DNA of 64,000 bases from Eledone cirrhosa (Eukaryota): assembly GCA_964016885.1 (NCBI GenBank), contig OZ024743.1, positions 319,734,001-319,798,000 on the forward strand, read 5' to 3'. Under the pieces are notes generated by a model. It was given only the letters and a program-made list of their open reading frames with translations. It searched no databases and was not told where the DNA came from. The position numbers and the translations under genes were made by a program. Shown here piece by piece: positions 1 through 64,000 of this stretch. Numbering within the stretch: position 1 is the first letter of the stretch; each line of letters begins with the position of its first letter.

Positions 1-2
1 AT

Positions 3-590
3 ATGGCCCAAAACATCGCTAAAATAAACAGTAAAAATCTAAATCAAAATCAACATAATGATATTAATAATAGTGTTAATATAAATAATAATAAATCAAA
101 ATGTAATTGTAGAAATAAACCAGATTGCCCTCTGCAAAATAATTGTTTGGATAGAAATTTGGTGTATAAATGCATCGTAAAAACAAATAACAACACATAC
201 AACTACATAGGAGCAACTTCTACATTTAAGGCTAGATTTGCGAATCATAAATGCTCATTCTCGAATTCTAATAGGAAATCTTCGACTTCTTTATCACAGC
301 TTATATGGTCATTAAAAGACAAAAATTTAAAATACTCGATCTTTTGGACGAAGCTTTGTAATAGTGGAGTTTATCTCAACTTCTGTACAAAGGAGACCCG
401 AGGTTGACTTTTCCTTTCATCCTTACGGGGTCGATAAAATAAAGTACCAGTAATACACTGGGTAATTGCTGGCCTTGTGCCTAACGTAGAAACAATTAAT
501 AATTAATAATTATGAAAACTTAATTCACAAAAAAAGTGAATTATTCTCAAACTGCCTTCATAAAGCTTTGTCTACATTCCAAGCCTCACA
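3..590 (+). mobile_element. Penelope-like element GIY-YIG endonuclease fragment, interrupted by a SINE
   Basis: ORF 3-407 has CNC..CPL...C, LVYKC and YIGAT..FKARFANHK motifs typical of PLE GIY-YIG domains. After the SINE (398-498) the frame resumes as NYENLIHKKSELFSNCLHK. Confidence 0.85.
398..498 (+). mobile_element. 5'-truncated tRNA-derived SINE
   Basis: Matches the 3' half of the full copy at 1464-1651 (CCGAGGTTGACTTT..CCTTTCATCCTTACGGGGTCGATAAAATAAAGTACCAG). Confidence 0.85.
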
Positions 591-1087
591 AAAAGTCAGG
601 AAGAAACACTAAGCAATCAAGCCTGATTTTCGACGTCTATCATCAACTGTTGAACATATAAGTTTATAAAACTTTAATAATTGCTTTATCTTCTAATCAT
701 TTATAATGGAATTAATGTTTGAATGAATGACACTTTTTTGAAAATTTGTTTACTTGATAGATATGCATGCCCTAGGGTTTTGGGGATATTTTTGACTTTG
801 GCTCAGATCTTTATTTTTCTGTCTATGTTAAATATACACTTTAGATATCTAACCTATAGATTTACTGATTTTAATTTGAACTATGGATAATTCATGCGTT
901 TACATATTTTATGTATATATATATTTTTTTTACTCATTTTGCGAGGGTTTGGGGGGACTCAGAAAGTTGGACTTGTGCTTTGCTTTTTTATGTATATTTA
1001 ACAAACCATAATAGCTGACAAATATTGGTTTATTTCTCCACTGAACTGGAGGTAAAACTACTAACTCTGATTATAATCGATATTTTT

Positions 1088-1335
1088 TATTAAATGTATA
1101 CCGTTTCATTAATACCTAGTATATCTATATATAGTTTGTACAAATATCTTTATCTAGTATAATGTAACATAATCGTAGTTACATTTGTATAAAATTAAAA
1201 ACAAGGATTGTAATTATTATTCTTTATTAAATGTATACCGTTTCATTAACACCTAGTATATCTATATATAGTTTGTACAAATATCCTTATCTGGGGTAAT
1301 AGCATAATCGTAGTTACATTTATATAAATAATTAA
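1088..1335. repeat. Two-copy direct repeat, period about 137 bp
   Basis: TATTAAATGTATACCGTTTCATTAA.ACCTAGTATATCTATATATAGTTTGTACAAATATC occurs at ~1088 and ~1226. Confidence 0.8.
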
Positions 1336-1463
1336 AACACTCAAATGACATTATTATAAATGTTTCGTTTTCCCTGGAAGGTCGAACTTATATAATAATT
1401 TACTTAATACAATATATGAACAAATAATAAATTGTAGTCTTGGTATATTATGATCAATACACA

Positions 1464-1651
1464 GGGCGGTGGATTGGGAGTATCGGTAGAGGCTCGGACG
1501 CCATGCTTTGACGCATAGTGTTACGGCCATTGCCATTCTGAGTTCAAATCCCGCCGAGGTTAACTTTGCCTTTCATCCTTACGGGGTCGATAAAATAAAG
1601 TACCAGTAATACACTGGGTAATTTTCTGGCCTTGTGCCAAAAGTAGAAACA
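1464..1651 (+). mobile_element. Full-length tRNA-derived SINE with 17-bp target-site duplication
   Basis: A-box-like TGGGAGTATCGG and B-box GAGTTCAAATCC. The body resembles the Meta-domain motif GCCTTTCATCCT..GGGTCGATAAA. TSD ATTATGATCAATACACA at 1447-1463 and 1652-1668. Confidence 0.9.
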
Positions 1652-2407
1652 ATTATGATCAATACACACATATATGTATGGCTGAAAATTCTGACCTCTT
1701 AAGTTTAATTATAGGACCTGTTAATACTTTAGGCACTCTATTTTACAATAAATTCCTTAATAGTTATAACTGTAAATATCTCATAAATTATATTATAGAA
1801 ACTGTTGTCAATATTAGAAGTAATTTTTGGCAAAGATTACCTTTGTGGGATATCGAACATTACATGTATATTTTTCTTTCTTTCGCGGGTTTTGTAAATC
1901 CTTTAAATATGTCTTCATAAAATTTGAATTTTAGAAATTTAACACAATTATATTATAATATTAATACAAATACCCATCAACTTTTAAAACCTATAATTTG
2001 ATTATTTACCCTGAAATAACATAAATTAAATATTTTCAAAATTAACCGCCACCCTATATGAATATGTGTAGGTAGTAACTTGAGCATAAATTACTCCCCT
2101 TTGTCTCTCTCTCTCTCTTAATTTATCTTTTATTTGTTTCCTTAAGCTAAATACTAAATAAGTTATAACATCAGATACGTCTTCCTATATGCTTTCTTCT
2201 CCAGCGTATTTTTCTAGTAGTTTTTTCTATAACTGCTACATAGATATTTCTTAAAATATATTACTCACACACTCTCTCTATTGATTCTATTACGTTCTCT
2301 CATGTTCTCAATATTAGGTTATAAATATTGAGTTTTCTCATAAGTTAATCTCTACCTTGATTAAATCTTAACCATCTATCATGTCAGGGCATGTCATCTA
2401 TGATTTT

Positions 2408-2472
2408 ATTTTATCTGATGAGGACGTACTGTTGAACTTAATTCAGTACCTCTGAAATATGTATAATAAAAT
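2408..2472 (+). ncRNA. Type-I hammerhead ribozyme motif (PLE pseudo-LTR type)
   Basis: ATTTTAT-CTGATGA-[GGACGTACTG..CAGTACCTCT]-GAAA-TATGTA-TA-ATAAAAT: 7-bp stem I, intact core, long stem II, near-palindromic stem III. Lies downstream of the + strand GIY-YIG remnant. Confidence 0.75.
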
Positions 2473-2511
2473 TTAATTGATCACAAGAATATGTTTTGTT
2501 AATACTTGGAA

Positions 2512-2515
<4 letters not shown>

Positions 2516-2583
<68 letters not shown>

Positions 2584-2589
2584 GCATAC

Positions 2590-2637
<48 letters not shown>

Positions 2638-2640
2638 TAT
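2516..2640. repeat. (TA)n microsatellite
   Basis: Directly visible. One of many (TA)n tracts separating elements in 2.5-17.9 kb. Confidence 0.95.
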
Positions 2641-3685
2641 AACTTTGAATATCTTTGAAATGTTTTGGCCAGTATTGGCCCAGGCCATGTCTAACTTAAT
2701 AACACCACCTGGCGAAATCTTTCAATTCAGGATTTGGGCACCATGGCCCATTCGAGAAGAGAATTACTGTTTGCGGAGACATATCCGGGTGTGGATGGTT
2801 TGTCCGGAATTACTTGGAGGAATTTGTCCAAAGACTTCTTGAATTTTGTGTGGTCAGTTTCTGTTTTGACGTGTCCTGGTGTGATGTTGAAGAGAGCAGG
2901 GCCAATTGAGGTGAAATAATTGTGCCGTATTGTTGTTATGAGTTGCGATTTAGATTTTTGTTTGGGACGGATAGCACGGGGCCCAAGCCTTGGGTGTATT
3001 TTGAAGGTGATGCCAACATCATTTGGGCAGTGCTGATGAAACATTTTCCACATCATGCAGATAATATAACGCTCACGGCGACGTTAGAGTGAGTAAAGTT
3101 TCAGCTTTTCTAGTCGACCCCAGTAGTCAAGTTCTGACATGCCATTCTTTTCCGCCCATTGGGTAACAACCAGTAGGTCTGACTGAAGGCTTATCCGGTC
3201 ATCCACGCCATTGATGACCTTTTGGAGCTTGGAATCATCAGCGAAAATTCTAATGTTGGTGTGTTTGATGATGTCAGTGATGTCATTAATATAGATGATG
3301 AAGAGAAGTGGGCCCAACACAGTGCCTTGTGGGGCACCACTACTGACTTTGGCTGGGCTGGATTTGACTCCTTCGACTACAACATGTTGGGTTCTGTTTG
3401 ACAGGAAGCTCTTGATCCACTGCAGTAGCTTTCCAGTGACACCAATATTGGACAGCTTTCTCAGTAGAATGTTGTGATCAACCCTGTCAAAGGCCTTGCT
3501 GAAATCAAGGTAGATAACATCACTGTTGGAACCCTCTCCCAAGGCTCTCAAAATGTCATCAAAGTGATGCAGTAGCTGCGTCAGGCAATACCTTCCATTA
3601 CGGAATCCATGGTGGTTGGAGTTCAGCATATTGTTACTCTCAAGGAAGTGAGTCATTCGCGATCTCACCATTCTCAAATACCTTA
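2641..3685 (-). mobile_element. CR1/Jockey-group LINE RT and 3' end, 5'-truncated with internal deletion
   Basis: Translation contains HGFRNGR, VIYLDFSKAFDRVDH, GAPQGTVLGPLLFIIYINDI and FADDSKL, then jumps to DYWGRLEKLKLYSL and IPDKPSTPGY..SNSLL. Confidence 0.9.
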
Positions 3686-3688
3686 ATG

Positions 3689-3889
<201 letters not shown>

Positions 3890-3890
<1 letters not shown>

Positions 3891-4260
3891 AAATGGAAAA
3901 AAATGAAATTTCATTTCTCACTCTTAGTACAGCTGATACTTAAATATAAGTATGTATACGTACATACATATATGTATACAGACGTACAGTAGTATGTATA
4001 TACATACATACATGCACACATAACACATATATATATATGTACGTATGGGTTTACCGAACATTTATTATAATGCTCGGTTTGTTTGTAAACAAACAACGCG
4101 AATTATTAGCCGTACAGTGTTCAGCAACCATCGTTGCCATTTTGTTCAACACTGACAAAGGAACGATGGACAAGTTTCTAGCTTATTAGCTGTCATCAGC
4201 ACCTTATACATTCCTGTCAGTTGATTGAACGTTTGAAAGTATATACTTTCCTTATGCATA
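3890..4260 (-). mobile_element. Diverged partial copy of retrozyme family A
   Basis: Colinear with 16763-17116 (CACTCTTAGTAC, CCGAACATTTATTATAATGCTCGG, GTTCAACACTGACAAAGGAACG, CTTATGCATA). Confidence 0.8.
4164..4204 (-). ncRNA. Minimal type-I hammerhead ribozyme
   Basis: Minus strand reads GGTG-CTGATGA-C-AGCT-AATA-AGCT-A-GAAA-CTTG-TC-CATC. Core conserved and stem I still pairs despite substitutions relative to 17029-17069. Confidence 0.75.
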
Positions 4261-4930
4261 TCTGCAACATCGTCAGTGCTATTATGTTCCTCCTCTTGTA
4301 TTGTATATTTACGCCATCTTTATTTAATCTGTTTACTTATTTATTTATTTATTTATTTTTGTCTTCTTCTCTACGCATGCGTTTGCGTTTGCGTGTGTGT
4401 ATAGTGTTTGGTGTGTGTTCGCGTTTGGGTGACTGTGTTTTGGTTATTGTATTCTATCTTAGTTTACTAGTGTGTGCTTATTGTGCTTGTGTATATATTT
4501 ATTTATATTTCCCTTAAGTCAGTATTGTTTGTTTAGCTTTGGCCTTCTAAACTTGCCTCTGTTTAACTTTGGCCTTCTAAGTTTTATTTCACTTGCCTCT
4601 CTGATTTGCCTATCTGCTGGGTCATTTTTATGTTTAGATATTATTTTATTTCTATGTTGTCTATGTTACCGTCATGTTGTTGTCTGGCGTGTTCGTATAG
4701 TACTGAACCGTTTTTTCATCCTTTTAGTTCCCCCCAGTGTTGGTCTATCCTTTCACCTATGCTACGATCTGTCTCGCCTATGTATGTTGTTGTCATGTTT
4801 CTGCAAGTACCCTCTGTACATCTTATGCTATAGACTACGTTTCTAGTTTTACAGTTTTTCCGGGGGTTTACTTTACATATAATACATTTGTTGATAAGTA
4901 TTCAACAGAGTTATGTCCATAACAGAGATG
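4261..4930 (-). mobile_element. Penelope-like GIY-YIG remnant with pseudo-LTR ending in a half hammerhead
   Basis: Minus-strand translation ~4900-4530: CIICK..CKTRNVVYSIRC..YIGETDRSIGERIDQH..VLYEHARQQH..DPADRQIREASEIKLRRPKLN, with a stop and frameshift. Downstream GCA-CTGACGA-TGTTGCAGA at ~4279-4261. Confidence 0.8.
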
Positions 4931-5289
4931 AAGCACTTGGCAGATAAAATGTATCTGGAGTATTATAATAATAATAGTATTAAATGGAAAATATATCACT
5001 ATAGTATCATCAGTTATTTCGTTATTTATATTTGAGGGATACTAATTTAGACAAAATACAATATTTGATGTATAAAAATGTGACATACCCATAAAATAGA
5101 ACTTATGCTGTCAATTTAAAATGGGTATTTGATTCAAAATCTCAAAATTTCCTAGGATGTAAATTAATTGGGAAAAAACAAATAAACAAATAATAATTAT
5201 GGCCTGGAAAAAGAGGAATATAATAATTTAATATTAAGGGAGCTTAGAAAAGACTACATAAAAACAAGCAAAGAAGATCTTCAACCATT

Positions 5290-6300
5290 AATAACGAAGC
5301 CTTCAAGATTATCTCCAAACTAGGAATAGAACACAGGACAAAACCTTTTGCACCTAGACAACCAAAACTAAACATGAAAGATCATAAAAACAATTTTGAA
5401 TCTGATCTACCTGTCAGACTCATAGTCCCCTTTAAATCGGATCTGGGGATTATAAACAAAAGCATATTAGATAGAATTATACCGATCTTAAAATTGAAAT
5501 CACGTCTGAAACTTTGGAATGGAACTAATGAAATGATTGACTGGTTTGTAAACCTTAAATCTAAAAGAAACACTAAATTCATCCAAATGGATATAGCAAA
5601 CTACTATTCTTCTATAAGTACTTAACAAAGCCTTAATTTATGCATCAAAACATACAGATCTATCAAGCGATGAAATAAACATCGTCTTAACGGCGAGGAA
5701 AACACTTATTGACTTTAACGGCGATCTTTGGACCAGAGCTGATAGACCAGGAAATTTCGATATCACCATGGGATCCTCGGACTCAGCTCAGGTCACGGAC
5801 CTCGTTGGTATTTTCTTCCTTAACTCTATACATAGAAAACTGCCGGAAATTGCGGGAGGTGTATATCGTGACGATGCATTTTTTTTAGTAAATAACTATA
5901 GCAATAGTGCCCTTAATAAAAAAAAAAGAAAATCATAATTGACTTCTTTAGTAATTATGACCTTAAACTAGAAATAGAAAACAATAATAAAATAGTAAAT
6001 TTCCTAGACATTACCTTAAATCTTAAATCTGGCCCATACTACCAATTCCATAAGTTAAATGAAAACCTAAATTATGTTAGCTTCTATTTCAACCACTCTA
6101 AAAACATTAAGAAAGCTATAGTTAATAGTGTTCAACTTAGAATTTCTAGACTCTCCGTTAATACAGATATATTTGACAATAAGGCAGAATACTATGATGA
6201 GACCCTACAGAGAGCAAGCTACTCTAATAAATTTAATTAAATAGATAAGGATAATTTGATACCCCATATTATAAAAGAAATAATTCCTCTAATATTTATA
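5290..6300 (+). mobile_element. Penelope-like reverse transcriptase remnant (pseudogenised)
   Basis: MKDHKNNF..VRLIVPFKSDLG..FIQMDIANYYSSIS, then FDITMGSSDSAQVTDLVG, GGVYRDDA and VNFLDITLNL in frameshifted segments. Confidence 0.85.
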
Positions 6301-6438
6301 ACATAAATAACCCTCATAACCAGCATAACTTACATATAAACATAAACAACAAATCGAATAGAAAAGCCAGGATTAGTATCCTTGAAATATATATAATAAA
6401 TTGATGCTATAGTGATATATTTTCCATTTATTACTATT

Positions 6439-6512
<74 letters not shown>

Positions 6513-6551
6513 CACACACACACATATATATATATACATACACACACACAC

Positions 6552-6601
<50 letters not shown>

Positions 6602-6607
<6 letters not shown>

Positions 6608-6930
6608 TTGCGAGGTATTTGATATGAAATCGTGTGTCGAAAGAAATATTGTTATACTTGTGGAGGGTCATATTGTAGTAATAATATTGCCAGAAATAAT
6701 AACAGAACACACTCACTGTTCGGTTGGTTTTCGCTTCTGTATCTTTTATATCTCCATAGTTAATTTATTTGGCAATCAATGTTCATCATTGACTGACCAA
6801 CGGTTAAAAATACAGATATAAATATGTATATATAGTCTATCAAAGTTCTTTAGTTGCACATCTGCAACATCATCAGTGATACTATTATCATGTTCCCTTC
6901 TATTGTATTGTAATGCTTATGCCATTTTTA
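6602..6930 (-). mobile_element. PLE pseudo-LTR fragment with mutated hammerhead (6839-6880)
   Basis: Reverse-complement similar to 9590-10040. Minus strand reads ATCA-CTGATGA-T-GTTGCA-GATG-TGCAAC-TAAA(for GAAA)-GAAC-TT-TGAT. Confidence 0.7.
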
Positions 6931-6985
<55 letters not shown>

Positions 6986-7024
6986 CATGTGTATATGTAC
7001 ATTTATATATATATAGTCATATTT

Positions 7025-7066
<42 letters not shown>

Positions 7067-7225
7067 ATATGTGTGTATATATATATATATATATAATCAT
7101 ATGTGTATATATATATATTTATATATGTATATATATACTCATATGTGTATATATATATATATATATACCGCGATAAATTAACGGAGCTGTAGACTCTCGC
7201 TATTCCCTGCCAATAATGTACTCAT

Positions 7226-7397
7226 ATCGGTAGAGGGTCGGACGCCATGCTTTCCAGCATAGTTACGTCCCTTTACGATCTGAGTTCAAATCCCGCCGAG
7301 GTTGACTTTGCCTTTCATCCTTACGGGGTAGATAAAATAAAGTACCAGTAATGCACTGGGCAATTGCTGGCCTTGTGCCTAAAGTAGAAACAATTAT
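7226..7397 (+). mobile_element. tRNA-derived SINE
   Basis: Same family as 1464-1651, slightly 5'-truncated. Confidence 0.9.
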
Positions 7398-7487
7398 TTC
7401 ATAGGTTATAGATTCCATACACTGGTGGTTTTTTCCTGTTTTATTGATAGCGCACTGTATCTCTCTAGTGTGTTACCTTTTCAACAT

Positions 7488-7556
<69 letters not shown>

Positions 7557-7560
<4 letters not shown>

Positions 7561-8061
7561 AAATAACGAAACGAAATTAAATTTCGCTTCGTTTGTAAAG
7601 TGAGTTACAAACGAAGCGAAATTTAATATGACTGACGCTTAAACAATTAAGTTAAAAATGTACATCCACATATGTATACTGAAATACTAGTATGCATATG
7701 AATACACACACGTGTACATATGTAGATGTACCGAGTTTTTCACTGGACACTTTACTGTGAGTGTTCAGCTTAGTCTGTATGTAAACACACAGACAAACCG
7801 GTTTTTAGAGTCATACTGGTTTTCGAGGAAACACCTTTCCTCTATTCTCCAGAAAGCCAGACAGGAATATTGGACTAGTTTCGATGTTGTTACATCTCAT
7901 CAGCAATATTTACATATCCTCCGGCCTTTCTAGAGAATCGTAAAAGCACATATCGTTATATGCCTTTTCTATGAAAATTAGTAGTGGGCAGACTAATTTG
8001 CATAGAGCGTGAGTACGTACCGGTTCAGCGGGGACGATACAAACAATTTTAACTTAATTGT
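7557..8061 (-). mobile_element. Retrozyme-like non-coding unit (family B) between (TA)n tracts
   Basis: About 500 bp with no credible ORF. Contains a hammerhead at 7866-7910, a 23-bp perfect hairpin at 7576-7627 and ATTTGCAT near 7997. Confidence 0.7.
7866..7910 (-). ncRNA. Canonical minimal type-I hammerhead ribozyme
   Basis: AATATTG-CTGATGA-GATGT-AACA-ACATC-GAAA-CTAG-TC-CAATATT: perfect 7-bp stem I, 5-bp stem II, palindromic stem III, GUC cleavage triplet. Confidence 0.92.
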
Positions 8062-8658
8062 ATATATATATATTTACACATATTTTTCCCCCGCTGTGAC
8101 CCGTCTATTTCGTTCTTACTGCTTCCTCTTTCTCTGTATCTTTACCCTAACAGTCACTCTCTCTGTTAGCCTCTTCCTCACCCTTCACTCACTCACTCTC
8201 TGTTACTACCTCTCCTCCTCCTCCTTCCTCACGTTTGACCTGTGCGTAATTCTTTTCTTTCGCACGCTTGGTCAGGCTGGTTCGCTTTTTTTCTCTCTCT
8301 CGTCTACGATTTCACAGAACTTATGTTCACCGAATTCACAGACTAGATTCCTTCTTCCTCCCGTTAGACCTGTACGGAATTCCATCATTGCTCACATTCC
8401 AACCAGGTTTGATGGTCTTTATTCTCTCTCGTTCACGATTTCACCGAACTTATATTCATGGAAATTTGGGACTTGACTCGTTCTTCCTCACTTTTCGTTG
8501 CTTCACCATCTTTGTTTGTTTACACTCTCGCTGTTCCCTTTATTTACGTGTCCCAACGACTTTTTTTAGCCGTTGCTCGCACCAACCGGAGGTATATGGT
8601 CTTTAAAGCGAAGAAATACCGATGATGGTTGGAAGATCACTGATGAAGGACCACTTTA

Positions 8659-8693
<35 letters not shown>

Positions 8694-8934
8694 AAATAGT
8701 GAAAAGGAAAAAAGTGTTTTTCAGTAGAAAATACTGGAGAGATTTGTTTCAATATAATATGAATGGTTTCAGCATTATATGCTTTTTTAACTACGGATGG
8801 GCAAAATGCATTTAAGTTGCATGTCTATACGAAAAATAAAAAGGCGAAGAAAAATTATTAGTTTTTACATACATATTTAGAGAGGCAGGTTCATATCTCT
8901 GTCTCTGGTTGTCCTTCGTTCTCTGCCGTTTCGG

Positions 8935-9030
8935 ATCTAGCTGTCGAAGTGGCCGGAGCTCAGCCGTCGGGGTCCTGACTCTTTTCCTATTACCCACTCT
9001 TCTCCCCTAAGTATCGAGTACTTTGGTGAA
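8935..9030. repeat. Short GC-rich dispersed repeat (further copies at 10076-10275 and 10303-10435)
   Basis: Shared GAGCTCAGCCGTCGGGGTCCT..CCTATTACCCACTCT..GAGTACTTTGGTG. Confidence 0.75.
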
Positions 9031-9073
9031 CCACCAGTGTGAGAAGAATATAAGCTACTAGTGGTATTTATAC

Positions 9074-9112
<39 letters not shown>

Positions 9113-9120
<8 letters not shown>

Positions 9121-9170
9121 GAGATAGAGTGTCCGTGGTGTTCAGCACGGACACTCTATCTCAAAATTAT
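9113..9170. repeat. Perfect 25-bp inverted repeat abutting (TA)n
   Basis: ATAATTTTGAGATAGAGTGTCCGTG, 8-nt loop, CACGGACACTCTATCTCAAAATTAT. Confidence 0.95.
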
Positions 9171-9530
9171 TTTTGAAAAGCATTTAGAAATGCGCAGCCT
9201 GTAAAAGCTTAAAAACTTAAAACCACAACTGAATACTAACCCATACAATCACTAATACTCTTTTATTCCTAATTAAACCATTTTTCAACTGTGAACAATT
9301 TGTCAGCATTTTCTATTCCGTTTACCAATATATAATAACTTGTGTGTTACACCTCTATTCTTTTAACTATATATATATATATATATAATATGTGAGAAAA
9401 ACCACAGACCCTCCATCTCAACTCTACTTTTGAAAAGCAGAAGAACTGCAAAACCGGTAAAGGAACCAAATTAATATATATTCTTTTTAAAAATAAGACT
9501 CCAGTTGCATTTTCGATTTAATCTCTTTTG

Positions 9531-9578
<48 letters not shown>

Positions 9579-9579
9579 G

Positions 9580-10039
9580 AATGGAACAGCAACATCACAA
9601 CTTACAATTAAGGACAAAATGAAAACACACACACACATAGAACAAACAACCAACCAGTAACATGTAAATAAACAAATAAATAAATAAACAAATATAAACA
9701 CACACAGGCACCCGGATGTAACACATGCGCAAACTAAGCACACAACACACACAAAAACAAAATGGCGTAGGACAGAATAAAGGAGAGGCATAAAAACAAA
9801 GAAAAGAATCCCCAGTCACTGACGAGGTCACAGAATGTGTGACGAAAGAACTTTGACATATATGAACAATCGTCTGGTTGTGGAACCAGCCAACCGGAAA
9901 TTTATAAATTTAATTTATAATAAATTGAAGTGAAATCAACTGGTGCGTGTGTTTCTTATTGGCAACATGACCCTCCCAAAGCATAACAATATCGGTTTCA
10001 ACACACGTTTTCAGATAAAGCTAAACAAATTCGGAAACG

Positions 10040-10042
<3 letters not shown>
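9580..10042 (+). mobile_element. PLE pseudo-LTR fragment with hammerhead at 9815-9857
   Basis: GTCA-CTGACGA-G-GTCAC-AGAATGT-GTGAC-GAAA-GAAC-TT-TGAC. Stems I and II covary with the 6839-6880 copy. Confidence 0.75.
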
Positions 10043-10075
<33 letters not shown>

Positions 10076-10080
<5 letters not shown>

Positions 10081-10196
10081 AACGAGTAGGATCCCGACGG
10101 CTGAGCTCAAGCCGTTTCGACGGCTAATTCTTTTTAGTCCAGATTTAGCCGTCGAAACGGCTTGAGCTCAGCCGTCGGGGTCCTACTCGTTCCTAT
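10076..10196. repeat. 52-bp inverted repeat (one mismatch) abutting (TA)n
   Basis: Arms 10076-10127 and 10145-10196. Confidence 0.95.
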
Positions 10197-10432
10197 TACC
10201 CACTCTACTACCCTAAATATTGAGTACTTTGGTGTGTTATGGTCCACCTTGTTCCTTACCACATTTCCTTCGTTATATATATTTATATATATATATATAT
10301 ATAACGGAGGAGTTGTGGTAAGGAACTAGATGGATCATAACGCACCAGAGTACTCCACTAGTAGAGTGGGTACTTTAGTCCAGAAATATCCGTCGAGACG
10401 GCTTGAGTTCTGCCGTCGGGGTCATACTTTCT

Positions 10433-10499
<67 letters not shown>

Positions 10500-10544
10500 T
10501 AATAGGAACCCGGTGCCAGGGTATCATCATTCAGGTGTGACGCC

Positions 10545-10870
10545 ACACCAGAATACTTAGAATGGCACTCATTGTGTCACGGAGCAGTCATGAAATAAAC
10601 TCAGGACTTTATGATAATCTTCCAAAGGTTTCATTAAAAGTTCAACAAAGAAGTATGCGTCACGCAGGCAACTACTTGAGACAGAATGATGAAGTGATAA
10701 GTTATGTCTCTGGCAACCTACTGAGGGGAGGAGCTGTGGAGAAAAATCACCTACGTGGACACAGAGATGGAGATAGTACAGGAGCTGAAGTCCATCATGA
10801 ATGATTATGGCAAACGGAAGTAACATGTGGAATCAGTGAGGCATCCCACTGCACAACCAAGGATAGGGGG
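10545..10870 (+). mobile_element. RTE-like LINE 3' fragment
   Basis: TRILRMAL..S...H..N..LYDNLPKVSLKVQQRSMRHAG resembles the C-terminus of RTE-group ORFs. Confidence 0.65.
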
Positions 10871-11251
10871 AAGATATATATATATACATACACGCATGGC
10901 CTGATATTATAGTCGATTGCTGACAACCTGTGCTTTTGGTTGATCGATATATCTCCTATCATTTCGTTACTGGATTAAAACCAAATAAAAAGAAAGAATA
11001 TGTTTGTATAAATATAAGTTCTGCAGAACAACTAAGGCCTTCTTCAAATCATTTCGTTTCTACATTATCGAGTTACTACAACAAAAGCTACTACAAATGT
11101 CTAAATTGTTCTGTGAACATCTGTACTTGATTAGTGTCATCAATTACTGTGGCTTTTCCTCGACTCCTATTGCTATGACGACATGCCACCAGCAATCAAT
11201 CTAAATGCAAATATCATCAATAAATATGCAATTTCCAATGACGAGAAATTA

Positions 11252-11352
<101 letters not shown>

Positions 11353-11499
11353 GTATGACAAACCTCTGATAGTTAATGTGACACTCGACTGTGTGATGAA
11401 GAGAAACACTGAAGAGTCACATTTCCTATCGGTTAATATATATGTATGTATATGTATATATATAAATATATAATTTAGCGAGGTTTTTTATATGAAATC

Positions 11500-11821
<322 letters not shown>

Positions 11822-11904
11822 GGAGGTGAGTTTTATTGTAGTACAATAAAGCAATGCAGATATCGGATAAGTAGCACTCTACAGTTTGTAGGACTGGAGT
11901 ATAC

Positions 11905-13602
11905 ATAATATATAAGATCAAAAGATGATTAAAAGAGTTCCATGTAATTTATTATGCGCATTTCAAAAACAAATATCATCATGCAATAATATTTGCGTTT
12001 TCATCAGATAAAATAGGAAGACATGATATGAGGGTTAAAAAACACTTGTGAATAGTGCAGTTTTGAATCAACATATGAAAAGTAGTTTTAGATTGATGTG
12101 TGATATTTTGAAAAAAAAATTTTGAGGGGGGGGGGTGTTGGAAAGGATGAAAAAGAGGAGGAGATGAGAGTAAAAAGTGGAGGGGGAGGAGTATAATGAA
12201 GAAGGATGAGATATGAGGAGAGATAGGTGATACAGAGAGAGAGAGATAGCTTTTATAACTGAGAAAAATATATTGTTTTACATAGAGAGGTTGAAAAACC
12301 GATGGAAGATAATGTATAAATTAAAAGAATTTGAAAATTAACGAAGAGAAAAATAATGTAAAGTTAAGGTTTGTATATTGAAGGGTTTAATAATATGTGC
12401 GATGAAAAGAAAATGTTAATATGTATTACGAATAATATTTAAGGGTTTAATAATATGTGCGATGGAAAGAAAATGTTAATATGTATTAAGAATAATATTT
12501 AAGGGTTTAATAATATGTGCGATGGAAAGAAAATGTTGATATGTATTATTAAAAAAAACAAAAGTAATGTAAGTAAGGATATATTGTGAGATGTGCATGA
12601 ATAAGTTAGATGAAAGGGAGAAAAAAATAATGAATTGAGGATGAATAATCTAACGTCAAAAAAATGTGTTTATGGCTCCACTTCCACCTCCTTTAAAGCT
12701 CGTCTTTATAATCATCATTCGTCTTTTAAATACCAACTTAAAAGAACCAACACGGCTCTCTCAGAACTCATATGGTCCTTGAAAGACAAAAATATTAAAT
12801 ATAACATCTCTTGGAAAAAGGTTTCTTCTGCTTCTACATACTTGAACAGTTCTCTATCCAAGACTTGCAATCTCTGTCTAAATGAAAAATTTACCATTAT
12901 ATCTAATTTAGATTCTATAATAAATAGACGCACTGACTTGTTTTCTCTCTGCTTGCATAAATTCCACAGAACATTCCACAAAGTATACAGCTAATATCCA
13001 ATACTTTATCAATTTAGAATCCTTTGCTCAAAGGCACATATATATATATATATATACTTCTTTAAAAATATACCCATCTTTCTACCTTATTTCAAAGTTA
13101 TTTATTATACATTATATAATACTTGTTACTCATTCTATATCACTCCTATTTATCACTTCCCTTTCTTCCTTTTCCTTTTTTCTTTTTCTTTTAATTTCTA
13201 ACACCTAATCTGTAACTTTTCTCACTGTGCCTAACATAGAAACAATTATTACACAATACAATATATTCTTACCTTATATCACCTTGAAAAAATCCTTCGT
13301 AAATATAAACACATTTTTTTTACGTTAGATTATTCATCCTCAATTCATTATTTTTTTCTCCCTTTCATCAAACTTATTCATGCTCATCTCACAATATATC
13401 CTTACTTACATTACTTTTGCTTTTTTTAATAATACATATCAACATTTTCTTTCCATCGCACATATTATTAAACCCTTAAATATTATTCTTAATACATATT
13501 AACATTTTCTTTTCATCGTACATATTATTAAACCCTTCAATATACAAACCTTAACTTTAACATTAACCTTAACATGGAACTCTTTTAACCATCTTTTGAT
13601 CT

Positions 13603-13610
<8 letters not shown>
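11905..13610 (+). mobile_element. 5'-truncated Penelope-like element: inverted pseudo-LTR, GIY-YIG 3' fragment, pseudo-LTR
   Basis: ORF 12635-12994 (YGSTSTSFKARLYNH..LSELIWSLKD..CNLCLNEK..CLHK). 12355-12660 is the reverse complement of ~13320-13560, and 11905-11945 of ~13572-13610. A 60-bp tandem unit occurs 3x in the left arm and 2x in the right. Confidence 0.85.
11947..12014 (-). ncRNA. Type-I hammerhead ribozyme in the inverted pseudo-LTR
   Basis: ATTTTAT-CTGATGA-[AAAC.CAAATATTATT..GATGATATTTGTTTTT]-GAAA-TGCGCA-TA-ATAAAT. Same architecture as 2408-2472. Confidence 0.8.
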
Positions 13611-13654
<44 letters not shown>

Positions 13655-14086
13655 TGTAGATTCTCGAGTTGTTTGGGGGTAACACAGTCAAAAACGGTAT
13701 TAATACTTTGGTAGAGTATGAGTATAGGCATCTTCATTATATATAGAAATTACTTCTACAGAACTAGAACTGTTTCATTCGGACATTACTGATGTTTTCA
13801 TACGAATGAAACTTCTAGTCATAGAAAAGTCATTTCTCTCTCCCTGTTGTTGTAATGACAGAATGGTTCATTCTATCATTACAACAAGCCTCGACAATGC
13901 AGATGGGTAAATCTCCGGGTAACAAGATCCGGTGGTGGAGAGAGAGATGTAAGTGGGTGTACGTTGAGATGCATGGCGTGTATAAGACTGTAGTGTGTAG
14001 AGGAATGAAGAAAAGAGCGTAAAGGATAAAAATAAAAATAAAAATAACAACACGAGATAGAGTTACCTTGGAAGAGATTTAATTGT

Positions 14087-14122
14087 CCCTATATATTTCG
14101 GATTCACATCCATCAACTGGGG
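14087..14122 (-). ncRNA. Hammerhead-like motif with variant core CAGUUGA
   Basis: CCC-CAGTTGA-T-GGAT-GTGA-ATCC-GAAA-TATA-TA-GGG. Confidence 0.55.
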
Positions 14123-14335
14123 GTTTTTCCGGGGGGGGGGTTGTCTGTCGGAAAGGTGCGAAACGTGTCCTCAGCTGTTCGTTGTTTTGAATATCTGAGG
14201 TATTCAGCAGAGCGCGTGTGCGCGTGAAATGGGGTCTGTCAAGCAGAGGTCAGCGGCCGAAGTAGTTCTTTCAATTGTGGCAGTGGGGTGGCGCTAGCTG
14301 TCAGTCGATAGTATTCTCTGCCTGTTTGGTGAATG

Positions 14336-14378
<43 letters not shown>

Positions 14379-15127
14379 GTAGTTGTCTCGCTTGAGTGTG
14401 TGTGTGCGTGTGTTGTTGCATTGTTCCTCTGTATTTGCAGTGTAGTATGTTCGTATGGTGGAATGCTACTGTGTGTCTGTGTGCGTGTGTTGCTGTCTCG
14501 CTTGTGTCTGTGCGTGCGTGTGTTGCTGCATCGTTTGTTAACTTAAACCAACCACCTCGACATCCACTTGGCCCACTCGAGCCCCTCCCTGCGAAGATGC
14601 CTCTCCAGGAAACCCGGGAAATCAACTGACGTGTGCTCCCTCAGAGACTGCCCGATGCGCCATGCGAACTGTTGCCTATGCACATACGTCGTGTATAAGA
14701 TAGAATGTAACAACTGCAACCAATACTATATAGGTAGCACAATCCGGCCGTTGCACATCCGGATCAAGGAGCACACTAACACCAGGGCCTCGTCTTTCCG
14801 GAAACACATAGCCAAATGCGGAAACAAAGACGGAAGGCCCATTGTCACAATTCTAGCGACAGAAAGAAACGTCGGCACATTACGTATCAAGGAAGCACTT
14901 TGGATCAAACGCCTAGGGCCACAATTAAACAACCGATCCGAGAGAAGCGAAATGAGGTGGTTGGTTTAAGTTAGCAAACGATGCAGTAACACACGCACAC
15001 ACACACAAGCGAGACCGCAACACACACACACACACAGTAGCATTCCACCATACGAACATACTACACTGCCAACACAGAGGAACAAGGCAACAACACACGC
15101 ACACACACACACACTCAAGCGAGACAA

Positions 15128-15174
<47 letters not shown>

Positions 15175-15387
15175 CATTCACCAAACAGGCAGAGAATACT
15201 ATCGACTGACCGCTAGCGCCACCCCACTACCACAATTGAAAGAACTACTTCGGCCGCTGACCTCTGCTTGACCGACCCCATTTCACGCGCGCTCTGCTGA
15301 ATACCTCAGATATTCAAAACAACGAACAGCGGAGGACACGTTTCGCACCTTTCTGACAGACAACCTCCCCCCCCCCCGGGAGAAAAA

Positions 15388-15423
15388 ACCCAGTTGATGG
15401 ATGTGAATCCGAAATATATAGGG
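15388..15423 (+). ncRNA. Hammerhead-like motif with variant core CAGUUGA (second arm)
   Basis: CC-CAGTTGA-T-GGAT-GTGA-ATCC-GAAA-TATA-TA-GGG. Confidence 0.55.
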
Positions 15424-15458
15424 ACAATTAAATCTCTCCCAAGGTAACTCTGTCTCGT

Positions 15459-15661
15459 GTTATTTTTATTTTTATTTTTATTTTTATTTTTATTTTTATT
15501 TTTATTTTTATTTTTATTTTTATTTTTATTTTTATTTTTATTTTTATTTTTATTTTTATTTTTATTTTTATTTTTATTTTTATTTTTATTTTTATTTTTA
15601 TTTTTATTTTTATTTTTATTTTTATTTTTATTTTTATTTTTATTTTTATTTTTATTTTTAT
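15459..15661. repeat. (TTTTTA)n hexanucleotide array
   Basis: About 200 bp of perfect repeat inside the right arm only. Confidence 0.95.
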
Positions 15662-15867
15662 CCTTTACGCTCTTTCCTTCATTCTTCTACACGCTACAGT
15701 CTTATACACGCCACGCATCTCAACGTACACCCACTTACATCTCTCTCTCTCCACCACCGGATCTTGTTACCCGGAGATTTACCCATCTGCATTGTCGAGG
15801 CTTCCAAACGACTTAAAGAAATTTACCTTATTATTCCACAATGCTTCAAGCAAACTTCAATACTCTC

Positions 15868-15951
<84 letters not shown>

Positions 15952-16301
15952 ATAACAACAGTGACATAAACAGGCACTCAAGTTTCGTTGGGTTCTGGGC
16001 CCCAAATCATTCACCTGTCATGAGAAAAATAAAAACAAAAACGACCGCCTAGGGTTGATTGTGCTTTCCTCTTGGGAATATAACCTAATAGTTTTAAAAA
16101 GGGCAGGTAATTTAGAAAATATTTAGAAAAAGGTTGTTTTTTTTATCGATATTCCTTTATGAGTAACAGTCAGATAAAATTTGCCTAGTCTTTCCTCTTA
16201 TTCCGGAGAAATTAACTTGACAAATAATCAATTAAACGGAGCTAAGTCTAAAATGTAAGTTTGAAGAAAAAATAGATACATGTTACCAAATATTCCTCCA
16301 G

Positions 16302-16375
16302 TCCCGACTATCGATAGTTTCGCTCGTACTTTGTGGAAATGTCTAATCGTTGCATTATCCATGAGGATCAGAGAT
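16302..16375 (-). ncRNA. Possible degenerate hammerhead
   Basis: Minus strand CTGAT..CTC [imperfect long stem] GAGC-GAAA-CTATCGATAG-TC-GGGA. Right half is canonical; the left core is damaged. Confidence 0.4.
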
Positions 16376-16728
16376 TTTCAAAAGACTCCCTCAGTTAGGA
16401 CCGAAATTTCCAAATTGATCACTGTTAATAACGAATTCAAAAGGGGGTGAAAAACATCACGTGGCTAGCGGTCAAAATAGAAGTGTTGTGAAGGGTAGGC
16501 CGGTGGCAAGTAAGTTCATTGCTAGAAGAAGCAGTTAGTTACCGCCTAAGTTTTATTCAACCATAGAAGTTATAAAGGCCATATATATATTATAGTCGCA
16601 GATACATATATTAGTGTTGGTTACCTTCAACAGTGTGGCTCGATTAAAGAATGAATTAAATACATAATTGTCAATCAGAACTGTATAAAATTATAAAGTT
16701 TGAAGAAGAGTCAGACAACATTTATCCA

Positions 16729-16763
<35 letters not shown>

Positions 16764-17028
16764 AACGGAAAAAATGAAACGATATTTCATTTCCCACTCT
16801 TAGTACGGCTGTTACTTAAATATAAGTATGTACACGTACATACATATATGTATACCGACGTACAGTAGTATGTATATATATATATACATACATTCACACA
16901 TATATATGCACGTATGGATTCACCGAACATTTATTATAATGCTCGGTGTGTTTGTAAACAAACATCCCGTATTAAGCCGTAGTGTCTAGCAACCACCGTT
17001 GCTCGTTTGTTCAACACTGACAAAGGAA

Positions 17029-17069
17029 CGTTGTACTAGTTTCAAGCTTGTTAGCTATCGTCAGCAACG
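17029..17069 (-). ncRNA. Minimal type-I hammerhead ribozyme
   Basis: CGTTG-CTGACGA-T-AGCT-AACA-AGCT-T-GAAA-CTAG-TA-CAACG. Confidence 0.88.
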
Positions 17070-17586
17070 TATACCTTCCTGCCAGATTGTTGAACGTATA
17101 TACTTACCTTATGCATATTAACGGCTGAGTAGCCCAATTTGCATATCGAGTGGGTTAATCGGCCGGGTGCACCGAAAACAATAAACGGAAAAAATGAAAC
17201 GTTCCTTTGTCAGTGTTGAACAAACGAGCAACGGTGGTTGCTAGACACTAGGGCTTAATACGGGATGTTTGTTTACAAACAAACACACCGAGCATTATAA
17301 TAAATGTTCGGTGAATCCATACGTGCATATATATATGTGTGCATGTATGTATATCTATATGTATATACTACTGTACGTCGGTATACATATATGTATGTAC
17401 GTGTACATACTTATATTTAAGTAACAGCCGTACTAAGAGTGGGAAATGAAATATCGTTTCATTTTTTCCGTTTATCGTTTTCGGTGCACCCGGCCGATTA
17501 ACCCACTCGATATGCAAATTGGGCTACTCAGCCGTTAATATGCATAAGGTAAGTATATACGTTCAACAATCTGGCAGAAAGGTATA

Positions 17587-17627
17587 CGTTGCTGACGATA
17601 GCTAACAAGCTTGAAACTAGTACAGCG
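17587..17627 (+). ncRNA. Minimal type-I hammerhead ribozyme
   Basis: CGTTG-CTGACGA-T-AGCT-AACA-AGCT-T-GAAA-CTAG-TA-CAGCG. Predicted cleavage after A17622. Confidence 0.88.
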
Positions 17628-17890
17628 TTCCTTTGTCAGTGTTGAACAAACGAGCAGCGGTGGTTGCTAGACACTACGGCTTAATACGGGATGTTTGTTT
17701 ACAAACACACCGAGCATTATAATAAATGTTCGGTGAATCCATACGTGCATATATATATGTGTGCATGTATGTATATATATATATACATACTACTGTACGT
17801 CGGTATACATATATGTATGTACGTGTACATACTTATATATATATATATCTATATCTATATATAACAATAATAATAATAAAAATAATAATA

Positions 17891-18104
17891 GTTTCTTATA
17901 TAGGCACAAGGCCAGCTTTTTTGGGGAGGGGAAAGTCGATTAAATCGACCCCAGTGCGTGACTGGTACTTTATTTTATCGACCCCGTAAGGATGAAAAGC
18001 AAAGTTAACCTCGGCGGGATTTGAACTCAGACCATAAAGGGCTGTAGCTCTATGCTGCAAAGCATGCCGTCGGACTCTCTACCGATACTGCCAATCCACC
18101 GCCC
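17891..18104 (-). mobile_element. tRNA-derived SINE, long subfamily
   Basis: Full head, plus the extra GGGGTCGATTTAATCGACTTTCCCC segment. Flanked by (AAT)n. Confidence 0.9.
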
Positions 18105-18108
18105 TTAT

Positions 18109-18149
<41 letters not shown>

Positions 18150-18150
<1 letters not shown>

Positions 18151-18334
18151 TGTTTCTACTTTTGGCACAAGGCCAGCAATTATCCCAGTGCATTACTGGT
18201 ACTTTATTTTATCGACCCCGTAAGGATGAAAAGCAAAGTTAACCTCGGCGGGATTTGAACTCAGAATAGCAAGGGCCGTAACTCTATGCGTCAAAGCTTG
18301 GCGGCCGACTCTCTACCGATACTGCCAATCCACC
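18150..18334 (-). mobile_element. tRNA-derived SINE, short subfamily
   Basis: Same family as 1464-1651, embedded in (AAT)n. Confidence 0.9.
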
Positions 18335-18344
18335 ATAATAATAA

Positions 18345-20915
18345 TAAAGACTGGAAATAAAGTACAAAACTAGGAGGAAAAAGCTAAATATTATCATAGA
18401 GGAACTGAAGCAAAGTATTGTAGCAAAGAGTGCAAAGATTAGGCTGTATGAGAGCAGAGTCAGTCAGTATAGGCAGAACCGCATGTTTGACAACAACCAG
18501 AAGATGTGGTTTGGGCATCTTGAAAGGAAAGAAAGAGGCAACGACTTGATCCCTGAGGCAGAACAGACTAAGACATTCTGGAGAGGAATATGGGAGCATG
18601 ATGTTGAACATAATGATCAGGCAGTGTGGATTGAGACAGTACAAAAGGAGATTAGTGAACAAGCACACTAACAAACTGATTTAAGTATCACAGTTGAAAC
18701 TCTTAAAGAGCAGGCCAGAAAACTAACCAACTGGAAATCACCAGGCCCAGATGGTGTGCAGGGGTATTGGATTAAAAATATAACATCCCTCCACCTGAAA
18801 CTGACAACCATCTTCAATGACTGCTTGATGTCGGGTGAGGTACCAGATTGGTTGACAAAGGGTACCACAGTCCTGGTAATGAAAGACCGAATCAAGGGTA
18901 ATGATGTTACCAACTATAGACCTATCACATGTCTATCCGTAATGTGGAAGCTGTTAACAAGCATTGTGTCTGAGGAAATCTACCATCACCTCCACACAAA
19001 CAACTTGTTACCGGACGAACAGAAAGGATGCCGAAAGAAGTCCCGTGGTACAAAAGACCAGCTACTTATTGATAAGATGGTAATGAGGAATTGCAAGAGG
19101 AGACACACTGGTCTTGCCATGGGATGGATAGACTACAAAAAGGCATTCGACATGGTACCTCATTCTTGGATAACCAAAAGCCTAGAGATCTTCAAGGTGG
19201 CAGATAACATCAGACAGTTGTTGAGCAAAAGTATGAAGTCCTGGGAAAAAGAATTAACATCGGGTGGAGAATCCTTGGGAGGCGTGAAGATCAAGATCTG
19301 TTGTTTGTCCTTGCCCTGATACCCCTTACCATTATACTGCGAAAAGTGAGAACAGGATACAAGTTGGGAAAAGGAGAGCTTACCATCAACCACCTCCTCT
19401 TCATGGACGATCTTAAACTCTTTGGAAAGAATGAGAAGGAGTTGGATGTACTTGTTGACACTGTCCGTATTTTCAGCAGTGATATATGTATGCAATTTGG
19501 TATTAATAAGTGTGGAGTTCTAGTGATGAAGAGGGGTAAATTGAGCAGAAGCAACAGAATTCAGGTACCAACAGGTGAGATGATAAAGGAAATTGACACT
19601 GAAGAAGGATACAAATATTTAGGTGTTCTGGAGGCTGATGACATCAAGGACAAAAAAATGAAGGAATTGATAAGATCTGAGTACATTAGGAGAGTAAGGA
19701 GCGTATTAAAATCACGTCTAGATAGTAGGAATGTCATAAGTGCAGTGAATTCCCGAGCTGTGTCTATTATTAGGTACAGTGCTGGAATTCTGAAATGCAA
19801 TGTTGCTGAATAAAAAGAAATGGATAGGAAGACTAGGAAGCTATTGACTATCTACAACATGTTCCACAAAAGGAGTGATGTCGATAGACTCTACTTAAAG
19901 AGATCTGAAGGTAGAAGAGGTCTTATCAGCATAGAGGACTGTGTTCAGATGGAGAAAAACAACCTACACAAATACGCGACTGATAGTAGGGAGCCAATGC
20001 TCTGAATTGTACTGAAGGAGAGGACAATAGACCAGGGGATGCCCAAGGAGGAAATAACAACAAGGAGAAAGAGCAACCTTCATGAAAAATCCCTTCATAG
20101 TGCCTTCTTTGAGAAAACTGAATTTAGAGATCCACAGACATGGAACTGGTTGAAAAGAGGAGACCTTAAAAAAGCTACAGAAGGAATGCTAATGGCTGCG
20201 CAAGGGCAGGCCCTCAAAACGAAGTGGCTGAAACAGCATATTTACATGGAGGAGGCTAGTCCACTGTGTAGGATCTGTAGAGAGAGAGAGGAGACTGTGG
20301 CTCACATTGTATCCGAGTGTAAACACCTAGCCCAGACTCACTATAAAGGCTGGAAACATGATGTGATGGGCAGGGTGATTCACTGGCACCTATGCAAAGT
20401 AAAAAATTTCCCACATTCTGAGAAGTGGTATGAGCATAAGCTAGAGTCGGTGATGGAAAACGAACAGGTGAAGGTGCTGTGGGATTTTAGGATACAGACG
20501 GACAATAAACTAGAACACAATAGACCTGACCTGGTGGTTTTGGACGAGGGAAACAGATCGTGCCTGATTGTGGATGTAGCCTGCCCATTCGACACGAGAG
20601 TGCAAGAGAAGGAGAGGGAGAAAATTAACCGATACCAGGATTAAAGTGGGAGGTAAAACGGATTTGGAACTGCCATGAGGTCTAAGTGGTACAGATTGTC
20701 ATAGGCGCACTAGGTACTATCTCAAGGAGTTTCCAAGGATGGTTAAAGAAAATTGGTCCCGCCCCGCTTTTTGGAACATTTCAAAAGGCATGCTTGCTGG
20801 GAACAGCAAGAACCCTCCGATACGTCCTGAATATCTGAGGCTGCAGGTAGTGGCTTGATATTCATTTCAACAAACTTTCCAGTTAAATAACATCAATGAC
20901 TGAGACTCAAAGAAC

Positions 20916-20962
<47 letters not shown>
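18345..20962 (+). mobile_element. R4/Dong-like non-LTR retrotransposon (RT + CCHC + RLE), pseudogenised, with (AAT)n tail
   Basis: NYRPITCL, EQKGC, WIDYKKAFDMVPH and HLLFMDDLKLF, then CRIC..ETVAHIVSEC, RPDLVV, IVDVACPFD and EKINRYQD. Several stops. Confidence 0.92.
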
Positions 20963-20965
<3 letters not shown>

Positions 20966-21207
20966 TTTCTTTATTAACCACAAGGGTTTACATAAAGTAG
21001 ACATTAAGGACAGTACAGGACAATACAGGACGGTACAAATGGGCATTTCTGCGTGTAAAAAAAACAGAGGTTGAAATAAAATAACAAAGAAAAATTCCCC
21101 AATAGGGGGGAGACTTCCAAGGGACATTTGTGGAGAAAGCCCATTAAAAGACCACAGTGGCCCTGACCACCAGGGCAAGTGCCCTCTCCCAGTTTTCCAC
21201 CTTTAAT

Positions 21208-24200
21208 TTACAGACACATACTCAGAGAAGGCCCATTCATTCGGGCCATACTTGCTTCTCTCACCCATCTTTCAACAAAGTGCTGGGAAGAGAGCACTTC
21301 CCTCTCTACCCTGATTTTCCTTTTCAAATGAAATTTGAAAAAGTTAATCAGGGCATCACCGAAGAGGTAAGTGCTCGTCTTCAGCCCTTTCAAACGTGTC
21401 CACCATACTATCTCTTTCGCCATGGCCACCAGACAGATAAAAACTGCCTGCCCTTCCAGGCTAAAGGAAGGGGGCGGGGCAATCCTCACGATGGACTCAG
21501 CTGATAGCTGGATCCGTCCTACACGTGACAGCAGGTGTTCGACATAAACCCACAAGTCAGCAATGCTCGGACACTGGACGAGTGCGTGCAGGACGGTTTC
21601 GTCGCCCTGCGCGCATCTCGGACATGTCCGGCTGACGGCACCTCCATGCCTGTAGAGTTTATCCCGAACTGGCAAAGCTCCTCGGTAGCACTGCCAGGCC
21701 AGGGATTTCTGGAAGTTGTCCATAGGCCCCGGCCCGAAAGTCCTTCCGAAGAGATTGGCTAGTTGATTTTCGTCGACGCCTAGAGTTTCTCCAAGTACGT
21801 CGTCGCTCTTCCCCTCCACTAATCCCCTATAGAACGCCAAGGTGGAGTTTCCACCGATCACATTGCCCGATTGGTCGAGGGCTGTGAGCGCCTGAAGACA
21901 TTCCAGTCTCCAAGCGCTCCCTCTCGGTCTTCGCTTGACCCAGGACTGCAGCTCCGTCAAGGAGACGAGCTGGGGAAAAACGTGTCTTGCAAACGGCGAC
22001 CAGACCTGATCTCCGTCGAGGAAGAGGTGGAGATGTCGTAGCCTGAGCGCGTGTCTGCGCATCATCAGCCACGGCATGCCCAGCCCTCCACGTAGCGGGT
22101 GTTGACAGCAGATGGACCGCCTGACCATCGGAGCGCGTCCCTTCCACAAGAAGCGAAAGAGCAAACGCTCCAGCGCAGTCAGGCGGGGCTTAGGACAAGG
22201 TACGACGGTCAGGCGGTAGTAGATGACGGATGCGATGTACGCATTCGCCACCTCCGCTCGACCTTTCAGGGATAGCTTCCTCTCGGCCCATTTCTGGGTG
22301 AGAGAAGCCACCCTGCTCGTCACCTCGTCCCAGTTTTTGTCCGTCTGGAGGTCTGGACCGAACCAGACCCCTAGCAATTTAACCGGTCCGTACGTCCAGC
22401 GCCCGACGACGCTGTTGGACGGCATGGACCTGCCTCTCCAGGTGCCGAGCTGCAGGCCCACTGACTTTTCCTGGTTGATCATTGCTCCTGTCACTGCTTC
22501 GTATTCTCTTAGTGTAGTGCCGATCGCCTCGATGTGTTTGGCGTTCGACACCACTACGGTGACATCGTCGGCATATGCTGACACGGATCTTCCGCATCCT
22601 AGTTCGCGCGGGACTCCCCTCAACGTCTCCAGTTTGTGCAGTAATGGCTCGAGAGTCAATACGTACAATAGGGACGAGAGGGGACATCCTTGGCGGACCG
22701 AGCGCATGATGTTGAACGGTTCCGAAAGGTGACCGTTCACTCTCACTACAGAGCAGATGTCGCTGTGCATGGCAGCGATCCAGCCTCTGAAGACGGGCCC
22801 AAAGCCAGCCGCCCTCAGGACTGCCGTTAGGTAACGATGGTCGACCCTATCGAAGGCTTTCGACTAATCTAAATTGATCAAAGACCCACCCGTGCCAGGT
22901 TCCCTAGCTACCCTCTCTACGATGTATCGCATGAGGTGGAGGTTGTCGTGGATGGATCTGTCGGGAATGGCGCATGTCTGTGCCTCTCCCACCAGACCAC
23001 CAACGACAAGCGCCAACCTCTTTGCTAGCACCTTGGCCAAAATCTTGAACTCTGTGTTTAGCAGAGTTATGGGCCTAAAATTATCTATGTTATCCCCCTT
23101 GTTCGGATCCTTTCTCAGCAGCGCCACCGCTCCTCGGCTCACAGAGCTGGGAATTCTCCCGTTCTGTTGCCAGTTGCAGTAGACGTCCGCCAAGAGGCCC
23201 CCGAACAAGTTTGGCATTTGTACGTAAAGTTCATAGGGCAGACCATCCAAACCAGGCGATTTACCCCTTGTGCAACTAGTCATTGCATCCCGTACTTCAG
23301 CGGTTGTTATCGGCTTTTTGCAACACATCGCCTCAGTGGCCGAGAGCCGCGGCAGTCCGTCGAGGTAGACACTAAAGTCCATCCCTCGATCCGGCCCGCC
23401 ACTGCCCCTGAACAGTTGAGCGAAGTGTCGCTGAAAAGCTTCACACATTTGCCCGGGATCGAGTAGCATGCGCCCGTCTTGGTCCACCAAAGACCGGATC
23501 GTGGCTTTGTTTCCACGGCGCGCCTCCGCCACTCGGGCCCATTGAACGGCTTTCGTCCCCTCGTGTCTGAGAGCACGCACCATAGCTCTGACAACGCAGC
23601 CTTCGTGCTTTGCATTGAAGAATTGGTCAAGGGCCAATTTCGCTGCAAGTACGTCGGTCGCGATGCCTTTGCTAAGCGCCTCATCTAATTTTCTAACTAA
23701 TTCTCCCTCTGCTCTATTTTTCTCTATTGCTAAAGTCTTACTAAACCTAATGGACTCTATTCTAATTGCTCTTTTCAGAGCAAACCACCACTTGTTGTTG
23801 ACGATGGCCCCCGTCAACGCCCGCTTAACTAGTTCGCTAATCCGGTCTCTGTAGGCCTTGCGCGCTGGTAAGGACGCGTTTAGCTTCCAGTATCCGGGTC
23901 CTCGTCTATGAAGCCTATCTAAGTCAAGCACACAGATCACGAATTTGTGGTCCGTTTAGCTGACTATCTTGAATTGTGGACAGCCTATGCTAGACCTATC
24001 TATTTCCCTACAAAATACTCTATCTAGATATGATCTGGATGACCCTATGCGGTTTGTCCAAGTCCACATTGGCACATTCGGGAAATCCATTCGGTACCTG
24101 TCAGATAGTTCAAAACGCCTGAGCAGGTTGGTGAGGCTCTTGCACCCTCCACCCCTATCCGCTAATCCCACACAGTCCCAGCGTGCATCTAAGATCCCGT

Positions 24201-24627
24201 TCCAGTCGCCCACTAACACTAAAGAGCGGGACGTTCCAAGAAAGGTCTCCAGACGCCGGAAGAAATCAGGCCGCCGTGCTCCTGTCGGGGCATAGACGGC
24301 CACTAGCCTGAAAGCTTGCCCGTCTCCGCTGGTCACGTCCAGCACCACCAACTTACCTTCTGGGTCCAGGAAGATGGCCCGTATGGCGAGATCCAAACCT
24401 CTCCGAAAAAGCACAGCAACTCCTCCACCCGATCCAGGACGGCTGGGAGATGCGTACACATCGTAGCCGCCGAAGATCGGTGCGAAGGCCCGTGCTTCGG
24501 AGATTCTGGTCTCGCTGATGGCCACTACATCTATGTTTAGTGACCTGAGGTCGTTGAGCAGGTGACCCTGCTTCCATGACGACCCCAAGCCACGCGCATT
24601 TATGCTGCCTATTCTGAGTGAGGTCAT
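21208..24627 (-). pseudogene. Tx1-like ORF2 (APE endonuclease, RT, zinc finger), single frame with two nonsense codons
   Basis: SINARGL, ISET, LVGDWN, SYLDR, GKSPGLDG, RQGCPLS, AYADD, CPRC..ETVLHALVQC. The three ORF-track segments are in frame, split by TAA at ~23956 and TAG at ~22864. Confidence 0.93.
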
Positions 24628-24662
24628 GTTTAAAATAGAGTGGAAAAGATGGGAAAGACCAC

Positions 24663-26767
24663 TTACCGTACTTTTGGTAGAGGAGGGATGGTTTTTACAT
24701 CCCTTTTCACTTGATCGTCTGGTGAAGGGACCGTTGAATCGTCCCTTCGGCTGGTCGTCGGCTCTTCTAATAGAATGTCTGAATATACTCTTCGATTGAT
24801 GGTTCCTCCTAGGTCCCTGAAATCACCAACTGCGTTGGGGAATTTCGTTTTAATGTTTGTGTATTGTTTCTGTGCTATTTTTAGCAGTCTTATGTTAGTT
24901 GGCGTTTTGATTGGTGCTGGTATTATGTAGTCCTGTTGTGAAATGTCTGTGTGTTCAATTATGTAAGTCATTAGTTTCTTGTTGTGTGTGTTTATTGCCG
25001 TGCATTTGTTTTTCTGGGGGTGGGGTGTGGTTCTGCTATTTTCTTGTCGTTGTTGCTGGGTGTGTGTGTTTTGTTGTTGTGTTTGCGATGTTGGTGCTTG
25101 TGGTGGTGGTGTTGAAGGTGTTGTTGGCGGTGGGGTTGTCGCCGGTGGTGATGGTGGTGCTGGTGTGGGTGGTGATGGTGTTGGTGGTGTTGCTGCTGTG
25201 GGTCTCTTTGCAGTAGACTTTACCCTTTTCTCATTTCTTTCCTCCCTTTTCAAAGGCGACGATGCGCTGCTTCTGCGTTTGTGCCTTCTTGCGACCTTTT
25301 GCCATCCCTCTCCCACCTCACACTCCATGTCTGATTCTGTGAGGTCGGGGAGGGGTACCAGCTCCACTCTTTCACTTGTTGTTGTTGGTGATGTTTGCAC
25401 TGGAGTCTCTGTTGCAGCTGCATTTGGTATTGCTGTTGTTGTTGTTAATATTTCCACTGCTGCTGCTGTTTTTGATTTCCGTGGAGTGGGTATGGGTGCC
25501 ACGGACCTATCGTTCCTGGTTGCCGCTTGTCCTGTTTCTGGTAGCCGTGGAGCCGGATTCGGAACGAGGGGGGTTTCTCCTTTCTCAGGGTCTTCTCGTT
25601 GCAGAAGGCCCTGAGGTGAGTCTTCGATCCACAGCGAAAGCATTTCGGGCGTTTGCCCTCAACACTTATGGGCAGTTGAGTGCCGTTATCGAAGTCTATC
25701 ACATCCGGGATAGCTTCGATGCACTCCTGGTTGGTTTGGATTAGCATCTCAATGGAGGAGCCGACCCAATCTTCTCTTACTTTTTTCTGTACTTGCAGTA
25801 CAGTTCTTTTGTCCTCGATTCCGACGAGGACAGACGCGGCCAGCCAAGAAGGGGTCATTCCGGGGGGGACGTGGGTCAGTTTGACCCTCACAATTTTTTG
25901 CCCGCAGTAGGAGGGCACCAACACCATTTCCTCGCTCCTTAGGGTCACTACTGATTGGGCCTTTGCCTCCTGGGGTGTGGCAAAAAGTACGTCTACGGTG
26001 GCATATTTTTTGCCTCGGGTGATGTGCGTTTTCCGCTGCCACACAGACCCCAAGGCTTTTTGTATTTGGGCCTCTGTGGCTCTTTCCACCCTACGGGATT
26101 TTGTACTTACTGTACGGTACGTGACCGTACAGTGCTCTTGGGTTTCGAAAAATTTTTCCGCTGCCTTGCAGATTGCTCGGTGTCCGTTCTTTGTCACCAT
26201 CTTCTTCGCTTCCTCTAATTCCTCATTTGTTATGAGGATTGTTTCCAAGTTTTTCGCAATACCTGCAAATGAGATTGGTTTTTCTCTGCTGCTGCTGCTG
26301 TTATTGTTGTCGTCAGAGCTGCTGGTACTTTTGTTGTTGCTGCAGGTACTACGACTACTGCCTCCGCCGCTGTTGCTGTGGTTGTTGTTGGTGTTGCTGC
26401 TGCTAATGCTGTTGTTGTTTATGCTGCTGGTGATGCTGTTGCGGCTGCTACTGTTGTTTTCATTGTCACTGTTGCTGTTGTTATTACGGCTGCTACTGCT
26501 ATTATTCCTGACGTCAGACGAATGAACTGGGTTTTCGTATTTCCCGCACACCTGTTTCGTCGCTGTCGTCGTCGTCGTGGAGAAACCTTGCACGCTTTGC
26601 ACGAGACTTTTCTTTTCTTTCGTCACTTGCGAAAGAGAAGGGAGGGAGAGAGACACATTTAAAGAAGGGAGGGAGAGAGACAATCTTCTCTCTGCTGTAG
26701 TGATGATTGAGGAAGAAGAAGACGGAATGAGTGGGAGTGACGTATGGAATTTCTTTTTCGTAGCCAT
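24663..26767 (-). pseudogene. Tx1-like ORF1 (Asn/Ser-rich N-terminus, CCHC knuckle, Pro/Thr-rich tail), one frameshift
   Basis: ISFAGIAK, VEGKRPKCFRCGSKTHLRAFC and GWQKVARR across ORFs 25445-26767 and 24663-25643. Confidence 0.85.
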
Positions 26768-27000
26768 GTTGTTTTTTGTTTAAAATGAAATTTTGGGTAC
26801 AAAACCCCAATAACTGGTTATTTAACCCCGAAGGGCCAAATAACGGACAGAAAGACCCCTCTCACGAGGAGGAGGGTGTCTTTATCAACAATTTGGTTCA
26901 AGTTTTAAACAATTTACAATTGTTTTAACGGTTAAAAATTACTATACCTTACAGAGCCGAGCCTCCGTCAACCATGGCATTCAATAATAATAATAATAAT

Positions 27001-30000
27001 GATTTTTTTATTAACCACAAAGGTTTACATAAAGTAGACATTAAGGTCAGTGCAGGACAATACAGGGCGGTACAAATTGGCATTTCTGCGTGTAAAAAAC
27101 AAAAACAGAGGATGTAACAAAAAATAACAATGAAAAATTCCCCAATAGGGGAAGACTTCGGAGGGACATTTGTGGAGAAAGCCCAGTAAAAGGCCACAAT
27201 GACCCTGACCACCAAGGCAAGTGCCCTCTCCCAGTTTTCCACCTTTAATTTACAGATATATACTCAGAGTAGGCCCATTCACTCGGGCCATTATTGCTTC
27301 TCTCACCCATCTTTCAACAAAATGCTGGGAAGAGAGCACTTCCCTCTCTACTCTGATTTTCCTTTTCAAATGAAATTTGAAAAAGTCAATCAGAGCATCA
27401 CCGAAGAGGTAAGTGCTCGTCTTCAGCCCTTTTAAACGTGTCCACCATACTATCTCTTTCGCCATGGCCACCAGACAGATAAAAACTGCCTGCCCTTCCC
27501 GGCTAAAGGAGGAGGGCGGGGCAATCCTCACGATGGACTCAGATGATAGCCGGATCCGTCCTAAACGCGACAGCAGGTGTTCGACATAAACCCACAAGTC
27601 AGCAATTTTCGGACACTGGACGAGTGCGTGCAGGACGGCAGGACGGTTTCGTAGCCCTGCGCGCATCTCGGACATGCCAGGCTGACGGCACCTCCATGCC
27701 TGTAGAGTTTATCACGAACTGGCAAGGTTCCTCGGCAGCACTGCCAGGCCAGAGATTTCTGGAAGTTGTCCATAGGCCCCGGCCCGAAAGTTCTTCCGAA
27801 GAGATTGGCTAGTTGATTTTCGTCGACGCCTAGAGTTTCCCCAAGTACGTCGTCGCTCTTCCCCTCCACTAATCCTCTATAGAACGCCGATGTGGAGTTT
27901 CCACCGATCACATTGCCCGATTGGTCGAGGGCTGTGAGCGCCTGAAGACATTCCAGTCTCCAGGCGCTCCCTCTCGGTCTTCGCTTAACCCAGGACTGCA
28001 GCTCCGTCAAGGAAACGAGCTAGGGAAATACGTGTCTAGCAAACGGCGACGACACCTGATCTCCGTCGAGGAAGAGGTGGAGATGTCGTAGCCTGAGCGC
28101 GTGCCTGCGCATCATCAGCCACGGCATGCCCAGCCCTCCACGTAGCGGGTGTTGACAGCATATGGACCGCCTGACCATCGGAGCGCGTCCCTACCACAAA
28201 AAGCGAAAGAGCAAACGCTCCAGCGCAGTCAGGCGAGGCTTAGGATAAGGTACGACGGTCAGGCGGTAGCAGATGACAGACGCGATATACGCGTTAGCCA
28301 CCTCCGCTCGACCTTTCAGGGATAGCTTCCTCTCCGCCCATTTCTGGGTGAGAGAAGCCACCCTGCTCGTCACCTCGTCCCAGTTTTTGTCCGTCTGGAG
28401 GTCCGGACCGAACCAGACCCCTAGCAATTTAACCGGTCCGTCCGTCCAGCGTCCGACGACGCTGTTGGACGGCATGGACCTGCCTCTCCAGGTGCCGAGC
28501 TGCAGGCCCACTGACTTTTCCTGGTTGATCATTGTTCCTGTCACCGCTTCGTATTCTCTTAGTGTAGTGCCGATCGCCTCGATGTGTTTGGCGTTCGACA
28601 CTACTACGGTGACATCGTCCGCATATGCTGACACGGATCTTCCGTATCCTAGTTCGCGCGGGACGCTCCTCAACGTCTCCAGTTTGTGCAGTAATGGCTC
28701 GAGAGTCAATACGTACAAGAGGGACTAGAGGGGACATCCTTGGCGGACCGAGCGCATGATGTTGAACGGTTCCGACAGGTGACCGTTCACTCTCACCACA
28801 GAGCAGATGTCGCTATGCATGGCAGCGTTCCAGCCTCTGAAGACGGGCCCAAAGCCAGCCGCCCTCAGGACTGCCGCTAGGTAACGATGGTCGACCCTAT
28901 CGAAAGCTTTCGACTGATCTAAATTGATCAAGGACCCACCCGTGCCAGGTTCCCTAGCTACCCTCTCTACGATGTATCGCATGAGGTGGAGGTTGTCGTG
29001 GATGGATGTCGGGAATGGCGCATGTCTGTGCCTCTCCCACCAGACCACCAACGACAAGTGCCAACCTCTTTGCTAGCACATTGGCCAAAATCTTGAACTC
29101 TAGCAGAGTTATGGGCCTGAAATTATCTATGTTATCCCCCTTGTTCGGATCCTTTCTCAGCAGTGCCACCGCTCCTCGGCTCACAGAACTGGGAATTCTC
29201 CCGTTCTGTTGCCAGTTGCAGTAGACGTCCGCCAAGAGGCCTCCGAACAAGTCTGGTATCTGTACGTAAAGTTCATAGGGCAGACCCTCCAAACCAGGCG
29301 ATTTACCCCTTGTGCAGCCAGTCATTGCCTCCTGTACTTCAGCGGCTGTTATCGGCTTTTCGCAACACTTCGCCTCAGTGGCCGAGAGCCGCGGCAGTCC
29401 GTCGAGGTAGACACTAAAGTCCATCCCTCGTTCCGGCCCACCGCTGCCCCTGAACAGCTGTGCGAAGTGTCGCTGAAAAGCTTCACACATTTGCCCGGGA
29501 TCGAGTAGCATGCGCCCGTCGTTGTCCACCAAAGACCGGATCGTGGCTTTTTTGCCATGACGCGCCTCCGCCACTCGGGCCCATTGAACGGCTTTCGTCC
29601 CCTCGTGTCTGAGAGCACGCACCCTTGCGCTGACAACGCAGCCTTCGTGCTTTGCATTAAAGAATTGGTCAAGGGCCAATTTCGCCACAATGACGTCAGT
29701 CGCAATGCCTTTGTTAAGCGCCTCGTCTAATTTTGTAACTAGTTCTCCCTCTGCTCTATTTTTTTCTATTGCTAATGCCTTACTAAACCTAATCGATTCT
29801 ATTCTAATCGTTCTTTTCAGAGCAAACCACCACTTGTTGTTGACGATGGCCCCCGTCAACGCCCGCTTAACTAGTTCGCTAATCCGGTCTCTCTAGACCT
29901 TGCGCGCTGGTAAGGACGCGTTTAGCTTCCAGTAGCCGGGTCCTCGTCTATGAAGCCTATCTAAGTCAAGCACACATATCACGAATTTGTGGTCCGTGTA

Positions 30001-32765
30001 GCTGACTATCTTGAATTGTGGACAGCCTATGCTAGACCTATCTATTTCCCTACAAAATACTCTATCTAGATATGATCTGGATGACCCTATGCGATTTGTC
30101 CAAGTCCACATTGGCACATTCGGGAAATCCAATCGGTACCTGTCAGACAGTTGAAAACGCCTGAGCAGGTTGGTGAGGCTCTTGCACCCTCCACCCCTAT
30201 CCGTTAATCCCACACAGTCCCAGCGTGCATCTAAGATTCCGTTCCAGTCGCCCACTAACACTAAAGAGCGGGACGTTCCAAGAAAGGTCTCCAGACGCCG
30301 GAAGAAATCAGGCCGCCGTGCTCCTGTCGGGGCATAGACGGCCACTAGCCTGAAAGCTTGCCCGTCTCCGCTGGTCACGTCCAGCACCACCAACTTACCT
30401 TCTGGGTCCAGGAAGATGGCCCGTATGGCGAGATCCAAACCTCTCCGAAAAAGCACAGCTGGGAGATGCGTACACATCGTAGCCGCCGAAGATCGGTGCG
30501 AAGGCCCGTGCTTCGGAGGTTCTGGTCTCACTGGTGGCCACTACATCTATGTTTAGTGACCTGAGGTCGTTGAGCAGGTGGCCCTGCTTCCATGACGACC
30601 CCAAGCCACGCGCATTTATGCTGCCTATTCTGTGTGAGGTCATGTTGAAATGGAGTGGAAAAGATGGGAAAGACCACTTACCTTACTTCTCGTAGAGGAA
30701 GAACGGTTTCTCCATCCTTTTCACTGCTTGAGGCCTCCTCAGGAAGGATGTCCTTATAAATCCTCCTGGAGAGTGTTTGTCGGAATTCTCCGATGTCTTT
30801 GGGGAATTTTTGTTTTAGTTTTCTGTGTGATGCGAGTGATTTGTATGTGTGGAGGTTGTGTGAACTTTTGGGTTGTGTGTAGTCCTTTTCTGTGATGCTG
30901 GTTTTGTGTTGGATGTAGTGTAATAATTGGTTGTTGTTCAAATTTAATGCTGTGTAGTGTGTATCGTTTTGGTTGTTTTGTTTGTGTTTGTTGTGGGTTT
31001 GTTTCTGTTTCGCTTTTTGGTGTCTTTTGTGGTGTAGGAGATGGTGGTGTTGGGGTTAATGATGGTGATGGTGTTGGTGTTTGGGGTGATGGGGTTGGTG
31101 ATGCTGGTGTAACTTTTTTGTTTGATAGTTTATTTGTTTCCCTTTGTATTTTGTTTTTGGAGGGGGAAGGAAGAGAATTTTTTCTTTTTTGGTTTCTTTT
31201 TTTCTTTTTTTCTGATACCGTTTCCCACTCCTCGTCGTCACAATCTGTCTCCAGTTGTGATAGGCCGGGGTGTTAGTTTTGGTTGTGGCGTGGTGGATGG
31301 TGTAGGCGCTGGTGTTAGTTCTGGCGCGTTGGGTGGTGGTAGTGTTGGTTTTGCTACTGTTGCTGGGGTTGTTGCTGTTACAGTTGCTTCTGTTGTTGCT
31401 GCTACAGTTGTTGCTGCCATCTCTGCTGCTGGTGGTGTTGATGGTTGAGTCATTGGGGTGGGTAGGAGAGGTGGCCTCAACCTTTTAGCCTGAGGGCAGA
31501 AAGCCCTTAGGTGGGTTCCTTCACCACAAACGACACACCTAGGTCTTCTGCCCTCGACAATTACGTTGAGGTGGCTGCCGTCAGTGAGGTCTATTACCTC
31601 TGAAATCTCAATGCTTTTTTGGTCCGCTTGGATCAGGAGCTCCATCCCAGATCCGGACCAGTTCTCCTGCTTTTCTTTCGCTATTTCGATTATCTTGGTG
31701 TTGGCTTCGATGCCGGCGAGGACGGCAGCTATTAGCCAGGGAATTTCGATGGACTGTGGAACGTGGGTGACCCTGATCTTTACGAGTCTCTGGCCACAAT
31801 AGCTTGGGACGAATGTGAAGTCGTCACTTCTTAATGGGGCCATGGAGTGTTCTCTAGCCTCCTGTGGTGTTTCAAAGAACACGTCCACGGTTCCATACTT
31901 CTGCCCACGTATTATGTGGGGTTTTTTTGCCCACACATGTCCCAAAGCTTTTTGGATTTGGGACTCGGATGCCCGTTCCACTCGGCATGATTTTATATTA
32001 ATTGTTCGATAAGACACGGTGCATAGGCGCCGATGCTCCATTTTATTAGGTGTGTGTGGGGGGGGGGAGGCTGACCCTGTATCCATCTTTCTTTACCATT
32101 TTTTTGGATTCTTCTAATTCCTCCTGAGTTACCTGAAATGCTTCGCACTGTTTTGCTACTCTGGCAAAACTCAGGGTGCTTTTCTTAATGTCATTGTTGC
32201 TGTTGTTGTTATCGTTATTTTTGTTGTTATTAATTTTAGTTTCAGTTGTGGTGGTGGTGGCGTCAGTGGTGTTCAGTGTGGAAGAGTTCATTTTGGTTGA
32301 ATTCATTTCGATATCACGAGTTAATTTATTTTTTCTTTTGTTTCTGTTGTCGCGGTGGTGGTGGGGGGGGGGGGGTTGTCGCGGTGGTGGTGGTTGTGGC
32401 GGCTTTAACACCTGCAGTCATTGGTAATGGTGGGAAATGAATGTCTGCCTGAGACAAATTTAAAATATTGCTACTGCCTATATTTTTAGTGTTGGCAAAC
32501 GTAGTAATATTTACAATGGTGGTGTCGGTGTGAGGTGTTAGTTTGTGATGAGTCAGCCATGATTTTTCAAAGAAAATTTTTGTTTGATAATTATAAAAGT
32601 TTAAATTTTGGGCTCAAGGCCCCAATCTTTTTGGGTGTCCTTTTCAGATAACAATGTATGTCCACTTATATACAGTTAATAATAAAAATTTTCCATGAAT
32701 GGCAATTTTAAACAACTGAAAATAACAAACGTTTGCGGATGATACGATTTACTACGTAGGTCGCC
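27001..32765 (-). mobile_element. L1/Tx1-clade LINE (copy 2), tandem with copy 1, frameshifted
   Basis: ORF2 ~30643-27250 is nearly identical to copy 1. ORF1 ~32560-30678 has VEGRRPRCVVCGEGTHLRAFC. (AAT)n on both sides. Confidence 0.92.
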
Positions 32766-32789
32766 AATAATAATAATAATAATAATAAT

Positions 32790-34712
32790 GAAAATAATGA
32801 GATCGTAAATGATAAAGAAATGAATGAGAATGAACTTGCCAACTTGAAGGATGAAATTATGATCGAATGGATGAAAATGAAAGAATCTGACATGGGGCAA
32901 CGAGACACCCTCCCTAAGATCCAGAACTCCAAACAGAACCAAAAGATAATACACAAGACTAACATAATTGTCAAAAACATTATCATCACAAACAAACTAA
33001 ACATTACTGATTTAAATCATCTCTATTATGCATCGGCTAAAGTCACCACTCACTTATGTGGAGTGAAGATGAAAAAACAAAGGAATTCCCACAAGAAATC
33101 TACTTGGCAAGAGAACATCAATCGCCAAATAAACCTTCTCCGATCTGACATAGAAATTTTAACAAACTATAAAGTAGGTGAACATGTTAAGCAAACTAAA
33201 CTTAGAAAATTGAAAACAAAGTACAGTATAAAATCAACAAGTGACATAGACGTGCTGATAGAAATAATCAAGCAAAAAGTGTCGGCCAAAGCTGCTCGTA
33301 TAAAGCGCTTTGAAAAACGATCTAGATTCTATAAGGACAATAATATGTTCAAAAACAACCAAAGAAACTTCTACAGAAAAATTGGTAAGTCAACAATAAC
33401 TGCTAAATCAATACCACCCAAGGAGGAAGTGCAAGAATTCTGGGAAAAGATCTGGGCCGAAGAAAAAGTTCATAACATACATGCCCCATGGATAGACAGA
33501 CAAATGAAAGATACAGCTCACCTTGAGGAACAAATATGGGAAAATATAACAGTTGAACAGTTGCGCTTGGCTCTAAGAAAAACCAGCAAATGGAAATCCC
33601 CAGGAAAAGACAAAATACAAAACTTTTGGATAAATGCCTTCACAGAGTCTCATGAGCTGTTAGCCCAACTTTACAATGAAATAGTTAAGGAGCCAGAAAA
33701 GATACCATCATGGCTAGTTAACGGCATTACATTCCTGCTTCCGAAGAATGATGAGACAAACAATCCCAAAAATTACAGACCGATAACTTGCTTGACCACA
33801 ATGTATAAAACTTTAACATCAGTCCTAACTCAATACACATATGACCACCTGATAACAAATTACCTATTTCCCATTGAGCAGAAAGGGTGTAAACGAGGCT
33901 CATATGGCTGTAAGGATCAGCTTCTGGTTAACAAAATGATACTGGAAGATTGTCATAATAGACACAAAAATCTATCGATTGCTTGGATAGATTATAAAAA
34001 AGCATTCGATAGTTTGCCACAGTTGGATTGAAAAATGTTTAGAGATTTTCAAAATATCCCCCATTGTCAGGAGGTTTTTGTCATTCAGTATGAAGACATG
34101 GAAAACGACACTCCTTTTGAATAGTGAAACAAAATCACTGGAAGCTGGAGAAGTTAATATTAATTGTGGAATTTTTCAGGGTGACTCTTTATCACCGCTT
34201 TTATTCTGCATCGCACTTATACCATTAAGTAAAATGCTCAATGAAACAAAACATGAATATAAAGTCTATGACAAAACCATTAATCACTTGTTCTACATGG
34301 ATGACCTGAAACTATTTGCAAAAAATGAAGAACAATTGCAAGGGCTATTATCCACTGTGGAGCAGTTCAGTGATGACATTAAAATGGAGTTTGGACTAGA
34401 TAAATGCGCCAAAGCAACGTTCACCAGAGGAAAGCTGCTGAAGAGTTCAGACATTAATCTTGATCGGGGGAACGTGATAAGATAACTTGATCAAGAAAAC
34501 CTTACAAATATCTAGGTGTTTCTGAAGGAGACGGAATCAAGCACTCGACAATGAGGGAAAGGATAAGGAAGGAATGTTACCGCAGAGTAAGAGCAATCTT
34601 AAGAACGGAATTGAATGCAAGGAATAGGATCGAGGGCATAAACACGCTTGCCATACCAGTAGTAACCTACAGTTACAATGTCATCAACTGGTCAAGCACA
34701 GAGATCCGTAGA
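32790..34712 (+). mobile_element. Second R4/Dong-like element, RT region, 3'-truncated
   Basis: WKSPGKD, NYRPITCL, EQKGC, WIDYKKAFDS, GIFQGDSLSPLLF, HLFYMDDLKLF. A different family from 18345-20962. Confidence 0.92.
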
Positions 34713-35394
34713 CTCGCTTCCAACGTTATAATAACTGAATTCACTGCTTCATACTTATGCATACCACCTGCAAATTCGCATACGCATAACAACGCGCCCT
34801 GTCATCCTCTGGCGCATCTCCCCACCACATATACTCACACTCATAAAGTTCGCACCAGCCAAAATATTACTGAAATGCCATAATTTATCAATAAATTACA
34901 ATTTTCAGTCTGTGACATTGGAGACGTCCGGGGGAGCTGAGTCACTGACAACAAGGATGTTATAATTGTTTGTTCGTCTAACTGAAGAATCAGGTGATGT
35001 TCATGGTGACGGTGTTTGGCTATTTCAGCACCTTAGCCTCGTTATCACCCGTCAGTTCCTTGATATGCCTCTAACAAATTTAAAGTAAACACTAACACCC
35101 CCTGCCACAATGTGTAACTAACTGTGCTTGTCTTCTACAGTTTTTTTTCCTGTTTTCTTTTTCTTTTCCATTTTTAACATTTATTATTGGTTTCCTTCGT
35201 TTGCAAATTAATATAATTTAATACAACCTTTAGTTGTTGAATAAAATACATTAGACTGTTGTTATATGCCAACAAAACTGGAAAAGATCCATTTTACGTT
35301 GGCATGTAGGATATAAAGGGAAAATATATAGTTCGCTAGAGTAATCTCCCTTGGATTAGAAACATCTAACGTTTGACGCATTTAATTTTTTATA

Positions 35395-35471
35395 ATTGTT
35401 TCTACTTTTGACACAAGGCCAGCAATTAACCAGTGCATTACTGGTACTTTATTTTATCGACCCCGTAAGGA
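35395..35471 (-). mobile_element. SINE 3' fragment
   Basis: Matches the 3' end of the SINE family. Confidence 0.8.
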
Positions 35472-36149
35472 TTATAATAGTTGTAAAATATATTCTAAGA
35501 ACTATGTCGCCTTAAATATTTAGGGGGATTTAATAATATAACTAACTTTCTAATTTTTAAGCTGGTGTTAGGAACATAACTTAACAAACGCTCTTAAATA
35601 AAATTATGATGGAATGTTTTGATAAATGTAAACATTTAAAAATAAACAGCTTAGTATCATAAAACCAGGGCCACTTTCACAGTTTGGTATCAAAAGTATT
35701 AAGCATTGACTTATCTTCTTTTACCATTTTATTTTTTAAATTATCAAATCATGTTGAAATAAATACAGAAGATGTTTTAAGCAGCAATGAAGAAACTGAA
35801 TCTGAAATTACTGCTAAAGAAAACCAGTGGTACTGCAACTTACAATCAATAAAAGCTGAACTTGAAGCATGCTGCGCATGTTATGAAATTGGCTTGGATA
35901 AGTTTGAAAAGATTTTTAAAAAGCAGCAAGAACCAAGTGTGTATTCTAAACTCTTTCTTACATTATACTTAACCTCTTTTCTCCCTCATGTAACTGTCAA
36001 ATGTCATCCATGACACCGTGCTTGTCATCCTTCTTATCCCCTCCTCCTACTTACACCTCTGAACATGTCTACCCTGAGACAAAATACAATCTCCCCAGGG
36101 CGGAGAAGGTTCTGCAATTGAGTTAATAACCGATGACCTCTCGAGTAGT

Positions 36150-36380
36150 GGTGCCATGATAAAATGCACCCTGTACTCTATGTAAAGTGGTTGATGTTGG
36201 GAAGGGCATCAGCTGTAGAAATTATGTCTAACAAAGGGTTGGGAGGACTCTTCATTTATGTCATGGTGATGATGATCTCCCTAGTGCTGGACCCATGATA
36301 AAATACACCCAGTATATTGTGTATAAAGTAGTTGGGGTTAAAAAAGGCATCCAGCTGTTGAAAACATGCCAACTGGAACG
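36150..36380 (+). mobile_element. RTE-associated SINE-like repeat, two tandem fragments
   Basis: CACCC...TGTAAAGTGGTTG..GTT.GGAAGGGCATC motif twice. Also at ~50025-50080 and ~62365-62470. Confidence 0.6.
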
Positions 36381-36989
36381 TGAGACCATCGATCCCTTTA
36401 TTGAATATTTGACCCCGACCCCCAGACATGTTAAAAATGAATACCTATGTAAATAAATCAGTAAACAGTACATACAATAAATAAATAGGAGCTAATTATA
36501 TAGAAATCTGAAACTGTCCCACCATTCCCCAAAGTATTTTATTCATATCTTTATAGATATTGCCGCAGTTATGCCTCTTGAATATGCAAATTTGTTTCTA
36601 ATTCTATTGAACATTTTCTTGTATCAACAATAAGATTATAATTTCTTTCTTGGCGACGGATGTTAACATAATCTATCGGGTGGTAGATTTAATAATTCAT
36701 TATCTGATCTAACACCATTACCTGGTCGTTGAGAACTTTTAGCAATGTCCAGCCTGTTACAAGCGTCTGGGTCAAGTGTCTGGTGTAAGGATGCCTTCCA
36801 CTCACACATTGCTTGGAAGCCCTGAAGAGGATTGTGCTCATCTCATACTAATGAACATGAAAATGTTTAAAAGGTTTTAAAATCTTATGGAAATGGTACA
36901 ATAAAATGGATCTCCTATAGTATGTTACTGGTACTTGTTTTATCACAGATGTAAAAATGAAAGGTAAAATTGGTTTATCTACTGCATAT

Positions 36990-37325
36990 ATTTTTGAAAA
37001 TTAACTATTTTACCACAATTGACCCGTTTCCCTTGCGACATTGATTTCAGTTACTGTGAAGAACAGCGGGTCGAAGGGAAGGTTGGTCGTTGATTTCCCA
37101 GGGTTATGAGTAATTGGTTGCCAACATGTATCTGATGCCCAGTACCACGGTTTCGTTTATCAAACAATATTTTGGCGTTCTGTTCTGTGGTCGAATCACG
37201 CTGAATGATCTGATAATGCATTGCTCCCATTGTAGCTGGTTTTACGTTAGGGATCTTGGTTGATACTGTGATGAAACAGGCTTTCAGCTGGGCTGAAACC
37301 AGTTGTAATGTGTGGAGTTGCATGG
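36990..37325 (-). pseudogene. Gypsy-like integrase C-terminal remnant
   Basis: Frameshifted minus-strand reading TPHITTGFSPAESLF..TKIP..FDKRNR..IHVGNQLL..PFDPLFFTVT, resembling TPHSTTG.SPAELLF and the downstream integrase tail. Confidence 0.6.
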
Positions 37326-37785
37326 ACTGTGGACTGCTGTGCGTGCGCGTGTGTGTAGTATTATCATCTTGAAATAATAATGTTTTTGATTGTAAACATA
37401 CAAAACATTTCTGTTTGGAAAATGCAATGCAAAATATAACAAATATGTTTTCAAGGGACACAACTAAATTTTATTTTATTTTTTTAACATTACCTCCCTT
37501 GGTGCATAGGTGTATATGTGTATACAAACAGCGTCTTGGTTATTCGCATGTATCTCTCAAATTCATTTACAATATTTTAATTTTCCTCAATTCTCACTTG
37601 CAATATTATATTTCTCCCACTTCCACTTCCTATACTACTCTGCATCTATCAATCTGCTATCCTCCCATACAATGATAAGTTGGTGAACAAAAGGTCAGAA
37701 ACACGGAACAATTAGAGTGGATTCAAAGATTGTATTGTCTACATATTTCATACAATAATTGAAATTGATCACGAAGAAGTAATCT

Positions 37786-37857
37786 TGACTTGTAAATCAA
37801 TGGATAACGGACCTGATAAAGGATCATGAGATTCCAGGTTCGACACTGTCAACTTCG
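37786..37857 (+). pseudogene. tRNA-Arg(ACG)-derived pseudogene
   Basis: CAATGGATAACG..CTGA...GGATCA..AGATTCCAGGTTCGAC, matching the metazoan tRNA-Arg(ACG) pattern. Anticodon and acceptor stem are degraded. Confidence 0.7.
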
Positions 37858-39314
37858 TGATGCCTACAACGCAATGGTAAACAAGCCTGACTAGAGATAA
37901 GTATATTATTGTAGGACTTCACAATGGTGCAGGTAACTGATGAGATAATGAAATTTTTTTTTTTTAAACCGTCTCTCTGATATAGTGAAATTCTTATTCT
38001 AGACACCAATTGTATTGAAGTATTACCACCACTGTCAAAAGTAATATCTGCTAATGAAAGGTAACAATGTGAGAGTGGCCGTTACATTTGTATGAAATGT
38101 TTAGTTAACTTCTTTCTTATGATGTCACAATAACAAATTCAGATTGGATGAATTTGTCGTAGCCAAAAACGTATTTGTTTTATTTTAACGAAAGGAAAGA
38201 AGAAAACATAAATAAATCAGTCACACACACATGTAGACCAGGTCCGAACACTGAGGAACCAATCACCCACTGTCACCGCCTCCATCACTCCCTTCTCCCC
38301 AACTCAAATTGTTATGAGCAAATGGAGGCCCACGCGCTGGCCACCGTGCGGCACCGGTGGACAGAATAGAGAACACGTTTCCACGAAGGGTATTAAGACA
38401 GATATGCTGGAAAAGTGATTCCAGCACACGAGGCTAAATTCTGCGAGTAACAAGCTCTGTGCCAATGGTGGTTTGGGGCTAAGGACACCAGAAGTCTGCG
38501 CTGCAAACCTGTCGAAGAGCGACCGATATTTGGAGAGTTTACCCTCGTTTATTTCGTCAATCTAATTGACAAATGAAGAATAATGGAATCGGCTGAGATA
38601 GAAATACAGTGTGTAAAGATATCTTACGGTAATTTCGCATGGATATCGAATGAATGACATTTTCTTGAACGTTGAAGTCTTCTAACGAGGTATAAAAGTC
38701 TTCCTCATTTCATCCTTAAAAAGCCTGTAACTCTATACTTTCATATTGAAAGCCAATTTGTTTTTCTCTATACATAGTAAATCTTACGTTATAGTTTCTT
38801 GATATATTTGAGATACTATCTAAGAAACTATATAAATGTCTCCGAATATAATTTATTATTGAATCAATTGTACTTCTGCGATCTCGCATAATAGCTACAT
38901 TGAATCTTGAACGAGAGAGGATAAATTCTTAGGGTAAGAAAGTTTATAATATGTACAAGGAAACATTTTTCAGAGAAAAAAGAAGTGTGCGATCGAAGGA
39001 AAGAAAATGACAAAATGTGAACGAACTGATTATGACTAGAAGATAAAGTAAAAAATATGAGATGAAATGTAAAAATTATTGCAAAAGCTTCGACGATGAT
39101 TTGTTAGTCTCATAAAACACATTAAATCAATGTTAGTTATATTCTCTATAGATTAAAATATTTGCTAAACATTCATGCTCCCAAAATATATGGGGAAACC
39201 TGAAATTATGCTATTCTGCGACCCTTCATTTGTTCAATTTCTCATGAATCCCATTCATAAACTTTTTTCTTATATTTTAGTTTATATTTGTAAAAGGTTG
39301 GCCCGTTTTCACGT

Positions 39315-39396
39315 GACCAGTTGGCCGAGTGGTTAAAGCGATAGGCTACTAATCCATTTGAAAGTTACCTTTTTAGTTCGGAGCTCAACTTCGTCG
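39315..39396 (+). pseudogene. tRNA-Ser(GCT)-derived pseudogene
   Basis: GACCAGTTGGCCGAGTGGTTAAAGCGAT.G.CTACTAATCCATT..GTTCG..CTTCGTCG, 82 nt, colinear with tRNA-Ser(GCT). T arm and variable arm are disrupted. Confidence 0.75.
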
Positions 39397-40678
39397 AAGC
39401 TTTTGCAATAATTTTTATATTTCATCTCATGTTTTACTTTATCTTATAGTCATCATCAGTTCGTTTACATTTTGTCATTTTATTCGATCACGCACTTCTT
39501 TATATTTATTATATTGGGATTATGAATGTTTAGCGAATATTTTAATCTATCAAGAAAATAATAACTAACATTGAATTAATATTTATTTTCTGAGGGAGAC
39601 TAACAAACATAAACCCAGTGAAATTAAATAAATCATTAAGTTTGCCCACTAGATCTAGTGGGCAAAAGATAGTGATCAACACGAAATAATTAGAACCACT
39701 TTCAAAGATGATACCTATAGTAATTTAAAATATCAGCCGAAAAATCAACCCTCATTTGTGAGTCATTGGATAATGCACTAGACTAAGAAACTAGGTGTCA
39801 CAACCTCGACATGCTTCAGTTTTGAAGTAGACGTTTTCTTTTCTTTTTTTGGCTGTTGGTTTGACATCTACTTTCATATATATTACATTCTACTATAAAT
39901 ATTGATATCTAAAGTATATTTCATTCACATATATTCTCTTGCTATTTCGAAATGTACTCATTGACTATATATCGTAGATAAGCTAAACAACCATAGATAC
40001 ACTACAAACAATTATGCACAATAAGATAAACATTTTTTATGATTATAAATATAATAGAAAAGCATGGTAAAGCTAGAAATCTTACCTGAATATTACTGAA
40101 ATTTATAGACACATTTCATTATGAAACAGTGTAAGTGTGATTAAATTCAATTAGTGAAAATTGAAAATACGATGATATTGTACTTTTAGAAGTCAAAGAA
40201 TGCATACGCACTTATGTCGGATCTTTTCGGTAGACGATAAAATAGAGCTACATATATTCACACACATCATCTCGTTTGTAATTCTTTCACCGCTCTTATA
40301 TAAAGACTTATTTAATTTGATGAGGAAGTTAAAAGCGAATATTTGCAAAATTAGATGCAATCATTATTGCAGAATTACACATAAATGCAGTCAACTGAAT
40401 TGATAATTAAATTGTTTCAAAGAAAGCCGTCCTCACGATATGCTGAAATTCTTGTTCTAGTCACCAATTGTATTGCAGTATTACCAGCACTATCCAAAGT
40501 AATGTGTACTAGGTAAAACTTTGTTAATGAACATTACCATTGTATGAAATGTTTAGTTAACTTCTTTCTTATGACGTCACAATAACATTTTTTTGTAAAT
40601 TTAGATTGAATTCATCCAATCTATTTGAGAAATGGCATGTAATGGAATTGCCTGGAAACCCCATTTAATCATAATAAT

Positions 40679-40851
40679 TGCTTCTACTTTGGGCATAAGG
40701 CCAGCAATTACCCAGTGCATTACTGGTAATTTATTTTATCGACTCCGTAAGGATGAAAGGCAAAGTTAACCTCGGCGGCATCTGAACTCAGCTCTAAAGT
40801 GCCCTAACTATGCTTTGCATGTTGTCCGACTCTCTACCGATATTGCGAATC
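40679..40851 (-). mobile_element. tRNA-derived SINE, short subfamily
   Basis: Family motifs in reverse complement. Confidence 0.85.
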
Positions 40852-41229
40852 AATAATGAGAGATGGGGATAGCAGAATAGCAGAATTTCAGGTTTTCCCA
40901 TCTATATTATTTTGTGAGTATAAATGTTTAGCAAATATTTCAATCTATCGAGAAAATAATAACTAACATTGATTTAACATGTGTTTTATGAGGGAGACTA
41001 ACAAACAAGACTTCTAATAGACCCAGTGAAATTAAATTTTTAGAAGAAGTTATTTTGTAGATGTTCACCAATTTAGAACGTGTATTTTGGTTGTTAATCA
41101 TAGTTAATAGGAGAGGTAGATATATGGATATATGTTGTGTTATGGTTGTTAATATTGTTTGTGTATCGTATCACAGAGAGTAACCGAAGCAGTCCAAGGA
41201 TGTCATCATAAGCCATTACGACGTTTTTT

Positions 41230-41564
41230 GATATATAATTTATTTACTGAGATGAGAAGTTGAGTTAGCTGTGTTGACATGTCATAAGAAATTAAATAAA
41301 ACAAATTAAGATGCTGTAAAAGAATACGCAGACCTATGGCTGAAGTTAGAAGCCACGGCCGCGGTAATTGTTCGATAGCTACATTTTGGAAAGTTTGTTG
41401 AGCAAAATCAAGAGCTGCAAGAGAGATTTTCGAAGCGAAGCGGGAATTTTTCCCTTTCGGCGGAAGTTGAAATACATTCTCCTACGCTGATAGCGATTGG
41501 CTGAACTGAGCCAAACAACGTATGGAGAATGTATTCAAGAGCCATCAGAATGTAGGTCACTACA
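41230..41564 (-). mobile_element. Diverged LTR of the gypsy-like family
   Basis: Begins TGTAGTGACCTACATTC on minus and is similar to 43343-43931. Left boundary uncertain. Confidence 0.7.
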
Positions 41565-42731
41565 AATTAATTAACCAAATCTTATTTAATCTAGTGGGCA
41601 AAAGATGGTGATCAACACGAAATAATTAGAACCACATTCAAAGATAGTACTGTCTAAATGATACCTATAGTAATTTAAAATGCCAGCCGAAAATCAACCT
41701 TCATTTGTGAGTCATTGGATAATGCACTAGAGTAGGGAACTAGAGGTCACACGTTCGACTCTTAACAACCTCGACATTCTTCAGTTTTGAAGTAGACGTT
41801 TTCTTTTCTTTTTTTGTGGGGGTGCGGGGGGGGGGGGGGGCTGTTGGTATGGCATCTTTCATTACATATATTAGTTATTACATATTTATTCATTTATATT
41901 AATGTATTCATAAAGACGATACCCATTCTATCTATAGGTGACATCGTGTGTGCACCAGATTCTTTACACTCTACTATAAATATTGATATCTAAAGTATAT
42001 TTCATTCACATATATTCTCTTGCTATTTCGAAATGTACTCATTGACTATGTATCGTAGATAAGCTAAACATCCATATGCACAATAAGATAAACATTTTTT
42101 ATGATTATAAATATAATAGAAAAGCATGGTAAAGCTAAAAATCTTACCTGAATACTACTGAAATTGATAGATACATTTCATTATGAAACAGTGAAAATTG
42201 AAAATACGATGATATTGTACTTTTAGAAGTCAAAGAATGCATACACACTTATGTCGGATCTCTCGGTAGACGATAAAATATAGTTACATATATTCACATA
42301 CATTGTCCCGTTTATAAATCTTTCACTGCTCCTATATACAGACTCATTTAATTTCATGAGTAAGTTAAAAGCGAATATTTGCAAAATTAGATGGAATCAT
42401 TATTGCAGAATTTCACATAAATGCAGTTAACTGATTTGATAATGAAATTGTTTAAAAAAAAACCGTCCCTAGCTTATGCTGAAATTCTTATTCTAGACAC
42501 CAATTGTATTGCAGTATTGCCACCACTGTCCAAAGGAATGTCTGCTAATGAAAGGTAACACTTTGAGAATGACCGTTACATTTGCATGAAATGTTTAGTT
42601 AACTTCTTTCTTATGACGTCACAATAACAATTTGTAAATTTAGATTGGATGAATTAGTTTAGCTTTTGTCAATCTATTAGATAAATGGCGTGTAATGGAA
42701 TCAGCTGGAAACACCATTTAATCATAATAAT

Positions 42732-42947
42732 GGTTTCTTATATAAGCACAAGGCCAGCAATTTGGGAGGAGGGGAAAGTCGATTAAATCGACCCCATTGC
42801 GTGACTGGTACTTTATTTTACCGACCTCGTAAGGATGAAAGGCAAAGTTAACCTCGGCGGGATTTGAACTCAGATCATAAAGGGCCGTAACTCTATGCTG
42901 CAAAGCATGGGGTGTCCGAACCTCTACCGATACTGCCAATCCACCGC
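42732..42947 (-). mobile_element. tRNA-derived SINE, long subfamily, 18-bp TSD
   Basis: TSD CCATTTAATCATAATAAT at 42714-42731 and 42948-42965. Confidence 0.9.
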
Positions 42948-43257
42948 CCATTTAATCATAATAATGAGAGATGGGGAGTGCGGAAGAGACAATTGGTGGT
43001 GTACAGTTTGGTTCCTTTGTGTTCAGACCTGGTATATATGTATATATGTTTTACCACTCCATATTCGTTAAAAACCTGTTTTTGTATAGGTATTCAAATG
43101 TGTAAAGGGATATTGCTTAATAGTTAGAATGATCGTATGTAAAGGTTTCTTTCGGTAATTTCGTATGGAAATCGAATGTATAGGACATGTCTAAACTTTA
43201 AAGGCTTCTAACGAGGGATTGAATTCTTCCTCATTTAATCCTTAGAAAGTCTTTATA

Positions 43258-44100
43258 TTTTAACAGAATGCTGGGTTGATGTATATATATATATTGTAAA
43301 GGAGCATTTCATGCTTAAATACTCCTGCGTCGAAGGTCACCAGTTTTAACAGGATGGTTTTAAGAGTAGATGTATCACCACGAAGAATTGAGGTTAGGCT
43401 GTAAGTCTCAGGTTCTGTTGCTGCCTTCCATATCACATTTAAAGGCATTGCTGTGGTAACAGCATCACAAGACTCTACGATGTTTTAGCAGTTAAGTTAT
43501 ATTATAGTTAGTTGCGCCACGAGTAATTAGTTTGGTAGTAAGATGTGGTAAAAACATCAACAATGACTTTGGCTTGTTTTACATTATTTATTAACAAGGT
43601 TGAGCTATGTAGAGCTGAGTAGAGCAGGCATGCCAAGAGTAAAAAAACAAACGAATTAAGGATTTCAGAAGGCACGGTCTACTGGCTGAAGTGTTGCCAG
43701 GCCGTGGTTAAGTTGTTGTGTTACATGCTGGCTAGTAATTTCACGACGAAAGAAAGTTAGTTGTTTACCTTTTCACAGTCAGGATGCAAGAGACAGATTT
43801 CTCAAATCCACGCGGGAATATTTCCCTCGGGGCGCGTAGAGATACATTCTCCTCCGCTGGCGGTCATTGGCTGGGCTGAGCCAAATAACGCATGAGAATG
43901 CATGTGAGCCCGCGGAATGTAGGTCACTACAATACTCCTTCCTAGTCGTAAGACGATACAGATTATTGAATCAGCAAGGAAAAATAGTGAAAGAGCACAT
44001 CAGTGAAATAATAATTGAGCAGAAGGATGCATGCAAGAAGAGAAATGAGGCGCTAAGGGCCGTGTTGAGCCGCTGTGTCAAATGACTAGCTGTTTTGTAG
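43258..44100 (-). mobile_element. LTR (43343-43931) with upstream PPT and downstream PBS
   Basis: Minus strand AGGAAGGAG-TAT-TGTAGTGACC, ending AAAAC-TGGTGACCTTCGACG. Reverse complement of ~46480-47256. Confidence 0.75.
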
Positions 44101-44114
44101 TTTAAATATGAGAT

Positions 44115-47100
44115 TGTAGTGACCTACATTCCGCGGGCTCACATACATTCTCTGTGCGTGATTTGGCTCAGCTCAGCCAATCAGCGCCAGTAGAAGAGAA
44201 TGTATCCCTACGCGCCCTGAGGTAAAAATTCCTGCGTGGATTTGAGAAATCGCTCTCTTGCACGCTGACTTCGAAAAGGTAAACACCTAACTTTCGTTCG
44301 TCGTGTAATCACTAGCCAACATGTAACACAACTACTTAACCACGGCCTGGCAACACTTAAGCCAGTAGCCCGTGCCTCCTGAACTCTTAATTCGTTTGTT
44401 TTATCTCTCTTGGCATGCCAGCTATTCAGCTCCACTCAGCTCCACCTTATTAATAAATAATGTAAAACAAGCAAAGTCGTTGTCGATATTCCTAACATCT
44501 TACTACCAAACTTTTACCACAGCAATGCCTTTAAATGTGATATGGAAGGATTCCTTCCAGGGGTATTATCACAGCAGCAACAGAACCTGAGACTTACAGC
44601 CAAACCTCAATTCTTCGTGGTGATACATCTACTCTTAAAACCATCCTGTTAAAACTGGTGACCCCGAGAAAAAAATCAATCATAGGATCTGGTGTTGTGT
44701 GTGTATAGAAAAAAGAAAATTAATTAGCAGTATTTCACAAAAAAGTTTCTAAAAACGAACACGAGGAAATTTCAAAATGGCTACCAACAAGTCCTCTGCA
44801 ACTATCAACAATTTGCAACCTGAAAGAACAAATGAAGGAACATGCAGACATACTTTTCGTTGGGACACACTTTCTTCCACCTAACGTGGAATTCGGACAC
44901 AAAATCTGTCTCTTGCATCCTGACTGTGAAAAGATAAACAACTAACTTTCTTTCGTCGTGAAATCACTAGCCAACATGTAACACAACAACTTACCCACAT
45001 CCTGGCAACACTTCAGCCAGTGGACCGTGCCTTCTGAAATCCTTAATTCGTTTGTTTTATTACTCTTGGCATGCCTGCTCTACTCAGCTCTACATAGTTC
45101 AACCTTGTTAATAATTAATGTAAAATAAGCCAAAGTCATTGCCGATGTTCTTACCATATCTTTCTACAGAACTGGTCACTCGTGGCGCTACTAACAACAA
45201 CACATCTTAACTGTTAAATTGGTGACCTGATGTGAGGAATATTTTAAATACAAAATATTCCTTTTAAAATTAAAAAAATTAGCAGTATTTAAAAACATTT
45301 TCGCCACGAGGAAATTTCAAAATGGCAACCACCAAATACTTCTTTACTACCAGCCATCAGCAGCAACACATGGTTAACTACTAACCAACAACAGGGAATA
45401 ACGATGTGGCAGCTTTGTAACCTTACCGACGCAACCACCACACCCTCTGTCTCGTTACTACGGTGACTCGAGAAATTAAAATAACAGTTTTCTCACCACT
45501 ATGGCGTCAGACGTGGCGTTCATAATATTGGTGTCTCTAAAGTTGTCTTCAGCCTTACGACTTCGATTCTACAGAGGATTACTGTGACTTCGCTTCGATA
45601 GCAACAACAACAATTCTACTAGCTTCCTAGTAAGAGCGATCCCAAAGAAATTTCAAAGAAAAGAAAAAGCGAACTTTTTGTTAAAAAATAATTCTTTCTT
45701 TTTCCTTTTTACAGGCAATGTTTGGACATTTATTCTTTTTAAACTGTATTATATAAAAATTCATTTTTTTTCTGTCTATCATTATATATATGACTGCACG
45801 CACACATTGTCTTTGCTGTATTAAATGCCTGCATATGCACACACATTTCTTTGACACACACCAACATGTTGTTGTTCTTAGTGTATGATATTCAAACGTC
45901 GTAAAATTCTGCGAGATCCCTTCTCACTTTGTGGAGAGACCAAACATACTATCGACACTTTGCAACTTAATTCACCTGCATCGCAACACGAGAATGCTAA
46001 TTGCAGCTGAACTCAAACAGTTTCGCATCTCGTTGCACACTCATCGTCCATAACAACCTCCATCTTGTTACTTTACCCGACTCACTGGGAAAACAACAAA
46101 TGGAACTGGACCTGTCAGCATTTCCAGTTCCTTCAAAGACCCTTCAGAGGAATCCCACATCTGCCACTTGTATTCCCATCGCCAGAATTATGGAATTTAC
46201 ATTTCAACTACTACCCGCCTACACATTCAACTTGCTTTTTTCTTTTCAAAGCAACCAGCCATTTTTTCCTGGCTGCCTAGCACTTTCGGCAATACATCTG
46301 GGATGCCGACATTTTCTCGCCTACCCATCATCTTCTTGCCAGCACTGGTAAACTACCATAACAGCTTCACCCACAGCTACTGGTACAGCACTTACCATTA
46401 ACATTTAATGCAAGAACAGCAACTTCGCCCATGTCAGACTTTACTCGTTTTCTATTAGACCCTTCGTGGTCACGTATACACTACAAAACAGCTAGTCATT
46501 TGACACAGCGGCTCAACACGGCCCTTAGCGCCTCATTTTTCTTCTGTTCAATTATTTTTTCACTGATGTGCCCTTTCAGCATGTTTCCCTGCTGATTCAA
46601 TAATCTGTATCGTCTTACGACATGGGGGGAGGGGTATTGTAGTGACCTACATTCCGCGGGCTCACATACATTCTCTGTGCGTGATTTGGCTCAGCTCAGC
46701 CAATCAGCGCCAGTAGAAGAGAATGTATCCCTACGCGCCCTGAGGGAAAATTCCCGCGTGGATTTGAGAAATCGCTCTCTTGCACGCTGACTTCGAAAAG
46801 GTAAACACTTAACTTTCGTTCGTCGTGAAATCACTAGCCAACATGTAACACAACAACTTAACCACGAACTGGCAACACTTCAGCCAGTAGACCGTGCCTC
46901 CTGAACTCTTAATTCGTTTGTTTTATCTCTCTTGGCATGCCAGCTATTCAGCTCCACCTTATTAATAAATAATGTAAAACAAGCAAAGTCGTTGTCGATA
47001 TTCCTAACATCTTACTACCAAACCTTTACCACAGCAATGCCTTTAAATGTGATATGGAAGGATTCCTTCCAGGGGTATTATCACAGCAGCAACAAAACCT

Positions 47101-47256
47101 GAGACTTGCAGCCAAACCCCAATTCTTCGTGGTGATACATCTACTCTTAAAACCATCCTGTTAAAACTGGTGACTTTCGACGCAGGAGTATTTAAGTACG
47201 AAATGCTCCTTTACAATATATATATATATATACATCAACCCAGCATCCTGTTAAAA
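44115..47256 (+). mobile_element. Degenerate gypsy-like LTR concatemer
   Basis: LTR 44115-44655 with PBS TGGTGACCCCGA (complementary to the tRNA-Trp 3' end). Partial LTR ~44895-45219 with PBS TGGTGACCTGATGTGA. Internal ~1.4 kb with a weak RNase H-like trace (HFRQYIW..RHFLAY, ~46280). PPT GGGGGGAGGGG 46624-46634, then LTR 46638-47167 with PBS. Confidence 0.75.
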
Positions 47257-47286
47257 GATGAAATGTAAAAATTACTGCAAAAGCTT

Positions 47287-47368
47287 CGACGAAGATAAGA
47301 TTCAATCTCACGTAGTATGTTGACAATGGGTCTGTAGTCCCTTGACTTCAGTACTCGTTTACCCTGTC
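47287..47368 (-). pseudogene. Highly degenerate tRNA-Ser-derived pseudogene
   Basis: 82 nt GACAGGGT..CGAGT..GGACTAC..CCATTGT..GAATC..ATCTTCGTCG, with the same flanks (ACGT / AAGCTTTTGCA) as 39315-39396. Confidence 0.6.
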
Positions 47369-47944
47369 ACGTTGAAAAGGTCATCTCTTCACATGTATAA
47401 ACCGAATTTTTCGAAAAAATCTTTATAATGGAAGCATTTGAAATTGGACAGATGAAGGATAGCAGAATTCCGTTACTATCTTCTTTTAATGTTGGTACAA
47501 ACTCTTTAAAATTATGGAAGAATTAACCAGATTGTTTTAATGTGTATTGGGAGTGAAGCTTCTGGCCTAGGAGATCAGAAATTATCCTTTTCAACCAATC
47601 CGGCTAGATCATCAATCGAGACCGACCAAGCTCATGGATGTTATCTTTCTCGGGGTCTGCCCCTGAGTCTCCTGTCGGTTGGTTTTGCCTGTAAAATCTG
47701 TCCAGTGATTCTTTACCGAGACCTTCTATCCACATGCCCATAGTACCGGAGTTGTGATCTCTCAATTCGAAGTAACGGCTCTACCTGGAGTGACACTTCG
47801 GTTTCGAGCTACGCATTCTATTACATTTATTATTTCTTAATCTATTGGACAAAAGGTGGTCAACACGGAATAATTAAATACATTCATAGGTCGATTGTCT
47901 AAATCATGTCCATAATAATTTAAATTGGCGGTTGTTGGGGTATC

Positions 47945-48017
47945 TGGCTTGTGTTGCAATGGATAATCAACTTGACTATGGATTAGGAGATTCCAGGTTC
48001 AACTTCTGGCAAGCTCG
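47945..48017 (+). pseudogene. tRNA-Arg(ACG)-derived pseudogene
   Basis: GCTTGTG..GCAATGGATAA...TGACTATGGATTAGGAGATTCCAGGTTCAACTTCTGGCAAGCTCG. Anticodon ACG>ATG, consistent with CpG decay. Confidence 0.75.
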
Positions 48018-48801
48018 AAATATTTCCGTTTTAAAGTAGATGATTTGTATCTTTTCTTTTTTAGATATACGATTCTAATTTCATATATTGGTTATTACAT
48101 ATTTGTATATTTATTTTCATACACACACTTAAGACGATCATGCACAATAACAAACATTCTTATTATTGTAAATCTAATAAGAAAGCAAGGTAATTTTTTT
48201 AAATATGCATACCTACCTTTGTTGTGGATTCAAATGTCTGTATATATGAACGACACAAAGTTAAAAACGGAGCGAGTTAGGCGAATGATTGTAGATAAAT
48301 TTTGTCATCTATTGAGACGTTTTGACGTGATTACGAATGTTTTCTTCGTAAAAAACTACAATAGTGTTTTATGTGTCATTTTGTATATTCGATTATAACA
48401 CTTTCACTGGTTGATAATACAATTTGTCCGTCAATCTGCCGACTTCGTAATGGGAATTATCTCTCCTTGTCTGCTTCCAAGAACGTGTCTGGGGTCTCTT
48501 CAGAAAGGCAGATCATAGTGAGGTCAGAGAATATATTGCTGATCTCCTAAACCCCATAACAACAGCATCTTCTGATCTACACGAGGTGAATTTGGAAGCA
48601 ATGACTAACCTCTAGGAGGCTGAAGTCACAAGATTTCTTTCTTTAGTCAGGTCCTTATTTGTCGACTAGTTTAAGAAAGTCTAAGCTAAATGAGCCAATC
48701 TAATTGTCATTGTGACGTCATAAGAAAGAAGTTCACTAGAGATTTTTTTACAAATGTAACGGTCATTCTCTAACTTATCTTTCATTAATATGTGGAACAG
48801 T

Positions 48802-48890
48802 TAACTTGCCTTTCATCCTTACGGGCTCGATAAAATAAAGTACCAGTAATACACTGGTTGATTGCTGGCCTTGTGCCAAAAGTAGAAACA
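48802..48890 (+). mobile_element. 5'-truncated SINE with 18-bp TSD
   Basis: TSD ATTAATATGTGGAACAGT at 48784-48801 and 48891-48908. Confidence 0.9.
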
Positions 48891-49369
48891 ATTAATATGT
48901 GGAACAGTAAATTTTTAAGTAACTATGATATACATTTCCAGTTCAGATCAAACATTGTTTATTACTTAGACCATGATGATTTTGTGTATATGTGAATATT
49001 TTCTTTTCCATTTATTGAACAGGTTTAAGAAATATGTCCACAGACTGAACTGTATTGAATTGTGGCCTAGTAGCAATTGGAAGGGGTGGCATGTTTTGTG
49101 GTTGAGTTTAAGGTATTTTTTCTGATTTCTAGAAGGCAGGATTAATTGTTTATATTTGTATTAACTTTTTCAACTCATCTTTCCAGATATATTTTGAGTG
49201 GTCCTATCATTGAGAAAAATAAAAAAATAATAGGGTTGGTATGTAGTTGCTGTTTTATTAAGTGAGGCCTCTGTAGATGGTAAAAGTTGTTACTGCTGAG
49301 CACATGGTCAAACAAACTATACTCCATATTTCATGTATACAAACAGCAATATTACATGGTAGTGAAAAC

Positions 49370-50140
49370 TTGGCACTGTGTGCAGAGGATCTGTGAAGAT
49401 TGGAAAGAAATGAAGCCTGCATGCTCCAATGGGTGTGTAATATACATGAACAGCAAAGCGTAAATGAACTGGGAGTGAAAATGGATATGAAGCATCAGAT
49501 GCAGTATGCAAGAGAGGAGATGGTGTTGGTATGGCCATGTGATGCGTATGAAGGATGACAGCCGTATAAAAAGCGCAGGGCAATCAAAGTTGATGGATAC
49601 TATGGAGTAGGAGGACCCAGGAAGACCTGGGATGAGATGATAAATATTGAACTTGAACAATTGCCCCTCTCAAAGACAATGAAACAGGATCAAGATCTTT
49701 GGCGTTATGCAGTAGACCCATTAACTGAAGCAGCTCTTAACCACTATCCTCCCTCTCTCTTTCATACACCTCTCGAATCTGATCACACCACCCTTACACT
49801 GTAAAATTTTTGTGTTGGTATTACAACAAAAAGTATCCAGCCCACACTGACAATTGATCGTGCAGGTATCATGACAAAAAACACCCAGCCCACAGTGTAA
49901 AGTGGTCATGTAAGTATCACAACAAAAAGCACCCAGCCAACACTGTAAAGTGATCATGTAGGTGTCATGACAAAAAGCACCCAGCCAACACTGTAAAGTG
50001 ATCATGTAGGTGTCATGAAAAAAAGCACCCAGCACACATTGTAAATGTAGTTGGCATTAGGGAAGGCATCCAGGCATAGAAGCCAAGCCAGGAACAGTTC
50101 TGTGTGGGCATGGTGTTAAATGATGATAATGTTGATTGTG
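49370..50140 (+). mobile_element. RTE-like LINE 3' fragment and associated tail containing a 48-bp tandem repeat
   Basis: Similar to 61885-62580 (TATGGCCATGTGATGCGTATGAAGGA). Five to six copies of a 48-bp unit at ~49790-50045. (GAT)n-like end. Confidence 0.75.
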
Positions 50141-50899
50141 ATCTTGAAATGTCAATTGTTTGTATTGGATAAAGCATCATCATCATCATCATTTTACATC
50201 CGCTTTTCCCTGCTTGCACAAAGACATCAATAAAGAAGAGAAAAAAACTGTCTTTTTTTCTTTCATCTACTTAGTGTAAGTAAAATTATAGAAACAGAAA
50301 AATAGGACAACATTTTATAAGGAACAACTATATTCATTGATAAAATTTATTATAAAAATAAATACATTTATATATATGTAGCTTACCTTCTTTCATAGGT
50401 AAGGGGAAATAGAAAACCTTGTTCCTGATTTATTTTATAACCATTTGTTTACAGGGGCCAAATAGAAATTAAAATTTGCTTTGTTGATATCATATCTTTG
50501 ATTTCAAGCTAGCGTTCTTTTATTTTTGCACTATATTATGTTCTTAGATTTGTAGTTGTTAGTAGGTTTTTGTGAATGGGCATGTCTCACTGAATAGTGA
50601 TTTGACTGATCCACTCTTATGTTTACCACCATAATTCTAAACTTCATTTTATATTTACTTGTAATTATGCAAACATTCACCGAAGATTGGTTGAGCTGGC
50701 TCCAACCAGTGAATCCATAGCATTGTGAAAAGAAGCCACCTATGCACAGCAATCAGTTATCTGACAGATTCCAACAGTAGGAACCACATATATCAGAAGA
50801 TATCAACTCAATCTCTGACCTGATCATGCCTATCCACCACAATTTCAACTGTCTGTCTTATTGTTCATTCTATCATGGGATGAGATCTAGTATGGTTAC

Positions 50900-51370
50900 A
50901 TTATGGATGAGTTAACCTAGTAGCAAGGAAGAATTTCAGAGTTTGGCACAAAATCTACTGTGAAAGCATGTAGAATTGGTGATGGCAAAAGAAGTAAACT
51001 ACTTCAAGCTATTCTATTGGCCACATCTCATAGCCATATAGAGGTGATGTTTCAAAAGAATACTTGATAAATGCAGATTTTGGAGGATCTCTGATGTAGA
51101 GGAGAGGCAGATTTGAAGAAGACAGAATGCAGTTCACATACACTTGATTGATATGAACATCTATCTTGTCTTTATTTTGTCTTATAGCAGTGAAGATGGT
51201 GCTGAGATACTTGAATTGGTCGACTTCTTCCCGAATCTCACCATTGCGTGTGGCAGGGAACCTTTCGGAAGATGAGATACCAGCAGAAACAATTTTCATC
51301 TTGGCTACATTGATTTTCAGGCCAGCATGTGACCCCAACACACTAAATATCAACAGTTGTCGCCACATTA
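50900..51370 (-). mobile_element. Old RTE-like RT C-terminal fragment
   Basis: GLKINVAKMKIV..EEVDQFKYLSTIF..LYGYEMW. Confidence 0.65.
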
Positions 51371-51439
51371 ATTTTCATGCCAAGATGCAACACATGCACA
51401 CTGAATGTCAATGAAGTTAACTTCATTTCATCCAAGTCA

Positions 51440-51990
51440 AGGTTTTTCTAAACCCATAAGATAGCTTGCTTCAGGAAATATTATCCTCTGGAATTTGTTA
51501 CTATTATACCATGAATCTTCCATATCTTTTCTTATTTGTTCTAGAATTTGCTGAATGTATTGGAAACCATCATTGTAAATGATGATTTCAACCATTTTCT
51601 TGGATTTATCCTGTTGGTTAGAACTGATGAACTTCATGCATTGTATGTAATCTTGTGTATGCTTATTTAGTTTGCAGAGTTAACATAAACAAGATACATT
51701 TTCTTTATCAGATTCACTTTCAAAATGTTTACTTTTGTGTTTTCTGATTTAGTAGAGCTTACATGAACTAGGTATTTTGAGGCAATGGGTATTGAATAAT
51801 GTGAATTATCCACAGTTTCTACCCAGAGTTCCATGTCCAGGAAGAGCTGTCTCTGTTTGGATGAGTAGTCAATTGTAAATTTGATATTCTTGTAGAATGA
51901 GTTAGCTATGTGCTGGTTGTTCTCTATCATGCTCTATTCTACTTCTTCTGGGCATGATTTAACTATGTTTATGTTGTCTATATATCAGGA
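51440..51990 (-). mobile_element. Old Penelope-like RT thumb fragment
   Basis: NIKFTIDY..FLDMELWV..HYS.PIASKYLVH..S resembles the PLE post-RT region. Confidence 0.55.
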
Positions 51991-52280
51991 GTACATAATC
52001 AGGGTTAAGGATCTATTTGCTAAAGACTAAGTTTAGATAATCAGTGATACCATTTTATTATTCAAAAGTCTTCTTTGGAATAGGTTTAAATGACTAACAA
52101 CAGAATTTCAAGGAGCTCTTTGTCATTTATGAGGATGCTATTTTCTTTTGCAGGTCAAATTTATCACATGGAAAGACAAAAGCAAACAAACAAATAATAA
52201 AGAATTCCTCTTTTTGTTTGGCAATTTCTTTTAACTTTCATTAATCACTGGATTAAAAATATTTTACACTGGAATGTCAA

Positions 52281-52319
52281 TCAATCAAGATTATCCAACT
52301 GCTTCTGGATAGTCTCAAG
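52281..52319 (-). CDS. COMMD10: COMM domain-containing protein 10, terminal coding exon
   Basis: Polypyrimidine tract, TTTTCAG acceptor, then LETIQKQLDNLD-stop. Vertebrate COMMD10 ends LETIQAQLDSLT (recalled, not searched). Confidence 0.88.
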   Translation of the reverse strand, partial: LETIQKQLDNLD

Positions 52320-52589
52320 CTGAAAAATAAAACAGAAAAAAAAAAAAAAATAATGAAACATTGTATAAATTTGGTTTGTGAAAGTTTTTTTGAATTTACA
52401 GGTGGTGCATAAAATCAAACACAACGAATGTGATTTCCTCTAGTTGCAAACACAGGGCTAACACTAGTCACTAGTGCTGCACACGGTAGTGGGGTGGCTA
52501 GACTAGCCATGTGCGAGAACCCTTGACCTTCATCAATCAATCACACAACTACTTTCCCTTTCAGGTACATAGAACCTCTAACCAAAGAA

Positions 52590-53760
52590 GAGACCTCATC
52601 ATCCTGGCAGGCTACTTCAATGGACATGTGGGACAGCAACAGGATGGATTCGGCAGAGTTCATGGTGGCTATGGCTCAAGGAATGAAGAGGGGCTGAGAC
52701 TCCTGAAATTCTGTGATGCAAATGAACTAACCATTCGCAATACAAATTTCCGAAAACCAACCTACCAACCACCTGATTTCATATCAATCAGGTGAACAGA
52801 CAAACAAAATTGATTACTTGTTAGATAACAAGACAAATGGACTGTAATAAATACTAAAGCCTTCCCTGAGGAAGATTGCACCACCCAGCACAAGTTATTT
52901 ATTAGTGACATCAAAATAAACAAAAGACAGAACAAGACGTGCAAAAAAATATGGAGATGAAGAGTGTTGGAGCTAAAGGACCTCTCGGTTAAATATAGGT
53001 TTAGAAAGGCCCTACTGGATGCACTTTATGAAAGGGATGATGAACTAGATACCTATGATATAGAGGACAACCTTTTGCAAACTACTGGTGAGATTTGCTG
53101 CTGGTGTAAAACACCAGCTAGACAGTGGGTGACCTGGTGGTGGAACAGCACAGTAGATACAGCCATTAAAGCCAAGAGACAGGTATGGAAAAATGGGTAT
53201 AGCAGAAACTGGTACAAAGTAGCTAAGAAAGAAGCTAGGTGACAACTATACACAGCTCGGAGAGAAGCTAAAGAAAATAAATTTGCCAATGTCTTGAAAT
53301 GTGAGGATCAGAGACGTAAAGTGTTCTGTATTGTAAGGCAGTGTGTTTGTGTGAATCAAGATGCTGTTGGGGAAAATTGTGTTAAAAATGATGCTGGTGC
53401 ACTTAGCACCACTGATGCCCAAAAGTAAAAAGCCTGGAAATGTTACGAGATGGGGAACATAGAGAATGAATGGGAGGAACTGGGTTTAAAAGGAATCTGA
53501 GGTGGTGTGTAAGGGAGAAGATTGCATTGTATGGACAATGACCAATGGGTAAAGAAATGCCAGAAAATCCCAGTGGAAGGAAGCCACAGTAGAGGATGCC
53601 CAGCAAAAACCTGGGCAGAGGTTGTGAGAGCTGACCTCGATCACTAAGACTGGCAGAGATGACGAAGGAATGCGACAAGTAGAGAGATGCCATGCTGAAA
53701 ATGACCCATTCAACCCATGCAAGCATGGAAAAGCAGATGTAAAAACGATGATGTTGATGA
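52590..53760 (+). mobile_element. RTE-like LINE fragment (APE region joined to 3' tail)
   Basis: AGYFNGHVG..HGGYG.RNEEGLRLLKFCDANEL..NTNFRK and VTWWWN. Tail AACCCATGCAAGCATGGAAAAGCAGATGTAAAACGATGATG. Confidence 0.8.
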
Positions 53761-54009
53761 ATCCTTACAAGAATAATAATCATGATTTCTGACATGGGCA
53801 CAAAGCCTCAAATGTTAGAGAAGGGTATAATTAATTATAGTGACACTTTACTGGCATCTATCTTATTGAGCCCAGAAGAATTAAAGGCAAAAAAAATGTA
53901 AATAACTGGAGTAATCTAAACTATAATAAAGTAATGAGTGCGGGACTGCGTACGGTTTATTTCTTTTAATCCAGTTAGTAAAATAAGTTGGATTACTTTG
54001 AATAAATAA

Positions 54010-54089
54010 TTGTTTCTACTTTTGGCACAAGGCTAGCAATTACCCAGTGCATTACTGGTACTTTATTTTATCGACCCCGTAAGGATGAA
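54010..54089 (-). mobile_element. SINE 3' fragment
   Basis: Family motifs in reverse complement. Confidence 0.8.
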
Positions 54090-54924
54090 ATAATGAATGA
54101 ATATTACATAATTTATCTACTAAATTTCGTAGCTGTTGATATTTTATTGCTTATTTAAAGATTCATTTCTTTAAAATTTTCAAATGTCAACACTTCCGGA
54201 TAGCGATCGCTTAAATAAACATTGATATATTTCCGTCATTAATTTTCTCCTAATGCAGTTTATATATAATATCGTCTTTTTTTAATGTATCATGGATTAC
54301 GTCACTGATTACATAAGAAAGTGTAACGCAGTCTTCGTTCAATTTCTGTGTATACTGTCAATTACGATTTTATTTGATGTATCATATCTACATGCATATA
54401 TATTTATATTTTATTAAATAACGTTACAAATGAGAGTGAAAATATGAACACGATATATACAAAGCATATAAATAAATTTACAGTAGAATAACATAACAAA
54501 TATGTTTTAAATATATACATAAATAACATTACAAATGCTTAGATAACATTATAAATTGCTCGCGATTCTGTCAGAAGGATATATTCCTTTAAGGTTGCAA
54601 TATTAAAGAAAATGTAAAGGAAGGGGTGAACAACTGAGCCACCACCAGAGCAAAAGACAGCAGCGAGGAGTACTGGGCAACCTCTCTAATGATTTTTGAG
54701 GCAAGCCAGCACACCTGCAGTGTTACATCGGGTGATGGCGAGGCTAATATCAATATGCACACTACACATGCCAGCAGAAATCCACCCGAAGGGTGGTCTT
54801 TCTGCTAGTTACTGTAATGATTCTGCTTATCCAACACTTTCAAATATAGGCATAAGGCTTGAGATTTCTGTGGAGTGTGCAGTTGATTGTATTTACTCTA
54901 GTGTTTGGCTAGTATTATTTTATG

Positions 54925-55110
54925 AGGGTAGTGAATTGGCAGTATCAGTAGAACGTTGGACACTATGCTTCACGGTCCTTAACACTCTGAGTTCAAATCC
55001 TACCGAGGTTAGCTTTGCCTTTCATCCTTACGGGTCGATAAAATAAAGCACCAGTAATGCACTGGGGTCGATTTAATCGACTTTGCTCTCCCCTAAAATT
55101 GTTGGCCTTG
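54925..55110 (+). mobile_element. tRNA-derived SINE, long subfamily
   Basis: TGGCAGTATCAG, GAGTTCAAATCC and GGGGTCGATTTAATCGAC. Confidence 0.85.
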
Positions 55111-55359
55111 TGCCTAAATCAGAAACCATTATTTTATGAATACTGGAAGAATGAGTGACAAAATCTACCTCATATGAGTATGAACAGAAAACAAAGTGAC
55201 ACACTAAATTCACAAGGCGACTTGTTCATCACTCTACCAATTCTAGCATCCACTGTCATACAATAGCGGGATACATTAAATGATATAGCTCTAAAGATGG
55301 AAGAGTTATGGCTAGAATGCATTTGGTTATAGGCTTACATAACAAAAGGTTTCACAGAC

Positions 55360-55419
55360 CTGGTTGTAGAAGTTGTACAATTCCTGGTGCGAAAATTCAA
55401 ATTGTAGTTTTTCTGCATT
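55360..55419 (-). CDS. COMMD10: COMMD10 penultimate coding exon (60 nt, phase 0)
   Basis: TTTCAG|NAEKLQFEFSHQELYNFYNQ|GTCTGT. Compare vertebrate SLEKVLVEFSHKELFDFYNK. Confidence 0.9.
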
Positions 55420-56339
55420 CTGAAATAGAGAGGGGAAAAAGATAAGTTATAATCTGGTGTATATATGTGTGATATATATATGTCAGGCCCAACACCAATT
55501 TTCCAACATTTGATGGTCTGGAACACCCTTTAGTACAAACGAAAATTTCAAACAGGAACTCGAGAACCCCCTGACCATGAGACTTGTTAACTGAGTAACT
55601 TGTATTTGGTGTTGAGTGCAACTGTGCTTACTTTGATTATTGATACTGCACATCCTGGTGGTGATATCTCAATTTTGTGAGATTCTTAGCTTTATTTGCT
55701 TAAATCTAACCCTAGCTCTGGCTTCTAACCAAAATATGTCAGTGGTTGTCATACATAAACACCAGTCCATATTGATTCAAGAGAAGGTTGAATAAGTTTT
55801 GTAAAATCTATGCAAAGAGAAAAACTATGAAATTCTATACAGCCAATGTTTCCCAAAACAAATGCACACCAGAAAACCAATAAAAGATGGTAAAAATACT
55901 GTAGCATAATAATGAAACAGGCTTATTCATTCCATGAAAAACTTCTTAAACTGGAATGCCAGTGTGATTATAGTGAAAGATAGCTTCAAAGAATCAAAAG
56001 TTTCATGGAATTTCTTTCATGGGGAGAAACAGTTTGAAAACTAAGAAGGAACTGTTGAGTATGCAGATGAATTGACAAAGCTAATAGCTGATGAACCTGT
56101 CAGTCTTCAGCACCATTATAATTTCTTTTATCAGAATCAAGAGCATTTGTAGACATACCAAAATAATGCAAAATTATTCTTATTCTATACTGTTTAGCCT
56201 ACCCTAAAGCTGAACTCTTGTGAAAGAAAAATGTTTATGTAGTATATTTTACGCCCAAGAGTACATCATTTATCTGCCTCCAAGACCAAGGAAACAAGTA
56301 TATCAGAAAATCAGTGTTGTATTTGTGTGTGTGTGTATG

Positions 56340-59300
56340 TATACATGGAGGTTATGGGTTTGGTACTAGAAATGAGGAAGGCTTCAGGATCCTGGAATTC
56401 TGTGAATTGGCCGATTAAATTTTTTAGGCTGTTGCACCCCGCTCTACTGGGACATGCTCCCACATAGTCCCGTCGTGCATCTGGGATACCATTCCAGTCC
56501 CCCACTAAAAGCAAGGAGCAAGACGTTCCCAGAAAAGACTCTAGACGCTTAAAGAAGTCTGGCCGTGATTGTGAGATGTCCCGACCGGGCAATCACAATC
56601 GCGGCCAGACTTCTTTAAGCGTCTAGAGTCTTTTCTGGGAACGTCTTGCTCCTTTCTTTTAGTGGGGGACTGGAATGGTATCCTAGATGCACGACGGTAC
56701 TATGTGGGAGCATGTCCCAGTAGAGCGGGGTGCAACAGCCTCAAAAATCTAATCGGCCAATTCCAACTGGCCGATAGATATTGACTAGATTTCCCGACTG
56801 CACTACAATGGACGTGGGCAAACCGCAGCAGGACATCTAGATAGGTTTTTCAATAGAGAGAAGGACAAGAAGATGTTAAGCTGTCCACAAATGCACATGG
56901 TTGCCTATTCAGATCACAAACTAGTCGTCTGCATAGTCAACCGTGATAGAATACATAGACAAGGACCCGGATTCTGGAAGCTGAATGTGTCGTTGCCAGC
57001 ACGAAAAGCCTACAGTGAACGGATAAGCAGATTAGTTAAGCAAGAGTTGACAGGAGCCATCGTCAACAATAGATGGTGGTACTCTCTCAAGAGAGCAATT
57101 AGAGTAGAATCGATAGGGATTAGCGGGAGAATTAGCTTTAGAGAAAAACAAATCAGAAACAGAACTAGTAGCCAAGGTAGAAGAGGCGCTTAGGAGCGGC
57201 AATGCAGCTAGAGTGCTAGCATCGAGAACAGCACTGGACCAGTTCTTCGACGCGAAACATGAAGGCTGCGTGGTCAGAAGTAAATCACGTGCTCTAGGAA
57301 ACAAGGGAGCAAAAGCTGTTAGCTGGGCCTGAGTAGCGGAAGCGAAAAGTGGCAACAAGTCCACGATTCGGTCTTTGGAAGACCAAAACGGACGTGTGTT
57401 ACTTGACCCCAGGCAGATGTGTGTGGCCATTCAGCGGCACTTTGCGCGACTGTTTGAGCAGAACGACAGTGCACCGAATGGGGCAATGGACTTTGGTTCA
57501 TACCACGACGGCCTGCCGCGTCTCTCGAGCATGGATGCCGAGTTCTGCGAAAGACGATCACAGCCACTGAGATACAGGATGCTCTGGGCCGCTGCGGGAA
57601 ACGCAAATCACCCGGTCTAGATGGTCTACCCTATGAGTTTTACATAGGCATGCCGGACTTGTTCTCTGGCGTCCTCGAAGCCATGTACTGCAATTGGCAG
57701 CAGAACGAAACAATTCCCAGTTCTGCAGGCATGGGCGTAGTAATGCTGATCAGGAAAGACGAGAACAAGGGGGACGAAATAACAATTTCAGGCCCATACT
57801 CTGCTCAACACAGAGTTAAAGATTTTGGCCAAGTTGCTAGCAATGAGGCTGGCGCTTGTCAAAAACCTGGTAGGGAAAGCACAAACGTGTGCAATCCCGA
57901 CCAGGTCCATACACGACAACCTCCACCTCATGCGATACATCATAGAGAGGGTGGGGTGTAAACACAGCTTTGGTGGGGCTCTGATCAATTTAGATCAGTC
58001 TAAGGCATTTGATAGAGTTGATCATCATTACTTGGAAGCGGTTCTCAAGGCGGCTGGTTTCGGTCCCATTTTCAGAGGCTGGATCAAGGCGATGCACACC
58101 AGCATCTGCTCGAAGGTCAAGGTGAACGGCTACCTATCGGGGCCGTTTTCAATCACGCATTCAATTCGACAGGGATGCCCTCTCCTCCATTCTGTACGTA
58201 TTGACTCTAGAGCCACTACTGCGAAAGTTGGAGCTTTTGCAGGGCATTCCTTTAGAACCGGAACTGCAAAAAGCGGCGTGACGATAACGGTGACAAAATA
58301 CTCGGAAATCGAGGTAATCAGTAACCTACTACAGGAATATGAAAGGTTCACAGGAGCAAAACTGAACCTGGACAAGTCTGTCGGTTTGCAACTCGGAACG
58401 TGGAGAGGCAAACCGATGCCGTCGGACGCTGGACGGAAGGACCAGTGAAATTACTCGGGGTCTGGTTCGGTCCAGACCTCCAGGTGGAGAAAAACTGGAA
58501 CGAGGTCATGGCCAAGGTATTTGCGCTCACCTAGAAGTGGGCAAAGTGCAAACTGTCTTTGAAAAGTCGAGCGGAGGTGGCGAACACTTTCATAGCGTCT
58601 GTCATCTACTACTGCTTGACTGTCGTGCCTTGTCCCCGTGAATACCTCACCAAGATGGAATGCATGCTCTTCCAGTTCCTGTGGAAGAAGCAGGCTCCAC
58701 TGATGAGGAGATCTGTCTGCTGTCAACACCCTTCCAACGGAGGGCTGGGCATGCCATGGCTAATGATGTGCAAACATGCGCTGAGGCTACAGCATCTCCA
58801 GGTATTCCTCACCAACCAACCGGTGTGGGCACCGTTTGTGGGACAGGCCTTCCCACAACTTGTCTCGCTAACGGAGTTGCAGTCCTGGGTCAAGCGAAGA
58901 CCAAAGAAGATGGGCGCCTGGCACATTGTATGCGCCCAGGCGCTCACAGTCCTCTGTCAAGCGGGCACAGCAATCAGTGGAGATTCCACTTCGACATTCT
59001 ATAGCGGGTTAGTACTTTATAAGTGCGACGACCTGCCCGGGGAGACTCTAGGCATCAAAGGCGACGAGCTCACCAATCTGTTCGGTAAGACTTTCCGCCC
59101 TGGACCTATGGACAACTTCCAGAGGTCCCTGGCCTGGCAGTGCTACCGAGGAGCTCTACTCGTTCGAGACAAGATCTACAGGCACGGACGCCCTGGCAGG
59201 GATCCTTCCAAGAGTAGGTGTCCAAGATGCGAGCAGGACATTGAAACCATCTTGCACGCAATTGTACACTGCCCGGGCCTAACAGACCTGTGGAACTATG

Positions 59301-62300
59301 CAGAAAAACTGCTGTCGCATATGGGATAAATCCAGTTGACTGCCGAGTCCATAGTAAGGATCAAACCGCCAGCCTCTTTCAAAAACGAAAGAGAGGCAGT
59401 TTTCCTCTGTACAGTGGCTATGGTGAAAGAGGTTATATGGTGCACGAGATTGAGAGGACTGAGGACAGATGCCTTTCTCTCCGGACAACAATTGATTCCC
59501 TTTTTTAGATACCACTTTAGAAGGAGAATCAGAGTGGTACTGCACCCCAGTAAATTTACTGAAAGGTGGGTGAATGAAGCGAAAATGGCCCGAGTGATTG
59601 GGCCTTCTCTGTTTATAAGCCTGTAGGTTAAAGAAGAGAGCAAAAGGAAGAAAGGAGCACTTGCACAACACACTCCTGAAGTTGAGGGTTGTTCTATCAA
59701 TGGGGTATTAAACAACCCATTTGTAGCGCCTCCCCCCCTATTGGGGATTTCGATTGTTATAATTGTTTGTTTCAATATTTTTACACAACTGTATGTAAAA
59801 TCCCTGGCATGTGTCTTTGTATTGTCCCCTTTTCTTGTGCGCCCTTGTGGTAAATAAAGAAATATATCTGTAACAAACTTTAAAAAACGTGACAGTCACT
59901 TGATCACTTATAGATCAGGGGAGCACACTAGCCAGATAGATTTTATCCTTACTAGAAAACGAGACAGAGTGTCTGTTATGAACTCTAAGTCCCTCCCAAC
60001 ATAACTTAATAGTTAGTCACCTCATAGTCAGGGCCAGATGTACTCGTCGGCAGAGGAATACCTTGAGGAGAAGATTATAGAAGTTGAAGAACCCCACAAC
60101 CAGTAACAGATTTAAAAGCATACTACTTGATGCAAAGGAAGAGCAATTAGAGATATGCAATATAGAGGAACATGGGAATTCCTGAAAGTTAACCTGTTGA
60201 AGGCGACTGATGAAATCTCTGGCTGGAGCAGACCATTAGGTAGGAGGAGAGTGACATGGTGGTGAAACAGTAAGGTGGAGGAGTCCAAGGGTAAAAAGCA
60301 GGCTTGGAAAGAATGGCAGGATGAGGGTAGTAGAGAACTCTATCGGGTAGCTAGGAGAGACGCTAGACAACAAGTATACTTTGCAAAGAGGGAAGCACAG
60401 GATAGTAAGTTCAAGCATATTCTACAACACGGGGACCAAAGACGTGAGGTGTACAGGATTGCGAGGCAATGTGTCAAGGAGAATTGTGATATTGTCGGGG
60501 AGAGGTGTGTCCGTAATGACGATGGTATACTTGCCCTTACTGATACTGAGACTACTGAATGAGGATAATGAATGGAATAAAGATAGTCTGCCCCACATTG
60601 ATCCAACAGAAGGACTAGCTGTGCAAGTTAATGGTAGTATAGTAAGTAAGGCAATCAGAGATATGAAGACAGGCAAGGCAGCTGGGCCTTTGGGGATAGT
60701 TGCTGAAATGTTGAAGGCATCTGGAATGGTGGGACATACTATGGTCACCCGGATAGTAAACCAAGTAATACAGAATGGGGTCATACCAAATGACTGGCAT
60801 AGCAGCAGCATCATCAACTGTCACAAGGGCAAAGGAAACGTCCTGGATAGAGGAAACTATAGGGGCATTAAATTAGTTGACCAGGTCATGAAAGTCACAG
60901 AAAGAGTTATTACTCAACTGATTAGAGACTGAATTGATATAGGTGAAATGCAGTTTGGGTTTGTGCCAGGTAAAAAAAAAAAGCACCACAGATGCTCTTT
61001 TCCTTGAACAGCAACTACAGGAGAAGTACCTAGCTAAAAGTATAACCCTATACTTAGCTTTTGTTGATTTGGAGAAAGCCTTTGATAGAGTCCCATGCAC
61101 CTTAATCTGGTGGGCTTTTAGAAAACTAGGAGTAGATGACTGGCTTGTGAGAGCTATACAAGCCATGTATAGAGGAACAGTCAGCAAGGTTAGAATTAAC
61201 AATGAATATAGTCAAGAATTAGTGTAATAGTAGGGGTTCACCAGGGCTCCATCCTTAGCCCCCTCCTGTTTATTATTGTCCTACAGGCTATAACAGAAGG
61301 GTTTAAGACTGGCTGCCCATGGGAATTTCTATATGCAGATGATCTAACTCTCATAGCTGAATCCATGGCTGAACTAGAGAAGAAGTTCCAAACATGGAAG
61401 CATGGCCTAGAATCAAAAGGCCTTAGAGTTAACTTGTCTAAGACTAAAGTTCTAGTTTGTAGAAAAGAGAATAGGGCACAAGTGCTCAGTGTGTAAGAAA
61501 GGAGTAGGTAGAAATTTCATTCTATGCCCCAAATGCAAACTATGGGTACATAAAAGATGTAGTGGGATCACAGGTAAGCTATCTAAGAATGTAAGTTTTA
61601 TACGTGGCCGATGCTCAAGTGCAATAAGTAGCAAGGACCCACTGGATGCTATCTCCTTCAACTGCCCAGATGGTTCTATAGAAATAGTAGACACTTTCTG
61701 TTACCTGGGTGACAAAATCAGCAGTGGAAGAGGGTGCTCTGAAAGTACAGTAGCCAGAGTTAGAACAGGATGGAAAAAGTTGAGAGAGCTAATACTGCTG
61801 TTGGCCACAAGGGGTTTTTCTCTAAAAGTGAAAGGCAGATTGTATGATGCTTGTATACAAACGTCGATATTACATGGTAGTGGGACCTGGGCATTGTGTG
61901 CTGAAGACCTGCGTAGATTAGAAAGAAATGAAGCTTACATGCTCCGATGGATGTGTAATAGTAATGTGGGTGAACGGCAAAGCATAAATGAATTAAGAGA
62001 GAGACTAAGTATAAGAGGTATCAAATGTTATGTTCTGGAGAGAAGATTATGTTTGTATGGCCATGTGATGCGTATGAAGGACGACAGCTGTATAAAAAAG
62101 TGCAGAGCAATGAAAATTGATGGAAGCTATGGAGTGGTAGAAAAACCTGGGACGAGGTGATAAAAACTGACCTTGCTCACCTACACCTCTCTAAGACAAT
62201 GTCACTGGGTCGAGATCTTTAGCACTATGCAGTTGTACAGAAGACCTGCCTTCCCTTGCATACAAACTTACAGTCAGTAGGCACCTCTTAACCCAATATA

Positions 62301-62580
62301 CACCCCACCCCACACACCATACCCCATCCGCCCATTTCCGTCCACTGTGTCGGTGACAACAAAAAGCTCCCAGTACACACTGTAAAGTGGTCATGTAGGA
62401 GACACAGTAAAAAGGCTCCCAGCCCACATTGTAAAAGTAGTTGGTGTTAGGAAGGGCAACCAGCCAGAGACTCTTCCGTACAAGCGAGACACGGACTCCT
62501 GACCAATCCTGCATCAGATGGAACATAACCGTCTAACCCATGCTAGCGTGGAAGATGGACGTTAAATGATGATGATGATT
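56340..62580 (+). mobile_element. RTE-like LINE (APE, RT, PHD-like finger) split by a Tx1 insertion
   Basis: HGGYGFGTRNEEGFRILEFC at 56340-56403 resumes as ICN..FKKRDSHLITYRSG at ~59866. Then NYRGIKL, FVDLEKAFDRVP, YADD and C..CKKGVGRN.I.C..C.LWVHKRC. (GAT)n tail. Confidence 0.88.
56404..59863 (+). mobile_element. Third, diverged 5'-truncated Tx1-like LINE with 171-bp fold-back at its 5' end
   Basis: ORF2 fragments colinear with copies 1 and 2, stop at 59626, AATAAAGAAAT end. Arms 56404-56574 and 56593-56763 are inverted copies. Confidence 0.9.
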
Positions 62581-63819
62581 TTCCACATTTGCATGGATTA
62601 GACAGGTTGTCATGTTATGAGACAAGTCATGTCAGGAGAGCATGTCATGCTCATGCGGATCTGTATTTTAGCTTAGTTTCTACAGCTCAGTGCCCTTTCT
62701 AATGCCAACAATGTTAAGTATCTATACCATCATTGTTTTTATGTTTTCTTTTCCATACTTGCATGGGTTATATATATATAGGGCAGTCAAAGTTGATAGA
62801 AAATGTGAATAGAAGAGCAAGGAAAACCAGGAATGATGTGGTGAGGGCAGACCTCATGCAGCTGAATCTCACAAAGGGGATGACGCAAAATTAAGTTGAC
62901 TCATGATATGCTGTATGATAGAAGACTCACCAAACCACTCAGGTGGGATGAAATGAACATGAGGATGGCAGAGAGGTGAAATGACATTTAACTTCCTACT
63001 CCCTCTTCACTCATCATACACCTTCCCCGCCTTAATCCCAGCAACTAACACTCCTCAAGTCCTTTTACTCATCTCCTTACCCAACCCATGCCAGCATGGA
63101 AAAAAATGCCCTTCTCAAACCCATGCACATGCCCAATTCACCTTCTTTAGCCAACACATGTCAGCATGAAAGTATTATATGCTCACTATTCTCACCCACA
63201 TCCCTAATTCACTTTCCTTGACAAACGCATGCCAGCATGGACAGCTAGGGACACCTCACCATATACTGCCAGTACAATCAGAACCACCATTAATTAAAGA
63301 CAAATTTGCTGGGCTTAATCTGTGATATAAATAAATGTTGTGACATGACCATAACCTGCAGAATATTAAGGTATATTCAAGTCTATGAATGATCGAGTCA
63401 ATAGGATATTGAACACCCAGCTGAGAGATCACAGCAATTTGGATTTTCATATCACCACAGCATTATGTCCATAGTCAAGGCAATTACGTTTGTAATGACC
63501 TAGTCCATCTAGCTATAATAGTTGCTGTGTTAAAAAGAACTCACCACTGTCAAAAGAGGCAGTACTATAACATTTAAAGCTTTTTGTTAGCTTGCAGTTT
63601 TAAGTTAAAAATCTTGTGGTTATAGGTTGAATTGGCATATGATGCGATAGGATGGGTAGATGGGACTCAATGAAGTGTATCTAAGATTAAATAAACATCA
63701 GAGCAAAAATTTAAGAGCTCTGAGGTAAATGATATTTTCTTGACTCATTCAACAGAAGGCAAACAATAAAAGAGACATGATGATAATGGAAATGATAATG
63801 ACGAAGTAAATAACAATAC

Positions 63820-63930
63820 CGGCTTGCCCTCTCGGTTTATCTTCAACTCAAACATTGCATTCGGTAGTTTCATTTTTGATCGCTTACTGTTGGCCATTTC
63901 CAAGTTCAGTCGCCAGTTGATGGCATTTAG
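63820..63930 (-). CDS. COMMD10: COMMD10 internal coding exon (111 nt, phase 0)
   Basis: CGTAG|LNAINWRLNLEMANSKRSKMKLPNAMFELKINREGKP|GTATTG. COMM-domain W.LNL.MA motif. Splices in frame with the two downstream exons. Confidence 0.9.
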
Positions 63931-64000
63931 CTACGAAGTTCAACCATAAAATAAATAAAAATAAGTAAAAAAATATGTTACATATAAAAAAAAAATCTAA

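What the first reader, a model, noticed from the sequence alone, without database searches (positions are those of the whole stretch)
16763..17836. Retrozyme insertion that starts at its own hammerhead cleavage site and folds back
Seen: a non-coding ~420-425-nt unit with a minimal type-I hammerhead. The plus-strand copy begins at 17198 (AACGTTCCTTTG), one base inside the predicted 3' cleavage product (TA^CAACGTTCC). It runs one full unit to the next cleavage site (17622), then about 210 nt more into (TA)n. An inverted, differently permuted full unit (16763-17201) is joined through an AACG microhomology. Known: non-LTR retrozymes are tandem hammerhead-bearing units that form circular RNAs, and PLE insertions show partial tandem and inverted 5' ends. 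Inference: a self-cleaved (circular or multimeric) RNA was reverse-transcribed by PLE machinery into a TA microsatellite. The near-identical copies suggest a recent event.
Basis: partly seen in the sequence, partly recalled or inferred. Interest (0 to 1): 0.85.

Follow-up and report, generated by a model that had tools for sequence, protein, structure and literature searches.

The report
Two-armed Penelope-type hammerhead retrozyme insertion
This is one of thousands of copies of a small non-coding jumping repeat with a predicted self-cutting RNA motif; its start beside the cut site is most likely chance, but the family's back-to-back arms, and a sister copy that repeats the same editing-like A-to-G changes six times, suggest that a Penelope-type enzyme likely copies the RNA, at times a circle, from both sides of a DNA break.

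Summary
The anatomy is real: a ~420-nt hammerhead-bearing unit in two head-to-head arms between (TA)n tracts. The headline inference fails. In 438 arms, 5' ends fall within 5 nt of the cleavage site 13 times (10.4 expected), and copying stops there no more often than elsewhere (14/527 passes, 2.7%, vs 3.0%). The 3' ends are what is fixed: two sites 56-59 nt apart, one arm at each in 126 of 158 complete two-armed insertions, both at the same site in 2. That is the Penelope-like (PLE) 'tail' footprint. Tandem units within an arm are often clonal, and sister locus L272 carries the same eight A-to-G changes in all 5-6 units and nowhere else in the assembly, best read as rolling reverse transcription of one edited circular RNA; L381 points to a multimeric template instead. 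Verdict: new member of a known kind (animal non-LTR retrozyme / non-autonomous PLE), with genomic support for a proposed but unshown copying step. Cleavage, circles and the driver enzyme are untested. The scan noted this family, the two-end rule and editing scars before on other DNA.

The parts
16729..16763 (.). left (TA)n target tract
16761..17201 (-). inverted arm, unit position 253 through one full unit to position 273 (long, 'tailed' 3' end)
   Evidence: 21-nt direct repeat D14
16761..16819 (-). terminal 56-59-nt tail, the segment between the two fixed 3' ends; predicted to hold a stem-loop
17028..17070 (-). type I hammerhead motif, predicted cleavage between 17034 and 17033 (rare CAACG variant)
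17198..17201 (.). head-to-head junction, 2-4 nt microhomology
   Evidence: overlaps of 2 nt or more at 97 of 170 family junctions
17198..17838 (+). direct arm, unit position 2-6 through one full unit (426 nt) to position 214-217 (short 3' end)
17586..17628 (+). type I hammerhead motif, predicted cleavage between 17622 and 17623
17839..17862 (.). right (TA)n target tract, partly degenerate
3889..4261 (-). older copy of the same family (78-84% identity), ending at the tailed 3' end in (TA)n
4255..4889 (-). 3' part of a GIY-YIG PLE-type element fused to that older copy through 7 nt of microhomology inside the PLE's own hammerhead
   Evidence: 78% to the element in L328

Best explanation
This is one insertion of a young, multi-thousand-copy, non-coding ~420-nt hammerhead repeat whose two head-to-head arms end at two fixed sites in (TA)n, and it was likely written into the genome by a borrowed Penelope-like reverse transcriptase-endonuclease priming from both sides of a break, on an RNA that was continuous across the ribozyme site. 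Shown from sequence: two fixed 3' ends, one per arm; scattered 5' ends joined mostly by microhomology; arms that cross the cleavage site freely; both arms drawn from the same template lineage. Inferred: the enzyme nicks both strands of (TA)n, one active site starts at position 273 and the other at 214-217, and the two cDNAs are joined head to head. Inferred, less firmly: the template is in some events a monomeric circle made by dimeric hammerhead cleavage and ligation (L272 and other clonal arrays) and in others an uncleaved multimer (L381); some templates were A-to-I edited. The start of this locus's plus arm beside the cleavage site is likely coincidence.
For: Two-end rule: 74 of 98 complete pairs (14 of 19 among loci picked by internal sequence) and 52 of 60 in an independent set; same-end pairs 2 of 158; p 5e-35 among the 128 classifiable pairs. 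Even arms of a few dozen bases follow it (by eye). The rule holds in several loci of an older 80-85% subfamily. End-plus-TA patterns match 444, 2,412 and 1,399 times. No stop at the site: 14 of 527 passes vs 3.0% in 18 control windows; 106 of 388 arms cross it twice. Rare variants shared by opposite arms 98 of 679 vs 746 of 56,875 for same-haplotype arms of other loci. Adjacent full units identical 44 of 90 vs 8 of 464 between loci. L272: 8 of 9 variants A-to-G, each in every unit covering it, p 4e-8, 1e-4 after 232x12 tests, haplotype found only there (6 of 6 matches). Palindromic mirror test: 417 A-to-G in 49 loci vs 416 T-to-C in 26 (p 0.011, 0.019 without the two seed loci). Literature: a PLE protein cuts and extends both strands and starts at two internal sites that define the tail (PMC11167929); tail at one end of inverted PLE insertions (PMC3846280, PMC8557442).
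Against: No RNA evidence was obtained and cleavage is untested; 8 of 9 Xenopus retrozyme dimers did not cleave in vitro (10.64898/2026.07.22.740005), and this motif lacks G10.1-C11.1. The driver PLE is not identified: no shared terminal sequence was found with the element in L328. Family-wide A-to-G excess disappears when counted once per locus without lineage variants (107 vs 109); without L272 the 417G loci show 25 vs 16 (p 0.21); only 2 of 11 multi-copy 417G loci are clonal. Stepwise or periodic variants in L054, L175, L148, L299, L304 and unit-specific changes in L381 do not fit a monomer circle. 30 of 158 pairs have one or both ends elsewhere. This locus's own units differ at several sites, so a circle is not shown for it.
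Confidence: 0.65

Rival explanations
1. All insertions come from uncleaved linear multimeric transcripts of genomic arrays; the hammerhead and circles play no part in mobilisation.
For: No stop at the cleavage site; L381 units carry different A-to-G changes; structured heterogeneity in several arms; in vitro PLE insertion does not need ribozyme cleavage (PMC11167929).
Against: L272 repeats one set of eight A-to-G changes in all units including both partial end units, with no source copy in this assembly; stem I keeps its wobble pair through a double change (U.G to G.U) between subfamilies while the core is kept, which suggests selection on the ribozyme.
Confidence: 0.2
2. One reading: at this locus the RT ran off the 5' end of a self-cleaved RNA and then folded back.
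For: The plus arm can be read as starting at unit position 2; the rare CAACG in the minus arm makes a 4-nt homology plausible.
Against: 13 of 438 5' ends within 5 nt of the site, 10.4 expected; 7 at positions 1-6, 6.3 expected. The arms start at different unit positions, so it is no fold-back.
Confidence: 0.07
3. Clonal arrays arise after insertion by DNA-level tandem amplification and homogenisation, so they say nothing about an RNA circle.
For: Higher-order patterns in L184 and L054, steps in L175 and L337; long arrays exist.
Against: In L272 both terminal partial units share the changes, so the first insert would already need two identically edited copies, or gene conversion; opposite arms share rare variants, which unequal crossover within one arm does not give.
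Confidence: 0.1
4. The unit is just the pseudo-LTR of a coding PLE, or the inversion is an assembly artefact.
For: PLE-like coding sequence lies within 700 nt upstream of 4 of 139 free 5' ends (the 139 include overlapping fetches of the same locus). No read bridging this junction was shown.
Against: Those four join three or more different RT families at different points; none of 37 odd 3' ends runs into an ORF; 170 head-to-head junctions of the same build occur across the assembly; contigs of public runs list joints between the two orientations at other positions.
Confidence: 0.04

Closest known systems
Metazoan non-LTR retrozymes (Cervera and de la Pena 2020, PMC7229834: passages and Discussion read; Li, Clavereau and Pollet 2026, 10.64898/2026.07.22.740005: parts 1-3 of 5 read)
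   Same: Non-coding 150-1000-nt tandem unit, one type I hammerhead per unit, low GC, thousands of dispersed copies, proposed PLE mobilisation through a circular RNA template.
   Different: Those texts describe head-to-tail repeats; in the parts read they give no end maps, no head-to-head two-arm rule and no genomic test of the circular template, which they propose. Circles and cleavage were shown there, not here.
EN+ Penelope-like elements and their tail (Arkhipova 2013, PMC3846280, passages; Craig 2021, PMC8557442, passages; Frangieh 2024, PMC11167929, parts 1-2 of 4)
   Same: Partial tandems, inverted 5'-truncated arm, tail at one end only, (TA)n targeting, two RT start sites, both strands extended, hammerhead in the repeat.
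   Different: No ORF; tail of 56-59 nt rather than 30-40; the tail is called optional there, whereas here one-short/one-long is near strict (126 vs 2); self-priming was proposed for the inversions (PMC3846280), but true fold-backs are only 12 of 105 junctions here.
Canonical metazoan type I hammerhead versus PLE min-HHR (Cervera and De la Pena 2014, PMC4209133, passages)
   Same: Helix I 6 bp, II 4 bp, III 1-2 bp with palindromic loop, expected to work as a dimer.
   Different: U.U (C.A in the older subfamily) at 10.1-11.1 instead of G-C; no long helix II as in min-HHRs.
L1 twin priming (recalled, not read) and APOBEC-edited retrotransposon copies (PMC2873906, passages)
   Same: Second-strand priming gives an inverted 5' arm; clustered same-type changes fossilise an editing enzyme's action.
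   Different: Here the second priming site is fixed, not random; the clusters are sense-strand A-to-G, the ADAR type, not G-to-A.

Membership tests
metazoan non-LTR retrozyme | short non-coding tandem unit with a type I hammerhead in each unit | tested here: met
metazoan non-LTR retrozyme | dispersed multi-copy family with dimers and multimers | tested here: met
   6,545 matches, tandem spacing 420-429; arms up to 8.5 units
metazoan non-LTR retrozyme | hammerhead core and helices conserved under selection | tested here: inconclusive
   core kept and one double change in stem I between subfamilies; the 10.1-11.1 pair is non-canonical; the pattern itself required the core
metazoan non-LTR retrozyme | self-cleavage in vitro | not testable with these tools
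   needs a transcription assay
metazoan non-LTR retrozyme | expressed as circular monomer RNA | tested here: inconclusive
   no RNA run available to test; indirect support from L272 and clonal arrays
non-autonomous PLE (insertion footprint) | two fixed 3' ends separated by a tail, tail at one end only | tested here: met
non-autonomous PLE (insertion footprint) | 5' truncation, partial tandems and inverted head-to-head arm | tested here: met
non-autonomous PLE (insertion footprint) | AT-rich or (TA)n target | tested here: met
   flanks of 3' ends in loci picked by internal sequence
non-autonomous PLE (insertion footprint) | terminal sequence shared with an autonomous partner | tested here: inconclusive
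   none found against the element in L328 or L148; three fusions with two GIY-YIG/RT families seen; no genome-wide search of PLE families
autonomous PLE | RT plus GIY-YIG ORF between the repeats | tested here: not met
PLE min-HHR (PMC4209133) | no helix III/loop 3, long helix II, G10.1-C11.1 | tested here: not met

The most novel reading that the evidence does not exclude
A Penelope RT dimer grips one retrozyme RNA at two fixed sites, primes from both strands of a TA break and rolls round a ribozyme-made circle; ADAR marks fossilised identically in every turn (L272) are a direct genomic record of rolling-circle retrotransposition of an edited circular RNA in an animal germline, and editing of the palindromic stem III (position 417) is how the circle's ribozyme is switched off.
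Probability: 0.4. Interest if true: 0.78.

Novelty: new member of a known kind. Interest (0 to 1): 0.52.

Why it matters
How PLEs make their inverted insertions, and whether retrozyme circles are really the templates for new copies, are both left open in the papers read (PMC8557442, PMC7229834, PMC11167929). This family gives exact predictions: two priming sites 56-59 nt apart used one per strand, no stop at the ribozyme site, and editing marks that tell a circle (same marks every turn) from a linear multimer (different marks). These can be tested with a short synthetic RNA and a purified PLE protein, and the editing-mark test can be run on any animal genome with retrozymes.

Tried and rejected
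1) 5' ends at the cleavage site: not enriched. 2) A peak of 5' ends at unit 380-400, read as a transcription start (27 of 284, p 0.001): noted before new loci were fetched and not replicated (9 of 154, 7.7 expected, p 0.36); dropped. 3) Family-wide A-to-G excess (270 vs 144): vanishes when non-independent copies are removed; L143 (4 of 4) does not survive correction, and a T-to-C-rich locus (L090, 4 of 6) also exists. The 5'-neighbour bias of edited sites (15 of 16 after U or A) is post hoc; edited sites are not more often paired in the predicted circle (0.41 vs 0.52). 4) Expression: no RNA holder listed. 5) Read support: short contigs neither bridged nor contradicted this junction; the test on L272 was uninformative because its flank is itself a high-copy repeat. 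6) Rfam: only AT-rich miRNA-hairpin matches below gathering score. 7) Pfam did not recognise 13 of 15 nearby ORF fragments; two were placed by Atlas look-alikes only (HTH_animal 28%, GIY-YIG 19% of members of the first hits). 8) Driver identification by shared ends failed. 9) A dimeric hammerhead was not recovered as such by simple cofolding; the isolated motif folds no better than shuffles (z -0.65), while the whole unit does (z -8.6), largely through its TA-rich hairpin.

Full report
Observation. The locus is as described in outline. Numbering the unit from the first base after the predicted cut, the minus arm (16761-17201) runs from position 253 through a whole unit to 273, and the plus arm (17198-17838) from position 2-6 through a whole unit to 214-217. 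Each ends in (TA)n and holds one hammerhead motif. The motif has helices of 6, 4 and 2 bp with a palindromic loop 3, the canonical metazoan type I layout in PMC4209133 (passages), but with U.U at 10.1-11.1. The junction letters AACG all belong to the inverted arm; most family members read CAGCG after the cut (235 of 245), so the plus arm's start is uncertain by four bases.

Family. The window lies in a 3.0-Gb animal assembly; I infer a cephalopod from its repeats (recalled) and from earlier scan notes, and did not test this. A 26-mer of the unit matches 6,545 times and an older subfamily pattern 1,140 times. I parsed 220 fetched loci as a first set and 110 as an independent set. Overlapping fetches were collapsed by junction sequence, and hits under 88-90% identity or under 40 nt were dropped; a few duplicates may remain. 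Most loci were picked by one 3' end, so only the partner end and the 5' ends are free measurements.

The headline claim fails. 5' ends within 5 nt of the cut: 8 of 284 and 5 of 154 (6.8 and 3.7 expected). Of 527 passes through the site, 14 stop there (2.7%) against 3.0% in control windows; 296 of 388 complete arms cross it once or more and 106 twice. The template was therefore not a cleaved linear monomer. A second apparent peak at 380-400 did not replicate.

What is ordered. 3' ends lie at two sites 56-59 nt apart (41 of 54 ends in loci picked by internal sequence). In two-armed insertions one arm takes each site: 74 of 98 and 52 of 60; both short 2, both long 0, the rest have an end elsewhere (p 5e-35). 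Junctions overlap by 2 nt or more in 97 of 170 cases. Opposite arms share rare variants ten times more often than matched arms of other loci (98 of 679 vs 746 of 56,875; conversion between arms could add to this). This is the PLE footprint: a tail at one end of inverted insertions (PMC3846280, PMC8557442, passages) and two internal RT start sites with both strands extended in vitro (PMC11167929, parts 1-2 of 4). The unit is not the repeat of one coding PLE. Three fusions with GIY-YIG/RT elements were seen (L207; L328; window 4255-4889); they fit template switching in a shared machinery but also deletion between neighbouring insertions, and do not name the driver.

Circle or multimer. Adjacent full units in young arms are identical in 44 of 90 cases against 8 of 464 between loci. 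L272 has 5.8 units; 8 of its 9 variants outside the TA-rich part and outside five subfamily sites are A-to-G on the sense strand, each in every unit that covers it (corrected p 1e-4); its units differ only by one CpG change and one TA slip, and the haplotype occurs nowhere else in the assembly. An older-haplotype locus, L381, has 9 of 11 variants A-to-G and shares five sites with L272, but its two units differ in three to four of them. In the palindrome ACTAGT, A-to-G occurs in 49 loci and the mirror T-to-C in 26. I read this as A-to-I edited templates: a monomeric circle copied round in L272, a multimer in L381. Against: the family-wide excess disappears once non-independent copies are removed, the 417G set is not significant without L272 (23 of its 49 loci examined), several arms show stepwise variants, and no RNA was available. 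Repeat-directed A-to-I editing is known in coleoids (PMC9068888, abstract and passages). For the window's own locus the units differ at several sites, so the template form is undecided.

Comparison and novelty. It works like, and by every feature testable here belongs with, animal non-LTR retrozymes, now argued to be non-autonomous PLE derivatives (10.64898/2026.07.22.740005, parts 1-3 of 5). The circular template is proposed, not shown, in PMC7229834 (passages and Discussion; its supplementary model figure and the preprint's supplements were not seen). Nine full-text searches (listings only, except the papers named) showed no paper with a strict two-end rule or edited clonal retrozyme arrays; the library lacks most subscription journals. 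Earlier scan notes, read after these analyses, report this same family and the two-end rule on other DNA, and editing scars in another family; they are not independent evidence.

Verdict. Observation largely real, headline inference rejected, element of a known kind. Its worth lies in the family-level footprint and in L272, which make the PLE inversion mechanism and the circular-template step testable. Interest 0.52.

Noticed in passing
L272:2097-4549 (G000:C2:78934746-78937198): 5.8-unit array with the same eight or nine sense-strand A-to-G changes in every unit, including one in the hammerhead's palindromic stem III and two in loop/stem II; unique in the assembly.
   Followed up: yes
L381:1238-1958, L376:1297-1863, L143:608-1228, L337:415-3417: Further A-to-G-rich copies with recurrent sites (54, 97, 102, 382, 384, 406, 417) on different haplotype backgrounds.
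   Followed up: partly
L328:415-2395: Mixed head-to-head insertion: a retrozyme arm with the short end joined directly to the 3' part of a GIY-YIG PLE-type element, which also ends at its short end in (TA)n.
   Followed up: partly
L207:603-3218: Retrozyme arm joined in the same orientation into the endonuclease region of a Neptune-like element (label recalled from its Cys-motif linker) that has an inverted terminal repeat at the far end.
   Followed up: partly
window 11913-13604: Head-to-head insertion of another PLE-type family (the one in L148), with 60-bp internal repeats and its own hammerhead with a long helix II, between (TA)n tracts; about 90 nt between its left end and the TA tract may be a long tail.
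   Followed up: partly
window 3889-4889: Old retrozyme copy fused through 7 nt of microhomology to the middle of a PLE-type element's hammerhead.
   Followed up: partly
G000:C1:49584259-49588576 and 53354832-53366544: Long arrays of the unit; the first shows alternating 420/422 spacing, the second irregular spacing; a period-2 variant pattern also in L054.
   Followed up: no
window 14004-15506: A 1.5-kb inverted-repeat structure with (TG)n-rich arms ending in a (TTATTT)n tract; not the hammerhead unit.
   Followed up: no
window 17900-18347: Two copies of a ~190-nt SINE-like repeat that is very common around the fetched loci.
   Followed up: no
window 18400-34500 and 57458-62160: Several broken LINE-type elements (RVT_1, zf-RVT, AP endonuclease, PHD hits); the window is almost all mobile DNA.
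   Followed up: partly
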